From: Candidatus Moranbacteria bacterium GW2011_GWC2_40_12
Lineage (GTDB): Bacteria > Patescibacteriota > Minisyncoccia > Moranbacterales > UBA11712
Direction: 5' to 3'
Assembly (NCBI GenBank): GCA_000995965.1
Contig: LBYD01000002.1
Coordinates: 270,563 to 334,562 of the forward strand
Length of the DNA stretch: 64,000 nucleotides
Made by a program: the position numbers and the translations under genes. Positions 1 through 64,000 of this stretch are shown one piece after another (position 1 is the stretch's first letter; each line of letters starts with the position of its first letter). A model generated the notes under the pieces. That model saw only the letters and a list, made by a program, of their open reading frames with translations. It was not told the origin of the DNA and searched no databases.

Positions 1-3
1 TAT

Positions 4-74
4 CGGGCTGTCGTATACTGGCAGTACGCGTGCTTTGGGAGCACGTTGACTGGGTTCGATTCCCAGCAGCCCGA
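4..74 (+). tRNA. tRNA-Pro (anticodon UGG), cloverleaf read by eye; acceptor CGGGCTG/CAGCCCG, T-arm CTGGG-TTCGATT-CCCAG
   Basis: Manual fold: 7-bp acceptor, D-stem CGTA/TACG, anticodon stem CGTGC/GCACG with loop TTTGGGA, GGTTCGATTCC T-loop; no encoded CCA. Confidence 0.75.
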
Positions 75-115
75 AAAAAATTGAACCGGGTAGTATAGTG
101 TGGTAGTATGGTAGT

Positions 116-787
116 ATGAATAAAAGAAAAGAAAAAGCATTTTTATTAAGAAAAAAGGGATATTCCTATAATATGATCACGGATCGTTTAGGGATAAGTA
201 AAAGTACGCTAAGCTGTTGGTTCAAGGAAATTCCCTTTACTCCGAATAAATACGTAATCGGAAGAATTAAGAAGGGACCATTTAAATCAGGACAAATTAG
301 GCACAACCAGAGGGTTGCGGACATTGCAAAAATAAAAAAGCTTGCGAAAAATGAACTCGGTACAATTACAAAAAGGGATTTATGGATGCTTGGATTAGGA
401 TTATACATTGGAGAAGGATCAAAGGCTTATGAAACGGCGCAGATTATCAATTCAGATCCTGCCATTGTGAAGTTGGCGATCAAGTGGTTCAAGGATATTT
501 GCGGAATCGATAACGATCATATTACAATTGCAATGCATCTTTATCCAGATAATAATGAGAAAGAATGCAGAGATTATTGGAAAAAGATCACCGGTCTTTC
601 GAAAAAACAGTTTAGGAAAACGCAGATAGACCGAAGATTGGACAAATCCAGTAGCAAGAGGAGAAAATTACTTTATGGAACCGTTCTGTTATCCATAATC
701 AGCAATGGAGATTCTAATTTTGGAGTAAACCTTCATCGAAGGATAATGGGCTGGATTGAAAGTAGTTTAGTTCAGGCAAAAAAATAA
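116..787 (+). CDS. LAGLIDADG-like homing endonuclease-like protein with N-terminal HTH (single-motif type)
   Basis: Motif WMLGLGLYIGEGSK resembles LAGLIDADG (e.g. LAGFVDGDGS); N-terminal 'ITDRLGISKSTLSCWFKE' HTH-like; located exactly between two tRNA genes. Confidence 0.55.
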   Translation: MNKRKEKAFLLRKKGYSYNMITDRLGISKSTLSCWFKEIPFTPNKYVIGRIKKGPFKSGQIRHNQRVADIAKIKKLAKNELGTITKRDLWMLGLGLYIGEGSKAYETAQIINSDPAIVKLAIKWFKDICGIDNDHITIAMHLYPDNNEKECRDYWKKITGLSKKQFRKTQIDRRLDKSSSKRRKLLYGTVLLSIISNGDSNFGVNLHRRIMGWIESSLVQAKK

Positions 788-792
788 AATAT

Positions 793-864
793 GCGGGTAT
801 AGTATAATGGTTATTATGCGACTCTTCCAAAGTCGATATGCGGGTTCGATTCCCGCTACCCGCT
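793..864 (+). tRNA. tRNA-Gly (anticodon UCC)
   Basis: Acceptor GCGGGTA/TACCCGC, anticodon stem CGACT/AGTCG with loop CTTCCAA, T-arm GCGGG-TTCGATT-CCCGC. Confidence 0.8.
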
Positions 865-962
865 CACTTCTTCGCTCCTTGCGGAGCTTCGAAGCGCAAG
901 CACTGCAGATTTATTGAAAACAGTTATGGAATAAAGAAGGAAGAAGTGCCCTGCGTAGCTTT

Positions 963-1229
963 ATGCGAAGCATGGGCGATTATTGTATGTATTATGTTTA
1001 CGTTTTAAGAAGTATAAAATTCTTAAATCAAGTTTATACCGGCTCTACGGCAGATTTGAGAAAAAGGCTGAGGTCACACAACGAGGGATCAAACAAGCAC
1101 ACAAGTAAATTCAGACCTTGGAAAGTTGTTTGGTACGGTGCATTTTCAACAAGAGAAAAGGCTGAAAGATTTGAAAAATACTTGAAAACTGCTTCTGGGA
1201 TAGCTTTTAAGAGAAAAAGGCTTATTTGA
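963..1229 (+). CDS. GIY-YIG nuclease superfamily small protein (UPF0213/YhbQ-like); true start possibly at 987 (MYYVYVL)
   Basis: 'YYVYVLRS...YTGSTADLRKRLRSHN...WKVVWYGAFSTREKAERFEKYLK' matches GIY-YIG core. Confidence 0.7.
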   Translation: MRSMGDYCMYYVYVLRSIKFLNQVYTGSTADLRKRLRSHNEGSNKHTSKFRPWKVVWYGAFSTREKAERFEKYLKTASGIAFKRKRLI

Positions 1230-1325
1230 ATCCAAATTACAACTTTTTCTGTCTTCGTTAAAATTGGCTTGTTTGAGCCTTTTTTGTTTCTGGCGAATTT
1301 ATTTGTAACTTGTTAGAATTAACGC

Positions 1326-2273
1326 ATGGAACAAGTAGGTAAAAAAGATAAATTGCTCAAAAGTGAAATAACAGCAGCGGCCGTTTTTTTTCAATTGGGA
1401 ACAGTATTTTCTTATTCGCTTATCGGAAGAGGCAACATAAATTCTAATTATATACTTCTGACTAATAGCGGAAAATACTTGCTTAGGGCATATAAGTTCA
1501 AAACAGAAAAAGAGATTATCAGTGAGCTTGGGCTATTAAATTATTTATCTCGGAAGGGTTTTCCATGTCCAATCCCGGTTGGAAATATCTATAAAACTAA
1601 AAAGAAAAACATTTGTTGCTTCAAATATATTGAAGGACGAGAGTTGAAAAAGGTAACTGACAAAAAACTGAGGGAAATAGCAAATCTAATGGCTAATTTG
1701 CATATTTTGACCCGAAATTACCACTTGAAAAATAAGCGAGAAGGTGAAGGTCTGGCGGTTATAAAGCGTTATCTGAAAAATAAAAAAGGCGTCATCTTAA
1801 AAAGTAAATTCAGAAACAGTCAAAAATTTATTGACTTTCTTGAATCTGAAATAAAAAAGCTGCATTTTGACAGTAATTTACCAAGTGGCGCAATACATGT
1901 TGATGTGAAAGCGGAAAATGTTATTTTAGGAAAAGACGGTCGGTTGAGCTTTATTGATTTCGACAATTTTTATCTGGATTCTTTTATTACGGATATCGCC
2001 AACGCTATAATGTGGCTTTGTGTAAATAAGGATCAAAAAAAGCTGGATAGGCGAAAAGCAAAGATTTTTTTGACTGAATATGGAGCTATAAGAAAATTGA
2101 CCAAAAAAGAAATAGCGAATTTACATGAGAATTATAAATTCTACTGTCTGAAAGGAGCATTCAAGTATGCCTATATTTGTCTCCCGAGACTGAAATTTGC
2201 CGAACGCTGGGCATATTATTTCGTTGAACTATACAAAAATATTTCAAAACAAGATATTAGCTGTAAATTTTGA
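1326..2273 (+). CDS. Phosphotransferase-family kinase (APH/choline-kinase-like fold)
   Basis: 'IHVDVKAENVILGKDGRLSFIDFD' = catalytic H-x-D...N and DFD (DFG-like) motif of APH/ChoK-type kinases. Confidence 0.65.
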   Translation: MEQVGKKDKLLKSEITAAAVFFQLGTVFSYSLIGRGNINSNYILLTNSGKYLLRAYKFKTEKEIISELGLLNYLSRKGFPCPIPVGNIYKTKKKNICCFKYIEGRELKKVTDKKLREIANLMANLHILTRNYHLKNKREGEGLAVIKRYLKNKKGVILKSKFRNSQKFIDFLESEIKKLHFDSNLPSGAIHVDVKAENVILGKDGRLSFIDFDNFYLDSFITDIANAIMWLCVNKDQKKLDRRKAKIFLTEYGAIRKLTKKEIANLHENYKFYCLKGAFKYAYICLPRLKFAERWAYYFVELYKNISKQDISCKF

Positions 2274-2286
2274 AGGACGAATTACT

Positions 2287-3195
2287 ATGATTGAGTCAGA
2301 AAGAAAAAAAGAAAAAGAGCCGCATTTCAAAGTGCCGATAATTGATATTTTCCGTCATGGTGAAACCGAATATAAAGAACTGGCAGATCCGAATTTTATG
2401 TTGAATCCTGATGCTCCTGGATTTGCTCTGGATGCTGAACACCTGGATTTAACCGAAGAAGGGATTAGAAATATTCAAGAAGCCGCTGAACAATTGGCTT
2501 TAATAATTGATAAAGAAAAAGAAGCAGTTATTCTCGTAACCAGTCCGCAGCTTAGAGCGTTGTCTTCGATAATGATTATCGAGAAGGTTTTTGCCGAGCA
2601 TGGGATCATTATGCTTAATTCCACTTCTGAAAAAAGGAAGGGCATATCGAAAGGCATAAAAAATTCATCATTGGGGCTTGGACAAATATCCTTTAGGGAA
2701 GATCTAAAAAATGCGGGATTTGGAAAAATATGGCTGAAAGCACATAAACAATATGGAATTGAACATCCTGAAGCCAAAAACATACCACCAGCAGAAGTCC
2801 ATGGGTTAGTTGCCACCGCTCTCGGGAAGGAACTTCCAGATATTTTTTCAAAAAGCCATGACGAAATTGCTTCCGGATTCAAACGATTCTTGAGGCATCT
2901 CATAAATATTGAAATATATCTTCAGAATGGAACGAAGCAGCAATTAGCTGGTAGGCGGTTGCGGATAGTTTTGGTTACCCATGAAGAAAGAATAATGGAA
3001 TTTGCCCAACAATCCTTGGATTTAGAAAAAACGGTGGCTAAGGGTCAGCTTCTTGAAATTAATCCAAAAGGTATAATAAAAAAAGACCAGGAAGCTGAGG
3101 CAGATGTACGGCTTTTTGGCAAAAGGGGAGAGCTGGACTTGTCATCGAGGATAAAGATGAAATTTTCACAAGACGGTCTTTCCATTGGACACTAA
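2287..3195 (+). CDS. Histidine phosphatase (phosphoglycerate-mutase family) protein
   Basis: 'IIDIFRHGETEYKE' RHG catalytic motif near N-terminus; start chosen at ATG 2287 just after kinase stop. Confidence 0.65.
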   Translation: MIESERKKEKEPHFKVPIIDIFRHGETEYKELADPNFMLNPDAPGFALDAEHLDLTEEGIRNIQEAAEQLALIIDKEKEAVILVTSPQLRALSSIMIIEKVFAEHGIIMLNSTSEKRKGISKGIKNSSLGLGQISFREDLKNAGFGKIWLKAHKQYGIEHPEAKNIPPAEVHGLVATALGKELPDIFSKSHDEIASGFKRFLRHLINIEIYLQNGTKQQLAGRRLRIVLVTHEERIMEFAQQSLDLEKTVAKGQLLEINPKGIIKKDQEAEADVRLFGKRGELDLSSRIKMKFSQDGLSIGH

Positions 3196-3264
3196 ATCCT
3201 TGTTGAACGTTTTTTTCCCATAAATTCAGTTCTAATCGCGTGAAGTAGACAGCTAAAATTTTAC

Positions 3265-3293
3265 TTGAAATTAGTTTACTAATGTGCTATAAT
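3265..3293 (+). promoter_or_regulatory. sigma70-like promoter TTGAAA-17nt-TATAAT
   Basis: TTGAAA at 3265-3270, 17-nt spacer, TATAAT at 3288-3293, directly upstream of ORF 3301. Confidence 0.5.
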
Positions 3294-3300
3294 ATTAACA

Positions 3301-3969
3301 ATGGAACGGGTGAAGTCCCGTTCTTTTGCATTTTTAAATGAAATTAGAATAAAAACAGGCCTCAACAGCGTGAAAAAGGGGACAAATAAAAAGAAAAAAA
3401 TGACAAGCAAAAAAATATTGATAAAAAGGGTATCGACGCCTGAAGATTTTTTCTTTGGCTTTTTGGTGGCGGTTTCATTGGTATTCGTCCTTTTGTGTTT
3501 TCGGAGTGTCGCAGCTATTCCGGTTTCGTTGCCGCAGCTTACGCAGTCAAAGGGACCAAATGAAATGGAAAAAAATATTCGAAAAATGGCCAAAGGATAT
3601 CCGATTGAAGAAATGGCTCCTTTTATTGCCGGGAAAAACAAAAAAGTCGCGGCGTTTCTCGTGGCGATAGCCAAAAAAGAAAGCAACTGGGGAGTCCACT
3701 CTCCGAAAAAACAGGGAAAAAACTGTTTCAATTACTGGGGATATCGGGGTCCGGAAAATCCAACCGCGTCGGGATACAGCTGTTTTTCTTCACCGCGCCA
3801 GGCGGTCAATGTCGTCGGGAAAAGAATCAATAGTCTTGTTTCCCAAAAAGTGGACACTCCGCGCGAAATGGTCATGTGGAAATGCGGAGACGCGTGCACG
3901 CGAAGCGGCGCTCGGGGAGAGGCCAAGTGGGTGCGGGATGTTGGATTTTATTACGATAAAGTGCTATAA
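3301..3969 (+). CDS. Membrane-anchored peptidoglycan hydrolase, glucosaminidase (FlgJ-C-like) domain; start may be internal (MTSKK at 3400)
   Basis: N-terminal TM helix 'FFFGFLVAVSLVFVLLCF'; 'AIAKKESNWGVHS...NYWGYRG' resembles glucosaminidase domain motif (ESGWG...NLFGI). Confidence 0.45.
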   Translation: MERVKSRSFAFLNEIRIKTGLNSVKKGTNKKKKMTSKKILIKRVSTPEDFFFGFLVAVSLVFVLLCFRSVAAIPVSLPQLTQSKGPNEMEKNIRKMAKGYPIEEMAPFIAGKNKKVAAFLVAIAKKESNWGVHSPKKQGKNCFNYWGYRGPENPTASGYSCFSSPRQAVNVVGKRINSLVSQKVDTPREMVMWKCGDACTRSGARGEAKWVRDVGFYYDKVL

Positions 3970-3992
3970 TCATAACGTAAAACTTCCAAAAT

Positions 3993-4706
3993 ATGGGCGT
4001 AAAAAATATTTTTTCTCACAAAAAGAAACTTTCGCAAAAAAAGTTTGGAAAAAGATACTTCAAAGACGCAAGAATGGGGGAAGTATTTGGAAATCAGCAA
4101 ATTAGCAAAGCTCTGGACAAAACCAAAGAAAAAAATGAATTTTATGATATGCTGAAAAGCAAGAAAGCAGGCGGGGTGACGAAGCAGGAAATGAAGGAAG
4201 GTCTCGGAGAATGGATGGCCGGCAAAGGACGGACAATAAGCAGAAAAGAAGCCTATGCCGTCGCGAAAGAATTTTTCGGCGGCGAAAAAGTGAAGTATAT
4301 AATGCCGAAGAAAAAGGCGAGCTCGTCAGGTTATGCCGGCAATTCCGGCGCTTTTAGCGGGGCGGGAGGAGCCAGCCAAAATTTTCAAAAAAGCACAGGA
4401 TTATTTGGGAATGCTCCGATAAGCCTTCACAAATCAATTCCCGACAGCCAAAAAAACATTGCATATGGTGATACAAAAATACATAAAAAGGCTTCTTCCC
4501 GCGCCCAAACCCCTTCGCAAAACCAGGGAGGGGATCGCAATGCGTCCAGCAGGGATGCTCAGTCAACAGCGAAAGCAAGGTCAATTGCCCCGGGATTAGC
4601 GGCGATTGTTGGTTTGTCGGGAACCATGAAAAGCAAAGACAGCAAGGCAATCAAGGGCGATTTTTTCCGGGCGATAAACGCGACAAGAAGAAACATTCGC
4701 AGCTGA
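3993..4706 (+). CDS. Hypothetical low-complexity (Lys/Ser/Gly/Ala-rich) protein
   Basis: Long ORF, no recognisable motif; compositional bias. Confidence 0.35.
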   Translation: MGVKNIFSHKKKLSQKKFGKRYFKDARMGEVFGNQQISKALDKTKEKNEFYDMLKSKKAGGVTKQEMKEGLGEWMAGKGRTISRKEAYAVAKEFFGGEKVKYIMPKKKASSSGYAGNSGAFSGAGGASQNFQKSTGLFGNAPISLHKSIPDSQKNIAYGDTKIHKKASSRAQTPSQNQGGDRNASSRDAQSTAKARSIAPGLAAIVGLSGTMKSKDSKAIKGDFFRAINATRRNIRS

Positions 4707-4739
4707 TTATTTCATCAAAAAAAATTCAAATAAAAAAAT

Positions 4740-5663
4740 ATGGCTATAGGCAGTATGATTTTGATTGTCTTAGGATTGTGCTTGTTCGAAATAATAAGCA
4801 GTATAGATAATGCCGTCATCAACGCCGAAGTTTTGTCAACCATGTCACCCAAAGCCCGAAGGTGGTTTCTTTTCTGGGGTCTTTTGTTCGCGGTGGTTAT
4901 TGTTCGCGGGCTTTTGCCGTGGGCCATTGTCTGGGCGACAAATTCTTCGCTCGGTCCGATTGGAGCGCTCACTGCGACCTTCAGTAATAATCCGCATATC
5001 AAAGAAGCTATCGAAACTTCAGCGCCGGTCCTTTTGTCCGGTGGCGGAACTTTCTTGATTTTTTTATTTTTCCACTGGCTTTTCATCGAGCCGAAAAGCT
5101 ACGGGCTCCGGGGTGAAAGATTTTTTCATTCCCAGGGCATCTGGTTTTACGCGGTTGTTTCGGTAATCTTGGCAATCTTAGTCTGGCTTACGCTCAAAAT
5201 CAACCCTATGATGGCCTTTGGAACGGTGGTGGGATCGACCGCCTTTTTCATTACGCATGGCTTCAAGCAAAATGCGGAGCAAAAAGAAAAAGAGCTGAGA
5301 TCGGGAAAAAGCAAATTGTCGGATATCAGCAAAATCCTTTATCTCGAGGTTATTGACACCACTTTTTCCATTGACGGGGTTCTGGGAGCCTTCGCTTTCA
5401 CGCTTTCGGTTCCTTTGATTTTGGTTGGAAACGGAATTGGGGCGCTGGTTCTCCGCCAATTGACGGTCGGAAACATTGACCGGATAAAAAAATATATTTT
5501 TCTCAAAAACGGCGCGATGTACTCCATTCTTTTTCTGGGGATTATCATGTTGCTGGACGCTTTTGGAATGCATATTCCCAGCTGGTTTTCGCCGGTTGTC
5601 ACCTTCGCCGTCATTGGGTATTTTTATCTGAAATCAGTGAAAGCGGCGAATCAAAAAGGATGA
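4740..5663 (+). CDS. Integral membrane protein, DUF475/TerC-like
   Basis: Repeated 'E(I/V)I(S/D)SIDNAV / TTFSIDGVLGAFAFT' motifs typical of DUF475/TerC-type membrane proteins; multiple TM helices. Confidence 0.55.
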   Translation: MAIGSMILIVLGLCLFEIISSIDNAVINAEVLSTMSPKARRWFLFWGLLFAVVIVRGLLPWAIVWATNSSLGPIGALTATFSNNPHIKEAIETSAPVLLSGGGTFLIFLFFHWLFIEPKSYGLRGERFFHSQGIWFYAVVSVILAILVWLTLKINPMMAFGTVVGSTAFFITHGFKQNAEQKEKELRSGKSKLSDISKILYLEVIDTTFSIDGVLGAFAFTLSVPLILVGNGIGALVLRQLTVGNIDRIKKYIFLKNGAMYSILFLGIIMLLDAFGMHIPSWFSPVVTFAVIGYFYLKSVKAANQKG

Positions 5664-5864
5664 AATTTGCATGCCTGATCTGAGGAAAATAGATCGTCTT
5701 CAAAAAATAACAAATTTGATATATTGAATTATAAGAATTAATCTACCCCCACACCAATCCCGAGAAATTTTCGTGCAAATTCATGAAAGAAAGCGAAGCA
5801 ACTTCGCCTTTCGTCTGTTTGTAAGCATAATTAGCGAATAGGATTGGTATGAGGGCGAGCGAAA

Positions 5865-6518
5865 ATGAGGAGGAAAACAAAAAAAACAGGAAAAAAATGT
5901 TGCTTACCGCAGAATCTCGCGGGCGCGGCGAGATCTGACCAGCTTCTTATTGCCGGATTGGTGGTTGTCATTGTCTTATCCGCGGTTGTGAGCGCAAGAG
6001 TGCTTTGTTCTGGGAAGAAGCAATGGATGGGCGATAAGAAATGGTCGCGCGGAAGCGACATTCAGAATATGCAGACGCAAATCAACGCTCTCAGAAAAGA
6101 AGTTGCCAAAAGCAAAGCGAGAACATCCAGTGATGCAGCAGTTCAGACAGCGCCAGCCGGTGAGACAACTTCCGCCGCTTTTGAAAAAGCGGTGAATAGC
6201 AAGGATTTTGCCAAAATTGAATCGCTTATGTCTGCGCGGATCTATTATGTCGTTGACGCGAGTGACTGCTGCGGTGACATCACCAAAAAAGAAGCAGTGG
6301 CGCATCTCAAAAACTATATCCGCGACGCGAAGTCTTTTGATTTTGACCAAAACCAGCAGGTTATCAGGCAAATGAAAGTCAATTTGGCCGACACTTTCGC
6401 CAAATACACAATCGGCATTGCCAATAACCGGATGGTGCTGTCGTATCACCTCGACAAACAGGGGAAGGTGGATGACCTCATGCTTTCCGCTTCGCACCTT
6501 ATGTATGATTTGGAATAG
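5865..6518 (+). CDS. Hypothetical membrane-anchored protein
   Basis: N-terminal TM 'LLIAGLVVVIVLSAVV'; no known motif. Confidence 0.4.
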   Translation: MRRKTKKTGKKCCLPQNLAGAARSDQLLIAGLVVVIVLSAVVSARVLCSGKKQWMGDKKWSRGSDIQNMQTQINALRKEVAKSKARTSSDAAVQTAPAGETTSAAFEKAVNSKDFAKIESLMSARIYYVVDASDCCGDITKKEAVAHLKNYIRDAKSFDFDQNQQVIRQMKVNLADTFAKYTIGIANNRMVLSYHLDKQGKVDDLMLSASHLMYDLE

Positions 6519-6546
6519 TCGTTGAGTTCGAAAATATATAATCCAG

Positions 6547-6570
6547 CAAAACACCCCGCGGGGTGTTTTT
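6547..6570 (+). terminator. Rho-independent terminator (aaaacaccccgcggggtgttttt)
   Basis: GC hairpin ccccgcgggg followed by T-run, just after stop of 5865-6518. Confidence 0.7.
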
Positions 6571-6593
6571 GCATGCAATAGCCCTTTCTGTAT

Positions 6594-6629
6594 CCTGGAA
6601 AAATGCCTTGTTTTGAGGCGTTTTTTGTT
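6594..6629 (+). repeat. Repeated terminator-like motif copy A (cctggaaaaatgccttgttttgaggcgttttttgtt)
   Basis: Near-identical to 7784-7822 and partially to 16937-16957; small hairpin gcct..aggc + T-run. Confidence 0.6.
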
Positions 6630-6734
6630 AAGTGCGGGCACTTGACAAAATAAATAAACCTTGCTATGAAGATACATTGTAATTTAACAATTTATACGCC
6701 AAATTAATCTTTAAATAAAGGAAGGAACACTACG

Positions 6735-7076
6735 ATGAGACTCGAGATGCGCGGTAATAATGTCCTGTTTTGTGTTCAAAGCCTGAAGAACAGCAATGAA
6801 CTGACCAGTACCATGAAATCAGGCGAGCTGGTTGTAACTGGAAATGCAACCCCTTTTGTGCTTCGAAAAATGTGGCAGGGAAAAATCGAGAACATGACGA
6901 GGGAATTTCAAACCTACATCTCCGTTATATCCTTTGAGCGGACCAGAAGTACGAGATTTACGAAGGCAGGATATGTAGGTCTCATGATCGGCAACAGCCA
7001 AGGCCAGATGTTGGTTTACATCAAGAAGGTCTTCCTTAAGGAGTTCTTCTCTGCAATCTGTATGGCGTCGGTATAA
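6735..7076 (+). CDS. Hypothetical small protein (113 aa), first of three-gene small-ORF cassette
   Basis: Strong SD AAGGAAGG 8 nt upstream of ATG; no known motif. Confidence 0.45.
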   Translation: MRLEMRGNNVLFCVQSLKNSNELTSTMKSGELVVTGNATPFVLRKMWQGKIENMTREFQTYISVISFERTRSTRFTKAGYVGLMIGNSQGQMLVYIKKVFLKEFFSAICMASV

Positions 7077-7115
7077 AATAAACCAAGAAGTTAAAGCGGG
7101 GGAGGAGGACGTCGT

Positions 7116-7331
7116 ATGAAAAAAGTTGTTCTTACGTGCAAACCCGGCTATGGCTTTGGGGCTAATATGGGTCCGAAAATTTGTGCGCGCGGGTACTTTG
7201 TTCGCCAAGATGACGAAGATGTCATTGAGGTGGAATCCATTGAAAGGGGGGACCGCCTGGAGATCCTCTTCACCCCTGAGCTCATTCAATCATTGGAAGA
7301 AAGAGGGGTGATTGTGACCGTAGACCCTTGA
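7116..7331 (+). CDS. Hypothetical small protein (71 aa)
   Basis: Strong SD GGGGGAGGAGG upstream; acidic C-terminal half; no known motif. Confidence 0.45.
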   Translation: MKKVVLTCKPGYGFGANMGPKICARGYFVRQDDEDVIEVESIERGDRLEILFTPELIQSLEERGVIVTVDP

Positions 7332-7359
7332 AGCATTTTCAGGAAAAGGAGATGATTTT

Positions 7360-7635
7360 ATGAAGTGCGACTTCTGTAATAAAGATATACCTGAAGGTGG
7401 TCCTTTTAAGGAGGGCGTCACTGTGGGAACTAACGAAGAAGCCGCGCTTTGTGATGGACCTTCTCTGGGAGAAGCTGTCCGTTCCCGTCTTATCGCAACT
7501 GGGTATGTTATACCCTTTAATCCTTCGCCTGAACAGATTACTGAGATTTCCAGTTTGGGACTCTGTGCCGTAGTGTATCAAAACCTGCAGGCGCTTCAGG
7601 GAAACATGGTCATCGTTAACAAGCGTACGCCCTAA
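7360..7635 (+). CDS. Hypothetical small protein (91 aa), N-terminal MKCDFC Cys pair (possible Zn-ribbon-like start)
   Basis: SD AAAAGGAG upstream; no confident family. Confidence 0.4.
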   Translation: MKCDFCNKDIPEGGPFKEGVTVGTNEEAALCDGPSLGEAVRSRLIATGYVIPFNPSPEQITEISSLGLCAVVYQNLQALQGNMVIVNKRTP

Positions 7636-7783
7636 AAATGGGGCAATGGCCAGGGGCCCATCAATGAATCACGATGGGCCTTCTTTTTTAACAACAAAAT
7701 TTACTGCAATAGCGACATATACTAGTCCATTTTTATAATTCCCCGAATGTTTGGTTTCTGACCCTCATATCATCTTTTTGTAG

Positions 7784-7822
7784 CCCGGAAAAATGCCTCA
7801 TTTCGAGGTGTTTTTTTGTTTG
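7784..7822 (+). repeat. Repeated terminator-like motif copy B (cccggaaaaatgcctcatttcgaggtgtttttttgtt)
   Basis: Shares ggaaaaatgcct...ttTgagg..gttttttgtt with 6594-6629; hairpin cctc/gagg + T-run. Confidence 0.6.
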
Positions 7823-7892
7823 ACTTCCTTATTCGTCCCACCTAATATTTAATTATATGGTAAAATTAAAGAACATAGATAAATGAATCCAT

Positions 7893-7948
7893 CCCAACAT
7901 TGAATGTTGGGGTGAAATGCTTGACAGAGGCCAAGATAGTGATATAGT
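7893..7948 (+). promoter_or_regulatory. Perfect palindrome cccaacattgaatgttggg followed by sigma70-like promoter TTGACA-16-TATAGT
   Basis: Inverted repeat 7893-7912; TTGACA 7921-7926, TATAGT 7943-7948; upstream of BRO-N gene at 8002. Confidence 0.45.
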
Positions 7949-8001
7949 GATAGTGTGTTATCCGGGCAGGCTATCTTTATTATTAGAAACAGAAATAAAC
8001 G

Positions 8002-8841
8002 ATGAAAAAAGAAGAGAGAATTGCCATTTTTGAAGGCAAAAAAATCCGCCGGCAGTGGGATGAAAAAGAAGAAAAATGGTATTTTTCGGTTGTTGATATT
8101 GTCCAATTGTTAATTCAGCAAGACAACTATCAAGTTGCCAGAAAATACTGGAATAAGCTCAAAGAAAGGCTTAATAAAGAGGGAAATGAGTCGGTGACAA
8201 ATTGTCACCAACTGAAATTTATGGCTAATGACGGCAAATATTACGCAACTGATGCAGCCGATACAGAGACTCTATTACGTCTTGTTCAATCGGTGCCTAG
8301 CCCCAAGGCCGAACCGATTAAGTTGTGGCTGGCGCGAGTGGGATATGAAAGGATAGAGGAAATAAACGACCCGGAAAAAGCCCTCAATCGTAGTCGCGCT
8401 TATTGGCAAAGAATGGGCCGGAGCCAGAAATGGATCCAGCAAAGAATGATGGGGCAGGGAATCAGGAACAAGCTGACGGATTATTGGAAAAATAATGAAG
8501 TCAAAGAGCGGGACGAATACGCTATTCTCACAAACATAATCCACGAGGAGTGGAGCGATTTATCAGTAAAGGAGCATAAAAATTTGAAAAAACTGGAAAG
8601 AGAAAATCTGCGCGACCATATGACAGACGCGGAATTGGTTTTTACAGCTCTTGCTGAACTCTCCACTCGCCAGATCGCCGAAACTATGGAAACCAAGGGC
8701 TTGGAAGAAAACAAAATCCCGGCCAAACGTGGCGGACAGGTTGCGAAAAACGCCAGACTTGAACTGGAACAAAAAACCGGAAAAAGAGTTGTGACAGATG
8801 AAAATTTGAAGTTACATTATATAAAAAAGATAAAATCTTGA
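8002..8841 (+). CDS. BRO-N domain protein (DinD / prophage antirepressor-like)
   Basis: 'IRRQWDEKEEKWYFSVVDIVQLL' matches Bro-N (KilA-N-like) domain; length ~279 aa as in DinD-like proteins. Confidence 0.6.
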   Translation: MKKEERIAIFEGKKIRRQWDEKEEKWYFSVVDIVQLLIQQDNYQVARKYWNKLKERLNKEGNESVTNCHQLKFMANDGKYYATDAADTETLLRLVQSVPSPKAEPIKLWLARVGYERIEEINDPEKALNRSRAYWQRMGRSQKWIQQRMMGQGIRNKLTDYWKNNEVKERDEYAILTNIIHEEWSDLSVKEHKNLKKLERENLRDHMTDAELVFTALAELSTRQIAETMETKGLEENKIPAKRGGQVAKNARLELEQKTGKRVVTDENLKLHYIKKIKS

Positions 8842-8845
8842 AAAA

Positions 8846-9118
8846 ATGAAAATAGTTTTGAAGATAGATGATAACAATGTCGTCAGAATTTTTCTCTTTA
8901 AAGGGAAAAAAGAGAAAGAAAGCCTTGAGTGGAAAGAAGAAAACTCTCTTTCGCGGTTTTTGCTTGCCAATTTGGACAAACTTTTGCGCAAAAACGGCGC
9001 GGGCCTTGACAAAATTTCTGAATATAAGATAATAAGTGATGTGCCGGAGAATTGGACGAGTGCGAGGATTGCGAAGGTCACATTTGAAAGCCTCGAGATA
9101 GCGACCCTTGCCAAATAA
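8846..9118 (+). CDS. Hypothetical small protein (90 aa)
   Basis: ORF immediately after BRO-N gene; no motif. Confidence 0.3.
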   Translation: MKIVLKIDDNNVVRIFLFKGKKEKESLEWKEENSLSRFLLANLDKLLRKNGAGLDKISEYKIISDVPENWTSARIAKVTFESLEIATLAK

Positions 9119-9256
9119 AATGCCTCGTGCTAGATTATAAATACGATATCTAACTTTGGGGGATTTGGATATATTTTCGAAAAATAATTAAATACTTCTA
9201 ACTAAAACCACTTAGCCAAAACTCTTTGCTCCCCAGAAATTTCGCGGGGCGAAAGG

Positions 9257-12200
9257 TTGGAGAGTGGCGTGTCTTTTATGTCTTTGGGGCAAAAAACTCT
9301 CGGGGTGAAAGAGTCTTTCAGCCCACAATCCTCTCTGCGCAAGAGGAAATTTTTCAGACGGCTTCCGATGGTTTCTCTTCCCAACTTAATTGAGGGGCAA
9401 GTGGCTTCTTATGAATGGTTCATGAGAGAAGGCCTGAGGGAACTGCTTGACGAAGTGAATCCAATCAACGATTTCACGGGGAAGGATCTGGAGCTTTCTT
9501 TCGGAGAATATTATTTGGACGAGCCAAAATACGATGAAAAAACCTCGAAAGCGAAAAATATTTCTTTTGAGGCGCCTCTTCGCTCAAAAGTGAAGCTTCT
9601 CAACAAACAGACGGGAGAAGTGAAAGAGCAGGAAGTTTATCTCGGAGATATTCCCATCATGACCGAGCGGGGAACATTCATCATAAATGGCGTGGAACGC
9701 GTCGTTGTCAGCCAGCTTATTCGAAGCCCAGGCGTCTTTTTTACTATGGAATATAATAAAGGGCAGCGACTTTTTGGGGCGAAAATCATTCCTAACCGCG
9801 GAGCCTGGCTTGAAATGGAAACTGATCTTGACGGCGCCATTTGGGTGAAAATTGACCGGAAAAGAAAAATAGCCATCACGGCGCTTCTTCGCGCGTTTGG
9901 TTTTTCCAGCGATGAAAATCTGGTAAAAACCTTTTCAGACGTTGATACCGGAGAGAAAAAATATATTGAAGCTACGATTGATAAGGATACGACCAAAAAT
10001 CAAGGAGAAGGATTTCTAGAAGTTTATCGGCGCATCAGGCCGGGAGATTTAGCGACCCAGGAAAATGCCAAACAGATGATTGAAGCGATGTTTTTCAATT
10101 TTGAACGCTATGATTTCGGGAAAGTCGGGCGCTATCGCTTGAACCAAAGAATGGAAACGAAGTTTCCTGATGATGAAGCGCATCGGATCATGCGTCCGGA
10201 GGATTTGGCTGAAATTGTCAAAGAAATTATCCGTCTCAACAATGATCCAATGGCAAGTCCGGATGATATTGACCATTTAGGAAACCGCCGAGTGCGCTGT
10301 GTTGGAGAGCTGGTGCAGAACAAATTCCGGGCGGGTCTGGCGCGGATGTCTCGAAATATCAAAGACCGGATGAGTACCTGCGACCTTGCGACGGTTGTTC
10401 CGGGGCAGCTAATCAATTCCCGTCCGGTGGCAGCCGCGGTAAAAGAATTTTTCGCCTCCTCCCAACTTTCGCAGTTCATGGACCAGGTGAATCCTCTGGC
10501 GGAGCTTGAACACAAGAGAAGGCTTTCAGCGATGGGGCCGGGAGGACTGACCCGCGAACGGGCCGGCTTCGAAGTCCGCGACGTGCACCAATCACACTAC
10601 GGAAGGATTTGTCCAGTGCAGACTCCGGAAGGCCCAAATATCGGACTCGTGAATCATTTATCCTGCTATGCCCGAATCAACGAATACGGTTTTATCGAAA
10701 CTCCATACCGAAAAGTGACACACAAAAACGGAAAACATTTTGTTACGAAGGACATAGAGTATTTAAACGCTACCGTGGAAGACCGCAAAATCATCGCTCA
10801 CGCAGATACGGAAATCGACGAAGAAGGACGCATTTTGAATGAAATGCTCGAAGCGAGGGTAAAAGGGAAACCCTCGATGATTGAAGTAGGTCAAGTTGAT
10901 TATATTGATGTTTCTGCCAAACAATGCATTTCCGTTTCTACGGCGCTAATTCCTTTTCTAGAACACGATGACGCTCACCGGGCTCTCATGGGCTCGAACA
11001 TGCAGCGCCAAGCCGTTTCTTGTATTGTGCCCCAGGCGCCATTGGTCGGAACGGGGCTCGAAGACAAAGCGGCGGCAGATTCGGGGCAGGTGGTTCTGGC
11101 CCGGACAAACGGCGAAGTTGTCGAGGTTGACGCTGATCATATTACCTTAAAAGAGGAAGGTATTTCGGGAAAGTCAGCCAAAAGAACTTATCACCTTCAA
11201 AGCTTTGAGCGTTCAAACGCTTTCACCTGCATGAACCAGATTCCGCGTGTTGAAGCAGGCGAACAGGTGAAAAAAGGGCAACTTCTTGCGGACGGCGCTT
11301 CAACAGACAGCGGTGAACTGGCGCTGGGTCAGAACATTTTGGTAGCTCTTATGCCTTGGGAAGGCGCCAATTTTGAAGACGCGATTATTATTTCGGAAAG
11401 ACTTCTTCAGGATGACCGCTATACTTCGATTCACATCGAAGATTTCACAGTTGATATTCGCGACACAAAACTGGGGCCGGAAGTGGTGACGCGGGACATC
11501 CCAAATATTGGGGAAGAGCGACTCAAAAATCTTGACGATACGGGAATAATTCACATCGGAGCCGAGGTTTCTTCCGGCGATATCCTAATTGGAAAAATAT
11601 CTCCCAAGGGCGAGGGGGACCTCACTCCCGAAGAAAGATTGCTGAGGGCGATTTTCGGGGAGAAATCAAAAGACGTAAAGGATACCTCCCTTTATCTTCC
11701 TCACGGGGAACACGGAAAAGTGGTGGACATAAAGATTTTCTCGCGGGAACAAGGAGATAAGCTTCCCGCCGGCGTCATTCAGCAGATTCAGGTCAGTGTG
11801 GCCCAGCTTAGAAAAATTTCAGTTGGCGATAAACTGGCCGGCCGGCACGGAAACAAGGGTGTGATTTCTAAAATAGCTCCGGCTGAAGATATGCCCTATC
11901 TTCCCGATGGAACTCCAGTCGACATTATCCTCAATCCTTTGGGCGTGGCATCCCGCATGAACATTGGCCAGATTCTCGAAGCCCATTTAGGCTGGGCGGC
12001 GGATAAGCTTGGATACAAGGTGGCGAGCCCCTCTCTTGCCGGCGTGAGCGAGACTGATATCAAGACCGAACTGCGTGAAGCGGGACTCCCTGAAGATGGA
12101 AAAATCAGATTGATAAACGGAAAAACAGGCGAACACTTCGATGAAAAAACCATGGTTGGCCATATGTATATAATGAAACTCAATCATTTGGTTGAAGATA

Positions 12201-12562
12201 AAATTCATATGCGTTCGATCGGACCTTATTCTCTGATTACCCAGCAGCCGCTTGGCGGAAAAGCCCAATTTGGCGGTCAGCGGTTCGGGGAAATGGAAGT
12301 CTGGGCGCTGGAAGGATATGGCAGCGCCTATACTCTTCAGGAAATGCTGACGATCAAATCAGACGACGTTTTGGGCCGGTCTAAAGCCTATGAGTCAATA
12401 ATCAAAGGAGAAAAAATCAGAAATCCGAATGTGCCGGCTTCTTTCAACGTTCTTGTGAGCGAGCTCAAAGGACTCTGTCTCAATGTGGAACTGGTTGGGG
12501 AAAAGGAAGAGGCAAATAGCGGGAAGCCGGAGGAGAAAAAAGAAAAAGAGAAAGCCGAATAA
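9257..12562 (+). CDS. rpoB: DNA-directed RNA polymerase subunit beta (start may be internal, e.g. 9365 MVSLPNLIEGQ)
   Basis: Full-length RpoB signatures: 'LIEGQVASYEWF', 'GELVQNKFRAGL', 'GRHGNKGV', 'ITQQPLGGKAQFGGQRFGEMEVWALE'. Confidence 0.97.
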   Translation: MESGVSFMSLGQKTLGVKESFSPQSSLRKRKFFRRLPMVSLPNLIEGQVASYEWFMREGLRELLDEVNPINDFTGKDLELSFGEYYLDEPKYDEKTSKAKNISFEAPLRSKVKLLNKQTGEVKEQEVYLGDIPIMTERGTFIINGVERVVVSQLIRSPGVFFTMEYNKGQRLFGAKIIPNRGAWLEMETDLDGAIWVKIDRKRKIAITALLRAFGFSSDENLVKTFSDVDTGEKKYIEATIDKDTTKNQGEGFLEVYRRIRPGDLATQENAKQMIEAMFFNFERYDFGKVGRYRLNQRMETKFPDDEAHRIMRPEDLAEIVKEIIRLNNDPMASPDDIDHLGNRRVRCVGELVQNKFRAGLARMSRNIKDRMSTCDLATVVPGQLINSRPVAAAVKEFFASSQLSQFMDQVNPLAELEHKRRLSAMGPGGLTRERAGFEVRDVHQSHYGRICPVQTPEGPNIGLVNHLSCYARINEYGFIETPYRKVTHKNGKHFVTKDIEYLNATVEDRKIIAHADTEIDEEGRILNEMLEARVKGKPSMIEVGQVDYIDVSAKQCISVSTALIPFLEHDDAHRALMGSNMQRQAVSCIVPQAPLVGTGLEDKAAADSGQVVLARTNGEVVEVDADHITLKEEGISGKSAKRTYHLQSFERSNAFTCMNQIPRVEAGEQVKKGQLLADGASTDSGELALGQNILVALMPWEGANFEDAIIISERLLQDDRYTSIHIEDFTVDIRDTKLGPEVVTRDIPNIGEERLKNLDDTGIIHIGAEVSSGDILIGKISPKGEGDLTPEERLLRAIFGEKSKDVKDTSLYLPHGEHGKVVDIKIFSREQGDKLPAGVIQQIQVSVAQLRKISVGDKLAGRHGNKGVISKIAPAEDMPYLPDGTPVDIILNPLGVASRMNIGQILEAHLGWAADKLGYKVASPSLAGVSETDIKTELREAGLPEDGKIRLINGKTGEHFDEKTMVGHMYIMKLNHLVEDKIHMRSIGPYSLITQQPLGGKAQFGGQRFGEMEVWALEGYGSAYTLQEMLTIKSDDVLGRSKAYESIIKGEKIRNPNVPASFNVLVSELKGLCLNVELVGEKEEANSGKPEEKKEKEKAE

Positions 12563-12580
12563 TCAAATTATTTTTGCAAT

Positions 12581-15500
12581 ATGAATCAGCCTTCCATTAC
12601 TCGAGTATCCGATTTTGATTCTATCCGCCTGCGCTTGGCCAGTCCCGATAATATATTGAACTGGTCGCACGGCGAGGTAACCAAGCCGGAAACTATAAAT
12701 TATCGCACCCAGCGCTATGAACGCGACGGCCTTTTTTGCGAAAAAATCTTCGGACCGGCCAAAGACTGGGAGTGTTATTGCGGAAAATACAAAAAAATAC
12801 GCTATAAAGGGATTGTTTGTGACAAGTGCGGAGTGGAAGTGACCCGGTCCATTGTTCGCCGAGAGCGCACCGGACATATCAAGCTGGCGGTGCCAGTTTC
12901 GCATATTTGGTTTTTGCGTGGCGTGCCTTCAAAAATCGGGTTGGCGCTTGGCATGACTGCCCAGGACCTTGAAAAAGTTGTCTACTTCGCGAGCTACGTG
13001 GTCATGGAAATTGATGAAGAAGCTCGCAAAGAAACCCTCGCTCGCATTGATTCAGAATACAAAGGCAAACAAAAGAAAATAAAAAGCGAAGCCGAACCGG
13101 GCCAGGAAAAGACAGGCGAACTGAAAAGCGCCTACCAAATCAGCCGCGACGAAATCAAGAATCTGAAGTTGTTCCAAATTCTTTCCGAGGTGGAATATTT
13201 CAATCTCTCCCTGAAATACGGGCATGTTTTCAAAGCTGGAATTGGAGCGGAAGCCATTCGCCGTCTTCTTGAGGAAATTGATCTCGGGAAAGAAATTGAA
13301 AAAATTGAAAAGGCTCTCCAAGACGACAAATCTTCCGACAAAAAAAAGATGCTCAAAAGGCTGAAACTTTTCCAGGGAATGAAACAGTCAGGAATCCGTC
13401 CCGAGTGGATGCTCCCAACGGCTATTCCGGTTATTCCCCCCGATCTTCGTCCGATGGTTCAGCTCGACGGGGGACGCTTTGCCACTTCGGATCTCAATGA
13501 TCTTTATCGTCGCATTATCAATCGCAACAACCGCCTGAAAAAACTCATTGAAATCGGAGCGCCGGAAGTGATTTCCCGCAACGAAAAACGGATGCTTCAA
13601 GAGGCGGTAGACGCTCTCTTCGACAATAGTGCCCGGCGAGGTCAGACTTCAGTTGCGGCCTCCACTGGACAAAGAAGAGCGCTTCGATCTCTTGCGGATA
13701 TGCTCAAAGGAAAGCAAGGTCGGTTTCGGCAAAACCTTTTGGGGAAGCGGGTTGATTATTCCGGTCGCAGTGTTATCGTGGTTGGCCCGCGACTCAAACT
13801 TCACCAGTGCGGTCTTCCCAAGAAAATGGCTCTCGAACTATTCAAACCTTTCATCATCAACAATCTGATTGAAAAAGGATTCGCCCACAACGTCCGGTCG
13901 GCTGGAAAAATGGTTGAATATGAAGCCGAAGAAGCCTACGAAATGCTGGACGACATCATCGAACACCACTACGTCCTCCTTAATCGCGCGCCGACCCTCC
14001 ATCGTTTGAGTATTCAGGCCTTTCAACCTGTGCTGATTGAAGGAAAAGCCATTCAGATCCATCCAATGGTTTGCGCCGCATTCAATGCCGATTTCGACGG
14101 TGATCAAATGGCGGTTCATGTTCCTCTTACGGAAGAGGCCAGGCGGGAAGCAGGAGAAATCATGCTTTCATCCAAAAATCTTCTGAAACCGGCGAGCGGC
14201 GAGCCGATCACGATCCCTTCCCAGGATATGGTGCTTGGCTGTTACTATATGACTCATTTTGTAAAAGGCAGGAAAGGCGAGGGAAAAATATTTTCCGGAA
14301 AAGAGGAAGCTATTCTGGCCTACCACACGGGATATCTGGAGCTTCAGAGTGAAATCGAAGTTGAACTGGACGGCGGGCGAGTGAAAACTTCAGTCGGCCG
14401 GGTTCTTTTCAATGAAATTGTTCCCAAAGAAATCGGTTTTGTCAATCAAGAGCTCGACAAAGGAAAGCTTCGGGAATTGGTTGGGAAATGTCTCGCGGCG
14501 ACATCTTCAGAGGAAACAGCAAAGTTCGTGGATAATCTCAAAAATCTGGCGTTTGGCATCGTTACCCGTTCAGGTCTGAGTTGGGGAATGGACGACCTCT
14601 TGGTTCCAGAAAAGAAAAAAGACATTATCCAGGAAGCCGAGGACCAAGTGGATATTGTCAACAAACAATTTGAAATGGGGCTTCTCACTCACGCGGAACG
14701 GAAAAACCGCATTATCGAAATATGGAATGAAGCCAAAAACAAAATTACTGATGCTGTCCGCGCTTCTCTCGACAGGGAAGGGCCGGTTTATTCGATGGTA
14801 TATTCAAAAGCCCGCGGAACCGAAGCGGTGGTTGTTCAAATGACTGGGATGAAAGGTCTCGTGGCCGGACCTACTGGAGAAACAATCGAGCTTCCTATCC
14901 GGTCTTCTTTCAAGGAAGGTTTCAATGTTTTGGAATATTTCATTGCTACTCACGGCGCGAGAAAAGGTATGGCGGATACGGCTCTTCGAACGGCAACAGC
15001 TGGATATCTGACTCGGCGTCTCGTGGACGTGTCTCAGGATATGGTTGTGCGCGATCCAGATTGCGCCGACGAAGAGGGAGGCTGGATATATCGGGATGAT
15101 TCGGTTGTTGCCGGTGTCAGTTTTTCCTCCCGAATTGCCGGCCGGATTCTTCTTGAAAACGCCGTTGATCCCAAGACAAAAAAAATTATTGCTAAAAAAG
15201 GGGAAATGATCACCAAAGAAGAAGGGGAGGAAATTGAAAAAAAAGGAATTGAAAAAGTGAAAATACGCTCTATCATTACCTGCAAAACGCGCCGGGGAGT
15301 CTGCCAAAAATGCTACGGACTTGACCTTGGAAGAAATGAATTGGTCCAGATCGGCCAGGCGGTTGGGATCGTGGCGGCCCAAGCTATCGGCGAGCCGGGG
15401 ACCCAGCTCACGATGAGAACTTTTCATATCGGAGGAGTGGCCGGGACGGACATCACCCAGGGACTTCCCCGGGTGGATGAAATTTTTGAAGCCCGTCCGC

Positions 15501-16162
15501 CAAAAGGTGAAGCGGCGGTTTCGGAAGTCGACGGAAAAGTGGCTGAAATCACCGAAACGGAAAAAGACAAGATTATCCGCGTGGAAGCGGAAGGGCCGAA
15601 AAAGAAAAAAGACATTCATGAGTATGTCGTTTCGGCTGTGATGAACCTCAATGTTCAAAAAGGAGATCTCGTCACCCGCGGCCAAGTTCTTTCCGAAGGG
15701 CATCTGGATCTCAAAAAGCTTTTCAAGATAAAAGGGCGGGAAGTTGTTCACCGCTATATCACAAAAGAAGTGCAGGAAATTTACAGCGCTCAGGGAGAGG
15801 GCATCAACGACAAGCATATCGAAGTGATCATCCGCCAGATGCTTTCGCGCGTGCGCATTCTCGATCCGGGCGACACCAGTCTTCTTCCAGGCGACACAGT
15901 CGAAGAAGTCCAGCTTCAAGAGGCCAATGAAGCGGCCAAGAAAGCAGGAGGAAATGTGGCCACGGCTGAAAAGCTCCTGCTCGGAATATCGAAAGTCGCC
16001 CTTTCAACAGAAAGTTTCCTTTCGGCGGCGTCCTTCCAGGAAACAGCTAAAGTCCTCATCAACGCGGCCGTCACCGGAAAAGAAGACCGCCTGCGGGGAC
16101 TAAAAGAAAATGTGATTATCGGAAAACTAATCCCGGCCGGAACAGGGTATCGGAAGCAATAA
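12581..16162 (+). CDS. rpoC: DNA-directed RNA polymerase subunit beta'
   Basis: Zn-finger '[23 protein letters not shown]', '[14 protein letters not shown]' catalytic motif, 'RPPKGEAAV' trigger loop region. Confidence 0.97.
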
Positions 16163-16202
16163 TTGGAAAGTATCGAAAAATATTTGGTATTTCGCATAAA
16201 GA

Positions 16203-16226
16203 AAATCCGCCTTGGGCGGATTTTTC
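16203..16226 (+). terminator. Rho-independent terminator after rpoC (aaaatccgccttgggcggattttt)
   Basis: Hairpin ccgcc-ttgg-gcgg + T-run. Confidence 0.7.
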
Positions 16227-16545
16227 TTATGGGGAAAAGATTTAAATTTTAAAACCACAAATGCAATTTATGATTTTGGAAAAGAGGGAGTGAAATATAT
16301 TCTAATAATATAATTCATATCACTTCTCAATTCCTATTCTAACCCTACATTATACGCTTATTTTATGCTTTTGTCAATCTCCCGTGAAACATTTTGAAAT
16401 ACGCTGTGAAACGAAGAATGACGCCTCATATAAAGCATTATTTCGTAAAAAACAACCTTTGCAGGTTATTTTCAAAAAACAAAATACGCCTAAAGATTTG
16501 AATCCAAACTTGAGCTGATTTATTCGCTTTTACTCTCCATAACCT

Positions 16546-16701
16546 TCATCTCCGCGACGCGAGGGCGGCGAGAATGAGCCCGGCTACGTTCACCAGAACC
16601 AGAAGCCCCGCGACCACGAGAGTCGAGACGATGGAGAAGGCGCCATAGAGGCCGTATCTCCCGTGCCGATACTCAGCGGGAGAAATCCAACGCTTTTTCA
16701 T
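16546..16701 (-). CDS. Candidate 51-aa single-TM hydrophobic peptide (MKKRWISPAEYRHGRYGLYGAFSIVSTLVVAGLLVLVNVAGLILAALASRR), locally GC-rich
   Basis: Uninterrupted ATG..TGA ORF below the ORF-track cutoff; strongly hydrophobic C-terminal helix; GC ~60% versus AT-rich surroundings; no obvious SD. Confidence 0.3.
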   Translation of the reverse strand: MKKRWISPAEYRHGRYGLYGAFSIVSTLVVAGLLVLVNVAGLILAALASRR

Positions 16702-16887
16702 AACGATAGCCTAATAATTAGCTATCTTTATTTTTTCCGCCAAATCTGGCGGACAAAACAGCCTATCATGAGGAAAAAAATCTGTCAACAAAAAAATCCC
16801 GAAACAACAAAAAAGGCTTATAAAAAGCCAAATTAATCTATTTCTAAAGTCAAACCCGGAGGGAAAGACTAAATCTACACATATTTC

Positions 16888-16913
16888 AATTGTATCATAA
16901 TAACACGGCCGTC
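16888..16913. repeat. 26-bp direct repeat copy 1 (caattgtatcataataacacggccgtc)
   Basis: Matches 17497-17524 with 2 mismatches; together they bracket the 16928-17485 gene. Confidence 0.6.
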
Positions 16914-16927
16914 TTATTATGATACAA

Positions 16928-17485
16928 CTATCTTCTAAAAAAATGCCTTTTGAGGGCGGGTTCGCTGTCGATGTTTGTCGCGGTGACAACCCTAACATAA
17001 GGCTGGGCCGAATAAAGTGAGACAAGCTCCTGGATGGGCTTTTCAAATGGATGCGGAGAAACAAAAACGCTGTGCTGGAGTTTCAAAAATTTGAGCGTCC
17101 GCAAATGCTCGCGCAGAATATCGCGAAACAGCCGATTTTTCTCCGGAATGTCGAAAAGAACGAGCCGCCATTTTCCATCCCAGCGCTTCGGCCTTTTGAA
17201 ATTTATGGAGCTTCCGATGAGACTCAATATTTTCGCTTCCCGTTTGCCTCTTGTCGTCAGAACCAGTCTGAAAGATCCGTCAGGGAGCCTTTTTTCTTTA
17301 AGGAGTTTTTCATCGGAGAGACGGTGCAAAGAGCGGTTGAAATTCCGTTGGTCAATTTTTCTCCATTCTGACCGCATGAGGCGTAGTGTCCGGTAGTATT
17401 GCCAGGGAGATCGAGAAAAGCCGAGGGCAACACTGCCCATAAGAGCTATGAGTATCTTTTTTTGCACAGGTCCGAATTTATACAT
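16928..17485 (-). CDS. wHTH-like N-terminus fused to Cas2-like domain (PaaX-like architecture); solo, no CRISPR/cas1 nearby
   Basis: 'WRLVLFDIPEKNRLFRDILREHLRTLKFLKLQHSVFVSP...YVRVVTAT' resembles Cas2 core (Y/FDI..D..R.R....L...G.R.Q.SVF.C ... vRvy); N-terminal ~95 aa basic/helical. Confidence 0.5.
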   Translation of the reverse strand: MYKFGPVQKKILIALMGSVALGFSRSPWQYYRTLRLMRSEWRKIDQRNFNRSLHRLSDEKLLKEKRLPDGSFRLVLTTRGKREAKILSLIGSSINFKRPKRWDGKWRLVLFDIPEKNRLFRDILREHLRTLKFLKLQHSVFVSPHPFEKPIQELVSLYSAQPYVRVVTATNIDSEPALKRHFFRR

Positions 17486-17496
17486 GGTCCAATTTC

Positions 17497-17524
17497 CATT
17501 GTATCATAATTATACGGCCGTGGA
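17497..17524. repeat. 26-bp direct repeat copy 2 (ccattgtatcataattatacggccgtgg); contains minus-strand CCGTATAAT -10-like box ~25 nt upstream of ATG 17485
   Basis: See copy 1; a third partial inverted copy AATTATACGGCCGTGG at 61927-61942. Confidence 0.6.
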
Positions 17525-17653
17525 AAGATGATGCGTTGCGGGGTTCTGTAGGGGGAGGATCCTGAATGTGGAGGCTCCTGAAGTTGGACTTTAGGAATGA
17601 TTATCCCGCAGTTTTAAAATCTCTTCAACTGATTGATTATTATTATAACTCAT

Positions 17654-17686
17654 TGAAAAACAAAGACCAGCCCACGGTGGGGCTGG
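17654..17686 (-). terminator. Rho-independent terminator for minus-strand operon (ccagccccaccgtgggctgg + T-run on minus strand)
   Basis: Perfect 8-bp stem hairpin followed by U-run in minus orientation, just 3' of gene ending 17693. Confidence 0.7.
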
Positions 17687-17692
17687 TGTGAG

Positions 17693-18079
17693 TCAGGCCT
17701 TTTTTATTGAGAATATCTCGAGCGTTATGCTCCCGTCAACATGGAAAGTCACTTTTGGCGCAAGTTCAAATTCAATGCTTGTTATGAATTCTTTTGCACT
17801 TTCCCAGGCTTTTTGCAGTCGCCCTCTTTTTTTTGGGTCGAGTTTGAGGTTAAAGAATAGGAAATGACCGTAAAGCTTTGTTTGAACGGGCATTCCATTT
17901 TGATATATTAATACCCCCAGAGTAACCCCTTGTTTTTGCCGAAGTTTTTCAGCAGAAATGGCCATGTCTAGGAAATCTTCCCATGCCTCTGCTTCCAGAT
18001 GCTTTAGCTCCTTTTTACTCAAAACCTCTTTCAGTTCTTTAATTGCCTTATCTGTCGTAAGAAATTGACCCTCGGCCAT
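17693..18079 (-). CDS. Hypothetical soluble protein (128 aa), third gene of XRE/ImmA operon
   Basis: No TM, no known motif; 58-nt gap after ImmA-like gene, same strand. Confidence 0.45.
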   Translation of the reverse strand: MAEGQFLTTDKAIKELKEVLSKKELKHLEAEAWEDFLDMAISAEKLRQKQGVTLGVLIYQNGMPVQTKLYGHFLFFNLKLDPKKRGRLQKAWESAKEFITSIEFELAPKVTFHVDGSITLEIFSIKKA

Positions 18080-18137
18080 GACGAATCCCTCCTTGTTTAG
18101 CTTTTTTTGCTTCCAAAAAGTTAAATCTTAATAATTC

Positions 18138-18659
18138 TCATTCATTGCCTAACTTTAACTCTTTTGCTCTATAATAAATTGCATCACCCGAAACGCCAAA
18201 GAATTTTGCCAACCTTGCCCTCTTCCATATATCTCCATCGGTTATAGAATTCCACTTATCGCGAAACAGTATCTTGGGCATCAAAAAAGCCGCCGCGAAT
18301 CTTTCACAGAATCTTTCTTCGCCCCAGGCAGAATAAATATCCCCAGTTGAGAAACCATACTTTAATCCCGAGTTTCTGATTATATGCGCAATTTCATGAC
18401 ATAAGGTGAATCTTTGCCTATATTCCGGTTCCTTGGAATTTATCCAGATTTGGAAAATATTTCTCGCAGGATCGAAATACTCAAGTCCCGATGGTTTGAA
18501 TTCTTTTGAATCGGTATGAGAAATTTTCACTCTTATTCCAAGATTCTCTTCTGTCCATTTAATCAAGGAAAATTCTGAAGGCATTTCCTCTTTTATGCCG
18601 TCGTAAATCGCTTTGGCAATATCTTCTGCATTTAGATTTATTCCTTCATATGATTTCAT
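18138..18659 (-). CDS. ImmA/IrrE-family metallopeptidase (DUF955/COG2856-like), HEXXH 'HEIAH'
   Basis: 'FTLCHEIAHIIRN' zinc-metallopeptidase motif; overlaps upstream XRE gene by 4 nt (ATGA). Confidence 0.7.
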   Translation of the reverse strand: MKSYEGINLNAEDIAKAIYDGIKEEMPSEFSLIKWTEENLGIRVKISHTDSKEFKPSGLEYFDPARNIFQIWINSKEPEYRQRFTLCHEIAHIIRNSGLKYGFSTGDIYSAWGEERFCERFAAAFLMPKILFRDKWNSITDGDIWKRARLAKFFGVSGDAIYYRAKELKLGNE

Positions 18660-18985
18660 ACTCGCTTTCCGAAATTATCGATTAAATCTTCAATTAACTT
18701 CACATCAATCTCATTTTTAATTTTGTATTTTTTCCGCAAATACATTCTTAGAGGAGATGGCTCATTCTGCTCAATGACATTAAGATTATCAAGTATCTCT
18801 TTGACTTTAATACCTAATCCTTGAGCAAGTTTTATGATTGAATGCAGGGAAATATTTTTTTTGTCAAAATCTCCTTTCTCAATACGCGAAATGAAGGCCT
18901 TTGATAAGCTTGATCTTTCGGACAGTTCGTCGATCGTAAGAGATTTGTTATCCCTATATTTTTTAACAATATTACTTAGTTGCAT
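18656..18985 (-). CDS. XRE-family helix-turn-helix transcriptional regulator
   Basis: 'KSLTIDELSERSSLSKAFISRIEKGD' canonical Cro/C1 HTH; 109 aa. Confidence 0.75.
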   Translation of the reverse strand: MQLSNIVKKYRDNKSLTIDELSERSSLSKAFISRIEKGDFDKKNISLHSIIKLAQGLGIKVKEILDNLNVIEQNEPSPLRMYLRKKYKIKNEIDVKLIEDLIDNFGKRV

Positions 18986-18997
18986 AGAGTATAATTA

Positions 18998-19025
18998 AGT
19001 TTATCACAGTGAATATTTCTGTCAA
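18998..19025 (-). promoter_or_regulatory. Minus-strand promoter TTGACA-16-TAAACT with embedded palindrome TCACTGTGA (candidate XRE operator)
   Basis: Read on minus strand: TTGACAgaaatattCACTGTGAtaaact...ATG; perfect 9-bp palindrome in spacer. Confidence 0.45.
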
Positions 19026-19281
19026 CTCCCTATAAAAAAATCGCCGGTTCCCTGACGAAAATTATTAGTTATCTACTTTTTATAGCAACATCAGATTATT
19101 AAATTTACCACCGCCTCCGCGATGTGTTCGTTCCAATCGTGACGGCGATTGTCTTTTTGCCAACTTTGGTCAATTTTCTCACTTCTCTTTCTTCTTTTTT
19201 GCTTCTTGCCATTTTTTTTTAATTACTTACCTAGTTACGTAATTATGCAAATATCCTATCTCAAAATCCCACATTTGCCAA

Positions 19282-19320
19282 GAAAAAAACCTTGCCGACT
19301 ACACGCACAAGGTTTTTCTT
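19282..19320. terminator. Bidirectional terminator (aaaaaaaccttgccgactacacgcacaaggtttttctt)
   Basis: Hairpin ccttg...caagg flanked by A-run and T-run. Confidence 0.6.
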
Positions 19321-19339
19321 AATAGAGTAGGCACTGCAC

Positions 19340-19828
19340 TTATCCTCTCCCAATCCCATACTTTGCGATGTTCAAAGCGTGCCATCTCCACGCTTTTCGC
19401 GTAATTTCGTAAGTGTCAGCTGATTGATTTGCGGGACTGCGTTTGCGTCCTTTTTTGCAGATAGGTTTCTCCTCCACAAGCCCCAGGCCTTTCATGACCT
19501 TCAGGTGTGGGATCGTTTCAGCTTTCAGGTGAAGCCTGAACTTTCCTCCCTCGCGGGAAAATCCTTCTTTGTCCGCAAAGACAGCAGCTAGTTTGTTTAG
19601 TATGTCTTCAAGAACATTAATGGGAATGATGTTTTGAGTTTCCCACGCTATTTCATTTGGAATCATATAAGCTTCCTCCGTTTCCCGTAGAATATTTCCA
19701 GCTCGTTTGAGCGGGTAAGGAACATTTTTTCTTGTCCCCATCCTATCCCAAAATGGCTGATTTATCAAGAAACTGGAAAGTTTTGACTGAATATGGTAAA
19801 ATAGGATAGTCTTAATTGCGCAAAACAC
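19340..19828 (-). CDS. Hypothetical protein; likely true start at internal Met (19738, MGTRKN) since 19828 abuts divergent ftsK start
   Basis: ORF with no recognisable motif; divergent to ftsK. Confidence 0.35.
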   Translation of the reverse strand: MFCAIKTILFYHIQSKLSSFLINQPFWDRMGTRKNVPYPLKRAGNILRETEEAYMIPNEIAWETQNIIPINVLEDILNKLAAVFADKEGFSREGGKFRLHLKAETIPHLKVMKGLGLVEEKPICKKGRKRSPANQSADTYEITRKAWRWHALNIAKYGIGRG

Positions 19829-19831
19829 AAA

Positions 19832-22105
19832 ATGGGCAGACGCCGAAAAAAAGATAAAAACGGGGAAGAAAAAACAAACGGGCGGGGGAGGACGCCGAGA
19901 AATAAAGGATTGAGCGGTGACACAAAAAGAAGCATTGTCGCTGTTTTTCTCATTGCCTTGGCCATTCTCTCCATTTTCAGCCTTTTTGGAGGAGCGGGAA
20001 CGTTTGGTGTGTATTTCAACAAAATTTTGTCGCTGGCTTTTGGTATTGGGCGCTTTCTTCTTCCGATCCTGATGATTGCCGTCGGATTCATGTATTTCCG
20101 GCGGGATACCGAGGCTTATTATGTCTTTGTGGCAGCCGGATTCATTTTATTTTTCGCGAGTGTTCTCGGTATCGTCCATATTTTCAATCCACTTTCCGAA
20201 ATGCTAGCCGTCGCGAAAGGCGGTTCGGGCGGCGGATTTTTAGGCGCGGCAACCGCTTATCCGGCTCTCAAATTTTTCGGTTTTTGGGCGGGAGCCATTG
20301 TGCTGCTCTCGGTTGCCCTGGCATCTTTGCTGCTTGCGCTCAATGTTCCATTTCGGGCGCTATTGAAACCAATTGAATGGATGAAAGAAGAGGAAGAGGA
20401 GGCCGAAGATGAGAGAGGGGAGGAAGAGCCAAGAGTTTCTGTTGAAGAAAAAAAGTCTGCAGCGGTGAAAATAAGCGAGATACTAAAAAGAAAGCCGGAA
20501 AGAGCGGCAACAGAGAAAAAAATGCCAATTGTGGAAAGACAAAGCGGTCCAATCGGATGGAAATTTCCCCCGCTTGATCTTCTGGAAAAAACAACTGGCA
20601 AGGCCAAGGCCGGCGATATCGAATCGACCGCAAAAGTAATTCAGGAAACATTCAAGAATTTCGGGATCGAAGTCGAAATCGGCGACATCAGTGTCGGACC
20701 GTCGGTGACACAGTATTGTTTCAAACCAGCAGCCGGAATCAAGCTTTCAAAAATAACGGGACTGAATAATAATCTTTCTCTGGCATTGGCCGCGCATCCA
20801 ATCCGTATTGAAGCGCCTATTCCTGGAAAATCTCTTATCGGAATTGAGGTGCCCAACAAGGTTTCGACAATGGTTCGGCTTCGGAATATCATCGAAAGTT
20901 CTGAGTTCGCGGAAAGGAAAACGAATCTCACTTTGGCGCTTGGGCAGGACGTTGCCGGAAATTATATTCTTGGCGATCTCACGGAAATGCCCCATCTCAT
21001 GATTGCAGGTGCGACCGGGACCGGGAAAAGCGTCTGCATCAACACGCTCATCACGTCACTGCTTTACCAAAATTCGCCTGACGATTTGAAGCTGATTTTG
21101 ATTGACCCGAAACGGGTAGAGCTGACAGCGTTCAACGGCATTCCGCATCTTCTCACCCCGACCGTGGTGGATAACGGAAAAGTTGCCAATTCCCTGAAGT
21201 GGGCGATCGGCGAAATGGAAAGGCGCTACAAGATGCTTCAAGAGGCGAGTTCGAGGGATATTTTTTCTTACAACAGCAAGATAAAAGAAGGGCAAACGAA
21301 AAAAATAGTAGACGAGGAGACAGGTGAGGTCGTTGGCGAGGAAGAAGTGAAAAAACTGCCATATATCGTCATCATCATTGACGAATTGGCTGACATTATG
21401 GCTAGTCATTCCAAGGAAGTGGAAGCGGCCATTGTGCGTTTGGCCCAGATGGCGCGAGCGGTGGGTATCCACCTGGTTGTCTCCACACAAAGACCGTCTG
21501 TTGAGGTTTTGACTGGTCTCATCAAGGCGAACATTACGACGAGAATCGCATTCCAAGTGGCGACGCAAATTGATTCGCGGACCATTCTTGATATGGCCGG
21601 AGCGGACAAACTTCTTGGGAATGGGGATATGCTTTTCCTTTCTGCCCGTTCGCCAAAACCAAAAAGGATTCAAGGAGTTTTTGTTTCCGAATCGGAAGTG
21701 AAACGGGTTGTGAAATCAATCAAATCCCAGCTTAAAGAAGAAGTAGAATACAACGAAGAGATTGTTGCGCCGCAGCGGGTAAGTCTGGAAGGGAAAATGA
21801 CAGGGGCAGGTTCTTTGAGCGGAGACGATGAAGGCGATGAACTCTATGAAGAAGCCAAAGATACTGTTTTGAAATCCGGAAAAGCCTCGGCGTCACTTCT
21901 CCAGCGCCGGCTTCGGGTAGGATACGCCCGGGCGGCAAGACTTTTGGATATTCTGGAGGCCAACGGCATTATTGGGCAGGCGGATGGCTCGAAAGCCAGA
22001 GAAATATTGGTTGATAACGGGAACGGATCGAAGCCGGGACAGGAAGAACCCCAGTATGAGGATGATTTTTCAGACCAAAAAGCGAGAGACCGTTGGCAAA
22101 TGTGA
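19832..22105 (+). CDS. ftsK: DNA translocase FtsK/SpoIIIE
   Basis: N-terminal TM segments, Walker A 'GATGTGKSV', 'IIIDELADIM', 'VSTQRPSVEV', C-terminal gamma domain 'SLLQRRLRVGYARAARLLDILE'. Confidence 0.95.
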   Translation: MGRRRKKDKNGEEKTNGRGRTPRNKGLSGDTKRSIVAVFLIALAILSIFSLFGGAGTFGVYFNKILSLAFGIGRFLLPILMIAVGFMYFRRDTEAYYVFVAAGFILFFASVLGIVHIFNPLSEMLAVAKGGSGGGFLGAATAYPALKFFGFWAGAIVLLSVALASLLLALNVPFRALLKPIEWMKEEEEEAEDERGEEEPRVSVEEKKSAAVKISEILKRKPERAATEKKMPIVERQSGPIGWKFPPLDLLEKTTGKAKAGDIESTAKVIQETFKNFGIEVEIGDISVGPSVTQYCFKPAAGIKLSKITGLNNNLSLALAAHPIRIEAPIPGKSLIGIEVPNKVSTMVRLRNIIESSEFAERKTNLTLALGQDVAGNYILGDLTEMPHLMIAGATGTGKSVCINTLITSLLYQNSPDDLKLILIDPKRVELTAFNGIPHLLTPTVVDNGKVANSLKWAIGEMERRYKMLQEASSRDIFSYNSKIKEGQTKKIVDEETGEVVGEEEVKKLPYIVIIIDELADIMASHSKEVEAAIVRLAQMARAVGIHLVVSTQRPSVEVLTGLIKANITTRIAFQVATQIDSRTILDMAGADKLLGNGDMLFLSARSPKPKRIQGVFVSESEVKRVVKSIKSQLKEEVEYNEEIVAPQRVSLEGKMTGAGSLSGDDEGDELYEEAKDTVLKSGKASASLLQRRLRVGYARAARLLDILEANGIIGQADGSKAREILVDNGNGSKPGQEEPQYEDDFSDQKARDRWQM

Positions 22106-22243
22106 TTTGGGGGAGTATAATAAGGGAAAATAAAAAGACAACTTAGCAGGCTTGTTTTCGATCCTGCTTTTATTATGAAAAAAGTGATTTGCAATTTGTA
22201 ATTGGTAATTGGGATAAAAAAGAATTTTTGCAGAATAATCCGA

Positions 22244-22268
22244 ATTACTAATTACTAATTACTAATTA
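22244..22268. repeat. Short tandem repeat (ATTACTA)x3-4
   Basis: attactaattactaattactaatta. Confidence 0.6.
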
Positions 22269-22275
22269 TAGTAAT

Positions 22276-23274
22276 TTGCTTCGCAATTTTACTAAGAAAA
22301 AAATAAATTCCTATACCCTCGGTGAACAGCTGAAAAAGATGCGGAGCGACGGCCGGGTGACTCTTCACGAAGTTTCGCGGGAAACAAAGATTCCAGTTAA
22401 ATATTTGGCGATGATCGAAGAAGGAGACTCGGAAAATCTCCCGCCGGATGTATATGTAAAAGGGTTTCTGAAAAGCTACGCTGAATATCTGGGGATTGAC
22501 CATCAAAAGCTTGTTGCTCTTTATCTGCGCGACAAGGATATCAAGAATAATCTTGGAAAGAACGACCGAAAGGAAAAAACGCCCAAGACCTCCCGGTTAC
22601 CGCGTTTTGTGATTACGCCAAAAATGACCACGGCCGCCGTCGCAATCATTATTGCTGCCAGCGGATTTTATTACTTATACAGTGAAATTGGCCGTTTTGC
22701 CGCCCTCCCGAGGCTTGTTGTCACCGATCCGGCAGGGGACACGTCAGTAGAAGGAAATTCTATCACTATTTCCGGTTTCACCGATCAGGACGCGAAACTT
22801 ACTATCAATGAACAGGCCGTGATGGTGAAGGACAACGGTGAATTTCAGGAAAATCTTTTGCTTCAGGAAGGCGTGAATTCAATCAACATATCTTCGATGA
22901 ACAGGTTTGGGAAAACAGCGGTGAAAACATTGAATATAAGCTCAAACTATAAAAAGCCGGAAATTGCCTTTGATGAAAATGGAGGCGGTGAAGGGCAGGT
23001 AAGCGGAGAGCAAGCGAGGAAAGAAGAGGGTGTCGAGATTGCCTTGAGAGTAGACGCCAACCCGACCTGGCTTTCCGTCGAAATTGACGGGAAACTTGTT
23101 TATTCGGGGACAATGCTTCCTGGAGCGACGCAGAGCTTCAAAGGCGAGAAGGAAGTCAGAGTAACCAGCGGAAAAGCGAATCAAACCTTCATCCAGGTGA
23201 ACGGGAAAGATGAAAAAATTTTGGCGGATGATCCGGGAATAGTGAGGGATGTATTGTTTGGTCCAAATGATTAA
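22276..23274 (+). CDS. rodZ: RodZ-like cytoskeleton protein (HTH_XRE + TM + C-terminal domain)
   Basis: 'LGEQLKKMRSDGRVTLHEVSRETKIPVKYLAMIEEGD' HTH, central TM 'AAVAIIIAASGFYYLY', DUF4115-like C-terminus. Confidence 0.65.
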   Translation: MLRNFTKKKINSYTLGEQLKKMRSDGRVTLHEVSRETKIPVKYLAMIEEGDSENLPPDVYVKGFLKSYAEYLGIDHQKLVALYLRDKDIKNNLGKNDRKEKTPKTSRLPRFVITPKMTTAAVAIIIAASGFYYLYSEIGRFAALPRLVVTDPAGDTSVEGNSITISGFTDQDAKLTINEQAVMVKDNGEFQENLLLQEGVNSINISSMNRFGKTAVKTLNISSNYKKPEIAFDENGGGEGQVSGEQARKEEGVEIALRVDANPTWLSVEIDGKLVYSGTMLPGATQSFKGEKEVRVTSGKANQTFIQVNGKDEKILADDPGIVRDVLFGPND

Positions 23275-23376
23275 CTGTTTTCCAAATAAGAATCTTATAC
23301 GAATATGCAAATGCAAAAATATTCGCAATTGATAAATTCGTTAAGCAAAGCGTATTCATAATTCGTAAAAAAATTT

Positions 23377-24369
23377 ATGTCAAAAGAATCTCAAAACAAA
23401 GAAACTCTGCTAGAGGATACCGTCAAGGAAATCAAGGACCGCTTTGGAGACGGGTCAATTATGAAACTTGGGGATGTGAAAAGAGTTGATGTGGCGGCTA
23501 TCCCGACTGGTGCGCCATCCCTGGATTTGGCGCTTGGGATTGGCGGAGTTCCGCGAGGGAGAATCATTGAAATATACGGCCCGGAATCATCCGGGAAGAC
23601 GACACTTGCTCTCCATATTGTGGCCAATGCCCAAAAAACGGGCTCGGCTGCCTTCATTGACGCGGAGCACGCCCTTGACCCTTCTTATGCCAAAAAAATC
23701 GGAGTAAATCTCAATGATCTTTTGATATCTCAGCCTGACAATGGGGAACAAGCGCTGGATATCGTGGAGACGCTTGTGAAATCGAACGCCGTGGACGTGA
23801 TCGTTATCGACAGCGTAGCCGCCCTGACTCCGCAAGCGGAGATTGAAGGCGAGATGGGAGATAGCCATATGGGGCGGCAAGCGCGACTCATGTCTCAGGC
23901 CCTTCGCAAACTCACGGCAATCGGTGCGAAAAGTAATGTGACCATAATTTTCATAAATCAGATCCGAATGAAAATCGGAGTTGTTTTTGGCAATCCCGAG
24001 ACAACTACCGGAGGAAACGCCTTGAAATTCTATGCTTCCGTCCGTATTGAAGTTCGGCGCGCGGCCCAAATAAAAATGGGAGATCAAGTGGTTGGAAACC
24101 GGGTAAAAGCAAAAATTGTGAAAAACAAAGTTGCTCCGCCATTTCAAGTCACTGAATTCGACATCATGTATAACGAGGGCATTTCAAAAGAAGGGGATCT
24201 CATCGACACAGGCGTGAAATATGAAATCGTGACTAAAACCGGAAACTCTTTTTCTTTTGGCGAGACAAAAATTGGCGTTGGCCGAGAAAAGGCGAAAACA
24301 TTTCTGCGCGAAAACCCGAAAGTTTACAAAGAAATCGAAAAAGCGCTCAAAGAAAAGGTGAAAGAATAG
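23377..24369 (+). CDS. recA: Recombinase RecA
   Basis: '[20 protein letters not shown]', 'IDAEHALDP', '[10 protein letters not shown]' canonical RecA. Confidence 0.97.
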
Positions 24370-24435
24370 TTTTCTTCCGGATAAAAAAGCGATCCCGAAA
24401 TGGCCGCTTTTTGCTTTATATAAAGAATTATTTAT

Positions 24436-24996
24436 TCACTTCGCCCTTTCCACATATTCTCCCGTTTCTGTGTTGATTCGGAGAATGTCGCCAACTTTGA
24501 CAAAGAGGGGGGTATTCACTTTTATTCCGGTTTCGAGTGTCACTTGTTTTGTTCCGCCGTCAGCAGTGTTGCCGCGGATTGCGGGCGGAGCTTCGACGAC
24601 GCGCAATTCAATTTTGACGGGCAATTCTATGTTTATCGGTTTTCCGTTGTAGTTCAGGATTGTTATTTCCGTGCCTTCAAGGAGATATTTCGTCGATCCG
24701 GCAAGAACGGCTTGGGGGAGCGAAAACTGTTCATAAGTCGCGTTGTCCATGAAAAAGAAATTTTCTCCTTCGCGATAGAGATACTGCGCTTTTGTTTTTG
24801 AAATTTGGGCTTCTTCTATTTTATCCGCCCCTTGAAAAGTTTTTTCCATGACCGCTCCGGTATTGAGATTTCTGATTTTTGTCCGCAGCACTGCGCCGGC
24901 CCGCCCGGTCTTTGAATGCTGATGAAAAATAACGAGATAGGGCTCGTTATTTAGCGAAATATTCTTGCCTGTTTTGATGTCAGGAAGATTTAGCAT
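24436..24996 (-). CDS. efp: Translation elongation factor P
   Basis: 186 aa; 'KTGKNISLNNEPYLVIFHQHSKTGRAGAVLRTKIRNLNTG' matches EF-P N-terminal KOW-like domain. Confidence 0.9.
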   Translation of the reverse strand: MLNLPDIKTGKNISLNNEPYLVIFHQHSKTGRAGAVLRTKIRNLNTGAVMEKTFQGADKIEEAQISKTKAQYLYREGENFFFMDNATYEQFSLPQAVLAGSTKYLLEGTEITILNYNGKPINIELPVKIELRVVEAPPAIRGNTADGGTKQVTLETGIKVNTPLFVKVGDILRINTETGEYVERAK

Positions 24997-25238
24997 TATT
25001 TTATCAAATAAGAAATCAGCGCCATTGCCCGCGCTCGTTTAACGGATCTGGCAACCATTCTCTGATGCTTCGAGCAATTCCCGGTTCTTTTTGGCGGCAT
25101 AATCTTGGCCTGGGAACTCATGAACTTCCGGAGGAGAAGGGTATCTTTATAGTCAATGGCGTCAATTTTGTTGGCACAGAAATAACAAGGCTTTTTGGGC
25201 AGCGGCTGGCTGTAATTTAGGTTCATTATTTTTTTCAT
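24996..25238 (-). CDS. rpsR: 30S ribosomal protein S18
   Basis: 'CYFCANKIDAIDYKDTLLLRKFMSSQAKIMPPKRTGNCSKHQR...KRAR' canonical S18; stop overlaps efp start by 1 nt. Confidence 0.92.
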   Translation of the reverse strand: MKKIMNLNYSQPLPKKPCYFCANKIDAIDYKDTLLLRKFMSSQAKIMPPKRTGNCSKHQRMVARSVKRARAMALISYLIK

Positions 25239-25249
25239 GGCGTGTAAGA

Positions 25250-25747
25250 TTAAAACGGAATATCTTCAATTTTTACTTCGTCCTGGCTCTCGTCAATCTG
25301 GATTGTTGGAATTTCTTCGGGTTGGAGCGGAGCGGGTCGGGCAGACGAAGTTTGCGGCGATGGAGACGGCTGGGCTTGTCGAGGCGCAGATGGTTGGAAA
25401 GAAGAAGTCCCTTGAGGTTTTCGATCGAGCATAATCATGTTCTCCATGACTACTTCGGTCATATATCGCTTATTCCCGTCTTGTCCCTGCCAGCTACGGG
25501 TTTGAATACGCCCTTCGACAAAAACTTTGCTTCCTTTTCGGAGATATTGGCCGCAGATTTCGGCCAGTTTTCCCCAAGCGACGATATTATGAAATTCAGC
25601 TGATTCCTTTCTCTCTCCGGAATTTGGATCTTTCCAGACGCGATTAGTGGCCAGGCCAAAATTAGCAACGGATTGTCCCGACGGAGTAGAGCGCAGTTCC
25701 GGATCGCGGGTTATATTGCCAATGAGCATTGCTTTGTTGAGATCCAT
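25250..25747 (-). CDS. ssb: Single-stranded DNA-binding protein
   Basis: 'MDLNKAMLIGNITRDPELRSTPSGQSVANFGLATN', Pro/Gln-rich linker, C-terminal acidic tail ending DIPF. Confidence 0.93.
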   Translation of the reverse strand: MDLNKAMLIGNITRDPELRSTPSGQSVANFGLATNRVWKDPNSGERKESAEFHNIVAWGKLAEICGQYLRKGSKVFVEGRIQTRSWQGQDGNKRYMTEVVMENMIMLDRKPQGTSSFQPSAPRQAQPSPSPQTSSARPAPLQPEEIPTIQIDESQDEVKIEDIPF

Positions 25748-25845
25748 AGTTTTGTGAATTAAGAATTATGAATTGTGAATGGGAATGTAGAATATAGGGA
25801 ATAAAGAATAGTATATTCTCAATTCTAAATTCTCAATTCCCAATT

Positions 25846-26421
25846 CTAGGAGGGTGTTTCTTCCAAAATTTCGCTCAATTTCTCATCAAGCTCGGAAAGA
25901 GAGGCCTTGGGTTTGTCCTCATCGATTTTTGTTTCTGCCACCGGCCCGGCTGGTTTTTCAATCTGTTTAGGACTAGTCGGTTTTTCTTTTCCTCCGCCTG
26001 TTCTTGTCTTGGCTTTTTCTTCTTCGAATTTGATTCCTCCCGATATGATTGGCTTTCCGATTTCTTCGGCTCTGACAACAATATGCCGCATAATATTGCC
26101 GTAAAGGCCTAAACGTTTTCCGATCTCGGGAATATTTTGCCTGTTTTCGTCGTCAAGCGAGAAGCGGACAAAACTGAAAAAAGCGTGGGTGTTTCGCTTG
26201 ATGGGATAAGCCAGCTTTCTTTTTCCGATGTCCGAAAAGCCGCCCGAAAGCTTTCCGCCAAGGCTTTCAAGAATTTCAGTGATATCTTTTTTAATGGAGC
26301 CGATTTTGTCCTCGTTCGCGACTTGGGTGAAAAAAAGAAGTTCGTATTCCACTGGATATTTGATAAAAATTAATCCACCAAGAAAGTCCGTTCCGTTGGT
26401 GGAATTTGGCTCTCTATCCAA
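25846..26421 (-). CDS. rpsF: 30S ribosomal protein S6 with long C-terminal charged extension (N-terminus likely shorter than ORF)
   Basis: 'YELLFFTQVANEDKIGSIKKDITEILESLGGKL...GKRKLAYPIKRNTHAFFSFVRF' canonical S6 core. Confidence 0.85.
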   Translation of the reverse strand: MDREPNSTNGTDFLGGLIFIKYPVEYELLFFTQVANEDKIGSIKKDITEILESLGGKLSGGFSDIGKRKLAYPIKRNTHAFFSFVRFSLDDENRQNIPEIGKRLGLYGNIMRHIVVRAEEIGKPIISGGIKFEEEKAKTRTGGGKEKPTSPKQIEKPAGPVAETKIDEDKPKASLSELDEKLSEILEETPS

Positions 26422-26690
26422 AGAGGCGGAGAACCAATGGACTTTCCTGATTGTGAAATAAGCCTATCATAGAACCTTTTTCTTGGCAAGCCGAAGAAAT
26501 CATGCTAGGATAAATGCATATAAAAAAAGATTCATATGTTCAACGAAGAAAAGGTGAAAAAGGATCTGGAAAAGATGCGGGATATGTATAAAAAAGCCCT
26601 CAAGGATCTCAAAGATATTGATGCGAGGCAGGAGGAAATCGCGAAAAAAATATATTCAATGCCTAAGCGTAATTTGAATAAAAGAAAAAT

Positions 26691-26897
26691 ATGGGAGCAA
26701 TAGAACGAGAAGAAACATTACCAACGCTGGACATGGCTGATCATATGAGAAATGAAATAGAAATGAATGCAAGAAGAATATTGGCAAGAAACAATGATCT
26801 GAAAAACGAAGCTTCACAAAGACCGGGAGCGGAGGTGTATTTTTTGGATTTGGAAAGAATCAAAGAAGAGGTGGAAAAAATTAAAGATAAATATTAG
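26691..26897 (+). CDS. Hypothetical small charged/coiled-coil protein (68 aa); a second 55-aa ORF at ~26537-26704 precedes it
   Basis: ORFs only; no motif. Confidence 0.25.
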   Translation: MGAIEREETLPTLDMADHMRNEIEMNARRILARNNDLKNEASQRPGAEVYFLDLERIKEEVEKIKDKY

Positions 26898-26983
26898 AGA
26901 CCAGAAATATTTCAGATCTTGAACTCAATCACCCCGATAGTGAAAGCCTTGCTTTGCTACGGGGCAAGCATCTCCTTTCAGTT

Positions 26984-28033
26984 TCAGATTTTGAATTCGA
27001 TTACATCGCCATCTTTCACTATATAGTCCTTTCCTTCGGTGCGGAGAGTGCCGAGTTCACGGGCCTTGGCCCAGGAACCGGCTTCGAGAAGTTTTTGCCA
27101 ATTGATCACGTCCGCGCGGATGAATTTTTCTTCAAAATCGCTGTGAATGGCTCGGCCTGCCTCAGGAGCAGTCGAGTCATATTTCACGGTCCAGGCGCGG
27201 GTTTCATCCTCACCGGTCGTGAGAAAAGTTATCAGGTTCAAGACTTCGTATGATTTTAAAATAAGTTTGTCGAGATTTGATTTCATTCCAAGTTCCGCGG
27301 ATTCATTAGCTGACATTTGAGAAAGCTCTTCTTCGATTTTGATGTCTACAGCGACACTATTGACCCTAGAGCTGACCCTAGAGCTGAGCTCTAGGGTATT
27401 TTTTTCGTGGATATTTAGGACATAAAATATTGGTTTCCAAGTGAGGAGCTGCATATCTTTTACCAATGCCATATCTTCGGCAGATAATTTCAGGTCTCTC
27501 GCAAGTTTTCCTTCATCAAGAATAATTTTAATTTTCTTCGCTACCCCCAGTGCGGCGATCGCTTCTTTGTTTTGTCCCCGGGCCTCTTTCTCAAGTTTTA
27601 CAATGCGTTTACTAACAGTATCGAGGTCAGCGAGGATCAGTTCTGTATTGATAATCTCAATATCATTTTGCGGATCAATTTTGTCGTGGATATGAGTAAT
27701 ATTTTTATCTTCGAAGACGCGGACGACTTGGACAATCGCGTCTACTTCTCGGATATGCGCCAAAAATTTGTTTCCCAGTCCTTCGCCTTCGGCGGCGCCC
27801 TTGACGAGTCCGGCAATATCGACAAATTCAATAACCGTTGGCACAACTTTGGCCGACTTCGACATCTTCGCCAATTTCTCGAGCCTTTCATCCGGCACTT
27901 TCACAATCCCGACATTCGGCTCAATGGTGCAGAAAGGATAATTGGCGATATCCACCGGATTTTTGGTGAGGGCTTTGAAGAGGGTGGACTTTCCCACGTT
28001 CGGCAACCCCACGATTCCGACTTTTAGTGACAT
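26984..28033 (-). CDS. ychF: Ribosome-binding ATPase YchF (Obg-family), carrying an in-frame palindromic-repeat-encoded segment
   Basis: 'GIVGLPNVGKSTLFKALT', 'NYPFCTIEPN', C-terminal TGS 'EGKDYIVKDGDVIEFKI'. Confidence 0.93.
   Translation of the reverse strand: MSLKVGIVGLPNVGKSTLFKALTKNPVDIANYPFCTIEPNVGIVKVPDERLEKLAKMSKSAKVVPTVIEFVDIAGLVKGAAEGEGLGNKFLAHIREVDAIVQVVRVFEDKNITHIHDKIDPQNDIEIINTELILADLDTVSKRIVKLEKEARGQNKEAIAALGVAKKIKIILDEGKLARDLKLSAEDMALVKDMQLLTWKPIFYVLNIHEKNTLELSSRVSSRVNSVAVDIKIEEELSQMSANESAELGMKSNLDKLILKSYEVLNLITFLTTGEDETRAWTVKYDSTAPEAGRAIHSDFEEKFIRADVINWQKLLEAGSWAKARELGTLRTEGKDYIVKDGDVIEFKI
27362..27397. repeat. Palindromic repeat element, 1.5 copies (gaccctagagct + gaccctagagctgagctctagggt) inside ychF coding sequence
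   Basis: Perfect palindrome ccctagagct-g-agctctaggg; identical core at 38627-38650; translated in ychF as LELSSRVSSRV. Confidence 0.8.
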
Positions 28034-28037
28034 AAAT

Positions 28038-29117
28038 TTACAGATGCTTTATGTTTCCGCTTTCCTCAAGTTTTTTCACCACATCGGAAACCATTTGCGA
28101 TTTGTTGCGGTCGGCGATGAGGATGGCATCGGGAGTGTCAACGATAATCAAGTCTTTCGCGCCGATAGTGACGACCAATTTATCATCGCCGTATACCAGC
28201 AAGTTCTCACTATTAAAATCCAAATGTTCTCCTTTGATTTTGACCAGATGTTCCTTGTTATTGCCAATCAACGTATCTTTGAGCGCGGTCCAGCTTCCGA
28301 CATCGCTCCAGTCAATCGAAATTGGGATCACTATTACATTTGGCTCGTTTTCCATCACCGCGTAGTCAATGCTGATTTTGTCCATCCGGGGAAATTCTTC
28401 TTCCAGGATTTTTTCGAAATCTGGTTTTCCGACCACATTTTTTATTTTTACGAGCCGCTCATAGATATCCGGAACATATGCCCTGAATCTTTCTATGATC
28501 GTATCGGTCTTGAACAAAAACATCCCGCTATTCCAAAAAAAATCTCCCGAATCAAGATATTCTTGAGCCGTTTCAAGGTCTGGTTTTTCAACAAAGCGCT
28601 TAGCCTTGAAAAATTCAACGGAATCAATTTTTTCGAGCAATTCTCCCTTTTCTATGTATCCATATCCGGTTTCCGGTGCGGTTGGGCTGATGCCAAAAGT
28701 AAGCAAATTGGCCGGATATTTTTCGAGAATTTTTTCGCCTTCCTGAATGGCTTTTAGCAAACCTTCCGGATTTTTGATGAAATGGTCGGCTGGAAAAAAT
28801 CCAATTGTTTCATTCCCGTTTTTGGCAGAGATAATAGCTGCGGAAAGGGCGATACAGGGGGCTGTGTTTCTTCCGACAGGTTCGGCGATAACATTTTCAG
28901 CGGGCATTTTTGGCAATTGTTTTTTTACGATTTCAACGTATTCCTTGTTTGTAGAGACAAAGATGTCTGTTGCTTCAACAATATTTCGAAGCCGTTCGAA
29001 AGTATCCTGGAGCATTGTTTTCTCCGAAACCAGCTTTTGGAATTGTTTGGGCATCCCTTGCCGGCTCATGGGCCATAGCCTTGTGCCACGTCCGCCGGCC
29101 ATAATGACTAGTTTCAT
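28038..29117 (-). CDS. Mannose-1-phosphate guanylyltransferase-like nucleotidyltransferase
   Basis: 'KLVIMAGGRGTRLWPMSRQGMPKQF' N-terminal sugar-1-P nucleotidyltransferase motif typical of ManC/GMP. Confidence 0.8.
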   Translation of the reverse strand: MKLVIMAGGRGTRLWPMSRQGMPKQFQKLVSEKTMLQDTFERLRNIVEATDIFVSTNKEYVEIVKKQLPKMPAENVIAEPVGRNTAPCIALSAAIISAKNGNETIGFFPADHFIKNPEGLLKAIQEGEKILEKYPANLLTFGISPTAPETGYGYIEKGELLEKIDSVEFFKAKRFVEKPDLETAQEYLDSGDFFWNSGMFLFKTDTIIERFRAYVPDIYERLVKIKNVVGKPDFEKILEEEFPRMDKISIDYAVMENEPNVIVIPISIDWSDVGSWTALKDTLIGNNKEHLVKIKGEHLDFNSENLLVYGDDKLVVTIGAKDLIIVDTPDAILIADRNKSQMVSDVVKKLEESGNIKHL

Positions 29118-29223
29118 GCTTTACGAATTACGAATTATGTACGAATATACTAATAAGGTTTTGTTCTGATATAATACTAGTTGAGCAAATGCCTTTTGTA
29201 AAATAATTATTGAGAATAATGTT

Positions 29224-30570
29224 ATGCCGAAAATCAATCCAAAAATATTCAAAGCCTATGACATTCGGGGGATTTATCCGATGGAACTAAATGAGGAAGC
29301 GGCCTATCGGATTGGCCGAGCAGTTGTGCAGGCTCTCGGGGCAAAAAAAATCGCGGTTGGCCGAGATATTCGGGAATCTTCGCCCGCATTGTTCGAAGCG
29401 TTGGCAAGAGGCATTACAGACCAAGGTGCCGATGTTTTGAATCTGGGACTGACTTCCTCGCCTATGGTTTATCACGCTTCCGGGAGTCTGAATGTTGATG
29501 CATCAATTTCGATGACTGCTTCTCATAATCCACCTGAATGGAATGGACTGAAGTTTTGCAAACGGGATGGCTATCCAGTGAGCGAAGAAACTGGTCTTTT
29601 AGAAATAAAAAAGATGACGCTTGCGGGGAATTTCGAGAATAGTGAAAAAAAAGGGAAAATAGTAGAAGAAAATTCTCTCAAAGAAAAATATTATAAGTAT
29701 TTTTTGTCTTTTGCTAATTTGGGTGATAAGAAATTTAAGATTGTGGTGGATACAGCCAATGCGATGGGAATTCTGGAGCTCGAGATTTATAAAAGGCTTT
29801 CGGGTAACATTGAACTTGTAACGCTTTACGATGAATTTGACGGAAGATTCCCTAATCACGAAGCCAATCCCTTGAAAACCGAAACCTTGGCAGAACTGCA
29901 AAAAAAAGTTATTGAAGAAAAAGCGGATTTGGGAGTTGCATATGATGGGGATGCTGATCGAGTCGGTTTCATCACAGAGAAAGGGGATTTTATTCCCATG
30001 GATCTTGTGACCGCAATTCTCTCTAAACTGATTTTAAAAAAGCATCCTGGTGGAAAAATTTATTTCGATCTTCGATCTTCCAAGTCGGTGAAAGAAGTGA
30101 TTGAAGAGAACGGGGGAGTGGCTCTTGAATGCCCGGTGGGATATTCAAAAATAAAAAAACTTATTCGTGACAACGGAGCAGTTTTCGCGGGTGAACTGTC
30201 GGGCCATTATTATTTTCAAGAAAATTTTTACTCTGAAATTGGAACTCTGGTTGCCATTATGTTTCTCAATCTTATGGCGGAAACAGGAGAAAAAATATCA
30301 GAACTCGTGAAGGATGTGAACAGGTATTTTCATTCTGGGGAAATCAACAGCGAAGTCGAGGATAAGGATGCGGTGATAGCGAAGCTCAAGGAAAAATATG
30401 CCGATGGAAAAATCAGTGAAATGGACGGAGTGAAAATTGAATTTCCCGACTGGTGGCTGAATGTCCGTCCCTCAAACACCGAGCCAGTCTTGCGCCTCAA
30501 TCTCGAAGCGAATACGAAGGAAATGATGGAAGCCAAAAGAGACGAGGTTTTGAAAATAATTCGGGGATAA
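29224..30570 (+). CDS. Phosphomannomutase/phosphoglucomutase
   Basis: 'IFKAYDIRGIYP', active-site 'TASHNPPEWNGLKF', 'GVAYDGDADRVGF' metal-binding loop. Confidence 0.9.
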   Translation: MPKINPKIFKAYDIRGIYPMELNEEAAYRIGRAVVQALGAKKIAVGRDIRESSPALFEALARGITDQGADVLNLGLTSSPMVYHASGSLNVDASISMTASHNPPEWNGLKFCKRDGYPVSEETGLLEIKKMTLAGNFENSEKKGKIVEENSLKEKYYKYFLSFANLGDKKFKIVVDTANAMGILELEIYKRLSGNIELVTLYDEFDGRFPNHEANPLKTETLAELQKKVIEEKADLGVAYDGDADRVGFITEKGDFIPMDLVTAILSKLILKKHPGGKIYFDLRSSKSVKEVIEENGGVALECPVGYSKIKKLIRDNGAVFAGELSGHYYFQENFYSEIGTLVAIMFLNLMAETGEKISELVKDVNRYFHSGEINSEVEDKDAVIAKLKEKYADGKISEMDGVKIEFPDWWLNVRPSNTEPVLRLNLEANTKEMMEAKRDEVLKIIRG

Positions 30571-30675
30571 GGAACCTTCAAACATTGGATGTTTGGAGCG
30601 ATTGCAAGAAAAAAAAGAAGCCTGCTCCGTGGCGACTCGGGGCAGGCTTTTAATTTTGCACGGAAATAATTCTTT

Positions 30676-31380
30676 TTATCTCCCGCTTACTTTTTCGGCG
30701 AAGTAGTAATTTTTCAAGCCGCGGAGGCCGTAATCCGCTCCACTTCCGACTGCGAGCCAAAATGAGGCTTTCAAAAGAATGTCACCAATTTTGGCAACTT
30801 GGTTCAAATCATCGAATCCGAACCCAAAAGGACGAAGATACACAAAAAAGCACAAGAAGTGAAAAGCGCACTCGACATTCATCTTTATCTTACCTACTCG
30901 GCCGGCCTTGTTCGGGATGATCGGGAACCACAAGCTCAAAAAGCCCAAGATAAGCAAGCCCCCTTCGGCAATGAGGAGATACATTAGCCACTCGGGTGAA
31001 AGTTGAATGACTGTTTTACTAAACTTGGGTGCGAGATATCCAGTGAGTAACAGGAACATTATTCCTGTTAGGGAGCCAATAACAATTTTGTCCGTCAGCT
31101 TGTCAAAAAGTCCGCCAAGAATTGTTTTGCAGTTATACCTTCTCGCGGCCCAGCCATCAGCGCCGTCCAAAGCGCAGGCGATTGTTAAAAGAGAAAAAGT
31201 AAGAGTAGGCAAAATGCCAAAAAGCAAAAAGGCAATTGCTGGAAAAACAAGTCCGAGCCGAAAAGCAGTTATTTTGTTGGCTCTTGTCCAAAAACCAAAA
31301 TATTCCAACTCTTTCCGGATCAACTCGATGTTGCTGGCTAAATATTTCACGACTCTTCCCCCCTTGTTGTTAAAGGTCAA
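30676..31380 (-). CDS. CDP-alcohol phosphatidyltransferase family protein (PgsA-like)
   Basis: 'LDGADGWAARRYNCKTILGGLFDKLTDK' = D-x2-DG-x2-AR...G-x3-D-x3-D motif; multiple TM helices. Confidence 0.8.
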   Translation of the reverse strand: MTFNNKGGRVVKYLASNIELIRKELEYFGFWTRANKITAFRLGLVFPAIAFLLFGILPTLTFSLLTIACALDGADGWAARRYNCKTILGGLFDKLTDKIVIGSLTGIMFLLLTGYLAPKFSKTVIQLSPEWLMYLLIAEGGLLILGFLSLWFPIIPNKAGRVGKIKMNVECAFHFLCFFVYLRPFGFGFDDLNQVAKIGDILLKASFWLAVGSGADYGLRGLKNYYFAEKVSGR

Positions 31381-31419
31381 AAAGAATTTTTATTTTAGAA
31401 AAAAGTTTTTATTTTTCAA

Positions 31420-32433
31420 TTACAGCAGCCCGATTTTTTCCCGGATTTTTTCCATTTTTTCTTCGGCCATTTTTTTGGCTTTCTCTCTTCCTTCTTCCAA
31501 TATTCTCAAAACTTCTCGGTCTTCGATATTGTTGTATTTTTCCTGAAACGGTTCCAAAAATCCGACCACCACTTCAGCCAGATCTTTTTTGAATTCGGCA
31601 TATCCTTTTCCCTGATAGGATTCAACAATTTCTTTTGGCTTGGCGTTATCGAGCAGGGCATAGATGTTTATCAAATTCTTGATGGCCGGCTTGTCGGCCG
31701 AATATTTGATTTCCTTGCCGCTGTCGGTGACGGATTTTTTGATTTTTTCGCGGATTTTTTCTGGCGTGTCAGTGAGGGAGATATAATTGTATTCCGACAG
31801 AGCCGATTTTGACATCTTTTTCTTCGGATCGTCAAGTCCCATGATGCGCATGCCCTCTTTCACTATGAATGGCTCGGGAACGACGAATGTTTCTCTGAAC
31901 AGGCTATTGAAGCGGCGGGCGAGCGTGCGCGCCATTTCCACGTGCTGAAGCTGGTCTTCGCCAACCGGAACCAGATTTGTATCGTATAAAAGTATATCCG
32001 CAGCCATAAGCACCGGGTAACTGAAAAGTCCGGCGTTGATATTTTGCCTATTTTTTGAAGATTTATCCTTGAATTGGATCATTCGCTCGAGCTCGGGAAT
32101 TTTGGTGATGGTGTTCAATATCCAGGCCAGTTCCGCGTGCTCGGGAACGTGCGACTGGACAAAAATGAGCGATTTTTCGGGATCTATTCCGGCAGCGAGA
32201 TAGGTTTTTGCAACCTCTAGCGTTTTTTGGCGGAGTTCATCCGGTTTTTGGTGAACGGTGATGGCATGAAGGTCAACCACGCAAAAAATAGGGTCATACC
32301 CGCCTGCATCGCTATGCGAAGCATTGCGGGCAGGTTTCTCCTGAAGAGCCACCCAGCTTTTGATGGCTCCGAGATAGTTTCCCAAATGGAGCACGCCCGA
32401 AGGCTGAATGCCGGAAAAAATGCGTTTTGGCAT
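31420..32433 (-). CDS. trpS: Tryptophan--tRNA ligase
   Basis: 'SGIQPSGVLHLGNYLGAI' HIGH-region, 'KMSKS' (KKKMSKS) present. Confidence 0.92.
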   Translation of the reverse strand: MPKRIFSGIQPSGVLHLGNYLGAIKSWVALQEKPARNASHSDAGGYDPIFCVVDLHAITVHQKPDELRQKTLEVAKTYLAAGIDPEKSLIFVQSHVPEHAELAWILNTITKIPELERMIQFKDKSSKNRQNINAGLFSYPVLMAADILLYDTNLVPVGEDQLQHVEMARTLARRFNSLFRETFVVPEPFIVKEGMRIMGLDDPKKKMSKSALSEYNYISLTDTPEKIREKIKKSVTDSGKEIKYSADKPAIKNLINIYALLDNAKPKEIVESYQGKGYAEFKKDLAEVVVGFLEPFQEKYNNIEDREVLRILEEGREKAKKMAEEKMEKIREKIGLL

Positions 32434-32519
32434 AAACTTGAAAAATGTTAGTGTCTAGGGTTATAATACATTGTGTAATTCAATAGTATCCGCAAATTGG
32501 TAATTAGTAAAGTCAGCCT

Positions 32520-33128
32520 ATGAAAATTGACTTCAAAAATGTTCCAAAACATTACGCTTCCCGTCCGCATGAAAAAATGAAAGAAGTTCTTATGGATCCT
32601 GAGGGAGTCGGACCGGCCATTCACTACTATATGATTCGGGGAGGGACCGAGCAAAAAAACGTGACTGTCTGGGAGCCGGGAACGGTGTCCGGAGAATACA
32701 TAAAAACTTACGGCCATTATCACGTCGGCAAATTGAGCGAGACTTATTGGATTGTGTTTGGCCAGGGCGTGGCCTTGCTTCAAAAATTAGCCGAGGATGA
32801 AAACGGAAAAATGATCAGCGATGTTGCGGAAGAATTCAAGGCTATCCCGGTTAACGCCGGCCAGAAAGTTTTCATGCCGGAAAAATTCGGCCATTTGCTT
32901 GTCAACACCGGGGAAACATATTTCGTCACTCTTGACGACAGTCCCGTTGATTTCGAAGACCGCGATCCATCCAGTTTCCCGGGACATGCTGATTATACTC
33001 CGGTCCAGAAGATGAGAGGATTTGCCTACTATGTTGTTAATCATAAAGGCAAGCCTGCCCTCAAAAAAAATCCTCTCTACAAATCAATCCAGAAAGAAGA
33101 CCTCGGCGGACTAGAGGTGATTGAATAA
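32520..33128 (+). CDS. Cupin-type glucose-6-phosphate isomerase-like protein
   Basis: 'TYGHYHVGKLSETYWIVFGQGV' resembles cupin-type PGI metal-binding motif (T-x-G-H-x-H...E); moderate. Confidence 0.5.
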   Translation: MKIDFKNVPKHYASRPHEKMKEVLMDPEGVGPAIHYYMIRGGTEQKNVTVWEPGTVSGEYIKTYGHYHVGKLSETYWIVFGQGVALLQKLAEDENGKMISDVAEEFKAIPVNAGQKVFMPEKFGHLLVNTGETYFVTLDDSPVDFEDRDPSSFPGHADYTPVQKMRGFAYYVVNHKGKPALKKNPLYKSIQKEDLGGLEVIE

Positions 33129-33142
33129 GCAATATAATTTTT

Positions 33143-33556
33143 ATGAATATGCCGGATAATAATTATAACAAAATGGAAGAAAGGCCCTGGGGGAAATTCG
33201 AAATATTTGCCACAGCCAAAAATTATCAAGTCAAAAGGCTTACGGTCTATCCAGAAGGCAAATTGAGCCTCCAGTCCCACAAACATCGTTCGGAACATTG
33301 GGTTATTGTTCACGGCACGGCAAAAATCACCAACGGCGAACAAGAAATAATTCTGCACGAAAACGAAAGCACTTTTATACCAGTAGGTCATATTCATCGT
33401 TTAGAAAATCCGGGCAAAACTAATCTGGAGGTCATTGAAGTGCAAACTGGAGATTACCTTGGCGAAGATGATATCGTCCGTTATGAAGATATTTATAATC
33501 GTCTAGAAGAAAAAGGTAGTCTTTCAAAGAATAATTCGATGAAAAATATTTCTTGA
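33143..33556 (+). CDS. Cupin domain protein, mannose-6-phosphate isomerase type-II C-terminal-domain-like
   Basis: 'RPWGKFEIF...YQVKRLTVYPEGKLSLQSHKHRSEHWVIVHGTAKI' matches MPI/GMP cupin. Confidence 0.7.
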   Translation: MNMPDNNYNKMEERPWGKFEIFATAKNYQVKRLTVYPEGKLSLQSHKHRSEHWVIVHGTAKITNGEQEIILHENESTFIPVGHIHRLENPGKTNLEVIEVQTGDYLGEDDIVRYEDIYNRLEEKGSLSKNNSMKNIS

Positions 33557-33593
33557 CTCAAGGTTTTTTATTTGCTAATCTCTCTCAAGTCAT

Positions 33594-33944
33594 ATGCTTC
33601 GATTGATCTTCCATATTCTCTCCAACGCGCTTGGCATCTGGGCGGCGGCGAGGCTGGTTCCGGGGATATTTTTCGACGGCGACTGGAGGTGGCTCATTCT
33701 GGCCGGTGCCGTTCTGGGATTTGTCAATTTTTTCGTGAAACCGATCGTGAAAATCATATCCCTCCCGCTAATTTGGATAACTCTCGGCCTTTTCACAGTA
33801 GTCATCAACGTCTTGATGCTCAATCTCGCGGCGCGTATTGTCGGCGCGCTCATCATCGAAACTTGGACAGCCGCTTTTTGGGCGGTGATCGTGATAAGCG
33901 TGATAAACTATGTCATTTCCTCTTTTCTGCCGGAGGAAAAATGA
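33594..33944 (+). CDS. Small 4-TM membrane protein, DUF360/holin-4-like
   Basis: 116 aa, four hydrophobic helices; overall pattern similar to DUF360 family. Confidence 0.4.
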   Translation: MLRLIFHILSNALGIWAAARLVPGIFFDGDWRWLILAGAVLGFVNFFVKPIVKIISLPLIWITLGLFTVVINVLMLNLAARIVGALIIETWTAAFWAVIVISVINYVISSFLPEEK

Positions 33945-34022
33945 TATTACATTTTCTTTTTAATAATATCCAAATAACAAAAGCGCTTTGTTGCGTATAA
34001 CAAGCGTAGACCAGTATCAGGT

Positions 34023-34253
34023 ATGGAAAAAGGATTAATCGTCGGTCAAATAGTCATTTCGGTTTTTCTCACGATTTCTATTTTGCTCCAAAACCGCGGT
34101 GCGGGATTGGGCTCCACTTTTGGAGGAGATTTTGGGGGATACTATACGAAAAGAGGCTTTGAAAAATTCCTATTTTGGACATCGGTTGTTTTGGGCGCTT
34201 TGTTCATTGGCATTTCAGCGACAATTTTTTATATAACTTCGCAGGGTATATAG
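34023..34253 (+). CDS. secG: Preprotein translocase subunit SecG
   Basis: 'ISILLQNRGAGLGSTFGG' canonical SecG motif; 76 aa, two TM. Confidence 0.85.
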   Translation: MEKGLIVGQIVISVFLTISILLQNRGAGLGSTFGGDFGGYYTKRGFEKFLFWTSVVLGALFIGISATIFYITSQGI

Positions 34254-34263
34254 AGCTAAGACT

Positions 34264-35955
34264 TTGATACAAATAGCGAAAATGAATACTTGGCAAAAAA
34301 TATTTCAAGCATTTTCCAGCCGCGAAAGGTTTACGGTCAACATTCTCATCCTCGTTATTATCGTTTCGCTGACCGGGACTGTTTTGGGATTTTATTTCCA
34401 TTTCACGAAAAAAGTTCCCATTCCGGGAGGAGAATATATCGAAGGGATTGTCGGACAGCCTCTTTATGTCAATCCGGTTTTGGCCGGAAGCAACGATGCG
34501 GACGCCGATCTCGCGTCTTTGATATATTCCGGTCTTTTCAAATACGGTTCCGACGGGAAGCTGATCGCTGACCTTGCGGAAAGCTACGAAGTTTCGGAGG
34601 ACAAGCTGACTTATACGATCCATCTCAAAAAAGACGTGAAGTGGCACGACGGGGAGTCTTTCACGGCTGACGACGCGCTTTTTACTGTCCAAGTCATTCA
34701 GGATCCCATATACAAAAGCCCTCTGCGCCAAAGCTGGCAGGGAGTTGGGGCGGAAGTATCCGACGAAAACACAATCCGCTTCATACTTCAGACACCTTAT
34801 GCTTTCTTTCTCAACAATTTGACGGTTGGAATTCTTCCTAGGCACATCTGGGAATCTGTTGCTCCCGGAAATTTTCCACTCGCGGAATATAATCTGCGCC
34901 CGATAGGAACGGGATGCTACAGATTTTCTGACTTTGAAAAAGACGGCGAAGGAAACATTCTTTCATACACGCTGGAAGCGAATGAAAATTATTATGGCCA
35001 GAAACCTTTTATAACAAGTATGCAATTCTCTTTCTTCTTTGATGAAGATTCCCTGCTTCAAGCTTACAATGACAAGCAGGTTTTCGGAATGAGTTATATT
35101 TCTCCAGCGAGGCTTGCCGACTTGAAAAGCAAGAGAAGCAGCAATATTCTCTCCATCAATATTCCGCGCTACTTCGCCTTTTTTTTCAATCAGCAGAAAA
35201 GCAAAGTTCTGGCGAACCGTGAAGTGAGAAAAGCCCTGTCTCTCGCAATCGACAGGCAGGCGATCATTCGAGATATCCTGTCTGGAGAAGGAAAGGAAAT
35301 ATTTTCGCCTATTTCTCCGGGAACATTTGGCTTCACTGACGATGTAAAGAAATTTGAATTTGATGCGGGAAAGGCGAATGAGACCCTGGAAAACGACGGC
35401 TGGAAAAAGGGCGACGACGGCTTTCGAAAAAAAGACAATCTTCCTCTGGAATTCAGTCTTGTCACGACCGACTGGCCGGACTTGGCTGAAACGGCTGACA
35501 TGCTCAAGCAGCAGTGGGAAGCCGTCGGCGCGAAAGTAAATGTCGAATCTCTCCCCGTGGCGGACATTCAACAGAATTATATCCGTCCCCGTGAATATGA
35601 CGCGCTGCTCTTCGGACAAGTTTTGGGCGTCGATCCTGATCCGTATGCTTTCTGGCATTCATCACAAACAAGAGATCCAGGATTGAATTTGGCCCTCTAT
35701 TCAAATCAAAATGTCGATAAAATTTTGGAAAAGATTCGACTGGAAACAGATGAAGGAAAAAGAGCGGAACTTCTCAAAGAATTCCAACAGACCGTGACAG
35801 ATGATGTTCCAGCACTCTTTCTTTACAGCCCAAATTATCTTTACGTCGTTAATAAAAAAGTCGAAGGCATAAGTATCCGTTCAATGGTGACGCCTGACAA
35901 AAGATTTTCCAATGTCGAGAATTGGTATGTGAAGACGAAGAGGGTGAGGAAATAG
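34264..35955 (+). CDS. ABC transporter substrate-binding protein, family 5 (oligopeptide/nickel type)
   Basis: N-terminal TM anchor; 'LTYTIHLKKDVKWHDGESFTADD' SBP_bac_5 signature. Confidence 0.8.
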   Translation: MIQIAKMNTWQKIFQAFSSRERFTVNILILVIIVSLTGTVLGFYFHFTKKVPIPGGEYIEGIVGQPLYVNPVLAGSNDADADLASLIYSGLFKYGSDGKLIADLAESYEVSEDKLTYTIHLKKDVKWHDGESFTADDALFTVQVIQDPIYKSPLRQSWQGVGAEVSDENTIRFILQTPYAFFLNNLTVGILPRHIWESVAPGNFPLAEYNLRPIGTGCYRFSDFEKDGEGNILSYTLEANENYYGQKPFITSMQFSFFFDEDSLLQAYNDKQVFGMSYISPARLADLKSKRSSNILSINIPRYFAFFFNQQKSKVLANREVRKALSLAIDRQAIIRDILSGEGKEIFSPISPGTFGFTDDVKKFEFDAGKANETLENDGWKKGDDGFRKKDNLPLEFSLVTTDWPDLAETADMLKQQWEAVGAKVNVESLPVADIQQNYIRPREYDALLFGQVLGVDPDPYAFWHSSQTRDPGLNLALYSNQNVDKILEKIRLETDEGKRAELLKEFQQTVTDDVPALFLYSPNYLYVVNKKVEGISIRSMVTPDKRFSNVENWYVKTKRVRK

Positions 35956-36050
35956 AAATTAGCTGATGGAAACTGGAAATTTGCAATAGAAATTAGAAAA
36001 TGGAAATTTTAGTATCTATTTTCCAGTCTCGGCAACTATTTTCGCCCAGA

Positions 36051-36079
36051 TTGACAAAAAAACCAAAAGGGTATATAAT
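36051..36079 (+). promoter_or_regulatory. Consensus sigma70 promoter TTGACA-17-TATAAT
   Basis: TTGACA 36051-36056, 17-nt spacer, TATAAT 36074-36079; ~110 nt upstream of HIT gene. Confidence 0.6.
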
Positions 36080-36189
36080 TAAATAACTAGAATATCTTCT
36101 TCGTGTTTTCCTTTATTTAAGCCTTTTTTATTTCTTTCATATAACTTGGACTCTATTCAAAGCCCAGCTTTGAGTTTGAGACGCTATTT

Positions 36190-36663
36190 TTGATGTATAA
36201 CCACGCAGGACGGGATTATAAATGTCCAATTTGTCTTGGTATTCAAGGTGTTGAGAGTAAAGACACTCTCATAAAAAGAAGCGATATTGTCTTTAGGAAT
36301 AAATTTGTTACCGCTTTTATCGCGTCGTTTTTTATTGGCAAAAATTCAGGACACACAATTATTGTTTCAAATCGGCATTTTGAAAACCTGTATGATCTGC
36401 CTGAAGCATATGGAAAAGAAATATTCAGGATTTCTAAAAAGATATCTTTGGCGATAAAAAAAGCTTATAAATGTGAAGGAATAACTATTTTACAAAATAA
36501 TGAACCTGTCGGTGACCAGCATGCTTTTCACTATCATTCGCATATTTTTCCAAGATATCAAAAAGACAATCTTACAAAAAATCTTACAAACAAAAAGATT
36601 GCCAGCCCAAAAATCAGGAAAATATATGCCGAAAAACTGAAAAGAGCACTGAGAATAAAATAA
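36190..36663 (+). CDS. HIT-family (histidine triad) protein
   Basis: 'DQHAFHYHSHIFPR' H-x-H-x-H-xx motif; N-terminal CPIC zinc-binding-like. Confidence 0.8.
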   Translation: MMYNHAGRDYKCPICLGIQGVESKDTLIKRSDIVFRNKFVTAFIASFFIGKNSGHTIIVSNRHFENLYDLPEAYGKEIFRISKKISLAIKKAYKCEGITILQNNEPVGDQHAFHYHSHIFPRYQKDNLTKNLTNKKIASPKIRKIYAEKLKRALRIK

Positions 36664-36669
36664 ATACTT

Positions 36670-36694
36670 TCCTTGGCGGCGGAATTGGCAGACT
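36670..36694 (+). repeat. Partial duplicate of tRNA-Leu 5' end (ccttggcggcggaattggcagac)
   Basis: 23/24 nt identical to the 5' acceptor/D-arm of the tRNA at 36706; lies 12 nt upstream. Confidence 0.7.
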
Positions 36695-36705
36695 AAATTT
36701 TACAA

Positions 36706-36789
36706 GCCTTGGTGGCGGAATTGGCAGACGCACTGGCTTCAGGAGCCAGCGAGAGCAATCTCATGGGAGTTCGACTCTCCCCCAAGGCA
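36706..36789 (+). tRNA. tRNA-Leu (anticodon CAG), long variable arm
   Basis: Acceptor GCCTTGG/CCAAGGC, anticodon stem CTGGC/GCCAG loop TTCAGGA, long extra arm, T-arm GGGAG-TTCGACT-CTCCC. Confidence 0.8.
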
Positions 36790-36829
36790 CAAATTTAATC
36801 AATCTTTTAAAGAACAGAAACAATGATCT

Positions 36830-38587
36830 TTGATCACTGTTCCTTGTTCACTGAAAAAAATGATAGCAACAAGAACTCGCCCCGATACGTCAGGTGCCAG
36901 GCGCCGTGCCAACCGAGGGGCTGTCAGAAACAATTTGAGAGTCATCCCGCTGGGAGGGCTTGAAGAAGTCGGCCGAAATATGACTGTCTTTGAGTATGGG
37001 AAAGACATTGTCATCGTCGATATGGGGCTGCAATTTCCGGAAGAGGATATGCCGGGGATTGACTATATAATCCCGAACTCCGATTATCTTCGCGGAAAAG
37101 AAAAAAATATCCGCGGTGTTATCATTACCCATGGCCATTATGACCACATCGGGGCCATTCCGCATCTTATTCCCAAACTTGGAAACCCTCCAGTCTTCGC
37201 GACAGAACTCACCCGCGGGATAATCATGAAACGTCAAGAAGAATATAAAAATCCGATCACAATCAAAACTGTCAAAAAAATAGACCGTTTGAAACTTGGA
37301 ATTTTCGACATCGAATTTTTTCACGTCAACCATACTATTCCAGACGGAGTAGGAGTATCGATAGGGACTCCGGTGGGAACAGTGATAGCGACGGGGGACT
37401 TCAAATTCGACCACAGCCCAATCGGTGACGCGCCGGCCGATATTGCCAAAATAGCCCGCATTGGCTCAGAGGGGGTACTTGCGCTTCTTTCTGATTCGAC
37501 GGACAGTCAAACGCCGGGATATTCTATTTCTGAATCTACGATCAAAAAAAATCTCGACGAAGTTCTCGAACACACCAGCGGAAGAATTATCGTCGCTACA
37601 TTCTCATCGCTCATCAGCCGCATCCAGCAGCTCATCCAGCTTTCAGAAAAATACGGGAGGAAGGTGGCAATCGACGGATATTCCATGAAAACAAATGTGG
37701 AAATCGCGAGGACGCTCGGGTATCTCGAAGTGCGCAAAAATACACTAATTCCGATCAACGAGGTGAATGATCATCCCGACAGTAAAGTGACGATTATTTG
37801 CACCGGCGCCCAGGGTGAAGACAAGGCGGTTCTGATGCGGATCGTAAACAACGAACACCGCTTCGTGAAAATCCACAAAAACGATACAATCGTATTTTCC
37901 TCTTCAGTTGTTCCGGGGAATGAACGGACGGTTCAAGGCCTCAAAGACGGGCTTTACCGTCGGGGCGCGAGAGTAATCCACAATGATATGCTTGATGTAC
38001 ATGCCGGAGGCCATGCCCGCCAGGAAGATCTCAAAATGATGATCAATCTTCTGCGGCCCAAATATTTGATTCCGGTGCACGGCCACTATTATATGAGGCG
38101 CCTGCACGGAGAACTGGCCGAGCAAGTCGGCATGAGCCTTGAGAATGTCTTTATTGGTTCTAATGGCCAGGTGATTGAATTCGATTATCGCGGAAACGGG
38201 AAACTGATGGATGAAAAAGCGCCTTCAAGTTATGTAATGGTAGACGGTCTTGGCGTCGGCGACATCGGCCAGGTTGTTCTTCGCGACCGGCAGGTTCTGG
38301 CAAAAGACGGAATGTTCACGATTGTGACAATCATTGATTCCAAAACCAAGCGGGTCATCGGCGAGCCGCAAGTTACTTCGAGGGGTTTTATATATGTGAA
38401 GGAAAATTTTGATCTCGTGAACGCGACCAAAAAGAAAGTGAAAGACGTGGTCCACAACGCGACTTCAAAAGACGAGAAAGTCAACTGGGCCTATGTCAAA
38501 GACAATATCCGCGACACGGTCGGCCAATTTCTCTATTCGAAAACCCAACGCCGCCCGATGGTCCTGCCAGTGGTGATTGAGGTGTAG
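36830..38587 (+). CDS. rnj: Ribonuclease J (metallo-beta-lactamase/beta-CASP RNase); N-terminal ~25 aa of ORF probably not translated
   Basis: 'LRVIPLGGLEEVGRNMTVFEYG..IVIVDMGLQFP', 'VIITHGHYDHIGAIPHL', beta-CASP and C-terminal domain. Confidence 0.93.
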   Translation: MITVPCSLKKMIATRTRPDTSGARRRANRGAVRNNLRVIPLGGLEEVGRNMTVFEYGKDIVIVDMGLQFPEEDMPGIDYIIPNSDYLRGKEKNIRGVIITHGHYDHIGAIPHLIPKLGNPPVFATELTRGIIMKRQEEYKNPITIKTVKKIDRLKLGIFDIEFFHVNHTIPDGVGVSIGTPVGTVIATGDFKFDHSPIGDAPADIAKIARIGSEGVLALLSDSTDSQTPGYSISESTIKKNLDEVLEHTSGRIIVATFSSLISRIQQLIQLSEKYGRKVAIDGYSMKTNVEIARTLGYLEVRKNTLIPINEVNDHPDSKVTIICTGAQGEDKAVLMRIVNNEHRFVKIHKNDTIVFSSSVVPGNERTVQGLKDGLYRRGARVIHNDMLDVHAGGHARQEDLKMMINLLRPKYLIPVHGHYYMRRLHGELAEQVGMSLENVFIGSNGQVIEFDYRGNGKLMDEKAPSSYVMVDGLGVGDIGQVVLRDRQVLAKDGMFTIVTIIDSKTKRVIGEPQVTSRGFIYVKENFDLVNATKKKVKDVVHNATSKDEKVNWAYVKDNIRDTVGQFLYSKTQRRPMVLPVVIEV

Positions 38588-38917
38588 TGAAAAGTCCGGC
38601 TCTGGGGAATTGCGGCAACTTAACTTTACCCTAGAGCTGAGCTCTAGGGTCAGTGAACCTTTTTTGTCCGTAAAGCGAAGCAAATAAGCGCATTCAGGAA
38701 TTTCAGTAAGATGCTTTCCTCTGAGCACCAGGCGCAGGCGCATTCCTTTGTGCCACAGATCAGGCAGAATGTTGTGAAAAACCATTACCGCTCCGCGTAA
38801 TTCCGTAATCAGGAGAGTGCTGACTTTAGCGGGAAAATTGCTAAGAGTATCCTGTTCCAGATCACTGAGCTGGTAACGAGAAACTTCCCAGTCGTATATA
38901 TCTTCGAAAAAAGCCAT
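38465..38917 (-). CDS. Hypothetical protein; ORF reads through the palindromic element (LTLELSSRVKL) into antisense of rnj 3' end - C-terminal ~75 aa doubtful
   Basis: N-terminal ~90 aa (38651-38917) in clean intergenic space; remainder overlaps repeat and rnj. Confidence 0.35.
   Translation of the reverse strand: MAFFEDIYDWEVSRYQLSDLEQDTLSNFPAKVSTLLITELRGAVMVFHNILPDLWHKGMRLRLVLRGKHLTEIPECAYLLRFTDKKGSLTLELSSRVKLSCRNSPEPDFSLHLNHHWQDHRAALGFRIEKLADRVADIVFDIGPVDFLVF
38627..38650. repeat. Palindromic repeat element (accctagagctgagctctagggt) + T-run, second locus
   Basis: Identical core to 27374-27397; followed by ttttttg so likely acts as terminator after rnj. Confidence 0.8.
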
Positions 38918-39047
38918 GTGTTTTTCTCCGGATATTTTTTTCGAATGTAGCTAATTAACCCAAAAAAAGCCAACTTTAGCGTAAGCTCTTTACTTTTTAT
39001 TCAAACTGCTATACAATAAACGCTTAGCAGTTTTCTTTTGCTTCAAA

Positions 39048-41840
39048 ATGAACAAATCCCATCTTATCATCAAAGGGGCGCGGGTGAATAATTTGAAAAA
39101 CGTCTCCGTCAAGATTCCCCGTGACAAAATTGTGGTCATCACCGGCCTTTCGGGCTCCGGGAAAAGCTCGCTTGCTTTTGACACGATTTTCGCCGAAGGG
39201 CATCGCCGCTATGTTGAAAACCTTTCCGCCTACGCGCGGCAATTTTTGAACGTTGCAAAAAAGCCGGATGTCGACAAAATCGAGAACCTTTCGCCGGTGA
39301 TCGCCATCAATCAGATAAACGTCAACCGTTCGCCGAGGTCAACTGTTGGAACAATGACCGAGATATACGACTATTTCCGGATTCTTTTCGCTCAAATAGG
39401 GAAACCGCATTGCCCGAAATGCGGCGCAGCGCTCACTCGAAAGACGGCCGCTGAAGTTGCAAAAGAAACGATTGCGCATTCAGGCGGGAGAGAAGCGCAA
39501 ATTGCGGTTCTGGCGCCGATTCAAATCGGGAACGAAAGCGCCAAAGAAAAATTATCCGAAATCAAGCAGTCCGGATACGCGCGCCTTCGGGTAAACAAAA
39601 AAATAATGACGGCTGACCAGCTTCAACTGGCGGGCCATCCCGGGATTGAAAGCTTGGAAGTCGTTGTTGATCGAGTGACGATAAAAAACAACTTTCAGGA
39701 CAAGGAAAGGCTGATTGACTCGATTGAAACTGCCATGAAATTGGGGAAAGGCGAAGTGATAATTGCTTCGACTGAAAAAAACGATTTAGAAAAAAGATAT
39801 AACCGTTATCTTTTTTGCGCGGACTGCCAGATCACAATTCCTGAAATCACCCCCCGCCATTTTTCTTTCAATAACCCCGAAGGAGCCTGCCCCGCTTGCT
39901 CGGGACTCGGAACAAAGCTCGAAGTTGATATAGGCCAAATAATCCCAAACAGGAATCTTTCTCTTCGGGAAGGGGCGGTGAGGCCCTGGAGCGGGCTGGG
40001 TCTTCGCGGCGGAATCCAAAATGGCTATCATAAAGCCCTTGAAGCGCTGTCAAAAAAACACCATTTTTCCATGGATAAGCCAGTCAAGGAATTGAAGAAA
40101 ATTGCTTTTGAAGTTCTTCTTCAGGGTGACCAGGAGCTCGGGTACGAGGGAATTGTTCCCACTCTTGAGCGAAAATTCCGTGAAGCTGGATCCGATTTTG
40201 TCCGGTCGGAAATCGAGAAATACATGATTATCAAAATCTGCCCGGTCTGCCGGGGAAAACGTTTGAAGCCGGAATCACTTTCCGTGAAAATTGGCGGCAA
40301 AACGATTGATGATATCAGCAAAATAAGCCTCGACAAATTCAATGCTGAGATCAAAAAAATGATGGGAAGCGAGCAGCTGACATCCGTTGAAAGAGATTTG
40401 TTCAAGGAAATTTTCAAGGAAACGGAAAAGATCGTGGACCATCTTTCAGAAACCGGACTGGGGTATCTCAACCTATCGCGAAACGCCAACTCGCTTTCCG
40501 GCGGGGAGGCGCAAAGGGTGCGTCTGTCAACCCAAATCGGGTCGGGACTAACCGGAATCCTTTACGTTCTCGATGAACCCTCAATCGGACTTCATGAGAG
40601 GGATACCGAAAAACTGATAAGCGCATTCCGGAAGCTCAAAGAAGAAGGGTCAAGTGTCATAGTGGTCGAACATGACGGAAAAATTATCCGTGCGGCTGAC
40701 TGGGTGGTTGATATGGGACCGGGAGCTGGGGATGCCGGAGGCGAGATAGTTTTCGAGGGAACTTCTCAAAAGCTTTTTCTTTCAAAAACTTCAACGGGAA
40801 AATATCTACGCGGAAAGAAAAAAGTTTTTGATAAGAAAAATTTCAGAAAAGGAAATGGAAAAAAGATTGAAATTATCGGCGCAAGCGAAAATAACCTTCG
40901 GGATATCAATGTTTCTTTTCCTCTCGGCAAATTTGTGGCAATGGCCGGTGTTTCGGGATCAGGAAAAAGCACGCTAGTCGAAGACATTCTGGCGCGGTCA
41001 CTTCGCAAACACTTTTGGAAGACCAAAGATATTCCTGGAGCGCATAAAAAAATAAAAGGGTTTGAAAATATCTCAAAGGTAGTGAGTGTTGACCAGTCGC
41101 CGATTGGCCGCACGCCTCGTTCCAATGCGGCGACCTATACGGGAATTTTTTCTTATATCCGGGATATTTTTGCCGATACCGACGAGGCTAAAAAACGCGG
41201 TTATATTCCTTCACGCTTCAGCTTCAATATGAAAGGCGGGCGCTGCGAGGCCTGCCAAGGCGAAGGACAAAAGAAAATCGAAATGCATCTTCTTCCTGAC
41301 ATTTTTGCTCCGTGTGAAATTTGCGCCGGGTCGCGTTTCAACGCGAAAACGCTGGAAATTGAATACCAGGGAGTGAATGTGGCCGAAGTTCTTGATATGA
41401 GCGTTGATTACGCCCTTCGTTTTTTCCATCGTTTTCCGCTGGTGGCAGAAAAACTGAAAACTCTTTCCGAAGTGGGGCTTGGATATTTGAAGCTTGGTCA
41501 GTCGGCGATGAATCTTTCCGGAGGGGAGGCCCAGAGAATCAAACTTTCAACGGAGCTGGCCCGCCGAACCAATGGAAAAACGTTGTATATTCTCGACGAG
41601 CCGACTATCGGTCTTCACTTCGAGGATGTTTCGCGGCTTCTCAAAATTCTTGATGAACTGGTGGAAAAAGGAAACACAGTTCTGGTAGTTGAACATAATC
41701 CGGACGTTATCCGCGCGGCCGATTGGGTGATTGAGCTGGGTCCGGAAGGGGGCGAGGATGGTGGCCGGGTAGTTTTTGAGGGAACGCCGGACAAACTTGC
41801 AAGAGCGAAAACGTGGACAGCGCGCTATATGAAACTCTAA
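39048..41840 (+). CDS. uvrA: Excinuclease ABC subunit A
   Basis: Two ABC ATPase modules '[19 protein letters not shown]' and '[15 protein letters not shown]', zinc-finger cysteines, 'LSGGEAQR' signatures twice; 930 aa. Confidence 0.97.
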
Positions 41841-41953
41841 ATCCGAAATCCTAAATTCTAAATAAATTCTAATTTTCCAAATTCGAATGATCAAAGTGTT
41901 TTGTATTTTGATATTATTTCGGATTTAGTGCTTAGGATTTAGGATTTGATCTT

Positions 41954-42871
41954 ATGCAATCTCAACTTTCCAAAAATATCTTTCAAACTATTCTATATTA
42001 TGATATTCTAAACTATCCGTTGACTTCTTTTGAGGTCTGGAAATATTTGATCGCGGAGAATAGTTGCGGTTTGGGTGATGTGGTTGAAGCGCTTGAAAAA
42101 AGAGATATTGAAAAATATATCGAGGAGTTTCAAGGATTTTATTTTCTGCGCGGGAGGAAAGAATTGGTCGAGCGGCGGATCCAGAATGACAAAAATTCAA
42201 TTCTGAAATACAAAATTGCCGAGCGAGTCGTGAAATGGCTGAGATTTGTCCCGTTTGTTCGGATGATTGCCGTGACGGGAACGCTCGGGATGAAAAATTG
42301 TGAAAAAGATAGTGATATAGATTTTTTTGTGGTTCTCAAAAAAGGAAGAATATTCACCGGGCGGCTGCTGGTTACATCTTTGGTGCACATTTTAGGAAAA
42401 AGAAGATACGGAAACAAAATCAAGAATAGAATATGTTTGAATTATTTTATCACTACTGAGAACTTAGAAATCGGGCGCCAGAACCTTTTTGCCGCGAACG
42501 AATATTCCTTTATATATCCTCTTTTTGGGTTTGATGCATATCAGCGTTTCAGTGAAGAAAATATCGCCTGGATCAAAAAATACAAGTCTAATTTTGAATA
42601 CGGAGACCTAATGCCGGCTAAATATTTCGTGGAGATCGAATCTCTACAGGAGAAAATACAAAGTTTTTTTGAAAGCTTGATAAATCTATTTTGGGGTGAT
42701 AGGATAGAAGCCTGGTTCAAGAGGAAACAGATTGAAAAAATAAAGCGCAACCCGCTCACGTATAAAAAAGGGGGGTACGTGGAATATAATGACGAGAATC
42801 TGATTTTTCTGCCAGAGCCGCAAGGAGAGAAGATCTTTCAAAAATTTCAGGAAAAATTAAAAACGAGCTAA
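41954..42871 (+). CDS. Hypothetical protein with nucleotidyltransferase-fold-like motif
   Basis: 'VTGTLGMKNCEKDSDIDFFVVL' resembles G[SG]-x9-13-D-x-D minimal NTase motif; otherwise unassigned. Confidence 0.4.
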   Translation: MQSQLSKNIFQTILYYDILNYPLTSFEVWKYLIAENSCGLGDVVEALEKRDIEKYIEEFQGFYFLRGRKELVERRIQNDKNSILKYKIAERVVKWLRFVPFVRMIAVTGTLGMKNCEKDSDIDFFVVLKKGRIFTGRLLVTSLVHILGKRRYGNKIKNRICLNYFITTENLEIGRQNLFAANEYSFIYPLFGFDAYQRFSEENIAWIKKYKSNFEYGDLMPAKYFVEIESLQEKIQSFFESLINLFWGDRIEAWFKRKQIEKIKRNPLTYKKGGYVEYNDENLIFLPEPQGEKIFQKFQEKLKTS

Positions 42872-42899
42872 GCCCGATTTAGCTCAATGAGGAGGAGAC

Positions 42900-43154
42900 A
42901 TGGCTGAAAAAGTCGCAAAGGTGGTGCTGACGTATCCGCCAGAAGTGTGGGAAAGAATAAATCCCGAGCAGGAAGCCATGACACTTGGGACTAGAGGTTT
43001 TTACTGCGTGACTGATCTAAAGGAAGGAATTATCAACGCTGTTCCTTTCAGTCACATTGACCCCCGAAAGGTTTTTAACGACGATGTCGTAAGAAATCTG
43101 AAATTGATGGGGATTGGAATTGAATTTAAACCGGAGGAAGTCCAACGATATTAA
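42900..43154 (+). CDS. Hypothetical small protein (84 aa)
   Basis: Strong SD AGGAGGAG upstream; no motif. Confidence 0.4.
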   Translation: MAEKVAKVVLTYPPEVWERINPEQEAMTLGTRGFYCVTDLKEGIINAVPFSHIDPRKVFNDDVVRNLKLMGIGIEFKPEEVQRY

Positions 43155-43202
43155 AACGGATGGCCTGGCGCAACGCCGGGCCACCCAACTTCTTGACAAC
43201 AA

Positions 43203-43278
43203 AAAATAATTTTCTATAATACCTATTGCGGTTGGCAGTCTCGGCGTTCGAGTGCTAACGCTCTCGAACGGAATTGTG
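43203..43278 (+). promoter_or_regulatory. sigma70-like promoter (TTGACA-16-TATAAT) followed by CIRCE-like inverted repeat TTCGAGTGCTAACGCTCTCGAA upstream of groEL
   Basis: TTGACA 43203-08, TATAAT 43225-30; inverted repeat 43257-43278 contains GAGTGCTAA half-site of the CIRCE consensus (TTAGCACTC-N9-GAGTGCTAA). Confidence 0.45.
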
Positions 43279-43369
43279 AAGTGAGAATTGTGAAGTGAGA
43301 ACACGAATATTGAATAAGTGAATCCAGATTCTTTATTCCCATTCTCAATTCCTAATTCATAATTCCTAA

Positions 43370-45130
<1,761 letters not shown>

Positions 45131-45291
45131 AGTAAACTAGTATATTTTTAAGAATAAGGCTTGTATAAGCCTTTTTCTTTTGTTCGGGTTTGTCAAAATC
45201 TGAGAAATGTTCTAAAAAAAGATTAGATTACAAAGTAATCTTTTCCCGAAACTAAATCAATATTAACAATATTTTTGCGCAGGAGGGCGCC

Positions 45292-45657
45292 ATGGGAGAA
45301 ATTGAGGCAGTATTGTTTGGAAATGGACCCGGCGGGTTAGTTTTTTCGGGCAGAGTAGAGTTAAGTGAAATTCCCGGAGATGAAGAAGGCCCATTCAACA
45401 TGGACTGGCCAATGGATGAGAGGGTTTATGAAAAACCCAAAGTAATGACGGAAGTCATCCCGCCATCCAAAAAAGGCCGACACAGGACATTCAAATGCCT
45501 GGTGACTTTCTACACCGGGGAAGAGGTCGCCTTTTACTTCAAAGAAGGCAGGGATACTGTCGAAGAAGACGGTGAGAACTTGCCACTAAAGATGGGTCTT
45601 ATCATGACTGGTGACCGGGGGACACCGTCTGATTACTATGCCTCTCTCCATCTTTGA
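45292..45657 (+). CDS. Hypothetical acidic protein (121 aa)
   Basis: SD GGAGGG upstream; terminator hairpin at ~45688-45725; no motif. Confidence 0.4.
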   Translation: MGEIEAVLFGNGPGGLVFSGRVELSEIPGDEEGPFNMDWPMDERVYEKPKVMTEVIPPSKKGRHRTFKCLVTFYTGEEVAFYFKEGRDTVEEDGENLPLKMGLIMTGDRGTPSDYYASLHL

Positions 45658-45843
45658 ACTTAGGCCGATATTTTTTAGGGGGGAGTAGGCGCCTGTCACG
45701 CGTGAGTTTCCGCGGGGCAGGCGTATTTTTTTCCGGATAGTCTGAAATATATTCGATATTTTACCTTGTGGCATTTTTTTGTGCCCTTTTCTTTTATTTG
45801 TGGTATAATGTAGCTATGAATAATCCGCATAAAACAGAAAAAT

Positions 45844-46800
45844 ATGTTCTGGAAGTTTCTCGACGATATCAATTTTGTCGCCCGGTGCAAAAAGTATAAT
45901 ATAGGCATGTGGCAGTGTCCGAATTTCCTTTTTTTGGTGATGGGCTTCCTGACTGTAGTGTCAATGTTCGGGACATATTTTGCCTCGAAAAGTTTTGACG
46001 ACGAGACAGTGACGATTGTGAGTGTGACCATCGTTGCCGCCATTATTGTCACTATCGGCAGCCTAATTATTCGCGGGGTAGAAAGAATAGCCGAAGCAAA
46101 TGTAATGAAAAACGAGTTCATTTCCATTGTTTCCCACCAGCTTTGCAGTCCTCTTTCGGCGATCAAGTGGAATATGGAGATTTTGGAAAACGATGAATTC
46201 ACAGATTATTCTAAGCTGACTTCAAAACAAGTGATTTTTCTGAAAAATGTCAAAGAGGCTAATGATAAGATGCTAAAGCTCGTTAACCAGCTGCTTGAAG
46301 TCAACCGCATTGACGAGGGAAGGGCGGTCTTGAAACATGAAAATGTTGATCTTGGTGAAATAGCCGACCAGGCAATTTCAGAGCTGAAAGACCTGATATC
46401 GGAGCGGGAGGTTGAAGTAAAGAAAAGAATAGCCCCGGACCTGCCCCCTGTTTCCGCGGACGCAGCGGGAATAAAAACCGCGATCAAGAACCTTATAAGC
46501 AACGCGATAAAGTATTCTCGCCAAAAAGGAGAAGTGGAGGTGGACTTGAAAGCGAACGGAAGAAAAATTCTCCTTACGGTGAAAGACCGGGGGGTCGGTA
46601 TCCCCCGCTACCAGCACAGGAAAGTTTTTGAAAAATTTTTCCGCAGCGCCAACGAAGCCCGATACCGGACGGACGGGATAGGTCTTGGACTTTATCTCGC
46701 GAGAGCAATTGTTGAAAACCTCGGAGGAAAGCTCTGGTTTGAAAGCGAAGCCGGGAAAGGATCAACTTTTTTTGTGAGCATCCCGGTCGTTCAAAAATAA
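45844..46800 (+). CDS. Sensor histidine kinase (TM + HisKA + HATPase_c)
   Basis: 'ISIVSHQLCSPLSAIKW' H-box, 'GIGLGLYLARAIVENLGGKLWFESEAGKGSTF' G-boxes. Confidence 0.85.
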   Translation: MFWKFLDDINFVARCKKYNIGMWQCPNFLFLVMGFLTVVSMFGTYFASKSFDDETVTIVSVTIVAAIIVTIGSLIIRGVERIAEANVMKNEFISIVSHQLCSPLSAIKWNMEILENDEFTDYSKLTSKQVIFLKNVKEANDKMLKLVNQLLEVNRIDEGRAVLKHENVDLGEIADQAISELKDLISEREVEVKKRIAPDLPPVSADAAGIKTAIKNLISNAIKYSRQKGEVEVDLKANGRKILLTVKDRGVGIPRYQHRKVFEKFFRSANEARYRTDGIGLGLYLARAIVENLGGKLWFESEAGKGSTFFVSIPVVQK

Positions 46801-46860
46801 TCGCACAACAAAAGAGCAAACGATTGCGGATCAATAAAACTAACAATTTAATCAAAAAAA

Positions 46861-47241
46861 ATGCCAGAGCAAGAAAAAAAGAAAATATTGGTTATCGAAG
46901 ACGACCGGTCTCTCCAAAACGCCCTGGTTGAAATTATCACTCAGGAAGGATTTGCGTCAGAAAGCGCGTTGGATGGAGAAGAAGGTCTTGCGAAAATAAG
47001 GACTTTCGCGCCGGATCTTATTCTTCTTGACATTATCCTTCCAAAAAAAGACGGCTTTGAGGTGCTGGCGGAGATCAAAAAGGACGAAGCGATGAAAAAT
47101 ATTCCGGTTCTGATTCTCACCAATCTGGAAGAAGTGGATAATGTCCAAAAAGCCCTGGATCTCGGAGCGACAAATTATATGGTGAAATCTGATTTCAGTC
47201 TCAAGGATGTGGTGGAAAAGATAAGAGCATCTATGAAATAA
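46861..47241 (+). CDS. Single-domain response regulator (CheY-like receiver)
   Basis: 'KILVIEDD', phospho-acceptor 'LILLDIILPKKDGFEVL', 'LILTNL..', conserved Lys 'MVKS'. Confidence 0.85.
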   Translation: MPEQEKKKILVIEDDRSLQNALVEIITQEGFASESALDGEEGLAKIRTFAPDLILLDIILPKKDGFEVLAEIKKDEAMKNIPVLILTNLEEVDNVQKALDLGATNYMVKSDFSLKDVVEKIRASMK

Positions 47242-47286
47242 TATTTCAATATTTCTTTTTTATCCTAAACCAAAAATAAAGAAAAA

Positions 47287-49026
47287 ATGTTTGTTGATAA
47301 TGAGAGACTGAAAAGTTTCCTGTTGGACTCTGGAATGGCAAAGGCGGATGTGATCGACCAGGAAATGGAAGAAAGCCAAAGAACCGGCAAACGCCTCGGG
47401 GACCTTTTGGTCGAAAAGAAAATTCTCGACAGCAATCAAATCCGCCAACTTTATTCCTATATTCTGGGGATTCCATTTGTAAATCTTGAAAAGGAACCTA
47501 TCCCGAAAGAGGTTCTTCAGATAATTCCGGAACCGATTGCGAAAAAATACAAGATTGTCGCTTTCAAAAAAACCAATCTTGAGCTCAAAGTGGCCATGCT
47601 CAATCCGGAGGATATCCAGACGATTGACTTCATCCGCAAAAAAACCGGTCTCAAAATTTCTCCTTGCATCACGACGGAAGACGGAATCACAAACGCCCTC
47701 AAGCAATATGAGCAAAGTCTCAAAGCGGAATTCGGAGATATTATCGAAAAAAACAGCGGCGTGATTTCAGGAAAAGGCGATCTTGAAAAGGCGGCCCAGG
47801 ACCTTCCGGTAATTCGGATCGTTGACACGCTTCTCAAGCATGCGATTCTGCAAGAGGCAAGTGACATTCACATTGAGCCCGATGAAAAAGAAGTGAGAGT
47901 AAGATACCGGATTGACGGAATTTTGCATGACGCTATGTCGCTCCCAAAAGCGATCATTGACGGTATTGTCGCTAGAATAAAAATTTTGGCAAATCTGAAG
48001 CTCGACGAGCACCGCATGCCGCAGGATGGAAGATTCAAAATTGATCAGGACGGCCACAGGGTGGCCTTTCGCGTTTCGATTCTTCCTGTTTATTCCGGTG
48101 AAAAAGTTGTGATGCGGCTTCTTGATGAATCGTCGAAGGGCCTTACGCTTGAAGCAATGGGATTATGGGGGAGTCCTCTTGAAAAAATTCACCAAGCAAT
48201 CAAGCGGCCTAATGGAATGATACTGGTGACCGGACCAACTGGATCAGGAAAAACAACAACCCTTTATACAGTAATGGATATTCTCAATACTCCCCAGGTG
48301 AATATTTCCACCGTTGAAGATCCTATAGAATACAAGATGTTTCGCATCAACCAGACACAGGTGAGCCCCCAAATCGGCCTAACTTTTTCCCAAGGACTGC
48401 GGGCGCTTCTTCGGCAAGATCCGGACATCATCATGGTCGGGGAAATTCGCGATAATGAAACGATGGAAATCGCTATTCACGCGGCGATGACCGGCCACCT
48501 GGTTCTTTCCACGCTTCATACAAATAGCGCAGCTGGAACGGTTCCGCGGCTTCTTGATATGGGTGCCGAGCCTTTTCTCATCGCCTCGACAGTCAATGTT
48601 GTGATGGCTCAGCGGCTAGTGCGCCGGTTGTGTTCCGACTGCCGGCAGGGCTTTACTCTAGATAAGGATCTTCTGGAATCTCTTCGCGGGCAAGTCGATT
48701 TGGACAGAGTTCTCGACTTGGCCCGTCAGAATAATATATTGGAAAAATCGCTGGCCGATAACAACGACTGGTCAAAAATCACTTTTTACCGTCCAGGAGG
48801 CTGCTCGCGCTGCCGAAATGAGGGGTACAAAGGAAGAATTGGAATTTTCGAAGTTTTGGAAATCTCTGAAACAATTTCCCAAATGGTCTCGAAGCGGGCA
48901 AGCAGTGATGAGATTGAGGAGCAGGCCAAAAAAGAAGGAATGATGCAAATGATGGAAGACGGAATGATAAAGGCTGTGCAAGGAATCACCTCAATTGAAG
49001 AGATATTGAGAGTAACAAAGGATTAG
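47287..49026 (+). CDS. pilB: Type IV pilus assembly ATPase PilB / GspE family
   Basis: N-terminal GspII-like domain, Walker A 'GMILVTGPTGSGKTTTLY', Asp box, His box, tetracysteine 'CSDCR...CSRCR'. Confidence 0.93.
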   Translation: MFVDNERLKSFLLDSGMAKADVIDQEMEESQRTGKRLGDLLVEKKILDSNQIRQLYSYILGIPFVNLEKEPIPKEVLQIIPEPIAKKYKIVAFKKTNLELKVAMLNPEDIQTIDFIRKKTGLKISPCITTEDGITNALKQYEQSLKAEFGDIIEKNSGVISGKGDLEKAAQDLPVIRIVDTLLKHAILQEASDIHIEPDEKEVRVRYRIDGILHDAMSLPKAIIDGIVARIKILANLKLDEHRMPQDGRFKIDQDGHRVAFRVSILPVYSGEKVVMRLLDESSKGLTLEAMGLWGSPLEKIHQAIKRPNGMILVTGPTGSGKTTTLYTVMDILNTPQVNISTVEDPIEYKMFRINQTQVSPQIGLTFSQGLRALLRQDPDIIMVGEIRDNETMEIAIHAAMTGHLVLSTLHTNSAAGTVPRLLDMGAEPFLIASTVNVVMAQRLVRRLCSDCRQGFTLDKDLLESLRGQVDLDRVLDLARQNNILEKSLADNNDWSKITFYRPGGCSRCRNEGYKGRIGIFEVLEISETISQMVSKRASSDEIEEQAKKEGMMQMMEDGMIKAVQGITSIEEILRVTKD

Positions 49027-49148
49027 TTCGAAATGTCTGCTGAAAATGAGAAATTTATTTTATACATTCAGTTAGTTTTGGCTTTGTAATCATTCTCAAA
49101 TTAAGATCGTCATATTGCATTTAGTTTATAAATTATAATTTACCTTTC

Positions 49149-50357
49149 GTGCCGACCTATATCTTCGTGGCGAAAAATTCAAAGGGCGAGATAAAGAGCG
49201 GGGAGATGGAGGGAAAAGACGAGCATCAAGTCGCTGAAAACCTCCGGGGAGAAGGATTTTTTTTGACGGCCATTCATGGAAAAGAAAAGGAAAAAGAATC
49301 AAAATTCAAAATGCCTTCTTTCGGCGGCGTGTCTCTCAAAGACAAAATGATGTTTGCGAGGCATTTGGGAGTTATGCTTTCTTCCGGTCTTTCACTTCCC
49401 AAAGCTCTCACGGTGATATCCAGCCAAACCAAAAACAAGAAATTCAAGACTGTTCTTGAAGAATTGGGAGAGGAAGTAAAAATGGGGAACAGCCTCGCGG
49501 ACAGCCTCGCGAAACATCCGGTTTTTGACGAACTTTCGGTGAATATGATCCGAGTCGGCGAGGTGGGTGGCAATCTGGAAGAAGTATTGAAACTCTTGGC
49601 CGATCAGCTGGAAAAAGAGCATAATCTTTTGAGCCGGGTAAAGGGAGCGATGTATTATCCGTCAGTGATTCTACTGGTGATGCTTGGAGTCGGAATTGCC
49701 ATGATGACCTTCGTTGTTCCGAAACTCACCACAATTTTTGAGGACATTCAAACTCCGCTTCCCCTGACGACGCGCATCATCATCTCCGTCAGTGATTATA
49801 TGGCCTCCCATCAAATAATTGTCGGGCTGGCTCTTGTCGGAACAGTGGCAGTGCTGATTGTATTTTTCAAATCATCTTTTGGGAAGAAAACGGCCAGCAC
49901 TATATTCGCGAAAGCGCCTGTGATCAAAAAAATGATGATCAAGATCAACAACGCCCGTTTCGCGAGAATCTACAGTTCGCTCACAAAAAGCGGCGTGTCC
50001 GTGGTAGAATCTCTGAAAATTATTTCCCGGACACTGACGAATGATTATTATCAAAAAGCCTTTCTTGAAATTGGTGAAGGGGTCCAGAAAGGAAAGACGC
50101 TCCATGAAGAACTTTCAAAATTTCCCAAACTTTTCCCTATTCTCACAATCCAGATGGTGGAAGTGGGCGAGGAAACCGGAAAAACCGCTGATGTCTTGAC
50201 GAATCTTGCCGATTTTTATGAAGAAGAGATAAACCAGATTACGAAGAACTTATCTTCAATCATCGAACCGGTTCTCATGGTAATGATTGGCGTGGCGGTT
50301 GGTTTTTTCGCCATCTCTATGATCTTGCCTATGTATTCGATCATGGACCAAATGTAG
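49149..50357 (+). CDS. pilC: Type IV pilus inner-membrane platform protein PilC / GspF family
   Basis: 402 aa, two GspF repeats, 3 TM regions. Confidence 0.9.
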   Translation: MPTYIFVAKNSKGEIKSGEMEGKDEHQVAENLRGEGFFLTAIHGKEKEKESKFKMPSFGGVSLKDKMMFARHLGVMLSSGLSLPKALTVISSQTKNKKFKTVLEELGEEVKMGNSLADSLAKHPVFDELSVNMIRVGEVGGNLEEVLKLLADQLEKEHNLLSRVKGAMYYPSVILLVMLGVGIAMMTFVVPKLTTIFEDIQTPLPLTTRIIISVSDYMASHQIIVGLALVGTVAVLIVFFKSSFGKKTASTIFAKAPVIKKMMIKINNARFARIYSSLTKSGVSVVESLKIISRTLTNDYYQKAFLEIGEGVQKGKTLHEELSKFPKLFPILTIQMVEVGEETGKTADVLTNLADFYEEEINQITKNLSSIIEPVLMVMIGVAVGFFAISMILPMYSIMDQM

Positions 50358-50392
50358 TTTATTCCGCGATATTTCCGAAACAAAAATTCAAA

Positions 50393-51784
50393 ATGCAAAA
50401 ATCAAAATTCAAAATTGAGGTACCGCATAGAGATACCAAATATGATAAAAAAGGATTTTCGATTCTTGAGGTCGTTGCCGCCACCTTTATTTTTTCGATT
50501 GTCACGATTACGATTTATGGATCTTTTTCGGCAGGAATGAAATCCCTGGCCCAATCCAAGCATCGCATAGCGGCGACTAAATTGGCCAATGAAAAAATGG
50601 AAATCATCCGCAATATGCCGTATAGCGATGTCGGAACCCAGGGAGGCGTTCCTGAAGGGTCGCTAATTCAGGAAGAAACAATTTGGAGAAGCAACCAGAA
50701 ATTTAATGTACGGACAAATGTTATATATGTTGATGACGTTCTCGACGGTGTAGCGGGAGGAACCCCCAATGACACGGTTTCAAGAGATTACAAGGAAGCG
50801 AGAATTGAAGTCACTTGGGGAGAAGTCAGCTGGGGAAAAGGAGTGGTTCTGGTTTCGCGTTTTGTTCCAGATGGAGTCGAAAGCGAGAGCGGGGGAGGCA
50901 CTTTCGTTTTGAATGTCATTGACAGCACGGGGCAAGGAATTTCAGGAGCTGATGTCCATATCGAAAATAGCGAAGTTGACCCGCAAGTCGATACCGCCAT
51001 GGAAACCGATTCAACTGGAAGCATTCTGTTGGCTGGAATGCCGGCAGGGGACCGGAATTATAAAATCAGCGTTTCCAAAGAATTCTTTGAAAATATTTCC
51101 ACTTTGCCTCCTTTTCCCGCGACGGCCTATGACCCAACGGACATCCATGGATCAGTCGAAGAAGGAGGTTTGAGCAGTAAAACAATCATTTCTGACCAGA
51201 CAGGAACAGTGGGTATCACCTCCGAAGATCTGAACAGCAATCTGGTCCCGGAAATGGATTTTCACCTGGAAGGCGGCAGGATTATCGGGACAACAAGAGA
51301 AGCACCGTCACAGCCTGTTTTCGAGTGCGATCAGGATTTTGCGACGGATGGAAGCGGTGGTCTCACTTTGGAAAATATGTCGCCAGGCAACTATACGGTG
51401 GACTTTGCTGAAAGCGGCTATACGCTAATTGGCACCGAAGCACCGCTGCTTCATTTTTCTCTCGCTCCGGCACAAAGCATCAATGTGACACTGCTTGTCG
51501 TGAGCAGCAGTATCAATTCTCTCATTGCAAGCGTCAAAAATCCGACTACTGACGAACCAATAAAGGGAGCCAGCGTGCATGTTTTCAACGGAACAGACTT
51601 TGATCAGATTCTCACTACGGGAGATTCAGGGAGAGTATATTTCCCGCCAAATTTGGATCCGCCGGTAACAATGAGTTCGAGCACATATAGCGTTGAGGTA
51701 GCTGCCGATGGTTTTGAAAATTATTTCGGATCGGTTGACGTGAATCAGCTCACGCAAACCACAATTGAACTGGTTTCGCTGTGA
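50393..51784 (+). CDS. Large type IV (pseudo)pilin with prepilin N-terminus
   Basis: Class-III signal 'KKG|FSILEVVAATFIFSIV' (Gly-1, Glu+5); ~440-aa beta-rich C-terminal region. Confidence 0.8.
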   Translation: MQKSKFKIEVPHRDTKYDKKGFSILEVVAATFIFSIVTITIYGSFSAGMKSLAQSKHRIAATKLANEKMEIIRNMPYSDVGTQGGVPEGSLIQEETIWRSNQKFNVRTNVIYVDDVLDGVAGGTPNDTVSRDYKEARIEVTWGEVSWGKGVVLVSRFVPDGVESESGGGTFVLNVIDSTGQGISGADVHIENSEVDPQVDTAMETDSTGSILLAGMPAGDRNYKISVSKEFFENISTLPPFPATAYDPTDIHGSVEEGGLSSKTIISDQTGTVGITSEDLNSNLVPEMDFHLEGGRIIGTTREAPSQPVFECDQDFATDGSGGLTLENMSPGNYTVDFAESGYTLIGTEAPLLHFSLAPAQSINVTLLVVSSSINSLIASVKNPTTDEPIKGASVHVFNGTDFDQILTTGDSGRVYFPPNLDPPVTMSSSTYSVEVAADGFENYFGSVDVNQLTQTTIELVSL

Positions 51785-52434
51785 ATTTGAAAATAAATGG
51801 TTATTTCACTAAGATGAAACATAGTAAGGAAAAAGGGATGACACTTGTTGAAATGCTGATTGCGATTTTTATTTTCATGTTGTTGATGTTTGGGTCGACA
51901 TATCTTCTGGGCCAAATATATAAGCGCTACGGATTTGCCATAGAGCAAGGGCTGTCAATCCGTGCTGTGCAGCATAGTTTAGGGAGCGTACTCGAAGAGA
52001 TGAGGGGAATCAGGCAGTCTGATGCTGGGTCATATCCAATTGAGGAAGCCAATGCTTTCAGCTTCGCAGCCTTTTCCGATGCCGACAATGACGGAGTGAC
52101 GGAAAAAGTCCATTATTTTTTTGAAAATGGAGAAATAAAAAAAGGAGTTTCCGAACCCAGCGGAACTCCTCCTGCATATCCAGTCGGTGATGAATTGGTC
52201 TCCACCATTTCTGAAAATGTGGTCAACACCGCGGAACAGCCACTATTTTATTATTTTAATTCGGATTACCCGATAGATCTCGTGAATAATCCACTCGCGG
52301 TTCCCGTTTCTCCGGTCAGCGATATAAGATTGGTTAAAATCGACATATATTACAACCTTGATCCACTGCGCGCACCTGATAACATTCGACTAGAATCATT
52401 CGTGGAGCTTAGAAATTTAAAAGATAACTGGTGA
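51781..52434 (+). CDS. Prepilin-type N-terminal cleavage/methylation domain protein (minor pilin); start likely 51814
   Basis: 'KG|MTLVEMLIAIFIFMLL' prepilin motif with Glu+5. Confidence 0.8.
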   Translation: MNLKINGYFTKMKHSKEKGMTLVEMLIAIFIFMLLMFGSTYLLGQIYKRYGFAIEQGLSIRAVQHSLGSVLEEMRGIRQSDAGSYPIEEANAFSFAAFSDADNDGVTEKVHYFFENGEIKKGVSEPSGTPPAYPVGDELVSTISENVVNTAEQPLFYYFNSDYPIDLVNNPLAVPVSPVSDIRLVKIDIYYNLDPLRAPDNIRLESFVELRNLKDNW

Positions 52435-53981
52435 ACATGAAAAGCCGAAAATATCTGCCAAAGGCGGAAACAATCAAAAATAAAAAGTATAGACGCAAGG
52501 GCTCTGTTCTTATTTTCATTGTCGTTATTTCCGCTGTCGGAGCCACAGTACTCCTGGGGCTGGTCACTTTTGTGGCGTCCCAGGATAAAAATAGCAGAAG
52601 AGAGAGCGCCAAAGAGCAGTCATTTGGAGTGGCAGAAGAGGGAATATACTGGTACCGATGGTATTTGGCTCATATGATCGAAGGGAAAACAGCTCGAGAA
52701 GTGGACGAGTTTTGGACAAGCGGCAATCCGATCGGCGTGACAATTCCTTATGAAGTTGAAGTACGCGATCCTTCCGGCGGAGCACTTGGAAAATACAAGC
52801 TTGAAATCACGCCCCCGCCAACCGGATCCTCCATCATCATCGCGAAATCAACCGGTTGGACTTATAAGCAACCAAATGTCAAAAGAGTGATCCAGGTCCG
52901 CTTCAGAAAACCGGCTTGGTGCGAATATGTGGTTTTAGGAAACAGCGATATTCGTTTTGGGGCGGGAACAGAAGTATACGGGATGATTCACTCGAATGGC
53001 GGCGTGCAGTTTGACGGCGTAGCTCACCATCTGGTGACGGCTCTTCCGGAAGAATATTGGAGCAACGATAACGATGTGAAAGGTTGGCACGACGGAGTTT
53101 GGACAAATAATCCTCCCGAATCGGAAAGATTTCTGGCGGGGAGACAATTTCCTGTTGCGGAAAAAAGCTTCAATTCGGTGATAGCTAACCTGAATTTAGC
53201 CAAAGATTATTCTCAACCAGGAGAAGGCGGCCTTTATCTTGGCCAGGACAAGGTTGATCAAGAATATTGCGATTGGGTGAGAGTGGGGAACAGAAGAGTC
53301 TGGACTTGCTGGACGGAAAACAAAAAAGTGAGAGGTTATCACATTGTCTTCAATCCTGTTTCCGGAGAAGGAAACGACACGATGTCAATTTCAATGGTGG
53401 TTGACTATGGATCCAACAGTTATAAAATAGAAGAAGAAACGCCAGCCGTAATATATAATATTCCCGAAAACGGGCTCATTTTTGTCGAGAACAATACTTG
53501 GGTAGAAGGACAAATTGACAATGAGCATCTCACTGTTGTGGCGGCGGATTTGACAGAAGCAGAAGGGGAGCCGGAACCACCCGGCCATGACAAGGATATT
53601 TATATTAATAACGATATCCTGTACACTAACAAAGACGGCCGGGACATTTTAGGGCTTTTAGCGCAAGATAACGTCACAGTCGGCCTCTATAGCGACGATA
53701 ATCTTGAAATAGACGCCGCGGTTTTAGCGCGGCGCGGACGGGTAGGAAGGGATTATTACAACGATCACGAGCCAGCCTATTATAAGCGAGACACGATTAC
53801 CATATTTGGCGCGATCGTGACCAACGGCCGCTATGGTTTTTCCTGGCTTGATATTGCCGGGAATTGGGTTTCCGGCTACGAAACCCGCAACATCGTATTT
53901 GACAACAATCTTCTCTATTATCCGCCACCCTTTTTTCCGACCGGTGACAAATACCAAATTGATCTGTGGGAAGAATTGTGA
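52431..53981 (+). CDS. PilX-like pilus assembly protein (N-terminal TM, no Glu+5)
   Basis: 'RKGSVLIFIVVISAVGATVLLGL' PilX-like N-terminal hydrophobic segment; 516 aa. Confidence 0.55.
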   Translation: MNMKSRKYLPKAETIKNKKYRRKGSVLIFIVVISAVGATVLLGLVTFVASQDKNSRRESAKEQSFGVAEEGIYWYRWYLAHMIEGKTAREVDEFWTSGNPIGVTIPYEVEVRDPSGGALGKYKLEITPPPTGSSIIIAKSTGWTYKQPNVKRVIQVRFRKPAWCEYVVLGNSDIRFGAGTEVYGMIHSNGGVQFDGVAHHLVTALPEEYWSNDNDVKGWHDGVWTNNPPESERFLAGRQFPVAEKSFNSVIANLNLAKDYSQPGEGGLYLGQDKVDQEYCDWVRVGNRRVWTCWTENKKVRGYHIVFNPVSGEGNDTMSISMVVDYGSNSYKIEEETPAVIYNIPENGLIFVENNTWVEGQIDNEHLTVVAADLTEAEGEPEPPGHDKDIYINNDILYTNKDGRDILGLLAQDNVTVGLYSDDNLEIDAAVLARRGRVGRDYYNDHEPAYYKRDTITIFGAIVTNGRYGFSWLDIAGNWVSGYETRNIVFDNNLLYYPPPFFPTGDKYQIDLWEEL

Positions 53982-54032
53982 GATCTCTTCAAATTGCGAT
54001 TCTCTTATGAATATTCGAATAAATAGAATAAT

Positions 54033-55112
54033 ATGAGTTTGTTTATCTATAACTTATTGGGGAAAAAGCCGAAGGGGTTCGGGCTCGAAATCGAAGACCG
54101 ATCGCTCAAGGCTTTTATGTTTGAAAAAAGAAGAAGAGGAACATGCCGGATCTTGTCCTGCGGAATGAAAAATCTCAAGAAAGGAATCATACAAGGCGGC
54201 CAAGTTATTGATGCCGAAGTCCTTGCCTTTGAAATCAAAGAACTGTTGAAATCGACCAAACCCTATCCGATAAGAAGCTATTCGGTTGTTTTTTCTGTTC
54301 CGGAAAACAAGGCATTTATCAGAACAATCACGATACCAAAAATGGAAAGAGATGAAGCCGGAGAGGCCATCAAGTGGGAAACTGAGGCCAATATTCCCAT
54401 TGCCGTGGACCGGGTTTATCTTGATTGGCAGGTGATCGAAGAGCTTGCCGATAAAAATGAAATCCTTGTTACGGCTGTTCCCAAGGAAATAATAGACAAA
54501 TATAGCGAGGCAATGAAATTGGCCGGCCTTGATATTTTGGCGGTTGAAGTGGACATCATCGCGACTGTCCGGAGTTTAACTGGGGGAAAGGATTTTTCAG
54601 AAAAGCCGGTCGCCATTGTGGATTTGGGAGAAAGCATAACGAGTCTGGCTATTTCAAAGAACCAGGTTCCTTATTTTACTTCCAGTATTCCCGTGGGAGG
54701 GATCACCTTCACAGATGCGCTTCAAAAAGGTTTGGGCGTAAGCTATGAAAAGGCGGAAGAGCTGAAGCTCAAATACGGACTTGGAAAAATGAAGGAAGAT
54801 GACATATTTTACAAAATATATAATCCGATAATCGAGAATCTTGTCGCAGAAATAGAAAAGTCAGTCAAATTTTATGAAGATTCGATCAATGCCAAAGAAA
54901 AAGTTGAAAAGATAATTCTTTCCGGGGGAGGATCGCTTTTGCACGATATTGTCGACTATCTTTCCTTGCGTGTGAAAAAAGAAGTGATTATAGGAGATGC
55001 TGTTTGGGGTCTTGGACTTCCTAAAGATTTTCCTGAAGAAATAAAAAGAAGCCTAATTCCTTTTTCCACGGCTATTGGCCTGGCTGAAAGGGCATCAAAC
55101 TGCGATGATTAA
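54033..55112 (+). CDS. pilM: Type IV pilus assembly protein PilM (actin-like ATPase fold)
   Basis: Length and motifs 'VAIVDLGESITSLAI', 'IILSGGGS' typical of PilM/FtsA-like. Confidence 0.85.
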   Translation: MSLFIYNLLGKKPKGFGLEIEDRSLKAFMFEKRRRGTCRILSCGMKNLKKGIIQGGQVIDAEVLAFEIKELLKSTKPYPIRSYSVVFSVPENKAFIRTITIPKMERDEAGEAIKWETEANIPIAVDRVYLDWQVIEELADKNEILVTAVPKEIIDKYSEAMKLAGLDILAVEVDIIATVRSLTGGKDFSEKPVAIVDLGESITSLAISKNQVPYFTSSIPVGGITFTDALQKGLGVSYEKAEELKLKYGLGKMKEDDIFYKIYNPIIENLVAEIEKSVKFYEDSINAKEKVEKIILSGGGSLLHDIVDYLSLRVKKEVIIGDAVWGLGLPKDFPEEIKRSLIPFSTAIGLAERASNCDD

Positions 55113-55650
55113 GATAAACCTTCTTTCCGACCAAGAAAAAAATGAAAGGCTAGTCGACAAAAAAGTGGGAACCATTGTCCGGCTTGGCCTTTCCATTTTT
55201 TTTGCCTTGATCATCTTGGCTTCAGTGATGTTTTCCGCGCTGGTCATTCTGGAAATAAATCTCAAGTCAGTCAGAGAAGAAACAAAGACCTATTCCGTGG
55301 GATCCGTCAAGAAAATAGAAGAAACAGAGCAACTATTGAAGGATGTCGAATCGGTATCGCAAAAAATAGCAAAAAATTCGCAAAATGTCCCCTACTGGGG
55401 AAAAATCCTTGAAACCATTTCAACTATTTCTCCTGACGGAGTGAAAATAACGAATGTTCATATTGAAAAAGAACATGTGAAACTGTCAGGATTTTCCGAA
55501 ACTCGGGAAGGATTTCTGGCTTTCCAAGAAGGCCTGAAGAAAGATTATTTCACGAATTTCAGCTCTCCCATTTCGAATCTTGTTTCACCGAAAGATTTTT
55601 CTTTTATGGTGGAGTTTGATGTTGAAAAAAATTATCTTAATCGGATATAA
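55075..55650 (+). CDS. pilN: PilN-like fimbrial assembly protein
   Basis: 'INLLSDQEKNER' + single TM; position after pilM. Confidence 0.7.
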   Translation: MAWLKGHQTAMIKINLLSDQEKNERLVDKKVGTIVRLGLSIFFALIILASVMFSALVILEINLKSVREETKTYSVGSVKKIEETEQLLKDVESVSQKIAKNSQNVPYWGKILETISTISPDGVKITNVHIEKEHVKLSGFSETREGFLAFQEGLKKDYFTNFSSPISNLVSPKDFSFMVEFDVEKNYLNRI

Positions 55651-55655
55651 CTTTT

Positions 55656-56378
55656 ATGCCGGCGAAAAAAGACAAGAAAATAATTGTAGCGGTTCTGGTG
55701 ACAGCTCTCACCGTTTTGATTTTGTCCTGGCTGGTGATTTATCTTTTGGGGAACAAGGTAAGACAATCTTTTGAAAACTACCAGAAAGAAAAACTCAACT
55801 CCCTGGTCCTTGAGGAAAAAAGAAATAAGATTTTGCAGCTGGAAAGGGAATTGCCCGGGCTCAAGGAGGAAAGGAACAGCTTGGATTCGATGCTTATCAA
55901 AAAAGACGCGGCTGTTTCTTTTTTGAGAGCTTTGGAAGAAGCCGCCGCGAACGCGTCCTGCCAGATAAAAGTGGAACCTGCCGATATCAGCAAAATAAAG
56001 TTTGAAAAAAAGGCTGCCGGCGCGACAAAAAAGCCAGAAACCGACGATCTGGATACAGCCCAAAAAGATGATCAGGAAAAAGTCCCCGGAGAAAAAAACA
56101 AAAAAGAAGACGAATTGGCCTCACTCAAGGATTATCCCGCTTTTTCTGTTGAAATTACGGGACGCTTTGCCTCGATAGTAGATTTTTTCGAGAAATTCGA
56201 AAATATGCCCTACTTCATCCGGCCGCTTGTCGTGGATATTTCTTCGGGTGAAAGAAATAGTTCAACAGCAGTAAGCGCGGGAGCACTCTCGGCGGGGAAT
56301 CAAATTTCCCCGGAAAATGAAAATTCGGATGAAAAAAATATCAAAATGAAAATGACCTTTGTCATCTATGGGAGCTGA
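55656..56378 (+). CDS. PilO-like protein (TM + coiled coil)
   Basis: Position/architecture in pilMNO block; N-terminal TM, coiled-coil segment. Confidence 0.5.
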   Translation: MPAKKDKKIIVAVLVTALTVLILSWLVIYLLGNKVRQSFENYQKEKLNSLVLEEKRNKILQLERELPGLKEERNSLDSMLIKKDAAVSFLRALEEAAANASCQIKVEPADISKIKFEKKAAGATKKPETDDLDTAQKDDQEKVPGEKNKKEDELASLKDYPAFSVEITGRFASIVDFFEKFENMPYFIRPLVVDISSGERNSSTAVSAGALSAGNQISPENENSDEKNIKMKMTFVIYGS

Positions 56379-56688
56379 AAATAAAATAAAAAGCGAAAAA
56401 ATATCCAGAGTAAACAGGGCGTTTCAGAGAGGCTTCAGCTTTTTTTTGCGCTGGTTCTATTTATTGATAATTGTCATCGCTTCGGCGTATGCCGTGTTGA
56501 TTTGGAAAAAATATATTCTGAACGCCGAGTGGAGCGAAGAAAAGAAAAAAGCCTATATCAGCGAGCAGTCGGTTTTGCAGTTCGATGAGGAAAAATATAA
56601 AAAAGCGCTCGAGATCATGAACAGCCGGCGGGAAAAATTGAAAAACGGAAAAAAATATTTTGGCCGGGATATCTTCTTTCCTGAATAA
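56359..56688 (+). CDS. Hypothetical small membrane protein
   Basis: TM 'FFLRWFYLLIIVIASAYAVLIW'; overlaps pilO-like stop. Confidence 0.4.
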   Translation: MSSMGAENKIKSEKISRVNRAFQRGFSFFLRWFYLLIIVIASAYAVLIWKKYILNAEWSEEKKKAYISEQSVLQFDEEKYKKALEIMNSRREKLKNGKKYFGRDIFFPE

Positions 56689-56771
56689 TCATAATTACTC
56701 AACTTTCCATGAAAGATCGGATTTGGCGCATATTGACCTTTTGGGTTTTTTTTATTATGATATTATAATTT

Positions 56772-56845
56772 GCGCCCTTAGCTCAATCGGATAGAGCGTC
56801 TGGCTTCGGACCAGAAGGCTCCAGGTTCGAGTCCTGGAGGGCGCA
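56772..56845 (+). tRNA. tRNA-Arg (anticodon UCG)
   Basis: Acceptor GCGCCCT/AGGGCGC, anticodon stem TCTGG/CCAGA loop CTTCGGA, T-arm CCAGG-TTCGAGT-CCTGG. Confidence 0.8.
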
Positions 56846-56899
56846 CAAAAAAATCGAGGGTTGATCCCTTGATTTTTGGTTGGCATTTTTATTCGGTTC

Positions 56900-58024
56900 T
56901 CAGGAAATTGGGAGCGTAATCGTGAAAGTGGTTCCCCGGTTTTCTTCGCTTTCGAGGGTGATCGTTCCTCCGTGCTTTTCAATGATGTTTTTGGCAACAT
57001 AAAGCCCGAGGCCCGATCCGGAAGTCTCAAAGCCAATCGCGTTTTTAGAGCGATAAAATTTTGAAAATATTTTATCCATGTCTTTCTTGGGAATTCCAAT
57101 TCCCGTGTCGGATATTTTAAACTGTATGTCTTTTTCCCTTCGGAAAGATTTGAGACTGATTTTCCCTCCCGGCGGAGTGTATTTCACCGCGTTGGCAAGG
57201 ATATTGTCGAAAACAATGGACAGCCGCTCCTTGTCAAATTTGAATGAAAAAGAAGAAGAAAGAGGCATATCAATGTCCATTTTTATTTTCTTTTCTTTTA
57301 TCGTTGGATTGTGCTGATTGATTATTTCATCGATAATTGGCCCGATAGCCTGGACAGTGAAATTGAAGCCGGTTTTTCCCTCTTCGAGGCGGGCGGTATT
57401 CAAAAGATCATTAATGACGCTTATGGCGTAGTCAATCGTTTCCAATCCCTTCTCGACGATTTCCTTTTGAACGCCATTCAGCGATCCGGTATCTTTTTCA
57501 AGAAGAGTTGTATATGACCATTTTATTCCTGTTAGGGGCGTTCGGAGCTGGTGAGCAGCGACGGAGACAAATTCAGATTTCACATTGTCAACTTCCTGGA
57601 GGCTTTTATTGGCTTGGGTGAGTTCCCTCTCTCTCTCAAAAAGTTTTTTTGTGGTTTCCATGAAATCCTGGTTTGTTTTTTGCAATTTTTTGTTTATTTC
57701 TTCCAAGTCTCTTTCCCGCTGGCTGGATTTGTTGCTGGGGATGACAGTCGTATGTTTCTCCCAGCTTTTTTCCATTTCAGATTGGCGCTCCTGGATTCTT
57801 TTTGCGAATCTCCAATTCTGGAGGATTAAAAAAAAGCCCGCGAGCAGGCTCAATATTGCGGCGGCCGAAAGGGCCAGATATTTTTGTCCGAAATTCGGAG
57901 AAAAAAGAAACCAGACGAGATTGATTGAAATGAAACCCAAAAATAAAATAAAAAAATTAAACCAGCCGAATCCGGCAACGTTTGAACTGAGATTATTTTC
58001 TTCCGTTTTTATTTCCTCATTCAT
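56900..58024 (-). CDS. Sensor histidine kinase (two TM + HisKA + HATPase_c)
   Basis: 'VSVAAHQLRTPLTGIKW' H-box; 'GSGLGLYVAKNIIEKHGGTITLESEENRGTTF'. Confidence 0.85.
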   Translation of the reverse strand: MNEEIKTEENNLSSNVAGFGWFNFFILFLGFISINLVWFLFSPNFGQKYLALSAAAILSLLAGFFLILQNWRFAKRIQERQSEMEKSWEKHTTVIPSNKSSQRERDLEEINKKLQKTNQDFMETTKKLFERERELTQANKSLQEVDNVKSEFVSVAAHQLRTPLTGIKWSYTTLLEKDTGSLNGVQKEIVEKGLETIDYAISVINDLLNTARLEEGKTGFNFTVQAIGPIIDEIINQHNPTIKEKKIKMDIDMPLSSSFSFKFDKERLSIVFDNILANAVKYTPPGGKISLKSFRREKDIQFKISDTGIGIPKKDMDKIFSKFYRSKNAIGFETSGSGLGLYVAKNIIEKHGGTITLESEENRGTTFTITLPIS

Positions 58025-58413
58025 TTTTTCAGGACGGATTTCACTTTTTCGACTATCTCCGCCGGAGCGGTGTTGGCTTTCACGATATAATCAATTGCTC
58101 CCGCCTGGAGTCCTCGCTCAACTTCTTCAGGCTGGCCCAAATTAGACGTGATTATCACGGGGATATCTTTATATCCAGGGTCTTTTTTGATGTTGCCAAG
58201 CAAAACAATTCCGTCCGTCCCGGGAAGGATTATATCAAGAAGAATAAGGTCAATCTTGTTCTTTTTGAGTGTTTCAAGAGCGGCCTCGGCATTTGTCGCA
58301 TTGAAAATCCCGTAGTTTTCCTGGGAGAATTTTCTCTGAAGAAGTCCGCTGATAAAGGCGTCGTCTTCGACAATAAGAATATATCCTGCTTTATTTTGAT
58401 CCTTGTTTTCCAT
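58021..58413 (-). CDS. Single-domain response regulator receiver
   Basis: 'YILIVEDDAFISGLL', 'LILLDIILPGTDG'; 4-nt overlap with kinase gene. Confidence 0.85.
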   Translation of the reverse strand: MENKDQNKAGYILIVEDDAFISGLLQRKFSQENYGIFNATNAEAALETLKKNKIDLILLDIILPGTDGIVLLGNIKKDPGYKDIPVIITSNLGQPEEVERGLQAGAIDYIVKANTAPAEIVEKVKSVLKK

Positions 58414-58556
58414 GTTTTTTATTGAGTTTATTATTTCTGCTTATAATTCTATATTTATCCTGCGATAAGGTCAAATTTTCCCGGGAGTATGTCCTGAAAA
58501 GAAAAAGCCGCCCTCTCTTGCGGGAAGGCGGGTGGTTTGGCAAGGCAGGCCCTTTA

Positions 58557-60035
58557 TCATTTCGTGATTCTTTCCGCGAAGCCAATGAAGTGTTCTCCGA
58601 AGATTGCATGGACGACAGCTTCAGAAAAAAGGCCGGGCTTGAACAGAGCTGTTTTCACAAGAAGTTTCCAATATAGCCAGCGCTGTTTCGACAAAAAGCC
58701 GATTTTCCAGAGGCTTCCGAGAAAAGCTTTGATATCTCTCCCGGATATTTTTCCCTTGACCGTTCGATGATAGACTTGAAACTCTGTGTAAATTCTCCCG
58801 TAGTAATTTTTCGGAGAATAAAGTTCCTCGATCAAGAGCTTGTATCCTTTCAAAAGATTCTCCTTACCCATTTTTGGGACGATATTAGTGTCGTTGAAAG
58901 TGTTGTCCCATTTTTTATACCCGTTATCAATGCGGCCCTCTCCGTCAAGTCTCATATAGAGATCGGTTTCCGGCAAGGCAATCAAGGGACCAACCATCGC
59001 GACGACGATACCTGTCAATTCGATAAAATCAGCCATGGCTTTGAAGGCAGCAAGAGTGTCGCTATCAAAGCCGACAATGAATCCAGCCATCACTTTCATG
59101 CCGTGCCGCTGGATGATTTCAACTGAATCGGCGAGGTTTCGTTTGAGGTTTTGATATTTCCCGCAATCTTGCAAGGCTTTCAGGTTTGGGGTTTCAATGC
59201 CGACGAAGACCTGGTGAAAATTCGATTCACTCATGAGCCGCATGAGCTCCTCGTCTTCGGCGATGTTTATGCTGACTTGGGAAAAAAACTTGAAGGGATG
59301 GCCATGCTGTTTTTGCCACGCGATGAGAACGCGCAGAAATTTTTTGGCTGCCATTTTATTGCCGATAAAGTTGTCATCGACAATAAATACAGAGCCGCGC
59401 CAGCCTAATTCATATATTGCTTGCAATTCGGCCATCATTTGAGTTGGCGTTTTTGTCCGCACTTTCTCCCCAAAGATTTTTCTGATGTCACAAAACTCGC
59501 ATTTGAATGGGCACCCGCGTGAAAATTGGATAGACATAGTCGCGTATTTATCCATTTTTATCAGGTGCCACGCTGGGAGAGGCGTTTCGCAAAGATCGGG
59601 AAATTTTTGGCAGGTGTAGCTCGGCAACGCGTTTCCCGCTTCAAGATCCGACAGCAGGGAGGGCAAGACATTTTCCGCCTCGCCCCGGAGGACATGATCG
59701 ACGCCCGGAAATTTTTCCCGAGCCGTGGTGAAAGCGGGGCCGCCTCCCACTACAGTTTTTCCAAAATCCTTGCACCGCTTTATTACCTCGTTGGCGCTTT
59801 GGAGCTGAATGAGCATCGCGCTGACAAAAACAACATCTGCCCATTTTATATGTTCTTCAGTGAGAGGCTCGATATTGATGTCAACAAGCTCTATTTCCCA
59901 TTCTTTTGGGAGCATGGAAGCAATTGTGGGAAGTCCAAGGGGAGGAAAAGCGGCTTCCTTGCCGACAAATGGCAGGGCCCCTTCATATTCCCAGAAAGAC
60001 GGCGGACACTTTGGATAAACAAGCAACGCTTTCAT
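58557..60035 (-). CDS. B12-binding domain radical SAM protein (class B rSAM, DUF4070-type C-terminus)
   Basis: N-terminal B12-binding fold 'MKALLVYPK..', 'FSRGCPFKCEFC' CxxxCxxC cluster. Confidence 0.8.
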   Translation of the reverse strand: MKALLVYPKCPPSFWEYEGALPFVGKEAAFPPLGLPTIASMLPKEWEIELVDINIEPLTEEHIKWADVVFVSAMLIQLQSANEVIKRCKDFGKTVVGGGPAFTTAREKFPGVDHVLRGEAENVLPSLLSDLEAGNALPSYTCQKFPDLCETPLPAWHLIKMDKYATMSIQFSRGCPFKCEFCDIRKIFGEKVRTKTPTQMMAELQAIYELGWRGSVFIVDDNFIGNKMAAKKFLRVLIAWQKQHGHPFKFFSQVSINIAEDEELMRLMSESNFHQVFVGIETPNLKALQDCGKYQNLKRNLADSVEIIQRHGMKVMAGFIVGFDSDTLAAFKAMADFIELTGIVVAMVGPLIALPETDLYMRLDGEGRIDNGYKKWDNTFNDTNIVPKMGKENLLKGYKLLIEELYSPKNYYGRIYTEFQVYHRTVKGKISGRDIKAFLGSLWKIGFLSKQRWLYWKLLVKTALFKPGLFSEAVVHAIFGEHFIGFAERITK

Positions 60036-60151
60036 AGCGCTTTCTCCTTTTTTGAAGTGGGGTTTGCTATTTTAACGGATTTTTCCGATTGATATTTTAA
60101 CGAGCCAAAGCTATATATAATATCAGTTCGTTGAACTGGTGCTTTCGAAAT

Positions 60152-60224
60152 GGGCGACCAGAGGGAATCGAACCCTCGTTCTTGGGACCACAACCCAATG
60201 TCCTGCCATTGAACGATGGCCGCC
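60152..60224 (-). tRNA. tRNA-His (anticodon GUG) with encoded G-1
   Basis: Minus-strand read GGCGGCCATCG...TTGGG-TTGTGGT-CCCAA...GAGGG-TTCGATT-CCCTC-TGGTCGCC; extra 5' G pairs with discriminator C. Confidence 0.75.
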
Positions 60225-60234
60225 ATGTTTTTTG

Positions 60235-60307
60235 TGCGCGCACCAGGGCTCGAACCTGGGACCGTTTGCTTAAGAGGCAACTGCTCTACCAGCTGAGCTA
60301 TGCGCGC
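60235..60307 (-). tRNA. tRNA-Lys (anticodon CUU)
   Basis: Minus-strand GCGCGCATAGCTCAGCTGGTAGAGCA-GTTGC-CTCTTAA-GCAAA...CCAGG-TTCGAGC-CCTGG-TGCGCGC-A. Confidence 0.75.
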
Positions 60308-60423
60308 AGATAAATATTGCCCAGTGTACTGAATAATTAGGTGTAAGGCAACAAAGACTTGTCTCCCGGGGAGGCCCGTCTCCAATGAATTTTCGGCGGG
60401 TAAAAATCTCACCTCCAGTTTTG

Positions 60424-60495
60424 TGTCCCCGCGAGGAATCGAACCTCGATCTAGAGCTTAGAAGGCTCCCGTTCTATCCGTTGAACTACAGGGAC
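60424..60495 (-). tRNA. tRNA-Arg (anticodon UCU)
   Basis: Minus-strand GTCCCTGTAGTTCAACGGATAGAACG-GGAGC-CTTCTAA-GCTCT...CGAGG-TTCGATT-CCTCG-CGGGGAC-A. Confidence 0.7.
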
Positions 60496-60559
60496 AAGCA
60501 TACGAACAAATTATCACATTCAGTGAGTATATCTAATTTAGATGTTGAAGTCAATTATC

Positions 60560-61861
60560 TCACAATCCATTGGCTTTTTTGTATTCTTTCCATTCTTTGC
60601 TTGACCAATCAGACGGTTTTTCAGTTATCTTTTCTTCTCCGGGATGGGGATATTTGGATGGCGAGTCGTAGCTCGATTTGAATTCCGATTTTCGGATGAG
60701 ATTTCCGTCCGCGCCATAGACTTCCTGATAGAGAACCGTTTTCATGGCGCCGCCTGCGCCGCGCGAAGTGATCGTCGGTCCTACAAGCTTTGTCTCACGC
60801 CCGTCTTTGGTTCCATAAAAATCAAATGTGAGCTGAGTCCCTTCGATATGGGTTTGGATGAGGATATATCCCGGCGTATCGTTTACGAAGCGAAGATCGG
60901 GATTGGGAATATATACCGTCGCGTCGGTTCCCTGCGGGGCGTAGTATTGCACCGGGTAGGCGTGGTTGGTGCGGGCGGTGATTTTGAGGCCGGCGTTGAG
61001 CGCCGCCCGAAAGCAAGTCGTTGAAACCTGGCACATTCCTCCGCCGTATTCGGGAATGGTTTTGTCCACCTTGATGACGAGTTCTGGAAGATATCCGGTT
61101 GACTTGTCGACAGGGCCGAGCGTTTTGATGAAAGAGAACTCCTCACCGGGTTTTATCAGCACGCCGTTGAATCGCTTCGCGCCGACTCCAATATTATGGA
61201 TCCGGTTCTTGGGCGAGCCGCGAAAATTGGAAATTCCTGTTGCGATGAGTTCCTTGATGCCGTATTGAGCGACGTCGGAACTTGAAACCTCTGGTTTCAT
61301 GATATTCGTTTCAATTTCGATATCTTTCGCGTAGGGATTTTTTTCGAGTTCCGAGCGGATTTTTTCGAGGCTCTTTTCAGGGTTGATTTCAAATCCGTTC
61401 TTGCTTACGGCAAAGGCGGAAACTTTTCCCTCCGAAAAAGTGAGTTTCGCGTTTTCGGGATTCACGCGAGTCTCATTTTGGGCGTTTTCGAGATATTTCT
61501 TGAGGCTAACCTCGTCAACGGAAAGCCTGGTTGATATTTTGGTGTGATAGCGGTCCCGGATCTGGGTCAGAAAGCGGAAATATATCGTGAGGCTCGGATG
61601 GCTGGACGGAGAAAAATTTATATTCTCGGCTTCGGAGTCGTAGCCCGAATTGATTTTGAGCGACGGGCGGATCCTTATCCAGCCAAGAAGACTGTTTTTT
61701 TCGACGGCGATCTTTTGTCCGCTGAAATGAAAGAAGAGCGGAGAGCCGATCACTTCCTGGACTTTGTCCACTGAAAAATCGCCGAGACTCAACTCTTCGG
61801 CCTGGGTAATCAGCGGAAAACTCAAAAATAAAATTGTAGCAAAAATAATTTTCTGCCTCAT
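60560..61861 (-). CDS. VanW-family protein with signal peptide (start at MRQKIIFATILFL rather than ORF start 61981)
   Basis: 'EYGGGMCQVSTTCFRAALNAGLKITARTNHAYPVQYY' VanW signature; N-terminal signal peptide from Met41 of ORF. Confidence 0.75.
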   Translation of the reverse strand: MRQKIIFATILFLSFPLITQAEELSLGDFSVDKVQEVIGSPLFFHFSGQKIAVEKNSLLGWIRIRPSLKINSGYDSEAENINFSPSSHPSLTIYFRFLTQIRDRYHTKISTRLSVDEVSLKKYLENAQNETRVNPENAKLTFSEGKVSAFAVSKNGFEINPEKSLEKIRSELEKNPYAKDIEIETNIMKPEVSSSDVAQYGIKELIATGISNFRGSPKNRIHNIGVGAKRFNGVLIKPGEEFSFIKTLGPVDKSTGYLPELVIKVDKTIPEYGGGMCQVSTTCFRAALNAGLKITARTNHAYPVQYYAPQGTDATVYIPNPDLRFVNDTPGYILIQTHIEGTQLTFDFYGTKDGRETKLVGPTITSRGAGGAMKTVLYQEVYGADGNLIRKSEFKSSYDSPSKYPHPGEEKITEKPSDWSSKEWKEYKKANGL

Positions 61862-62107
61862 TGTATTTAGAATACTTGAAAATGCATTATTATACAATAT
61901 TACAATATTTATTTTCGGAAATAAATACAATTTAGCATTTTCCCACGGCCGTATAATTTTGCTAATTTTGTGCGTTCTCAATAAAAAACAGGCCGGTCCG
62001 CGACGGAAACGTGTCCGTCGGGATCAGCCTGGGTATAATCCCTTCTAACATTTAATGTTAGGATAATATTATATCAATATTTTCGATATTCTTGCATAAG
62101 AAAACCC

Positions 62108-62140
62108 TGTCCCGAGGGAGGGGGACAGGGTGCTGAGGTT
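62108..62140 (-). terminator. Terminator for purC-like gene (ccctgtccc-cctccctc-gggacaggg + U-run on minus strand)
   Basis: 9-bp perfect stem; minus-strand T-run tttcttatgc. Confidence 0.6.
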
Positions 62141-62161
62141 ACTGTTTCAGTAAAGGTGCCG

Positions 62162-63328
62162 TTAGATTTGATGCTGATGCATTGCCAAACAGCAGCGCAG
62201 ATTACGGCGGCCGGTTTCCAGGACGTTGGCATTCGTCATGGTAACTGTCTTATCGGCGGCAATGTGATAATCGCCCTGGCCGGTCTCCTTTGACCGGAGC
62301 CGAAAGTTCTCTTTGCAGTCATATTCACGCATGCAAGCCAAGGCCAGCTCTTCCATGCCGCGGGCGCGGTATTTGTCTCCCAGCTCCGTCCAGAACGTCG
62401 GGCGCCAGCGGCTACTGTCCGTGGTGCCTTTTTCGTCGCCGAGGCGGACCACGCCTTTTTCCCGGTTGTAGCGGGCAAAGTCCATGAATGCCCGAGGGTT
62501 GAATTCCGGCCATTCCTGCCATTCGTTTCTCCGGCGGCCGATACTGGTCAGAGCCTTACCGAAAAAATAGTCTATGAATTCGTTGAAGTCATGAGGCACA
62601 TAGCCGACCGGGTTAATGGGCAGGCCTTCCGGAAACTGGAAAAATTCAAATTTGTCGTCCGGATGCTGGTAACCGCACCATTTGCCATGCCGGGCGATCT
62701 CGAGGTGCAGTTTCATGGAGATGCCGTAAATATAGTTGGCGACATCGGCGTCGCCGACCGTTTCCGCAAATTCCTTGAGCGTCAAGTTCTGATCCTTATG
62801 GCCTTTCGACGCCTTGGAAGTCGGAGTCAGCATGAGGCGGGGCAACTCGTCGCCGAGCCTCAGACCTTTGGGAATTTCCTGGCCGCAGATTTCGGTTTTT
62901 CCCACGCCAGATCCCTCTAGAGTGTCTCGGACAATGCATTCGACTTTGAATGGGCTTTCCGCCTGAAGATGCAGGGTGCTCCTCAAGAGAATTTCCGGCG
63001 GCAGGAGCCGCGTCAATTCTTTGTGCTCTCCTTCGAGGTCCAATGTAACCTGGTCAATGGGCACAAAGCCACCGACAATTTGGGTGAACAGCTTGTCCAG
63101 GGCCCGGATGATCATGCCTTTTCCCGGATAATGGGCCGGGACATTACCTTCCAAAAGATGCTTTTGGTCAAAGGCGCCGATGAGGTCCCGGACGACCATC
63201 AGTAAGAGGCTATAGAACTCAAAGATGGCTCTGACTTTACCGTCATAATACTTTTTGAGCCCCGGAATCTGGACATCGATCACCGGCGCGGCTGTCAAAG
63301 GGTTCATTCCACCAAAAAGTTTTAACAT
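62162..63328 (-). CDS. purC: Phosphoribosylaminoimidazole-succinocarboxamide (SAICAR) synthase, long form
   Basis: 'VVRLGDEKGTTDSSRWRPTFW' aligns with PurC 'VLGDEFSPDGSRLWD'; 'ECIVRDTLEGSG' with 'ECVVRNRAAGS'; adjacent to purE; GC-rich. Confidence 0.6.
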   Translation of the reverse strand: MLKLFGGMNPLTAAPVIDVQIPGLKKYYDGKVRAIFEFYSLLLMVVRDLIGAFDQKHLLEGNVPAHYPGKGMIIRALDKLFTQIVGGFVPIDQVTLDLEGEHKELTRLLPPEILLRSTLHLQAESPFKVECIVRDTLEGSGVGKTEICGQEIPKGLRLGDELPRLMLTPTSKASKGHKDQNLTLKEFAETVGDADVANYIYGISMKLHLEIARHGKWCGYQHPDDKFEFFQFPEGLPINPVGYVPHDFNEFIDYFFGKALTSIGRRRNEWQEWPEFNPRAFMDFARYNREKGVVRLGDEKGTTDSSRWRPTFWTELGDKYRARGMEELALACMREYDCKENFRLRSKETGQGDYHIAADKTVTMTNANVLETGRRNLRCCLAMHQHQI

Positions 63329-63384
63329 ACTCGTCTTCTCCTCTCCGTTATTAATTATTCCCCGGCTTTTGAGGGGGTTAGGGA

Positions 63385-63963
63385 TTATGCAGGCCAGCCG
63401 TGCTCGTCGGCTAATTTTAGAGCAGCTTTCTCCACGTCCTGGACCATGCCGATACGCTTGTTTTTCAGTTTCAGCTCAAAAAGCTTTTCCTTAATGGCTA
63501 AAATCTGGATGGCAGCAATAGCGGCATTTTTTGCTCCGTTAATGGCCATAGTCATAACGGGTACGCCGGGCGGCATCTGGACAGATGCCAGAAGAGCGTC
63601 CAGGCCTCCAAGCGTCGAGGAAGACGAAGCAAGCGGAACGGCGATGACTGGTAGCGTTGTATGGCTGGCGACAATGCCGGCCAAATGGGCGGCCATGCCA
63701 GCGGCGCAGATAAACACCTTGCAGCCGCGCTTTTCCCATTCTTTTACTGTATCTTCGACTCTCTTTGGTGTGCGATGGCCGGATGCAACAGTGCTGGCAA
63801 AGAGAACTTCATACTCTTCCAGCGTAGCCTTTGCCGGTTCAACCAGAGGTCGGTCGGAAATGCTGCCCATGATAATACCGGCCAAAATAGGATATTTTGG
63901 TGCCATAACATCCTCCATTTTCAGCCCGTTTGCACAGGCCGGGTTCAGGTTATTCCGCATCAT
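63385..63963 (-). CDS. purE: N5-carboxyaminoimidazole ribonucleotide mutase (true start probably internal, MAPKYPILAGIIMGS)
   Basis: 'AGIIMGSISD', 'SGHRTPKR', 'AGMAAHLAGIVASHTTLPVIAVP' canonical PurE motifs. Confidence 0.85.
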   Translation of the reverse strand: MMRNNLNPACANGLKMEDVMAPKYPILAGIIMGSISDRPLVEPAKATLEEYEVLFASTVASGHRTPKRVEDTVKEWEKRGCKVFICAAGMAAHLAGIVASHTTLPVIAVPLASSSSTLGGLDALLASVQMPPGVPVMTMAINGAKNAAIAAIQILAIKEKLFELKLKNKRIGMVQDVEKAALKLADEHGWPA

Positions 63964-64000
63964 GCGGCAATTTTGAAATGTAGAGTAATTTATCCGCTGC

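What the first reader, a model, noticed from the sequence alone, without database searches (positions are those of the whole stretch)
6594..7822. Three strong-RBS small ORFs cassette bracketed by a repeated 35-nt terminator-like motif
ORFs of 113, 71 and 91 aa (6735-7635) each have unusually strong Shine-Dalgarno sequences (AAGGAAGG, GGGGGAGGAGG, AAAAGGAG) and slightly elevated GC, and no recognisable family. The block is bounded by two copies of ggaaaaatgcct-N-ttYgagg-gttttttgtt (6594-6629, 7784-7822). A third partial copy (16937-16957) overlaps the 3' end of the Cas2-like gene. Copy A directly follows another terminator. The repeat could be a cassette boundary or recombination site (attC-like) or a family-specific terminator. 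The small proteins could be a novel complex, e.g. a small-protein toxin/immunity or peptide-modification-free RiPP-like set.
Basis: seen in the sequence. Interest (0 to 1): 0.6.

Follow-up and report, generated by a model that had tools for sequence, protein, structure and literature searches.

The report
Conserved hairpin element bounding gene cassettes
In a Moranbacteria (candidate phyla radiation) genome, a self-contained three-gene operon of unknown function is flanked by two copies of a short conserved hairpin element that in related genomes also marks the borders of unrelated lineage-specific genes; it most likely acts as a terminator or insulator at accessory-gene module boundaries, and a role as a recombination site is not shown.

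Summary
The repeat is real and non-random. There are two direct copies, 6584-6626 and 7774-7816, 84% identical. No other copy exists in the 64 kb window.

It is a 12-14 bp hairpin that folds well only on the gene-sense strand. Copy B also carries a 33-nt conserved "BOX" (7738-7770). Copy A looks like copy B minus about 58 nt.

The same hairpin, with or without BOX, occurs at 1-3 copies in at least four other Moranbacteria/Patescibacteria MAGs at non-homologous loci. It is 88-100% identical there, while shared genes are only 68-77% identical. It follows tRNA genes or unrelated ORFan genes and usually sits just upstream of a TTGACA promoter. Two genomes with the same backbone (ComM...YabE-KsgA) hold different cargo between element copies.

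ORF1-3 form a unit with promoter, strong ribosome-binding sites and terminator. ORF1 belongs to an uncharacterised family of about 47 clusters; its model is confident (pLDDT 95.5) but has no structural neighbour. ORF3 has one homologue with a different partner gene. ORF2 is strain-specific.

I found no integrase, no attC features, no phage or plasmid match, and no toxin, RiPP or defence family hit. The claimed third copy at 16937-16957 is not supported.

Verdict: a new lineage-specific module-boundary element, most likely a terminator/insulator. Cassette recombination remains possible but unproven.

The parts
6547..6570 (+). Canonical intrinsic terminator of the upstream 217-aa gene (AAAACACCCCGCGGGGTGTTTTT)
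   Evidence: Read. RNA fold gives -15.4 kcal/mol.
6574..6626 (+). Element copy A: TGCAATAGC, then CTTTCTGTATCCTGG, then the hairpin (6597-6626). The BOX is absent.
   Evidence: Covariance model score 60.9 bits. Fold gives -12.7 kcal/mol on the sense strand and -5.6 on the antisense strand.
6642..6670 (+). Promoter-like site TTGACA-17-TATGAA, 15 nt after hairpin A
   Evidence: Read from the sequence. The same hairpin-then-TTGACA arrangement occurs in L010, L022, L023, L039 and L041.
6735..7076 (+). ORF1, 113 aa. Member of an uncharacterised family of small beta-rich proteins.
7116..7331 (+). ORF2, 71 aa. Strain-specific ORFan with the strongest Shine-Dalgarno site in the window.
   Evidence: Only a 99%-identical same-strain hit. 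SD duplex energy -12.9 kcal/mol. Coding status is inferred, not shown.
7360..7635 (+). ORF3, 91 aa, with CxxC at the N-terminus. One 68%-identical homologue is known.
   Evidence: In L010 it follows a different 92-aa membrane ORF and keeps a homologous terminator.
7653..7689 (+). Intrinsic terminator of the ORF1-3 operon
   Evidence: Fold gives -20.6 kcal/mol followed by a U-run. A homologous terminator follows the ORF3 homologue in L010.
7705..7816 (+). Element copy B: TGCAATAGC, BOX (7738-7770, ATTCCCCGAATGTTTGGTTTCTGACCCTCATAT), CTTTTTGTAGCCCGG, then the hairpin (7787-7816).
   Evidence: Covariance model score 67 bits. BOX nhmmer E-value 2.3e-9. Aligned with L021, L022, L023 and L039 copies.
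7820..7948 (+). Promoter-like sites of the next module: TTGACT-17-TAATAT at 7820-7848 and TTGACA-16-TATAGT at 7921-7948
8002..8841 (+). Next module: Bro-N domain protein (PADLOC candidate PDC-S13, phrog_15286)

Best explanation
The repeat is a lineage-specific intergenic module-boundary element of Moranbacteria/Patescibacteria.

Its core is a 30-nt hairpin: an A5/U5-extended stem around a GCCU core, followed by a T-run. The hairpin folds on the gene-sense strand and acts as an intrinsic terminator or insulator at the junction between independently transcribed accessory gene modules. The next module's TTGACA promoter usually follows within about 0-20 nt. Many copies also carry a 33-nt BOX 15-25 nt upstream of the hairpin; its function is unknown.

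ORF1-3 is one such module. It is an autonomous unit of promoter, three strongly translated small ORFs and its own terminator. It sits in a stretch of accessory genes between TerC/217-aa and rpoB, next to a second module (Bro-N/PDC-S13).

The two direct copies are the boundary elements of two neighbouring modules. They are also the expected footprint, and a possible substrate, of module gain by recombination between element copies.

Shown: the element's existence, its strand-biased structure, its conservation above background, its positions relative to genes, tRNAs and promoters, and cargo differences between genomes.

Inferred: termination or insulation activity, and any role in recombination.

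The function of the three proteins is unknown. The best guess is a small cytoplasmic accessory set, built mosaically from a conserved ORF1-type protein plus exchangeable partners.
For: Non-random repeat, only two copies in the window:
-.

Hairpin structure and strand bias:
- 97% of cells are paired across 10 copies from 6 genomes, with three near-invariant G.U pairs.
- Sense-strand folding energy is -10 to -15.6 kcal/mol; antisense is -1.8 to -7.8.
- Diverged copies keep a hairpin with a different stem core (L021 3499-3546).

Position:
- In L027 and L055 it is the only terminator-like structure directly after a tRNA gene, in the tRNA's orientation.
- All copies read so far share the orientation of the flanking genes.

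Lineage restriction:
- In the scan of 185,579 species genomes, 5 of the 18 pattern hits are in four Moranbacteria/Patescibacteria MAGs. Each MAG holds 1-3 copies once near-pattern and decayed copies are counted.

Conservation above background:
- The hairpin is 88-95% identical between L022 and L041, while their shared genes are 68-77% identical and the flanks cannot be aligned.
- The BOX core is 25/25 identical between L021 and L023.

Module-boundary behaviour:
- L041: HP | 4 small strong-RBS ORFs | terminator | BOX-HP | 467-aa ORFan | BOX-HP* | YabE.
- L022, same backbone: HP | 219-aa ORFan | terminator | BOX-HP* | YabE.
- L036: tRNAs | HP | 427-aa | BOX-HP* ... HP | 377+595-aa | BOX-HP*.
- L039: gene | terminator | BOX-HP | promoter | 435-aa ORFan.
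- The cargo proteins are mutually unrelated and have no family hits.

A TTGACA -35 box follows the hairpin in winA, winB, L010, L022, L023, L039 and L041.
Against: - The GC core of the stem is only 5-6 bp, and the U-run is largely paired with the A-run. As a terminator it would be weak to moderate.
- Both window copies sit behind a stronger canonical terminator, so they would be redundant as simple terminators.
- Structure alone does not explain why the stem sequence and the BOX are conserved.
- Covariation is minimal: 9 of 13 pairs never vary, and the shuffles are not exceeded.
- No expression data are available.
- No BOX-hairpin follows the Bro-N/90-aa module before rpoB, so not every module is bounded by the element.
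Confidence: 0.5

Rival explanations
1. The BOX-hairpin element is a dedicated site-specific recombination site. It would be analogous to integron attC/VCR sites or to Xer/dif-like sites used by integrase-less elements. ORF1-3 would then be a cassette inserted by a recombinase encoded elsewhere in the genome.
For: - Direct repeats bracket cargo in the window, L041 and L036.
- L022 and L041 carry different cargo on the same backbone between element copies, and homology resumes exactly at the BOX start.
- The cassettes encode no recombinase of their own.
- The hairpin has roughly 11-nt arms with a 5-7 nt centre.
- Sequence conservation, not just structural conservation, holds across genera.
Against: - No tyrosine or serine recombinase lies within +/-10 kb of the window locus or in L036/L041. 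The only hit is an unrelated rve-type IS.
- There is no conserved RYYYAAC/GTTRRRY core. GTTAAGT occurs after copy A only.
- Three G.U pairs make the double-stranded palindrome imperfect and strand-biased, as expected for an RNA structure.
- Some copies directly follow tRNA genes as their sole terminator.
- The cassettes have their own promoters and terminators.
- No empty-site versus filled-site pair was found for the window locus. More than 24 near-clonal contigs all carry the cassette.
Confidence: 0.17
2. BOX plus hairpin is a small regulatory RNA or a conserved 3'-UTR element present in several copies. The BOX would be a seed or protein-binding segment and the hairpin its Rho-independent terminator.
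For: - In L021 copy 2 and L036 copy 3 the BOX begins 5-10 nt after the stop codon, so it would be transcribed as a 3' UTR ending at the hairpin.
- The hairpin is strand-specific.
- The BOX is more conserved than coding DNA.
- A -10-like hexamer (TGCAAT, TATAAT or CATAAT) lies 25-27 nt upstream of the BOX in winB, L021 and L039.
Against: - No convincing -35 box.
- No conserved secondary structure beyond the hairpin. The z-score for the whole region is -1.5.
- No Rfam hit.
- Many copies lack the BOX altogether: winA, L022-1, L027, L030 and L055.
- No expression data.
Confidence: 0.15
3. There is nothing special here. The two copies are the residue of a local duplication, or are generic terminators that happen to look alike.
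For: - Only two copies occur in 64 kb.
- Both lie in intergenic terminator-like positions.
- The A-tract/U-tract hairpin is a common terminator design.
- Some non-CPR pattern hits are ordinary terminators (L015, L017, L024).
Against: - No matches occurred in shuffles.
- The same 30-49 nt sequence scores 54-65 bits at non-homologous loci of other MAGs, whose genes are only 68-77% identical.
- The BOX co-occurs with the hairpin in six copies.
- Hits are strongly enriched in Moranbacteria: 5 of 18 among 185,579 species genomes.
Confidence: 0.06

Closest known systems
Modular intergenic repeat elements with hairpins (E. coli REP/BIME, pneumococcal BOX A-B-C and RUP, Neisseria Correia elements). 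This comparison rests on general knowledge, not on a tool result.
   Same: - Short conserved intergenic sequence with an imperfect palindrome.
- Modular make-up: the hairpin occurs with or without the BOX, and decayed copies exist.
- Located at gene ends, where it can act as a terminator or affect neighbouring expression.
   Different: - Very low copy number: 2 per 64 kb and 1-3 per MAG, against tens to hundreds.
- Always in the sense orientation.
- No terminal inverted repeats and no target-site duplications.
- No RAYT or transposase associated.
- Specifically flanks ORFan modules.
Integron gene cassettes with attC sites, especially the sequence-conserved VCRs of Vibrio superintegrons. This comparison rests on general knowledge.
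   Same: - Same-orientation repeats separate unrelated, mostly ORFan genes.
- Repeat sequence is conserved.
- Cargo differs between genomes at the same locus.
   Different: - No IntI or attI nearby.
- The hairpin is 30 nt, against 57-141 nt for attC.
- No R''/L''-L'/R' architecture and no conserved GTTRRRY.
- The cassettes have their own promoters and terminators.
- Only 2-3 sites per array.
Phage 'morons': a promoter-gene-terminator unit inserted between conserved genes. This comparison rests on general knowledge.
   Same: ORF1-3 has its own sigma-70-like promoter, strong ribosome-binding sites and a terminator. It sits between unrelated genes and is built mosaically: ORF1 and ORF3 each occur elsewhere with other partners.
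   Different: - There is no prophage context.
- No ORF1, ORF3, hairpin or BOX hit was found in IMG/VR, INPHARED or PLSDB.
- Morons are not bounded by a shared repeat.
Intrinsic (Rho-independent) terminators of the A-tract/U-tract, 'bidirectional' type
   Same: - A-run, then a GC-containing stem-loop, then a U-run.
- Located after genes and tRNAs.
   Different: - The sequence itself is conserved across loci and genera.
- It folds poorly on the antisense strand, so it is not truly bidirectional.
- It is often redundant with a stronger terminator upstream.
- It is accompanied by the BOX.

Membership tests
Integron cassette / attC | Integron integrase (IntI, tyrosine recombinase) and attI adjacent to the array | tested here: not met
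   Precomputed Pfam annotations for +/-10 kb of the window locus show no integrase. None is present in L041 or L036 either; the only hit there is an rve-type IS. The rest of the genome was not examined, and attC clusters without an integrase do exist.
Integron cassette / attC | attC architecture: R''(RYYYAAC)-L''...L'-R'(GTTRRRY), a 57-141 nt imperfect hairpin with extrahelical bases | tested here: not met
   The hairpin is 30 nt with a 12-14 bp near-perfect stem. GTTRRRY follows copy A only (GTTAAGT) and not copy B or the copies in other MAGs.
Integron cassette / attC | Arrays of same-orientation sites separating mostly promoterless ORFs | tested here: inconclusive
   Same-orientation sites do separate unrelated ORFs, with 2-3 sites per locus. 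However, the cargo units carry their own promoter-like sites.
Intrinsic terminator | Stem-loop with a GC-containing stem followed by a U-run, on the sense strand at the 3' end of a transcription unit | tested here: met
   The stem is 12-14 bp, including 3-4 G-C pairs, and is followed by T6-7. It folds on the sense strand only. It lies directly after tRNA-Trp in L027 and after a tRNA in L055. The GC core is short.
Intrinsic terminator | Actual termination of transcription | not testable with these tools
   This needs Term-seq, RNA-seq or a reporter assay.
REP/BIME/MITE-type interspersed repeats | High copy number dispersed through the genome | tested here: not met
   A covariance model run with filters off finds 2 copies in 64 kb, and the next hit scores 21 bits. 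There are 1-2 exact-pattern hits per MAG in the scan of 185,579 species genomes.
REP/BIME/MITE-type interspersed repeats | Terminal inverted repeats with target-site duplication (MITE), or an associated RAYT (REP) | tested here: not met
   The copies are direct, not inverted. No target-site duplication or transposase is associated, apart from an unrelated IS inserted next to one copy.
Xer/dif-type site (IMEX integration) | A single chromosomal 28-nt site made of 11-nt XerC/XerD arms and a 6-8 nt centre, duplicated only around the integrated element | tested here: inconclusive
   The arm and centre geometry is loosely compatible. However, the sites occur at several unlinked loci per genome, including after tRNAs and near ComM/YabE. 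The arms are A/T runs typical of terminators. No dif consensus for CPR bacteria was available for comparison.
Toxin-antitoxin / toxin-immunity or RiPP gene set | Recognisable toxin, antitoxin, immunity, precursor or maturation domains | tested here: not met
Phage moron | An autonomous promoter-ORF-terminator unit within a prophage or phage genome | tested here: inconclusive
   The promoter-like and terminator-like sites are present. No phage context or viral homologues were found. The neighbouring Bro-N gene is phage-associated by family only.

The most novel reading that the evidence does not exclude
The BOX-hairpin element is the recombination site of an undescribed cassette system in CPR bacteria. 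The system would rely on a recombinase encoded elsewhere, in an integron-like or Xer-exploiting manner. It would insert and exchange self-expressed ORFan modules such as ORF1-3 at terminator positions next to tRNAs and housekeeping genes. That would explain part of the large ORFan turnover seen in these tiny genomes.
Probability: 0.12. Interest if true: 0.8.

Novelty: new member of a known kind. Interest (0 to 1): 0.42.

Why it matters
CPR/Patescibacteria genomes are small, yet they are full of lineage-specific genes whose origin and turnover are poorly understood.

A conserved, low-copy boundary element that recurs between unrelated ORFan modules in several Moranbacteria gives a concrete sequence handle for finding such modules. 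It also allows tests of whether they are insulated transcription units, and whether the element mediates their gain and loss.

ORF1 defines a small protein family of about 47 clusters. Its predicted fold is confident and has no solved structural neighbour.

If the element turns out to be only a terminator, the finding is a modest annotation: a lineage-specific terminator family plus three hypothetical proteins.

Tried and rejected
- Rfam found nothing at the locus or in L041, at gathering and at E<=10 thresholds.
- tRNA or att-fragment origin of the repeat: ARAGORN finds nothing at the element, and the BOX is not T-arm-like.
- Structured RNA beyond the hairpin: no consensus structure, and the z-score is -1.5. 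A candidate BOX pairing seen in L021 and L023 is not shared by the other copies.
- A reverse-strand mini-ORF across the BOX (MRVRTLYFGE-like) was rejected because it has no Shine-Dalgarno site and its ends vary.
- Viral origin: no hairpin, ORF1 or ORF3 hit in IMG/VR. The 26 BOX-core hits there are chance matches in GC-rich phages. No match in INPHARED or PLSDB.
- Presence/absence polymorphism at the window locus: every contig found is near-clonal (0-4 SNPs) and carries the cassette.
- Diversity-generating retroelement, CRISPR and DNA-uptake-sequence ideas were dropped. The copy differences are not adenine-specific, there is no array, and copy number is far too low.
- The first covariance-model structure was mis-registered by one column. 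This was corrected for the pair counts. Model R1 itself was built with the shifted structure, so its scores rest mainly on sequence.
- Literature searches for integrons, terminators or islands in CPR/Moranbacteria returned nothing relevant.

Full report
**Source and observation**

The window comes from Candidatus Moranbacteria bacterium GW2011_GWC1_45_18, a CPR/Patescibacteria MAG. The exact ORF1 and ORF3 proteins are UX02_C0001G0115 and G0113.

The repeat is real. The pattern GGAAAAATGCCTYNTTTYGAGGYGTTTTTT occurs at 6597-6626 and 7787-7816 and in none of 100 shuffles. Gapless similarity covers 43 nt at 84% identity.

Reading the sequence shows that both copies also share TGCAATAGC further upstream (6574-6582 and 7705-7713). 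Copy A therefore looks like copy B with about 58 nt deleted.

A covariance model run over all 64 kb with filters off finds only these two copies, at 67 and 61 bits. The next hit scores 21 bits and lies inside rpoC. With about 61 genes in the window, this is not a generic terminator.

The alleged third copy at 16937-16957 is a 17-21 nt resemblance. It lies inside the coding 3' end of a PaaX-family regulator, whose PF20803 domain is the "Cas2-like" central domain. It has no T-run and no model hit.

Each copy lies behind another, stronger terminator (6547-6570 and 7653-7689).

The three ORFs exist. Their Shine-Dalgarno sites are strong, and ORF2's is the strongest in the window. ORF1 and ORF3 are in the top 16-18% under a conservative comparison. 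Their GC content is unremarkable.

**Anatomy of the element**

The core is a hairpin with a 12-14 bp stem: A5/U5 arms around a UGCCUY/RAGGYG core and a 3-5 nt loop.

Across ten copies from six genomes, 97% of cells are paired. One pair shows C-G/U-G/U-A variation, and three pairs are near-invariant G.U. As a result the hairpin folds at -10 to -15.6 kcal/mol on the gene-sense strand but only -1.8 to -7.8 on the antisense strand. That asymmetry argues for an RNA-level, sense-strand structure rather than a symmetric dsDNA protein site.

Covariation proper is weak because the sequence is so conserved.

Copy B and five copies elsewhere carry a second conserved block 15-25 nt upstream of the hairpin. 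This "BOX" reads ATTCCCCGAA-N6-GKTTCTGACC-N3-ATAT (window 7738-7770).

I found no Rfam family, tRNA similarity or consistent extra RNA structure for the element.

**Distribution**

An exact-pattern scan of 185,579 species genomes gave 18 hits. Five lie in four Moranbacteria/Patescibacteria MAGs. A near-pattern second copy raises L023 to two. The remaining hits look like ordinary or chance terminators.

The metagenome scan added further contigs of these lineages, plus L039 and L055.

Nothing was found in IMG/VR, INPHARED or PLSDB.

Copy number is therefore low, at 1-3 per genome. Conservation is nonetheless high. The hairpin is 88-95% identical between L022 and L041, whose shared genes are 68-77% identical at the DNA level and whose flanking intergenic DNA cannot be aligned. 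The BOX core is 25/25 identical between L021 and L023.

**What the element flanks**

- L027 and L055: the hairpin directly follows a tRNA gene, in the tRNA's orientation.
- L041: TrpR-like gene | hairpin | (an rve-type IS inserted later) | TTGACA promoter | four small strong-RBS ORFs | terminator | BOX-hairpin | 467-aa ORFan | BOX plus a diverged hairpin | YabE-like | KsgA.
- L022: the backbone is the same (ComM...YabE-KsgA), but the content is PaaX-like gene | hairpin | promoter | 219-aa ORFan | terminator | BOX plus a decayed hairpin | YabE. Homology to L041 resumes exactly at the BOX.
- L036/L023: tRNA-Met-Met-Asp | terminator | hairpin | 427-aa ORFan | terminator | BOX plus a decayed hairpin ... 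hairpin | 377- and 595-aa ORFans | BOX plus a decayed hairpin.
- L039: gene | terminator | BOX-hairpin | TTGACA promoter | 435-aa ORFan.

The cargo proteins are mutually unrelated and hit no Pfam or PADLOC family.

In nearly every case a consensus TTGACA -35 box follows the hairpin within 0-20 nt.

The window follows the same plan: 217-aa gene | terminator | hairpin A | TTGACA-17-TATGAA | ORF1-3 | terminator | BOX-hairpin B | promoters | Bro-N gene. The Bro-N gene matches PADLOC candidate PDC-S13 at 5e-118 and phrog_15286.

**The three proteins**

ORF1 has five homologue clusters at 53-64% identity in Moranbacteria-like contigs. By profile search it belongs to a family of 47 clusters at the 50% identity level, nearly all 105-125 aa.

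In the close relatives it lies downstream of tRNA-Glu, in a variable stretch between DedA (VTT) and sigma-70/TsaD. There it is followed by different, mutually unrelated small ORFs: an 88-aa membrane protein, a 126-aa protein, a 104-aa protein, or another one in L011. More distant members occur alone next to housekeeping genes.

ORF3 has one 68%-identical homologue. That homologue lies behind a different 92-aa membrane ORF, keeps a homologous terminator, and is preceded by a hairpin variant plus a TTGACA promoter.

ORF2 is found only in this strain. Its coding status rests on its ribosome-binding site and its position in the operon.

All strain-level contigs are near-clonal and carry the cassette, so they give neither polymorphism nor dN/dS information.

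**Interpretation**

The best-supported reading is a lineage-specific module-boundary element. A sense-strand terminator/insulator hairpin, often accompanied by a BOX of unknown function, sits at the junction of independently transcribed accessory modules. ORF1-3 is one such module, self-contained and mosaic in composition.

Direct copies on either side of the cargo, together with different cargo on an identical backbone, are what recombination between element copies would produce. That step is inferred, not shown.

A dedicated attC- or Xer-like site is not excluded. It lacks an integrase, lacks the attC core architecture, and conflicts with the strand-biased G.U pairs and with the copies that terminate tRNA genes.

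A small RNA or 3'-UTR role for BOX-hairpin is also open.

A trivial duplication or a generic terminator is largely excluded by the cross-genome conservation and the lineage enrichment.

**Verdict**

The attC, toxin/immunity and RiPP ideas have no support.

I searched the available literature and found no description of this element. It appears to be a new family within the known kind of hairpin-containing intergenic repeats, and it is of moderate interest.

Noticed in passing
window 16883-16927, 17492-17532, 61923-61963: Palindromic repeats of about 40 nt (TTGTATCATAATAACACGGCCGTCTTATTATGATACAA) flank both ends of the PaaX-family regulator gene at 16931-17485(-). A third, weaker copy lies 44 kb away. 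The PaaX-like gene in L022 has analogous palindromes, so these are probably operators.
   Followed up: partly
window 8002-8841: The Bro-N domain protein matches PADLOC candidate defence family PDC-S13 (5e-118) and phrog_15286 (6e-91). In strain contig L012 the gene is split into two ORFs.
   Followed up: partly
window 36671-36693 vs 36707-36729: The 5' end of tRNA-Leu(CAG) is duplicated 36 nt upstream of the gene (23 nt, 96% identical). This may be a remnant of a rearrangement or integration at the tRNA.
   Followed up: no
window 27372-27398 and 38627-38653: The same 27-nt palindrome, CTGACCCTAGAGCTGAGCTCTAGGGTA, occurs twice, 11 kb apart, in opposite orientation.
   Followed up: no
window 18141-18985 (-) and 19832-22105 (+): An HTH_3 gene paired with a Peptidase_M78 (ImmA/IrrE-like) gene, as is typical of mobile-element regulation, sits next to a full-length FtsK gene.
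   Followed up: no
L041 2343-2398 (compare L021 712-763): A (GGAA)n microsatellite lies inside the second ORF of the L041 cassette. It has 14 units in L041 and 13 in L021, L034, L045 and L048. The difference shifts the reading frame, which resembles phase variation.
   Followed up: partly
L041 about 415-1700: An rve-type (DDE) IS with inverted ends of about 50 nt is inserted 30 nt downstream of hairpin 1. This explains why the two hairpin copies of MAG RIFOXYB1_FULL_43_19 lie on separate scaffolds (L030 and L021).
   Followed up: partly
L001 7634-7900: tRNA-Glu is followed by direct and inverted fragments of its own 3' end immediately upstream of the ORF1 homologue. In L003, L005 and L007 the same tRNA-Glu to ORF1 interval holds 0.6-7 kb of variable genes, which marks it as an integration hotspot.
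   Followed up: partly
window 1245-1287: A terminator after the gene downstream of tRNA-Gly resembles the hairpin (63% identity). It has a swapped stem core (GGCT...AGCC instead of GCCT...AGGC) and the same TTGTTTGA loop. The covariance model does not detect it.
   Followed up: partly

Follow-up and report, generated by a model that had tools for sequence, protein, structure and literature searches.

Hotspots of gene turnover that lie between core genes are an established phenomenon (PMC5635113, PMC10250203). CapH/CapP-like pairs, to which two genes of the present locus are related, control many defence operons (10.1101/2022.04.27.489752), which we count in favour of a defence reading. The locus compared here with these systems is the spacer between rpoC and ftsK in a 64,000-nucleotide window (the whole stretch of DNA that was analysed) of Candidatus Moranbacteria bacterium GW2011_GWC2_40_12. 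The genome is that of a groundwater member of the Moranbacteria (candidate phyla radiation). We consider it fairly likely that recombination drives the variability of this spacer, which lies between two conserved core operons, and that no discrete integrative island is involved. Such a variable spacer would represent ordinary genome plasticity and no new system.

Conserved flanks and variable content of the rpoC-ftsK spacer

The spacer measures 3,669 bp, from the end of rpoC at 16162 to the start of ftsK at 19832, and carries five or six small genes, all on the minus strand. Its conserved left flank is rpoC (12581-16162, plus strand; 1193-aa ORF), which is 94-95% identical at the protein level to L084/L085 and 82-83% to L089/L096/L104/L118/L124; Pfam RNA_pol_Rpb1 domains were found on a public gene identical to it. 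The conserved right flank is ftsK (19832-22105, plus strand; Pfam FtsK_4TM/alpha/SpoIIIE/gamma, E-values down to 8e-62), with a rodZ-like gene (22276-23274) and recA (23377-24369) on its 3' side. The sequence-only reading had listed the gene features between rpoC and ftsK, all of which are present where it placed them, and had judged the layout against the order rplKAJL-rpoBC-rpsLG-fusA. This baseline is inapplicable: the conserved order in Patescibacteria is rpoBC-ftsK-rodZ-recA, and no rplKAJL homologue was found in the 64-kb window or 5' of rpoB in Patescibacteria loci. With rpoC-ftsK-(rodZ)-recA seen in L002, L004, L005, L007, L011, L023, L077, and L110-L114, the adjacency rpoC-ftsK-rodZ-recA is, as judged from synteny, ancestral in the lineage.

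The genome is metagenome-assembled and the GC content of the spacer lies below that of its flanks, as would be expected if foreign DNA had been joined between rpoC and ftsK during assembly or binning. However, three independent assemblies (JGI, NCBI GCA_003489455.1, and ENA) encode identical proteins at this locus, in identical order on contigs of 113-157 kb, and the locus is therefore no assembly artefact. An identical FtsK is present in 45 collection blocks, the same neighbours were seen in 13/13 FtsK neighbourhoods examined (3 shown individually, 10 collapsed as similar), and homology to relatives extends from the flanks into the spacer without a break. An artefact is effectively refuted, and we attach almost no probability to it.

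In distant relatives, the rpoC-ftsK spacer is 13-1019 bp long in nine out of ten cases. Among the relatives listed, which are the matches compared here and give the close relatives as a lower bound (at least those named), the clade members whose RpoC is 82% or more identical have spacers of 1.9-6.1 kb, with a different gene content in every genome, and we therefore regard the interval as a real variable hotspot. The ftsK-rodZ-recA synteny is kept in nearly all relatives. The spacer genes include a TPR membrane protein (L084), a 240-aa orphan (L085), a TrmB regulator and orphans (L089), Ham1 (L096), DUF3800, HsdS, N6-methylase, and LexA (L104), AAA_14/DUF4143 ATPases and HicAB (L092), and HepT/MNT (L086 and L118). 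PaaX, hyp128, ImmA, XRE, and hyp133 were not found in L084, L085, L089, L096, or L104. The suspicion that the region is non-core is borne out by this comparison, in which every relative differs in the content of the spacer. Likewise, the idea of a hotspot agrees with the restriction-modification, toxin-antitoxin, regulator, and orphan genes in the same gap of relatives; of the accessory or defence hotspot proposed, the variable accessory interval stands, but the spacer of the window holds no known defence effector. The recA-efp junction is likewise occupied in some relatives.

Anatomy of the spacer

DNA-level homology to the closest relatives breaks at ~16231 and is back at ~19730. The terminator, the block around a 51-aa peptide gene (TM51; 16476-16832), and the last ~100 bp before ftsK are common to close relatives, and the species-specific DNA amounts to ~16833-19729 (2.9 kb). 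Relatives carry other DNA there, which is therefore indicative of replacement and not of simple insertion; the single inserted island of the sequence-only reading gives way to a mosaic.

At the rpoC end, the non-coding stretch reported as ~500 bp is AT-rich as described (GC ~0.37) but is 383 bp long (16163-16545). It includes the bidirectional intrinsic-terminator hairpin after rpoC (16190-16236; inverted repeat AAAATCCGCC-ttg-GGCGGATTTT), through which DNA homology to L084, L096, and L118 continues to ~16231. In the AT-rich remainder (16237-16545, minus strand), the promoter scan detected a perfect sigma-70 consensus promoter (TTGACA 16377-16372, 17 nt, TATAAT 16354-16349; 12/12) directed toward the rpoC terminator. 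The predicted transcript (16342-16186) has a folding energy of -40.9 kcal/mol (z = -5.5), and its sole Rfam match, csRNA, is below threshold at 28 bits. In L089, a stretch located 5' of two ORFs (6251-6300) shares 80% identity with the promoter region, and the site is a candidate for either an orphan promoter or a small RNA of ~150 nt. TM51 itself (16546-16701, minus strand) is a GC-rich membrane peptide (GC 0.60, GC3 0.71) with no match in Pfam, PHROG, or PADLOC. Its homologues (77% in L085, 65% in L092, and 74% in L118) reside every time in the ftsK-upstream variable region, and the block 16476-16832 is 80% identical in DNA to L085; by these matches, TM51 is to be placed in the clade-conserved framework, outside the species-specific insert.

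The gene at 16928-17485 (minus strand, 185 aa), previously labelled Cas2-like, is a PaaX-type regulator with a Cas2-fold PaaX_M domain (Pfam ‘PaaX central Cas2-like domain’, E 1.2e-22). CRISPR Cas2 identity was rejected, the Cas2 model scoring 15.4 bits against a cut-off of 23.8, and the 64-kb window contains no CRISPR array. Its GC3 of 0.52 is as in core genes. A near-perfect 38-bp palindrome (16883-16928; halves TTGTATCATAATAACACGG and CCGTCTTATTATGATACAA) abuts its stop codon and is a putative operator and/or hairpin. The half-site ATTGTATCATAATnAnACGGCCGT occurs 3 times in the window vs 0 expected, and a second repeat copy (17492-17532; half-site 17498-21; direct repeat D1, 80% identical over 41 nt) overlaps a predicted minus-strand promoter (17526-17498) 13 nt 5' of the PaaX-like ATG. 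A 32% homologue located in the recA-efp gap of L093 has the same palindrome architecture around it, and the palindromes bracketing the gene are probably its operators.

Toward ftsK, a truncated AbrB/MazE-type small gene (19041-19212, minus strand; 35-aa ORF 19105-19212), with a terminator-like hairpin on its 3' side (19058-19041), resembles the N-terminal half of the 56-aa MazE_antitoxin of L123 (46% over 28 aa, pairwise E 4e-7). The adjoining hyp133 (19340-19741, minus strand; 133 aa in public gene calls) represents a rare small protein family with no match in Pfam, PHROG, PADLOC, or PDB and an AF2 pLDDT of 50.7. Three remote homologues (33-39%) among 1.84 billion representatives align from residue 26, and translation may actually begin at M26 (19666); a 162-aa GTG-start form was discarded as an over-extension into the conserved DNA upstream of ftsK. 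This conserved region (19730-19831) is the right border of the variable segment, where DNA homology to L084, L085, and L105 restarts at ~19730-19740. It carries a minus-strand promoter-like motif, TTGATAAA-N11-GGGATAGGAT (19768-19740), directed into the spacer, aligned in L084 and L085, and occurring twice in L119.

The XRE-ImmA-hyp128 operon

Between the PaaX-like gene and the AbrB/MazE remnant lies a minus-strand operon of an XRE-family HTH repressor (18656-18985, 109 aa; HTH_3 E 1.2e-10), an ImmA/IrrE-type M78 zinc metallopeptidase (18138-18659, 173 aa; HEIAH motif, Peptidase_M78 E 7e-19), and hyp128 (17693-18079), a 128-aa species-specific orphan. The first two reading frames overlap by 4 nt, as in translational coupling. 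The operon promoter (18998-19025, minus strand; TTGACA, 16 nt, TAAACT, with TG; 6-13 nt before the XRE ATG) is kept in sequence 5' of the XRE genes in L118 and L119, and an intrinsic terminator (17666-17687, minus strand; 8-bp stem with 6 GC pairs, then CTTTGTTTTT) directly follows hyp128. Further upstream, a minus-strand promoter-like site (19281-19253) accompanies a 26-bp palindrome, TAATTACTTACCTAGTTACGTAATTA (19220-19245); AATTACGTAACTAGnTAAGTA is found only in this region (19220-19281) and at the equivalent site 5' of XRE in L119/L120, and the palindrome is a candidate XRE operator. A search of 5.8 billion proteins with hyp128 returned the sequence of its own species and 3 partial matches confined to the N-terminal ~45 residues, of which residues ~8-45 resemble an adenylylsulfate reductase alpha fragment. 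It has no match in Pfam, PHROG, or PADLOC, no viral relative, and an unusable AF2 model (pLDDT 48.5).

XRE (GC3 0.31) has homologues of 81% identity in L118 and of 76-77% in L119/L120, and ImmA (GC3 0.36) has 40 further same-size homologues in Patescibacteria. ImmA homologues occupy the rpoC-ftsK gap in 6/11 distinct contexts (window, L118, L124, L125, L126, and L129), in both orientations and with a different downstream gene each time. Since XRE-ImmA occurs in this gap in five other species, some of the spacer content could date back further and have been inherited vertically. At its fullest, this would mean that XRE-ImmA, and perhaps more, was ancestral in the gap and was lost in L084, L085, L089, L096, and L104 with no insertion, as the agreement of XRE/ImmA (81-82%) with RpoC (82%) and FtsK (81%) in L118 and the sharing of TM51 by four species would suggest. 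Yet the ImmA identities in L118, L124, L125, L126, and L129 (82, 59, 53, 60, and 56%) do not track host relatedness (RpoC 82, 83, 69, 69, and 56%): at an RpoC identity of 82-83%, the identity of ImmA is 82% for L118 but 59% for L124, and it stays at 53-60% while RpoC falls from 83% to 56%. Moreover, the orientation relative to rpoC and ftsK varies by species, TM51 is positioned differently relative to XRE in the window and L118, the pair is missing from the two closest relatives (RpoC 94-95%), L119 has a 79%-identical ImmA copy in unrelated surroundings, and the GC3 of XRE-ImmA is 0.2-0.3 under that of core genes in 6/7 other hosts checked (the deficit being small or absent in L123). Purely ancestral content is therefore unlikely in our judgement.

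The most likely regulatory logic for XRE-ImmA-hyp128 is, by analogy, that of ImmR/ImmA, DdrO/IrrE, and CapH/CapP. XRE would repress its own promoter region until the ImmA metallopeptidase, switched on by a signal of stress or DNA damage, cleaves XRE and de-represses the operon together with its variable third gene. PADLOC matches in the spacer were limited to XRE with CapH (E 4.9e-10), ImmA with CapP (E 5.3e-18), and sub-threshold Cas2 matches for the PaaX-like gene. An active anti-phage system, in which this damage-sensing switch governs a novel effector (hyp128, possibly also hyp133 or the PaaX-like protein), would fit these matches, the restriction-modification, HicAB, HepT/MNT, and DUF3800 genes that relatives have between rpoC and ftsK, the restriction-modification genes adjoining ImmA homologues in L121, L123, and L127, and the variable genes 3' of ImmA (including NYN, DUF3800, and radical SAM). 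We nevertheless hold it to be quite improbable, for neither hyp128 nor hyp133 matches a defence model, hyp128 is essentially without homologues, and known effector domains are absent. In addition, ImmA covers positions 6-153 of 242 in the CapP model and, unlike CapP, has no region corresponding to the GAF domain, and XRE-ImmA is co-directional with hyp128, not divergent from a defence operon.

Mobility signals, gene turnover, and the insertion upstream of rpoB

Pfam revealed no integrase, transposase, or recombinase domain in the spacer, which is also devoid of excisionase, structural, and replication genes; no tRNA gene lies within 15 kb of it, and the repeat search, proposed for att-like repeats at the island borders, found none significant. 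The composition check gave a mild deviation for the whole spacer (GC 4th percentile, tetranucleotide distance 9th percentile) and low GC3 for XRE, ImmA, and hyp128 (0.31-0.39, vs ~0.50 in rpoB, rpoC, ftsK, and recA). These absences speak against one or more degraded prophages or integrative elements next to rpoBC, of which XRE/ImmA, the PaaX-like gene, and the BRO-N gene 5' of rpoB would be remnants. The phage-like features are that XRE and ImmA match phage repressor and metallo-protease PHROGs, that a 70% homologue of the PaaX-like protein adjoins Phage_rep_O on an IMG/VR phage contig, that the BRO-N protein matches phrog_15286 (E 5.7e-91), its viral homologues being 47-62% identical, and that the truncated and orphan genes point to decay. 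On the other hand, the species-specific DNA is only 2.9 kb, XRE-ImmA recurs in the same gap of several species with wholly different neighbours, no phage genes were called among its neighbours in the looked-up loci, and the best viral relative of ImmA is 30% identical. A prophage remnant is thus an unlikely source of the spacer.

Returning to the recombination-driven interval, we infer homologous replacement because integrase, transposase, tRNA, and border repeats are absent. In the ancestor, ftsK-rodZ-recA would have followed almost directly 3' of rpoC; the spacer would then have grown in this clade (RpoC identity of 82% or more), its content being turned over between species by DNA uptake and homologous recombination in the conserved flanks, accompanied by local deletion and decay, of which the 35-aa AbrB/MazE remnant and the orphan genes may be traces. 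The present spacer would be a mosaic of independent minus-strand transcription units, namely hyp133, the truncated AbrB/MazE-type remnant, an AT-rich and horizontally mobile XRE-ImmA cassette co-transcribed with hyp128, the PaaX-like winged-helix regulator between its own palindromes, and the clade-conserved TM51.

The BRO-N gene, correctly noted 5' of rpoB, belongs to a second species-specific insertion of 2.3 kb (6519-8845, plus strand) that comprises orf113 and orf91, neither with family matches, and the BRO-N gene itself (8002-8841, plus strand; Pfam E 2.7e-7). Its match to PADLOC PDC-S13 (E 5e-118) would count toward defence. In L085, the orf90 ortholog and then rpoB come directly after the ortholog of window 5865-6518 (79% aa identity); in the window, this conserved 90-aa ORF (8846-9118) lies between the BRO-N gene and rpoB (9257).

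Anatomy and borders of the rpoC-ftsK spacer

In the window, rpoB (9257-12562) and rpoC (12581-16162) lie on the plus strand, and ftsK, which carries all four Pfam FtsK domains, starts at 19832 on the same strand and is followed on its 3' side by a RodZ-like gene and then recA. The 3,669 bp between the rpoC stop codon and ftsK contain a terminator hairpin (16190-16236), an AT-rich stretch of 383 bp without an ORF, and a series of minus-strand genes: TM51, a GC-rich 51-aa membrane peptide (16546-16701); a 185-aa PaaX-like gene with a Pfam PaaX_M domain (16928-17485); hyp128, a 128-aa orphan (17693-18079); an ImmA/M78 peptidase gene (18138-18659) that overlaps an XRE HTH gene (18656-18985) by 4 nt; a 35-aa ORF (19105-19212); and the hypothetical gene hyp133 (19340-19741; 133 aa in public annotations). 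A locus with identical proteins is also found on long contigs at JGI, NCBI (GCA_003489455.1) and ENA, which excludes an assembly artefact.

This spacer is best explained as a variable interval that is bounded by two conserved operons and driven by recombination; its current content is a mosaic in which small regulatory modules stand beside genes that are decaying or orphan. The sequence-only reading had described a single inserted island; however, blastn borders do not agree with this, because an internal block (16476-16832, TM51 and its flanks) is shared with the close relative L085 at 80% identity. On the left, homology to relatives continues past the rpoC terminator to ∼16231, and on the right it restarts at ∼19730, at the hyp133 start codon. 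These borders leave ∼16833-19729 (2.9 kb) as species-specific DNA, and since the relatives hold different DNA at this place, replacement rather than simple insertion is indicated. No integrase, transposase or recombinase domain was found in the spacer (Pfam), no tRNA lies near it (the nearest are at 793-865 and 36706), and a search for the att-like border repeats that an island might have left gave nothing above chance (best ≤16 nt, 81%). With integrase, tRNA and att repeats all lacking, an integrative island was ruled out.

The segment has a GC content of 0.40 compared with 0.442 for the window (4th percentile), and its tetranucleotide distance stands at the 9th percentile. GC3 is 0.31-0.39 in XRE, ImmA and hyp128 versus ∼0.50 in rpoB, rpoC, ftsK and recA; hyp133 has a GC3 of 0.43, and the PaaX-like gene, at 0.52, looks native by this measure. 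The 35-aa ORF is the N-terminal half of an AbrB/MazE-type small gene, with 28 aa aligned at 46% identity to a 56-aa MazE_antitoxin gene of locus L123, and this is indicative of decay. Both hyp128 and hyp133 are near-orphans in a word-based homologue search, without Pfam, PHROG or PADLOC matches and without relatives in viral-contig scans; a PDB profile search for their function returned only noise, and single-sequence AlphaFold gave unusable models (pLDDT ∼50 each). An exhaustive HMMER search among 1.84 billion representatives found only three remote homologues of hyp133, aligned from residue 26 and carrying no annotation; it is a member of a very rare family. It has no homology to the 119-aa gene at the equivalent position upstream of XRE in locus L119.

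Certain smaller features of the borders were also observed. The AT-rich stretch (window 16186-16377 region) has a minus-strand sigma-70 promoter of perfect consensus (TTGACA, 17 nt, TATAAT) aimed at the bidirectional rpoC terminator; the predicted ∼157-nt RNA has a fold z of -5.5, a C/U-rich anti-Shine-Dalgarno-like segment and, in Rfam, only a sub-threshold csRNA match. The homologous promoter region in the relative L089 stands 5' of two ORFs, so the window copy is a candidate small RNA or an orphaned promoter. In Rfam scans of the spacer and of the relatives' spacers, no match reached the gathering threshold. The right border of the variable region bears a promoter-like motif, TTGATAAA-N11-GGGATAGGAT (19740-19768, minus strand), which is aimed into the region and is conserved at the equivalent site in the relatives L084 and L085 despite differing spacer content. 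The motif occurs twice upstream of the L119 XRE cassette (L119 4923-4959 and 5463-5504), and a weaker copy is found at window 19253-19281.

Turnover of the interval among relatives

At least 80 genome loci were retrieved with the RpoC C-terminus; the relatives are among the matches listed, and the species' own genome is not among the genome-collection matches listed. The order rplKAJL-rpoBC-rpsLG-fusA, which had been taken as the baseline, proved inapplicable to this lineage, as in Patescibacteria loci rpoC is followed by ftsK, a rodZ-like gene and recA. The Firmicutes loci checked among those retrieved have rplL upstream of rpoB, and tblastn with Firmicutes L11, L1, L10 and L7/L12 detected no homologue, neither within the 64 kb of the window nor 5' of rpoB in the Patescibacteria loci. 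The order rpoC ... ftsK-rodZ-recA was seen in more than 20 loci with RpoC identities of 50-95%. The spacer, taken as the distance between the stop of rpoC and the start of ftsK, is 13-1019 bp in distant relatives with RpoC 50-57% identical (L004, L005, L007, L011, L023, L077, L110, L112/113 and L114) and 541 bp in L002, the closest genome-collection relative among the matches listed. It reaches 1.9-6.1 kb in the clade with RpoC ≥82% (L084, L085, L089, L096, L104, L118, L124 and the window) and 3-5 kb in L125, L126 and L129. From this comparison, rpoC-ftsK adjacency is ancestral, and the extra DNA was derived in particular lineages.

The eight genomes with RpoC ≥82% have almost no spacer genes in common, the exceptions being TM51 in three and XRE-ImmA in three. 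In the spacers of L084 and L085, whose RpoC is 94-95% identical to that of the window, and in those of L089, L096 and L104, tblastn with PaaX, hyp128, ImmA, XRE and hyp133 found none of them. Across the relatives' spacers and partial ftsK-upstream regions, we found a 535-aa TPR membrane protein (L084), a TM51 homologue with a 240-aa orphan (L085), a TrmB-type regulator with several orphans (L089), a Ham1 NTPase with orphans (L096), DUF3800, a type I S subunit, an N6-methylase/Eco57I-type enzyme and LexA (L104), two AAA_14/DUF4143 ATPases with HicAB (L092), and a nucleotidyltransferase/HepT pair (L086 and L118). These differences uphold the proposal that the region is non-core and the interval a variable hotspot; gene order, compared by synteny, is clearly not the same in all relatives.

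Gene-transfer and core defence hotspots between conserved core genes have been described (Oliveira et al., 2017, PMC5635113; Johnson et al., 2023, PMC10250203), and the interval is a further case of this known type of genome feature, in a lineage and at a location that are new for it. Like the known hotspots, it has a fixed position, flanked by the syntenic core genes rpoC and ftsK, and its content varies among related genomes; restriction-modification, toxin-antitoxin and regulator genes abound in it in the relatives, and it has no mobility genes inside, which is consistent with turnover by flank recombination. Unlike them, it belongs to an ultra-small Patescibacteria genome and directly adjoins the RNA polymerase operon, its hotspot status comes from ∼15 loci rather than from a pan-genome statistic, and the spacer of this genome consists of regulators and orphans, not recognisable defence systems. 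No recognisable defence effector was found in this genome's spacer, and the locus holds no new recognisable system. Patescibacteria genomes are tiny and streamlined, and little is known of the locations of their flexible genes. Here, gene turnover in one Moranbacteria clade favours the interval that directly follows the RNA polymerase operon, an interval that is almost empty in most other Patescibacteria examined. In metagenomic contigs of the group, rpoC and ftsK offer a concrete anchor in the search for accessory and defence genes. Two modest leads emerge, namely the recurrent mobile XRE-ImmA pair at the rpoC/ftsK-recA junction across Parcubacteria and the palindrome-bracketed PaaX-like genes.

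Accessory genes had been suspected on both sides of rpoBC, and one comparator bears this out upstream of rpoB. In L085, an ortholog of the window gene 5865-6518 (79% aa) stands directly before the ortholog of the 90-aa ORF preceding rpoB; therefore window 6519-8845 (2.3 kb) is a second species-specific insertion, which holds two unannotatable ORFs and a BRO-N gene. The latter is a full-length match to the PADLOC candidate PDC-S13 (E 5e-118; residues 1-270, model 1-267 of 286), whose defence role is itself only a candidate, and to phrog_15286 (E 5.7e-91), with viral homologues 47-62% identical. Another BRO-N gene occurs beside the XRE-ImmA pair and a methylase in L127.

Junctions within ftsK-rodZ-recA remain tight in the relatives, and the recA-efp junction is occupied now and then. 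This convergent junction is 67 bp in the window and is enlarged to 1.4-1.7 kb in some relatives (L089 ∼14268-15680, L096 ∼14530-16217, L093 6793-8348); it may thus be a second variable site, though a weaker one. DNA-damage-related genes also recur immediately beside ftsK-rodZ-recA in the relatives' spacers: LexA (L104 9144-9788), a Peptidase_S24 (LexA-like) protein (L125 7762-8421) and an ORF resembling UvrA by eye (L098 327-3116). Together with the ImmA/IrrE-type pairs, these genes hint at a damage-response neighbourhood. The spacers of three relatives (L089 8360-8551, L096 6820-6993, L099 28-252) have a conserved block in common, which the ORF finder rendered as '...FSHQRFDSADKMTAVRFSA...'; it matches no Rfam family and could be an undescribed RNA or small gene.

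The XRE-ImmA pair

XRE matches HTH_3 (E 1.2e-10), and ImmA matches Peptidase_M78 (E 7e-19) with a HEIAH motif seen in its sequence. Consensus scans predicted a promoter directly 5' of the XRE ATG (19025-18998) and a strong terminator directly 3' of hyp128 (17687-17666), and the promoter sequence is kept upstream of XRE in L118 and L119. A palindrome (19220-19245) is, together with a promoter of its own, kept at the equivalent place upstream of XRE only in L119/L120, for which reason it is a candidate XRE operator; no operator shared by the XRE promoter region with the ftsK, rodZ or recA upstream regions was found. As for the third gene, hyp128 has, besides the species' own sequence, only three partial matches among 5.8 billion proteins, all within ∼40 N-terminal residues that resemble fragments of adenylylsulfate reductase alpha. 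Residues ∼8-45 are 47-71% identical to a short motif, KELKHLEAEAWEDFLDM, present in such fragments and in an unrelated coiled-coil protein, and this likeness accounts for the odd NCBI name of hyp128.

The pair resembles ImmR/ImmA (Bacillus ICEBs1, phage phi105), DdrO/IrrE (Deinococcus) and CapH/CapP (CBASS) in that an XRE repressor adjoins a co-transcribed HExxH M78 peptidase. ICEBs1 ImmA is ∼170 aa long, and the window ImmA is likewise short and peptidase-only. PADLOC assigned XRE to CapH (E 4.9e-10) and ImmA to CapP (E 5.3e-18), and in PHROGs the two match phage repressor and metalloprotease families. [quoted passage not shown] Moreover, all neighbouring genes share one strand with the pair, PADLOC returned no defence-model matches for them, and a divergent defence operon sharing a promoter region, as in CapH/CapP, is absent. 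Without the GAF part and with co-directional neighbours, the pair was filed as an ImmR/ImmA-type switch, not CapH/CapP. It differs from ICE and phage ImmR/ImmA modules in having no integrase or excisionase; neither these nor phage genes for it to control were found in the spacer (Pfam, PHROGs), and in a viral-contig scan the best ImmA relative was only 30% identical. Unlike in all three systems, the third co-transcribed gene is an orphan that differs in each homologous locus.

In Patescibacteria, 40 more homologues match ImmA in size. We looked up 11 distinct contexts, and in six the gene lies in the rpoC-ftsK gap (identities to the window's ImmA and RpoC in brackets): in the window itself, followed by hyp128; in L118 (82% and 82%), followed by inositol-phosphatase fragments; in L124 (59% and 83%), followed by radical SAM/SPASM; in L125 (53% and 69%), where ImmA stands alone on the rpoC strand with LexA nearby; in L126 (60% and 69%), as XRE-ImmA-NYN-ftsK; and in L129 (56% and 56%), as XRE-ImmA-DUF3800. 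Elsewhere, it was found in an unrelated context in L119/L120 (79%) and, at 58% identity each, beside an Eco47II restriction-modification system (L121/L122), a methylase/helicase pair (L123), or BRO-N and an Eco57I-type methylase (L127), and after nrdDG (L128). RpoC identity does not predict ImmA identity across hosts, the orientation of XRE-ImmA differs among species, and in six of seven further hosts that were checked, GC3 of the pair is 0.2-0.3 below that of core genes. Together, these features mark a cassette that moves horizontally and yet lands or persists preferentially in the rpoC-ftsK gap. Such a preference would fit exchange of the whole spacer by recombination in the conserved rpoC and ftsK flanks.

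The PaaX-like gene and its palindromes

The spacer had been read as including a Cas2-like gene. The only significant Pfam match is PaaX_M, 'PaaX central Cas2-like domain' (E 1.2e-22, residues 100-175); Cas2 itself (PF09827) scores 15.4 bits against a cut-off of 23.8 and versus 80.2 bits for PaaX_M, and its profile matches are weak (Pfam E 0.021, PADLOC E 6e-4). No CRISPR array was found in the 64-kb window (Tandem Repeats Finder), the Rfam CRISPR-DR match is sub-threshold, and the immediate neighbours have no Cas-type Pfam domains. With PaaX_M strong, Cas2 sub-threshold and no array, a CRISPR/Cas2 identity was ruled out. The ferredoxin-like fold implied by the PaaX_M annotation is shared with Cas2, but unlike Cas2, the domain is fused to a DNA-binding N-terminal part.

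The strong PaaX_M match likens the gene to PaaX, the phenylacetate catabolon repressor (PaaX_N/PaaX_M/PaaX_C), and the long palindromes on its flanks recall a repressor with its operators. Unlike PaaX, the protein has only 185 aa with PaaX_M alone (PaaX_N and PaaX_C are absent by Pfam) and a hydrophobic N-terminus, its neighbours are unrelated to paa genes, and a 70%-identical copy lies beside a Phage_rep_O gene on a phage-like IMG/VR contig, where no flanking palindromes were detected. A 41-nt repeat stands on both sides of the window gene: a near-perfect 38-bp palindrome (16890-16927; repeat 16883-16928) abuts the stop codon, and a half-site (17498-17521; repeat 17492-17532) lies 13 nt 5' of the ATG. 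Three half-sites occur in the window, with none expected by chance. In L093, a 32%-identical homologue occupies the recA-efp variable gap and likewise has, upstream and downstream, a 36-nt palindrome whose half-site is related (L093 7539-7574 and 8242-8277). The half-sites of the window and L093 are related as TCATAnnAAC. We know of no described PaaX feature that consists of palindromes on both sides of the gene.

Three roles are conceivable for the palindromes, which may serve as operators, form terminator hairpins or mark the termini of a small cassette. A repressor that carries its own operators is the simplest interpretation; conceivably, gene and palindromes could form a self-contained movable cassette. 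A more far-reaching proposal combines XRE-ImmA as a lineage-wide resident of the rpoC/ftsK-rodZ-recA region, acting as a LexA- or DdrO/IrrE-like damage switch with a swappable slot gene (such as hyp128, NYN, DUF3800 or radical SAM), with the PaaX-like gene as a second movable cassette. Taken jointly, these elements make an improbable combination; lineage-wide residence would draw on six of 11 contexts, in Parcubacteria hosts whose RpoC is only 56-83% identical to that of the window. If the proposal were true, the rpoC/ftsK junction would be a regulated cassette-exchange site beside recombination and division genes. The PaaX-like gene with its bracketing palindromes, which occurs in two variable gaps and on a phage contig, would then represent another type of self-contained movable regulatory cassette. 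A 16-nt tandem repeat (17546-17588; 2.7 copies, 77% matches), flanked by the PaaX-like promoter region and the hyp128 terminator, adjoins a sub-threshold Rfam CRISPR-DR32 match (17611-17646), and as a CRISPR array is absent, both are probably due to chance.

Follow-up and report, generated by a model that had tools for sequence, protein, structure and literature searches.

A short relative of the PaaX repressor bracketed by palindromes in Moranbacteria and other Patescibacteria

The gene at positions 16928–17485 of a 64,000-nucleotide stretch (the window) of the genome of a Candidatus Moranbacteria organism, an ultra-small bacterium not in cultivation, encodes a protein that, judged by profile searches and a predicted structure, is a short relative of the PaaX repressor composed of a DNA-binding domain and a Cas2-like dimerisation domain. 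The gene lies between two copies of a palindromic element, one overlapping the promoter located by consensus and the other abutting the stop codon, and palindromes of the same kind flank its homologues in many lineages of Patescibacteria. The best reading of these observations, and one that is probably, though far from certainly, correct, is a minimal autoregulated PaaX-type repressor with twin operators.

The open reading frame is present as the sequence-only reading described it, and the profile searches which that reading proposed for its Cas2-like segment recovered PaaX_M (PF20803) as the sole Pfam domain, with an E-value of 1.2e-22 and 80.2 bits (cut-off 24); the same search found neither a transposase nor a HUH/Y1 domain. 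The PaaX equivalog model TIGR02277 matched partially (residues 44–171 to model positions 32–153 of 279) with 39.4 bits and an E-value of 4.9e-10, far under its curated cut-off of 264.55. Models of Cas2 remained sub-threshold (PF09827, 15.4 versus 23.8 bits; TIGR01573, 17.7 versus 24.5 bits) and aligned with residues 106–142 only, as did the PADLOC Cas2 profile (E-value 6e-4). PaaX_C (PF08223) gave no match, the protein stopping at residue 185, 10 residues past PaaX_M, and a PHROGs search of the protein was likewise negative. In E. coli PaaX the winged helix–turn–helix (wHTH), PaaX_M and PaaX_C occupy residues 19–87, 104–172 and 190–280, respectively, and hhalign to PaaX residues 96–148 aligned the WDGKW...SP segment.

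A search of PDB sequences with the family profile or the C-terminal domain produced no PaaX or Cas2 matches and only a weak wHTH match, so that a fold search was needed. The best Foldseek match of the AF2 model is E. coli PaaX (8A39; E-value 4.8e-5, 135 aligned columns), ahead of Cas2 structures; the E-values for Cas2 and VapD were about 0.02–0.09, with a TM score (target) of 0.5–0.6 for Cas2. The modelled PaaX_M domain has the order beta-alpha-beta-beta-alpha-beta and carries the invariant motif W-D-x-K-W-R...F-D-x-P-E, which includes Asp112. This residue falls inside the strand-1 segment matched by the Cas2 models, and the HMM coordinates (2–36) would align it with the catalytic aspartate of Cas2. 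The Cas2 resemblance noted from the sequence is real at the level of the fold, with PaaX_M, by profile score, the better description, and the regulator of PaaX-like architecture that had been listed among the options is supported by the PF20803 match, the fold match to 8A39 and the like position of the M domain.

The N-terminal domain is modelled as helices followed by a beta-hairpin wing (residues 62–76), with a putative recognition helix at about residues 46–58 (QRNFNRSLHRLSD) in which Arg51 and Ser52 are invariant in an alignment of the family (A1). Its profile match to the QsrR/MarR wHTH is weak (E-value 0.04), and PF07848, the wHTH family of PaaX, was not matched at E-values up to 10. The features of the locus are collected in Table 1.

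Table 1. Features of the mini-PaaX locus and the solo palindromic element (positions in the window)
Feature	Position	Strand	Description	Basis
Mini-PaaX coding sequence, stop codon included	16928..17485	-	185 aa; wHTH and PaaX_M (Cas2-like), without PaaX_C	ORF list, PF20803, AF2, Foldseek
Predicted wHTH N-terminal domain	17216..17485	-		AF2 secondary structure, weak QsrR/MarR profile match, Foldseek to PaaX
PaaX_M / Cas2-like ferredoxin-fold domain	16961..17188	-	Residues 100-175	PF20803, AF2, hhalign
Predicted gene promoter	17498..17526	-	TTTCCA-17 nt-TACAAT with TG (extended -10)	Consensus scan
Upstream palindromic element, imperfect	17498..17532	.	ATTGTATCATAATTAT-ACGGCCGT-GGAAAGATGAT; centre 17514-17521; putative autoregulatory operator	
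Downstream palindrome, near-perfect	16890..16927	.	TTGTATCATAATAACACGG and CCGTCTTATTATGATACAA; 38 bp, 19+19 nt, 95%; begins right after TAG stop	
Intrinsic terminator	16805..16829	-	GGCTTTTTATAAGCC and T-run; ~60 nt past downstream palindrome; closes the gene's transcription unit; conserved in L089	
Third, solo element with different arms	61931..61966	.	TTTAGCATTTTCCC-ACGGCCGT-ATAATTTTGCTAAT; between terminator of SAICAR-synthetase-like gene and start of VanW-like gene	

The near-identical repeats reported to flank the gene are real and not due to chance: their 24-nt core ATTGTATCATAATNANACGGCCGT occurs exactly at 16889–16912 and 17498–17521 and in none of 100 dinucleotide-preserving shuffles, a third match being the reverse-strand self-match of the downstream copy. 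The similarity extends to 41 nt at 80% identity (16883–16923 and 17492–17532). The description of the two copies as direct repeats had, however, missed their internal symmetry. Both are centred on ACGGCCGT, about 609 bp apart, the upstream copy being the weaker palindrome (79% complementary over 17503–17532); since each is itself palindromic, they can be described as inverted repeats just as well as direct ones. The sequence ACGGCCGT occurs only three times in 64 kb (16905, 17514 and 61945; 0.5 expected). Its third occurrence marks the solo element, which has the 16-mer CCACGGCCGTATAATT in common with the gene-flanking sites and arms resembling those at the family gene of two other loci (L003/L008); this copy had been placed at 61927–61942, but its centre lies some 10–18 nt further right, at 61945–61952. 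Two candidates for terminal inverted repeats were rejected: a 16-nt inverted repeat (16840–16855 and 17583–17598) is at chance level for a 2 kb region by the author's estimate, and the flanking motif GGACTTTAGGA is not enriched (13 found versus 17 expected).

The predicted −10 element lies inside the gene-proximal arm of the upstream palindrome, and ACGGCCGT covers about −30 to −23. In at least nine relatives a TGATACAAT-type −10 sequence is found in the palindrome arm exactly 6 nt before the ATG, which is a leaderless layout; the window has a 6-nt insertion relative to L089, a homologous locus of 91% nucleotide identity.

The association of gene and palindromes extends across the family, whose members come from more than 570 Patescibacteria species genomes and fall into about 3,400 clusters at 50% identity. 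More than 390 homologues are of about 185 residues, PF20803 is present in all 120 listed homologues and members from Moranbacteria are 65–95% identical. The gene is chromosomal, about single-copy and found in organisms irrespective of CRISPR. In more than 50 unrelated loci, family members have palindromes of an equivalent kind at their flanks, with a sequence specific to each lineage: the upstream and downstream copies of one genome match, the genomes differ from each other and paralogues in one genome have different palindromes (L033/L045, L029/L080 and L041/L042). The palindromes of L024 and L013 are perfect. By a strict criterion, 34 of 71 loci have a palindrome in the 200 nt upstream of the gene and 28 of 71 have one in the 200 nt downstream; the background is 0.026 per 200 nt, corresponding to a 15–18-fold enrichment on both sides; under a looser criterion nearly all loci have one. 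About half of the scored loci (about 20 of 39) have a palindrome within ±13 nt of the stop codon. Loci whose recognition helix reads N-x-x-R-S have YCAT boxes, while L021 (NLA) and L020 (NSS) have other boxes.

An unbiased, strict scan of metagenomes for the motif found only 102 stretches in the whole collection. Among 53 assessable sites, 31 have a family gene within 300 nt and the other 22 are solo and intergenic, several of them between convergent gene ends or in 3′ UTRs before terminators, i.e. at non-promoter positions. No functional theme was apparent among the genes beside solo sites (adk, tsaE, ftsK, rny, polA, valS, VanW-like). The concern that the repeats might also stand before other genes is borne out in part: copies do occur away from the gene, but they are rare and family-specific and do not amount to a ubiquitous promoter motif.

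The site of E. coli PaaX is TGATTC-N27-GAATCA (39 bp), and the protein represses its own promoter, Px, by occluding RNA polymerase (PMC9493321); the palindrome in the window spans 38 bp. In the mechanism proposed here, the Cas2-like PaaX_M domain probably makes the dimer and the N-terminal winged helix would read DNA, the ligand-binding C-terminal domain of true PaaX being absent. The two flanking repeats would be copies of a putative cognate site, in this lineage (T)ATCAT-N6-ACGGCCGT-N6-ATGAT(A), with the dimer setting one recognition helix on each of the outer CAT/ATG boxes, which are separated by about 25 bp, and its axis over the CG-rich centre. Occupancy of the upstream site would cover the spacer and the −10 of an extended −10 promoter for a leaderless or nearly leaderless transcript, resulting in negative autoregulation for which PaaX at Px is the model. 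The site at the stop codon may serve as a second operator of the same palindrome–gene–palindrome unit, through cooperative binding, looping over the ∼600 bp gene or an effect on a weak promoter directed outward. With the few additional solo sites in the genome, a small regulon would result, and the copy number of the motif in the scan fits such a regulon over a proliferating repeat.

Several observations stand against this repressor model. Simple autoregulation does not call for a second site whose placement, at the stop codon or overlapping it, is conserved, and the gene downstream is never the same: when the first ORFs downstream in 29 loci were compared all against all by BLAST, no family recurred, and a conserved target gene for the second palindrome was rejected on this basis. 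Solo sites at non-promoter positions, beside genes without a common theme, and an N-terminal domain that does not match PF07848 are further difficulties, as is the lack of a ligand-binding domain, which leaves no signal input to propose. In addition, variable spacer positions are self-complementary in 69% of cases versus 38% under the null, compensatory double changes separate the window from L089, L113 from L157 and two L110 sites from each other, and palindrome length reaches 66 bp in the family. Together these features point to hairpin or cruciform formation, or to homogenisation by template switching, and not to protein readout alone. The retention of the site at the stop codon and the self-complementarity of the variable arms are left unaccounted for by the repressor model.

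These features are accommodated by an unlikely alternative in which the palindromes are hairpins or cruciforms, in single- or double-stranded DNA, that serve as targets for the Cas2-fold domain, which would recognise and might also nick them, the whole forming a self-maintaining or slowly mobile unit with a RAYT/REP-like layout and the solo palindromes being its dispersed copies. Every family gene having its own lineage-specific palindromes, the spacer symmetry with its compensatory changes and long palindromes, and the non-promoter solo sites all favour it, as does the invariant Asp112 in the segment matched by Cas2 models. So does the comparison with L089, where homology runs only from ∼17596 to ∼16805 (palindrome, gene, palindrome and terminator) between unrelated flanks. 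Neighbourhoods also vary among close relatives and often contain accessory genes (R-M, Fic, CapH/CapP-like), and another locus, L124, has a solo palindrome between rpoC and ftsK where the window has the gene. The neighbours of the gene in the window comprise rpoC, a 51-residue ORF, a 128-residue orphan, an M78 peptidase, an HTH_3 protein and ftsK.

Against such a hairpin-processing unit, copies are few (three in 64 kb and 102 strict matches in the metagenome collection) and near-identical copies occur in no genome; paralogues within one genome are only 34–76% identical, which argues against recent transposition. On the 24 contigs read that carry the exact protein, which come from many samples, the rpoC...ftsK context is identical (three places shown and 21 grouped as similar); the assembly collection contains the organism in at least 65 of its blocks. 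Nothing indicates target-site duplication, a recent spread in multiple copies or mobility between strains. The protein has neither a transposase nor a HUH/Y1 domain, the non-nuclease repressor PaaX likewise retains the acidic residue, as glutamate, and symmetric double changes can arise neutrally in palindromes through template switching. A phage origin was rejected given the negative PHROGs search and a single match in 2.9 million viral contigs. The general form of this alternative, that wHTH–Cas2-like proteins of Patescibacteria recognise and perhaps cut hairpins or cruciforms, each maintaining its own palindromic repeat at both gene ends and in a few other places in a REP/RAYT-like or proto-CRISPR-like manner, is likewise rather improbable.

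It is quite improbable that the functional form is RNA, with the downstream palindrome a 17–19 bp 3′-UTR hairpin that gives the mRNA stability or its end, or that the protein binds or cleaves in post-transcriptional autoregulation, and the upstream copy being only promoter DNA. The downstream palindrome does fold strongly as RNA (z = −5.5) between the stop codon and the intrinsic terminator, palindromes lie tight against the stop codon across the family and some solo sites are in 3′ UTRs just before terminators; relatives among Cas2 and VapD also include RNases, according to PDB descriptions. Palindrome mismatches read in the gene sense lean weakly towards G.T over A.C (32 versus 16), but 70 of 118 are not wobble-compatible. 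The upstream copy, moreover, lies outside the transcript of the predicted promoter and is yet conserved equally, and the best homologue is a DNA-binding repressor. Rfam gave no family match other than tRNAs at gathering thresholds in the window, and matches around the locus were at chance level (E-values of 0.2–0.4). A micro-ORF past the downstream palindrome (MCRFSLSLRV) was discarded as a conserved feature, its ATG being ACG in L089.

Very little probability is given to the palindromes being generic lineage-specific promoter or terminator elements, or the sites of another factor, that flank the gene incidentally while the protein does something unrelated. The arms do contain good extended −10 sequences (TGATACAAT and TGCTAAATT) and solo copies stand beside unrelated housekeeping genes, but the motif is rare elsewhere and is therefore not a general promoter, and the association in many Patescibacteria lineages with unrelated neighbours, the enrichment on both gene sides and the separate palindromes of paralogues all stand against this reading.

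The sequence-only reading had remarked on the absence of CRISPR components, and this was confirmed: Tandem Repeats Finder found no CRISPR-like array in the 64 kb, a PADLOC scan of the 57 ORFs with 100 residues or more showed no strong Cas family in the best 25 of 39 families (the others weaker than ∼3e-8), and no cas genes were found in the homologue loci. Its two further proposals, a mobile cassette with 26 bp direct repeats as target-site duplications and a solo Cas2/VapD-type toxin, start from repeats that do bracket the gene and a Cas2-like fold that is real, and are extremely improbable in view of repeats that are long palindromes conserved family-wide in kind and not in sequence, that take in promoter features and even the gene's first codons (ATGTATAAATT versus ATGTGTAGATT) and that show no strain-level polymorphism on the 24 contigs, together with sub-threshold Cas2 HMMs, no cas1 or array and no conserved partner antitoxin gene in the homologue neighbourhoods.

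To our knowledge, very few transcription factors can be recognised in the Patescibacteria (CPR), and hardly any of their regulation has been characterised. A two-domain family with an easily recognised putative binding site would offer a tractable entry to this subject, as the site predicts a regulon from sequence. A literature search found no paper linking PaaX with Cas2 or with Patescibacteria; mini-PaaX appears to represent a PaaX-type regulator without a ligand domain and stands between Cas2 and PaaX in sequence, which bears on the recruitment of the Cas2 fold for DNA-related functions. The analysis also flags a recurrent mis-annotation in CPR genomes, 'CRISPR-associated endonuclease Cas2'. 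Recognition of hairpins, if true, would link Cas2, PaaX-type regulators and palindromic repeats functionally.

Comparison with known systems places the protein among several precedents. Cas2 (PF09827/TIGR01573) is the CRISPR adaptation protein; the C-terminal domain described here has the same ferredoxin-like beta-alpha-beta-beta-alpha-beta fold, a LVxFDI...Q.SVF pattern over strand 1, helix 1 and strand 2, and Asp112 in the Cas2-matched segment, and some databases label family members 'Cas2'. It differs in scoring below the gathering thresholds, in being fused to a predicted wHTH and in lacking cas1, an array or other cas genes nearby.

REPs occur in tens to hundreds of copies and are served by RAYT, the REP-associated tyrosine transposase. 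As in REP/RAYT systems, one conserved gene has its own lineage-specific palindromes on both sides and extra palindromes are scattered intergenically, including between convergent genes; the protein here is, however, not a Y1/HUH transposase, the copy number (three sites per 64 kb) is lower by one to two orders of magnitude, doublets of the REPIN kind were not seen, and the upstream copy also serves as the predicted promoter of the gene. A palindromic site present twice, at the promoter and several hundred base pairs off, is also the arrangement used in looping by GalR, DeoR, LacI and lambda CI, although here the second putative operator is at the 3′ end of the gene that encodes the regulator itself and looping is a conjecture for a protein in which no tetramerisation module was identified.

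PaaX (TIGR02277; PF07848, PF20803 and PF08223), the repressor of phenylacetate catabolism, has a phenylacetyl-CoA-responsive PaaX_C that is absent here. The wHTH of the Moranbacteria protein does not reach PF07848, its TIGR02277 score is 39 bits versus 264.55, its host belongs to the Patescibacteria, and no paa genes were seen among the gene's neighbours, the 25 of 90 Pfam families listed for the window or the homologue neighbourhoods; the site here has a CG-rich conserved centre, and its conserved second copy at the stop codon is not described for PaaX. In both proteins PaaX_M lies at a similar position (104–172 in PaaX and 100–175 here), following an N-terminal domain of ∼90 residues that is a predicted wHTH in the Moranbacteria protein, and the putative site, a ∼38 bp inverted repeat, is comparable with TGATTC-N27-GAATCA and overlaps the gene's own predicted promoter, as at Px.

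The 185-residue protein encoded between the repeats gives a single strong Pfam match, to PF20803 (PaaX_M, 'PaaX protein central Cas2-like domain'; E = 1.2e-22 over residues 100-175). The Pfam, NCBIfam and PADLOC models of Cas2 fell below their thresholds and aligned to residues 106-142 only; thus, the Cas2-like segment proposed in the sequence-only reading is present as PaaX_M but does not score as Cas2 itself. In an AlphaFold2 model (25 homologues as input, mean pLDDT 71) the N-terminus forms a helical domain that carries a beta-hairpin wing, and the rest a beta-alpha-beta-beta-alpha-beta domain. Its top PDB match is PaaX, the E. coli repressor of phenylacetate catabolism (8A39; E = 4.8e-5), followed by many Cas2 structures (E ~0.02, target TM 0.5-0.6) and then by Rv0674 and VapD. 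The domains of E. coli K-12 PaaX are PF07848 (residues 19-87), PF20803 (104-172) and PF08223 (PaaX_C; 190-280), and profile alignment pairs a WDGKW...SP segment in the two proteins; the window protein is therefore PaaX minus its C-terminal domain. The Pfam match and the top fold match both support the PaaX-like regulator that had been raised as one option.

The window gene is a member of a known domain family, although the clade of short winged-helix (wHTH) plus PaaX_M proteins with bracketing palindromes appears to be undescribed in the searchable literature. A search of 90%-identity clusters returned 392 homologue clusters with E ≤ 0.001; all 120 homologues listed carry PF20803 within ~173-204 residues and are labelled PaaX in some sources and Cas2 in others. 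Searched exhaustively, 1.84 billion cluster representatives gave 3,368 matches at E ≤ 1e-3, of which 1,224 reached E ≤ 1e-10; ~180-200 residues was the usual length among the 150 matches listed. The family extends to at least 570 GTDB species genomes (Moran-, Giovannoni-, Nomura-, Zambryski-, Vogel- and Lloydbacteria among others), some of them with two paralogues; among 2.9 million viral contigs there was one match.

The gene and both repeats lie where they had been placed. The repeats share an exact 24-nt core (none in 100 shuffles), their similarity reaches 41 nt at 80% identity, and ACGGCCGT occurs just three times in the window, the third site sharing a 16-mer with the upstream copy. The term 'direct repeats' is only half-descriptive, because the downstream copy is a near-perfect palindrome with a degenerate counterpart upstream.

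Positions of features in and around the mini-PaaX unit
Feature	Position (strand)	Detail	Basis
Mini-PaaX gene	16928-17485 (-)	185 aa	
Upstream repeat	17492-17532	core 17498-17521	
Downstream repeat	16883-16923	core 16889-16912	
Downstream palindrome	16890-16927	38 bp, 19 + 19 nt, 1 mismatch	
Third ACGGCCGT	61945-61952		
Predicted promoter	17526-17498	TTTCCA-17-TACAAT, extended -10 TG; inside upstream palindrome	consensus scan
Intrinsic terminator	16829-16815		consensus scan
Tandem repeat	17546-17588	16-nt unit CTGAAGGTGGAGGATC, 2.7 copies; directly upstream of mini-PaaX promoter and palindrome	
Palindrome-terminator segment	16830-16889 (-)	~60 nt	
HTH_3 and Peptidase_M78 genes	18138-18985 (-)	109 and 173 aa, 4-nt overlap	
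Orphan ORF	17693-18079 (-)	128 aa	
Orphan ORF terminator	17666-17687		
Hydrophobic ORF	16546-16701 (-)	51 aa; after mini-PaaX unit	
Hydrophobic ORF, counterpart in L003/L008	4682-4837		
Perfect sigma-70 consensus promoter	16377->16349 (-)	TTGACA-17-TATAAT; rpoC/51-aa ORF gap	
Hairpin and T-run	~16195-16236 (-)	~110 nt after sigma-70 promoter	
Candidate small RNA	16195-16377 (-)	~130 nt	
rpoC-ftsK intergenic region, L124/L144	~7889-8165	solo palindrome only, ATCAT..ACGGCCGT..ATGAT	
rpoC-ftsK interval, L074	9860-11294	contains the family gene	

Every close homologue examined has a ACGGCCGT-centred palindrome just 5' of the ATG and another right after the stop codon, with unrelated neighbours. 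Of 71 GTDB loci, 34 have a strict palindrome (arms ≥ 11 nt, ≤ 1 mismatch) no more than 200 nt upstream and 28 have one over the same distance downstream, against a background of 0.026 per 200 nt; nearly all loci have one under a looser criterion. The centres are conserved within clades (ACGGCCGT, ACGGTCGT, ACGATCGT, GCGATCGC, GC-TATC-GC and GCTATAGC); the arms vary among genomes, the two copies inside one genome agree, and paralogues sharing a genome have different palindromes. In Moranbacteria the layout is (T)ATCAT-N6-ACGGCCGT-N6-ATGAT(A). A putative recognition helix N-x-x-R-S accompanies YCAT boxes, with other boxes at the two loci that have NLA or NSS. A divergent paralogue subfamily (27-43% identical to the window protein; metagenome loci L101, L102, L125, L131, L141, L143, L152, L165 and L168) likewise has ATCAT-N6-ACGGCCGT-N6-ATGAT palindromes no more than 200 nt away. 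At loci L006-L085 every centre is a CG-rich word of 6-8 nt that matches a classic type II restriction site (CGGCCG, CGATCG, GCGATCGC, CTGCAG, GCGGCCGC), perhaps simply because words of this kind are rare when a genome is AT-rich; GCGATCGC is also the cyanobacterial HIP1 sequence.

ACGGCCGT falls at about -30 to -23 of the predicted promoter, and RNA polymerase would be blocked by anything that occupied the upstream palindrome. A -10 element in the palindrome arm precedes the ATG by exactly 6 nt in at least nine relatives, which makes for a leaderless arrangement; compared with L089, a 95%-identical relative, the window has 6 nt inserted. On balance, the most likely reading is a minimal PaaX-type repressor that is autoregulated and has two palindromic operators plus a few additional sites. 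In an unbiased scan, the motif ATCAT-N6-ACGGCCGT-N6-ATGAT occurs in just 102 stretches of the metagenome collection, and so few copies speak against a proliferating repeat of the REP kind. Among 84 sites in 80 returned loci, 31 have a family gene no more than 300 nt away (divergent subfamily included), 22 are clearly solo and 31 could not be judged. Nearly all solo sites are intergenic, some 5' of starts and several between convergent gene ends or just ahead of terminators; the positions away from promoters suggest that more is involved than plain occlusion of a promoter. No common theme was found among the genes adjoining them.

That a Cas2-fold protein recognizes or nicks hairpins, tied to its own repeats, is unlikely. 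Roughly half of the loci scored have the second palindrome no further than 13 nt to either side of the stop codon, yet among the loci compared no conserved gene was found downstream of it; the N6 spacers, left free in the search pattern, are 69% self-complementary (null 38%, maximum of 1,000 shuffles 46%); compensatory double changes separate the window from L089, L113 from L157 and the two L110 sites from each other; the longest palindromes reach 66 bp; and mismatches, read in the gene sense, favour G.T only weakly (32 to 16; 70 are of other kinds). Such features might stem from the use of hairpins or cruciforms, or from neutral homogenization by template switching, a known mutational process. 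An RNA-level role for the 3'-UTR hairpin is less likely again. The palindrome-terminator segment is ~88% conserved in L089 and contains an anti-Shine-Dalgarno-like CCCUCC stretch; a good extended -10 in the downstream palindrome (TGATACAAT) is directed into it and could give rise to a short RNA there, and its 10-codon ORF is not conserved. Coincidence of generic elements, which the solo sites might recall, is improbable beside the palindrome counts at family loci.

In the assembly collection, 65 blocks contain the exact window protein; in the 24 contigs read, the order rpoC, 51-aa ORF, gene, 128-aa ORF, M78 peptidase, HTH_3 protein, ftsK was seen in three places shown and 21 grouped as similar. 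The downstream repeat copies the gene's first codons (ATGTATAAATT versus ATGTGTAGATT) and so resembles a duplicated promoter-start module, not duplicated target DNA. A weak argument for mobility is kept alive by L089, where 91% nucleotide identity is confined to palindrome, gene, palindrome and terminator (~17596 to ~16805) between unrelated flanks, the tandem repeat being partly kept (82% over 39 nt) before homology ends, and by the rpoC-ftsK interval, which in L124 (RpoC 70% identical) holds nothing but a solo palindrome and in L074 (Giovannonibacteria) the family gene itself. This gap may be an ancestral home of the unit. Paralogues are old, at 34-76% identity. The target-site duplication suggested earlier, contradicted by the copied codons and uniform context, is highly improbable, as is the Cas2/VapD-type toxin, with Cas2 models below threshold and VapD ranked behind PaaX and Cas2 structures.

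Ordinary chromosomal DNA makes up the window, from a Moranbacteria-related member of the Patescibacteria (CPR); it includes rpoB, rpoC, ftsK, recA, groEL and type IV pilus genes and, as already remarked, has no CRISPR array. There is no strong Cas match among the best 25 of 39 families matched. The HTH_3 and Peptidase_M78 genes match PADLOC capH (4.9e-10) and capP (5.3e-18) and are a CapH/CapP- or ImmR/ImmA-like control pair; with the 128-aa orphan that follows on the same strand they could be parts of one small module, regulated and of defence or toxin type, adjoining the mini-PaaX gene. The candidate small RNA gave nothing above chance against Rfam. L003/L008 carry a 77%-identical relative in an otherwise different neighbourhood, and similarity between their 51-aa peptide and that of the window is not detectable.

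The window protein is a relative of PaaX and not its orthologue: its score is under the cut-off of the PaaX equivalog, it has no PaaX_C domain, and paa genes do not lie near its gene. PaaX represses its own Px promoter through steric hindrance at a site, TGATTC-N27-GAATCA, of 39 bp in all (PMC9493321), the same span as the 38-bp palindrome of the window.
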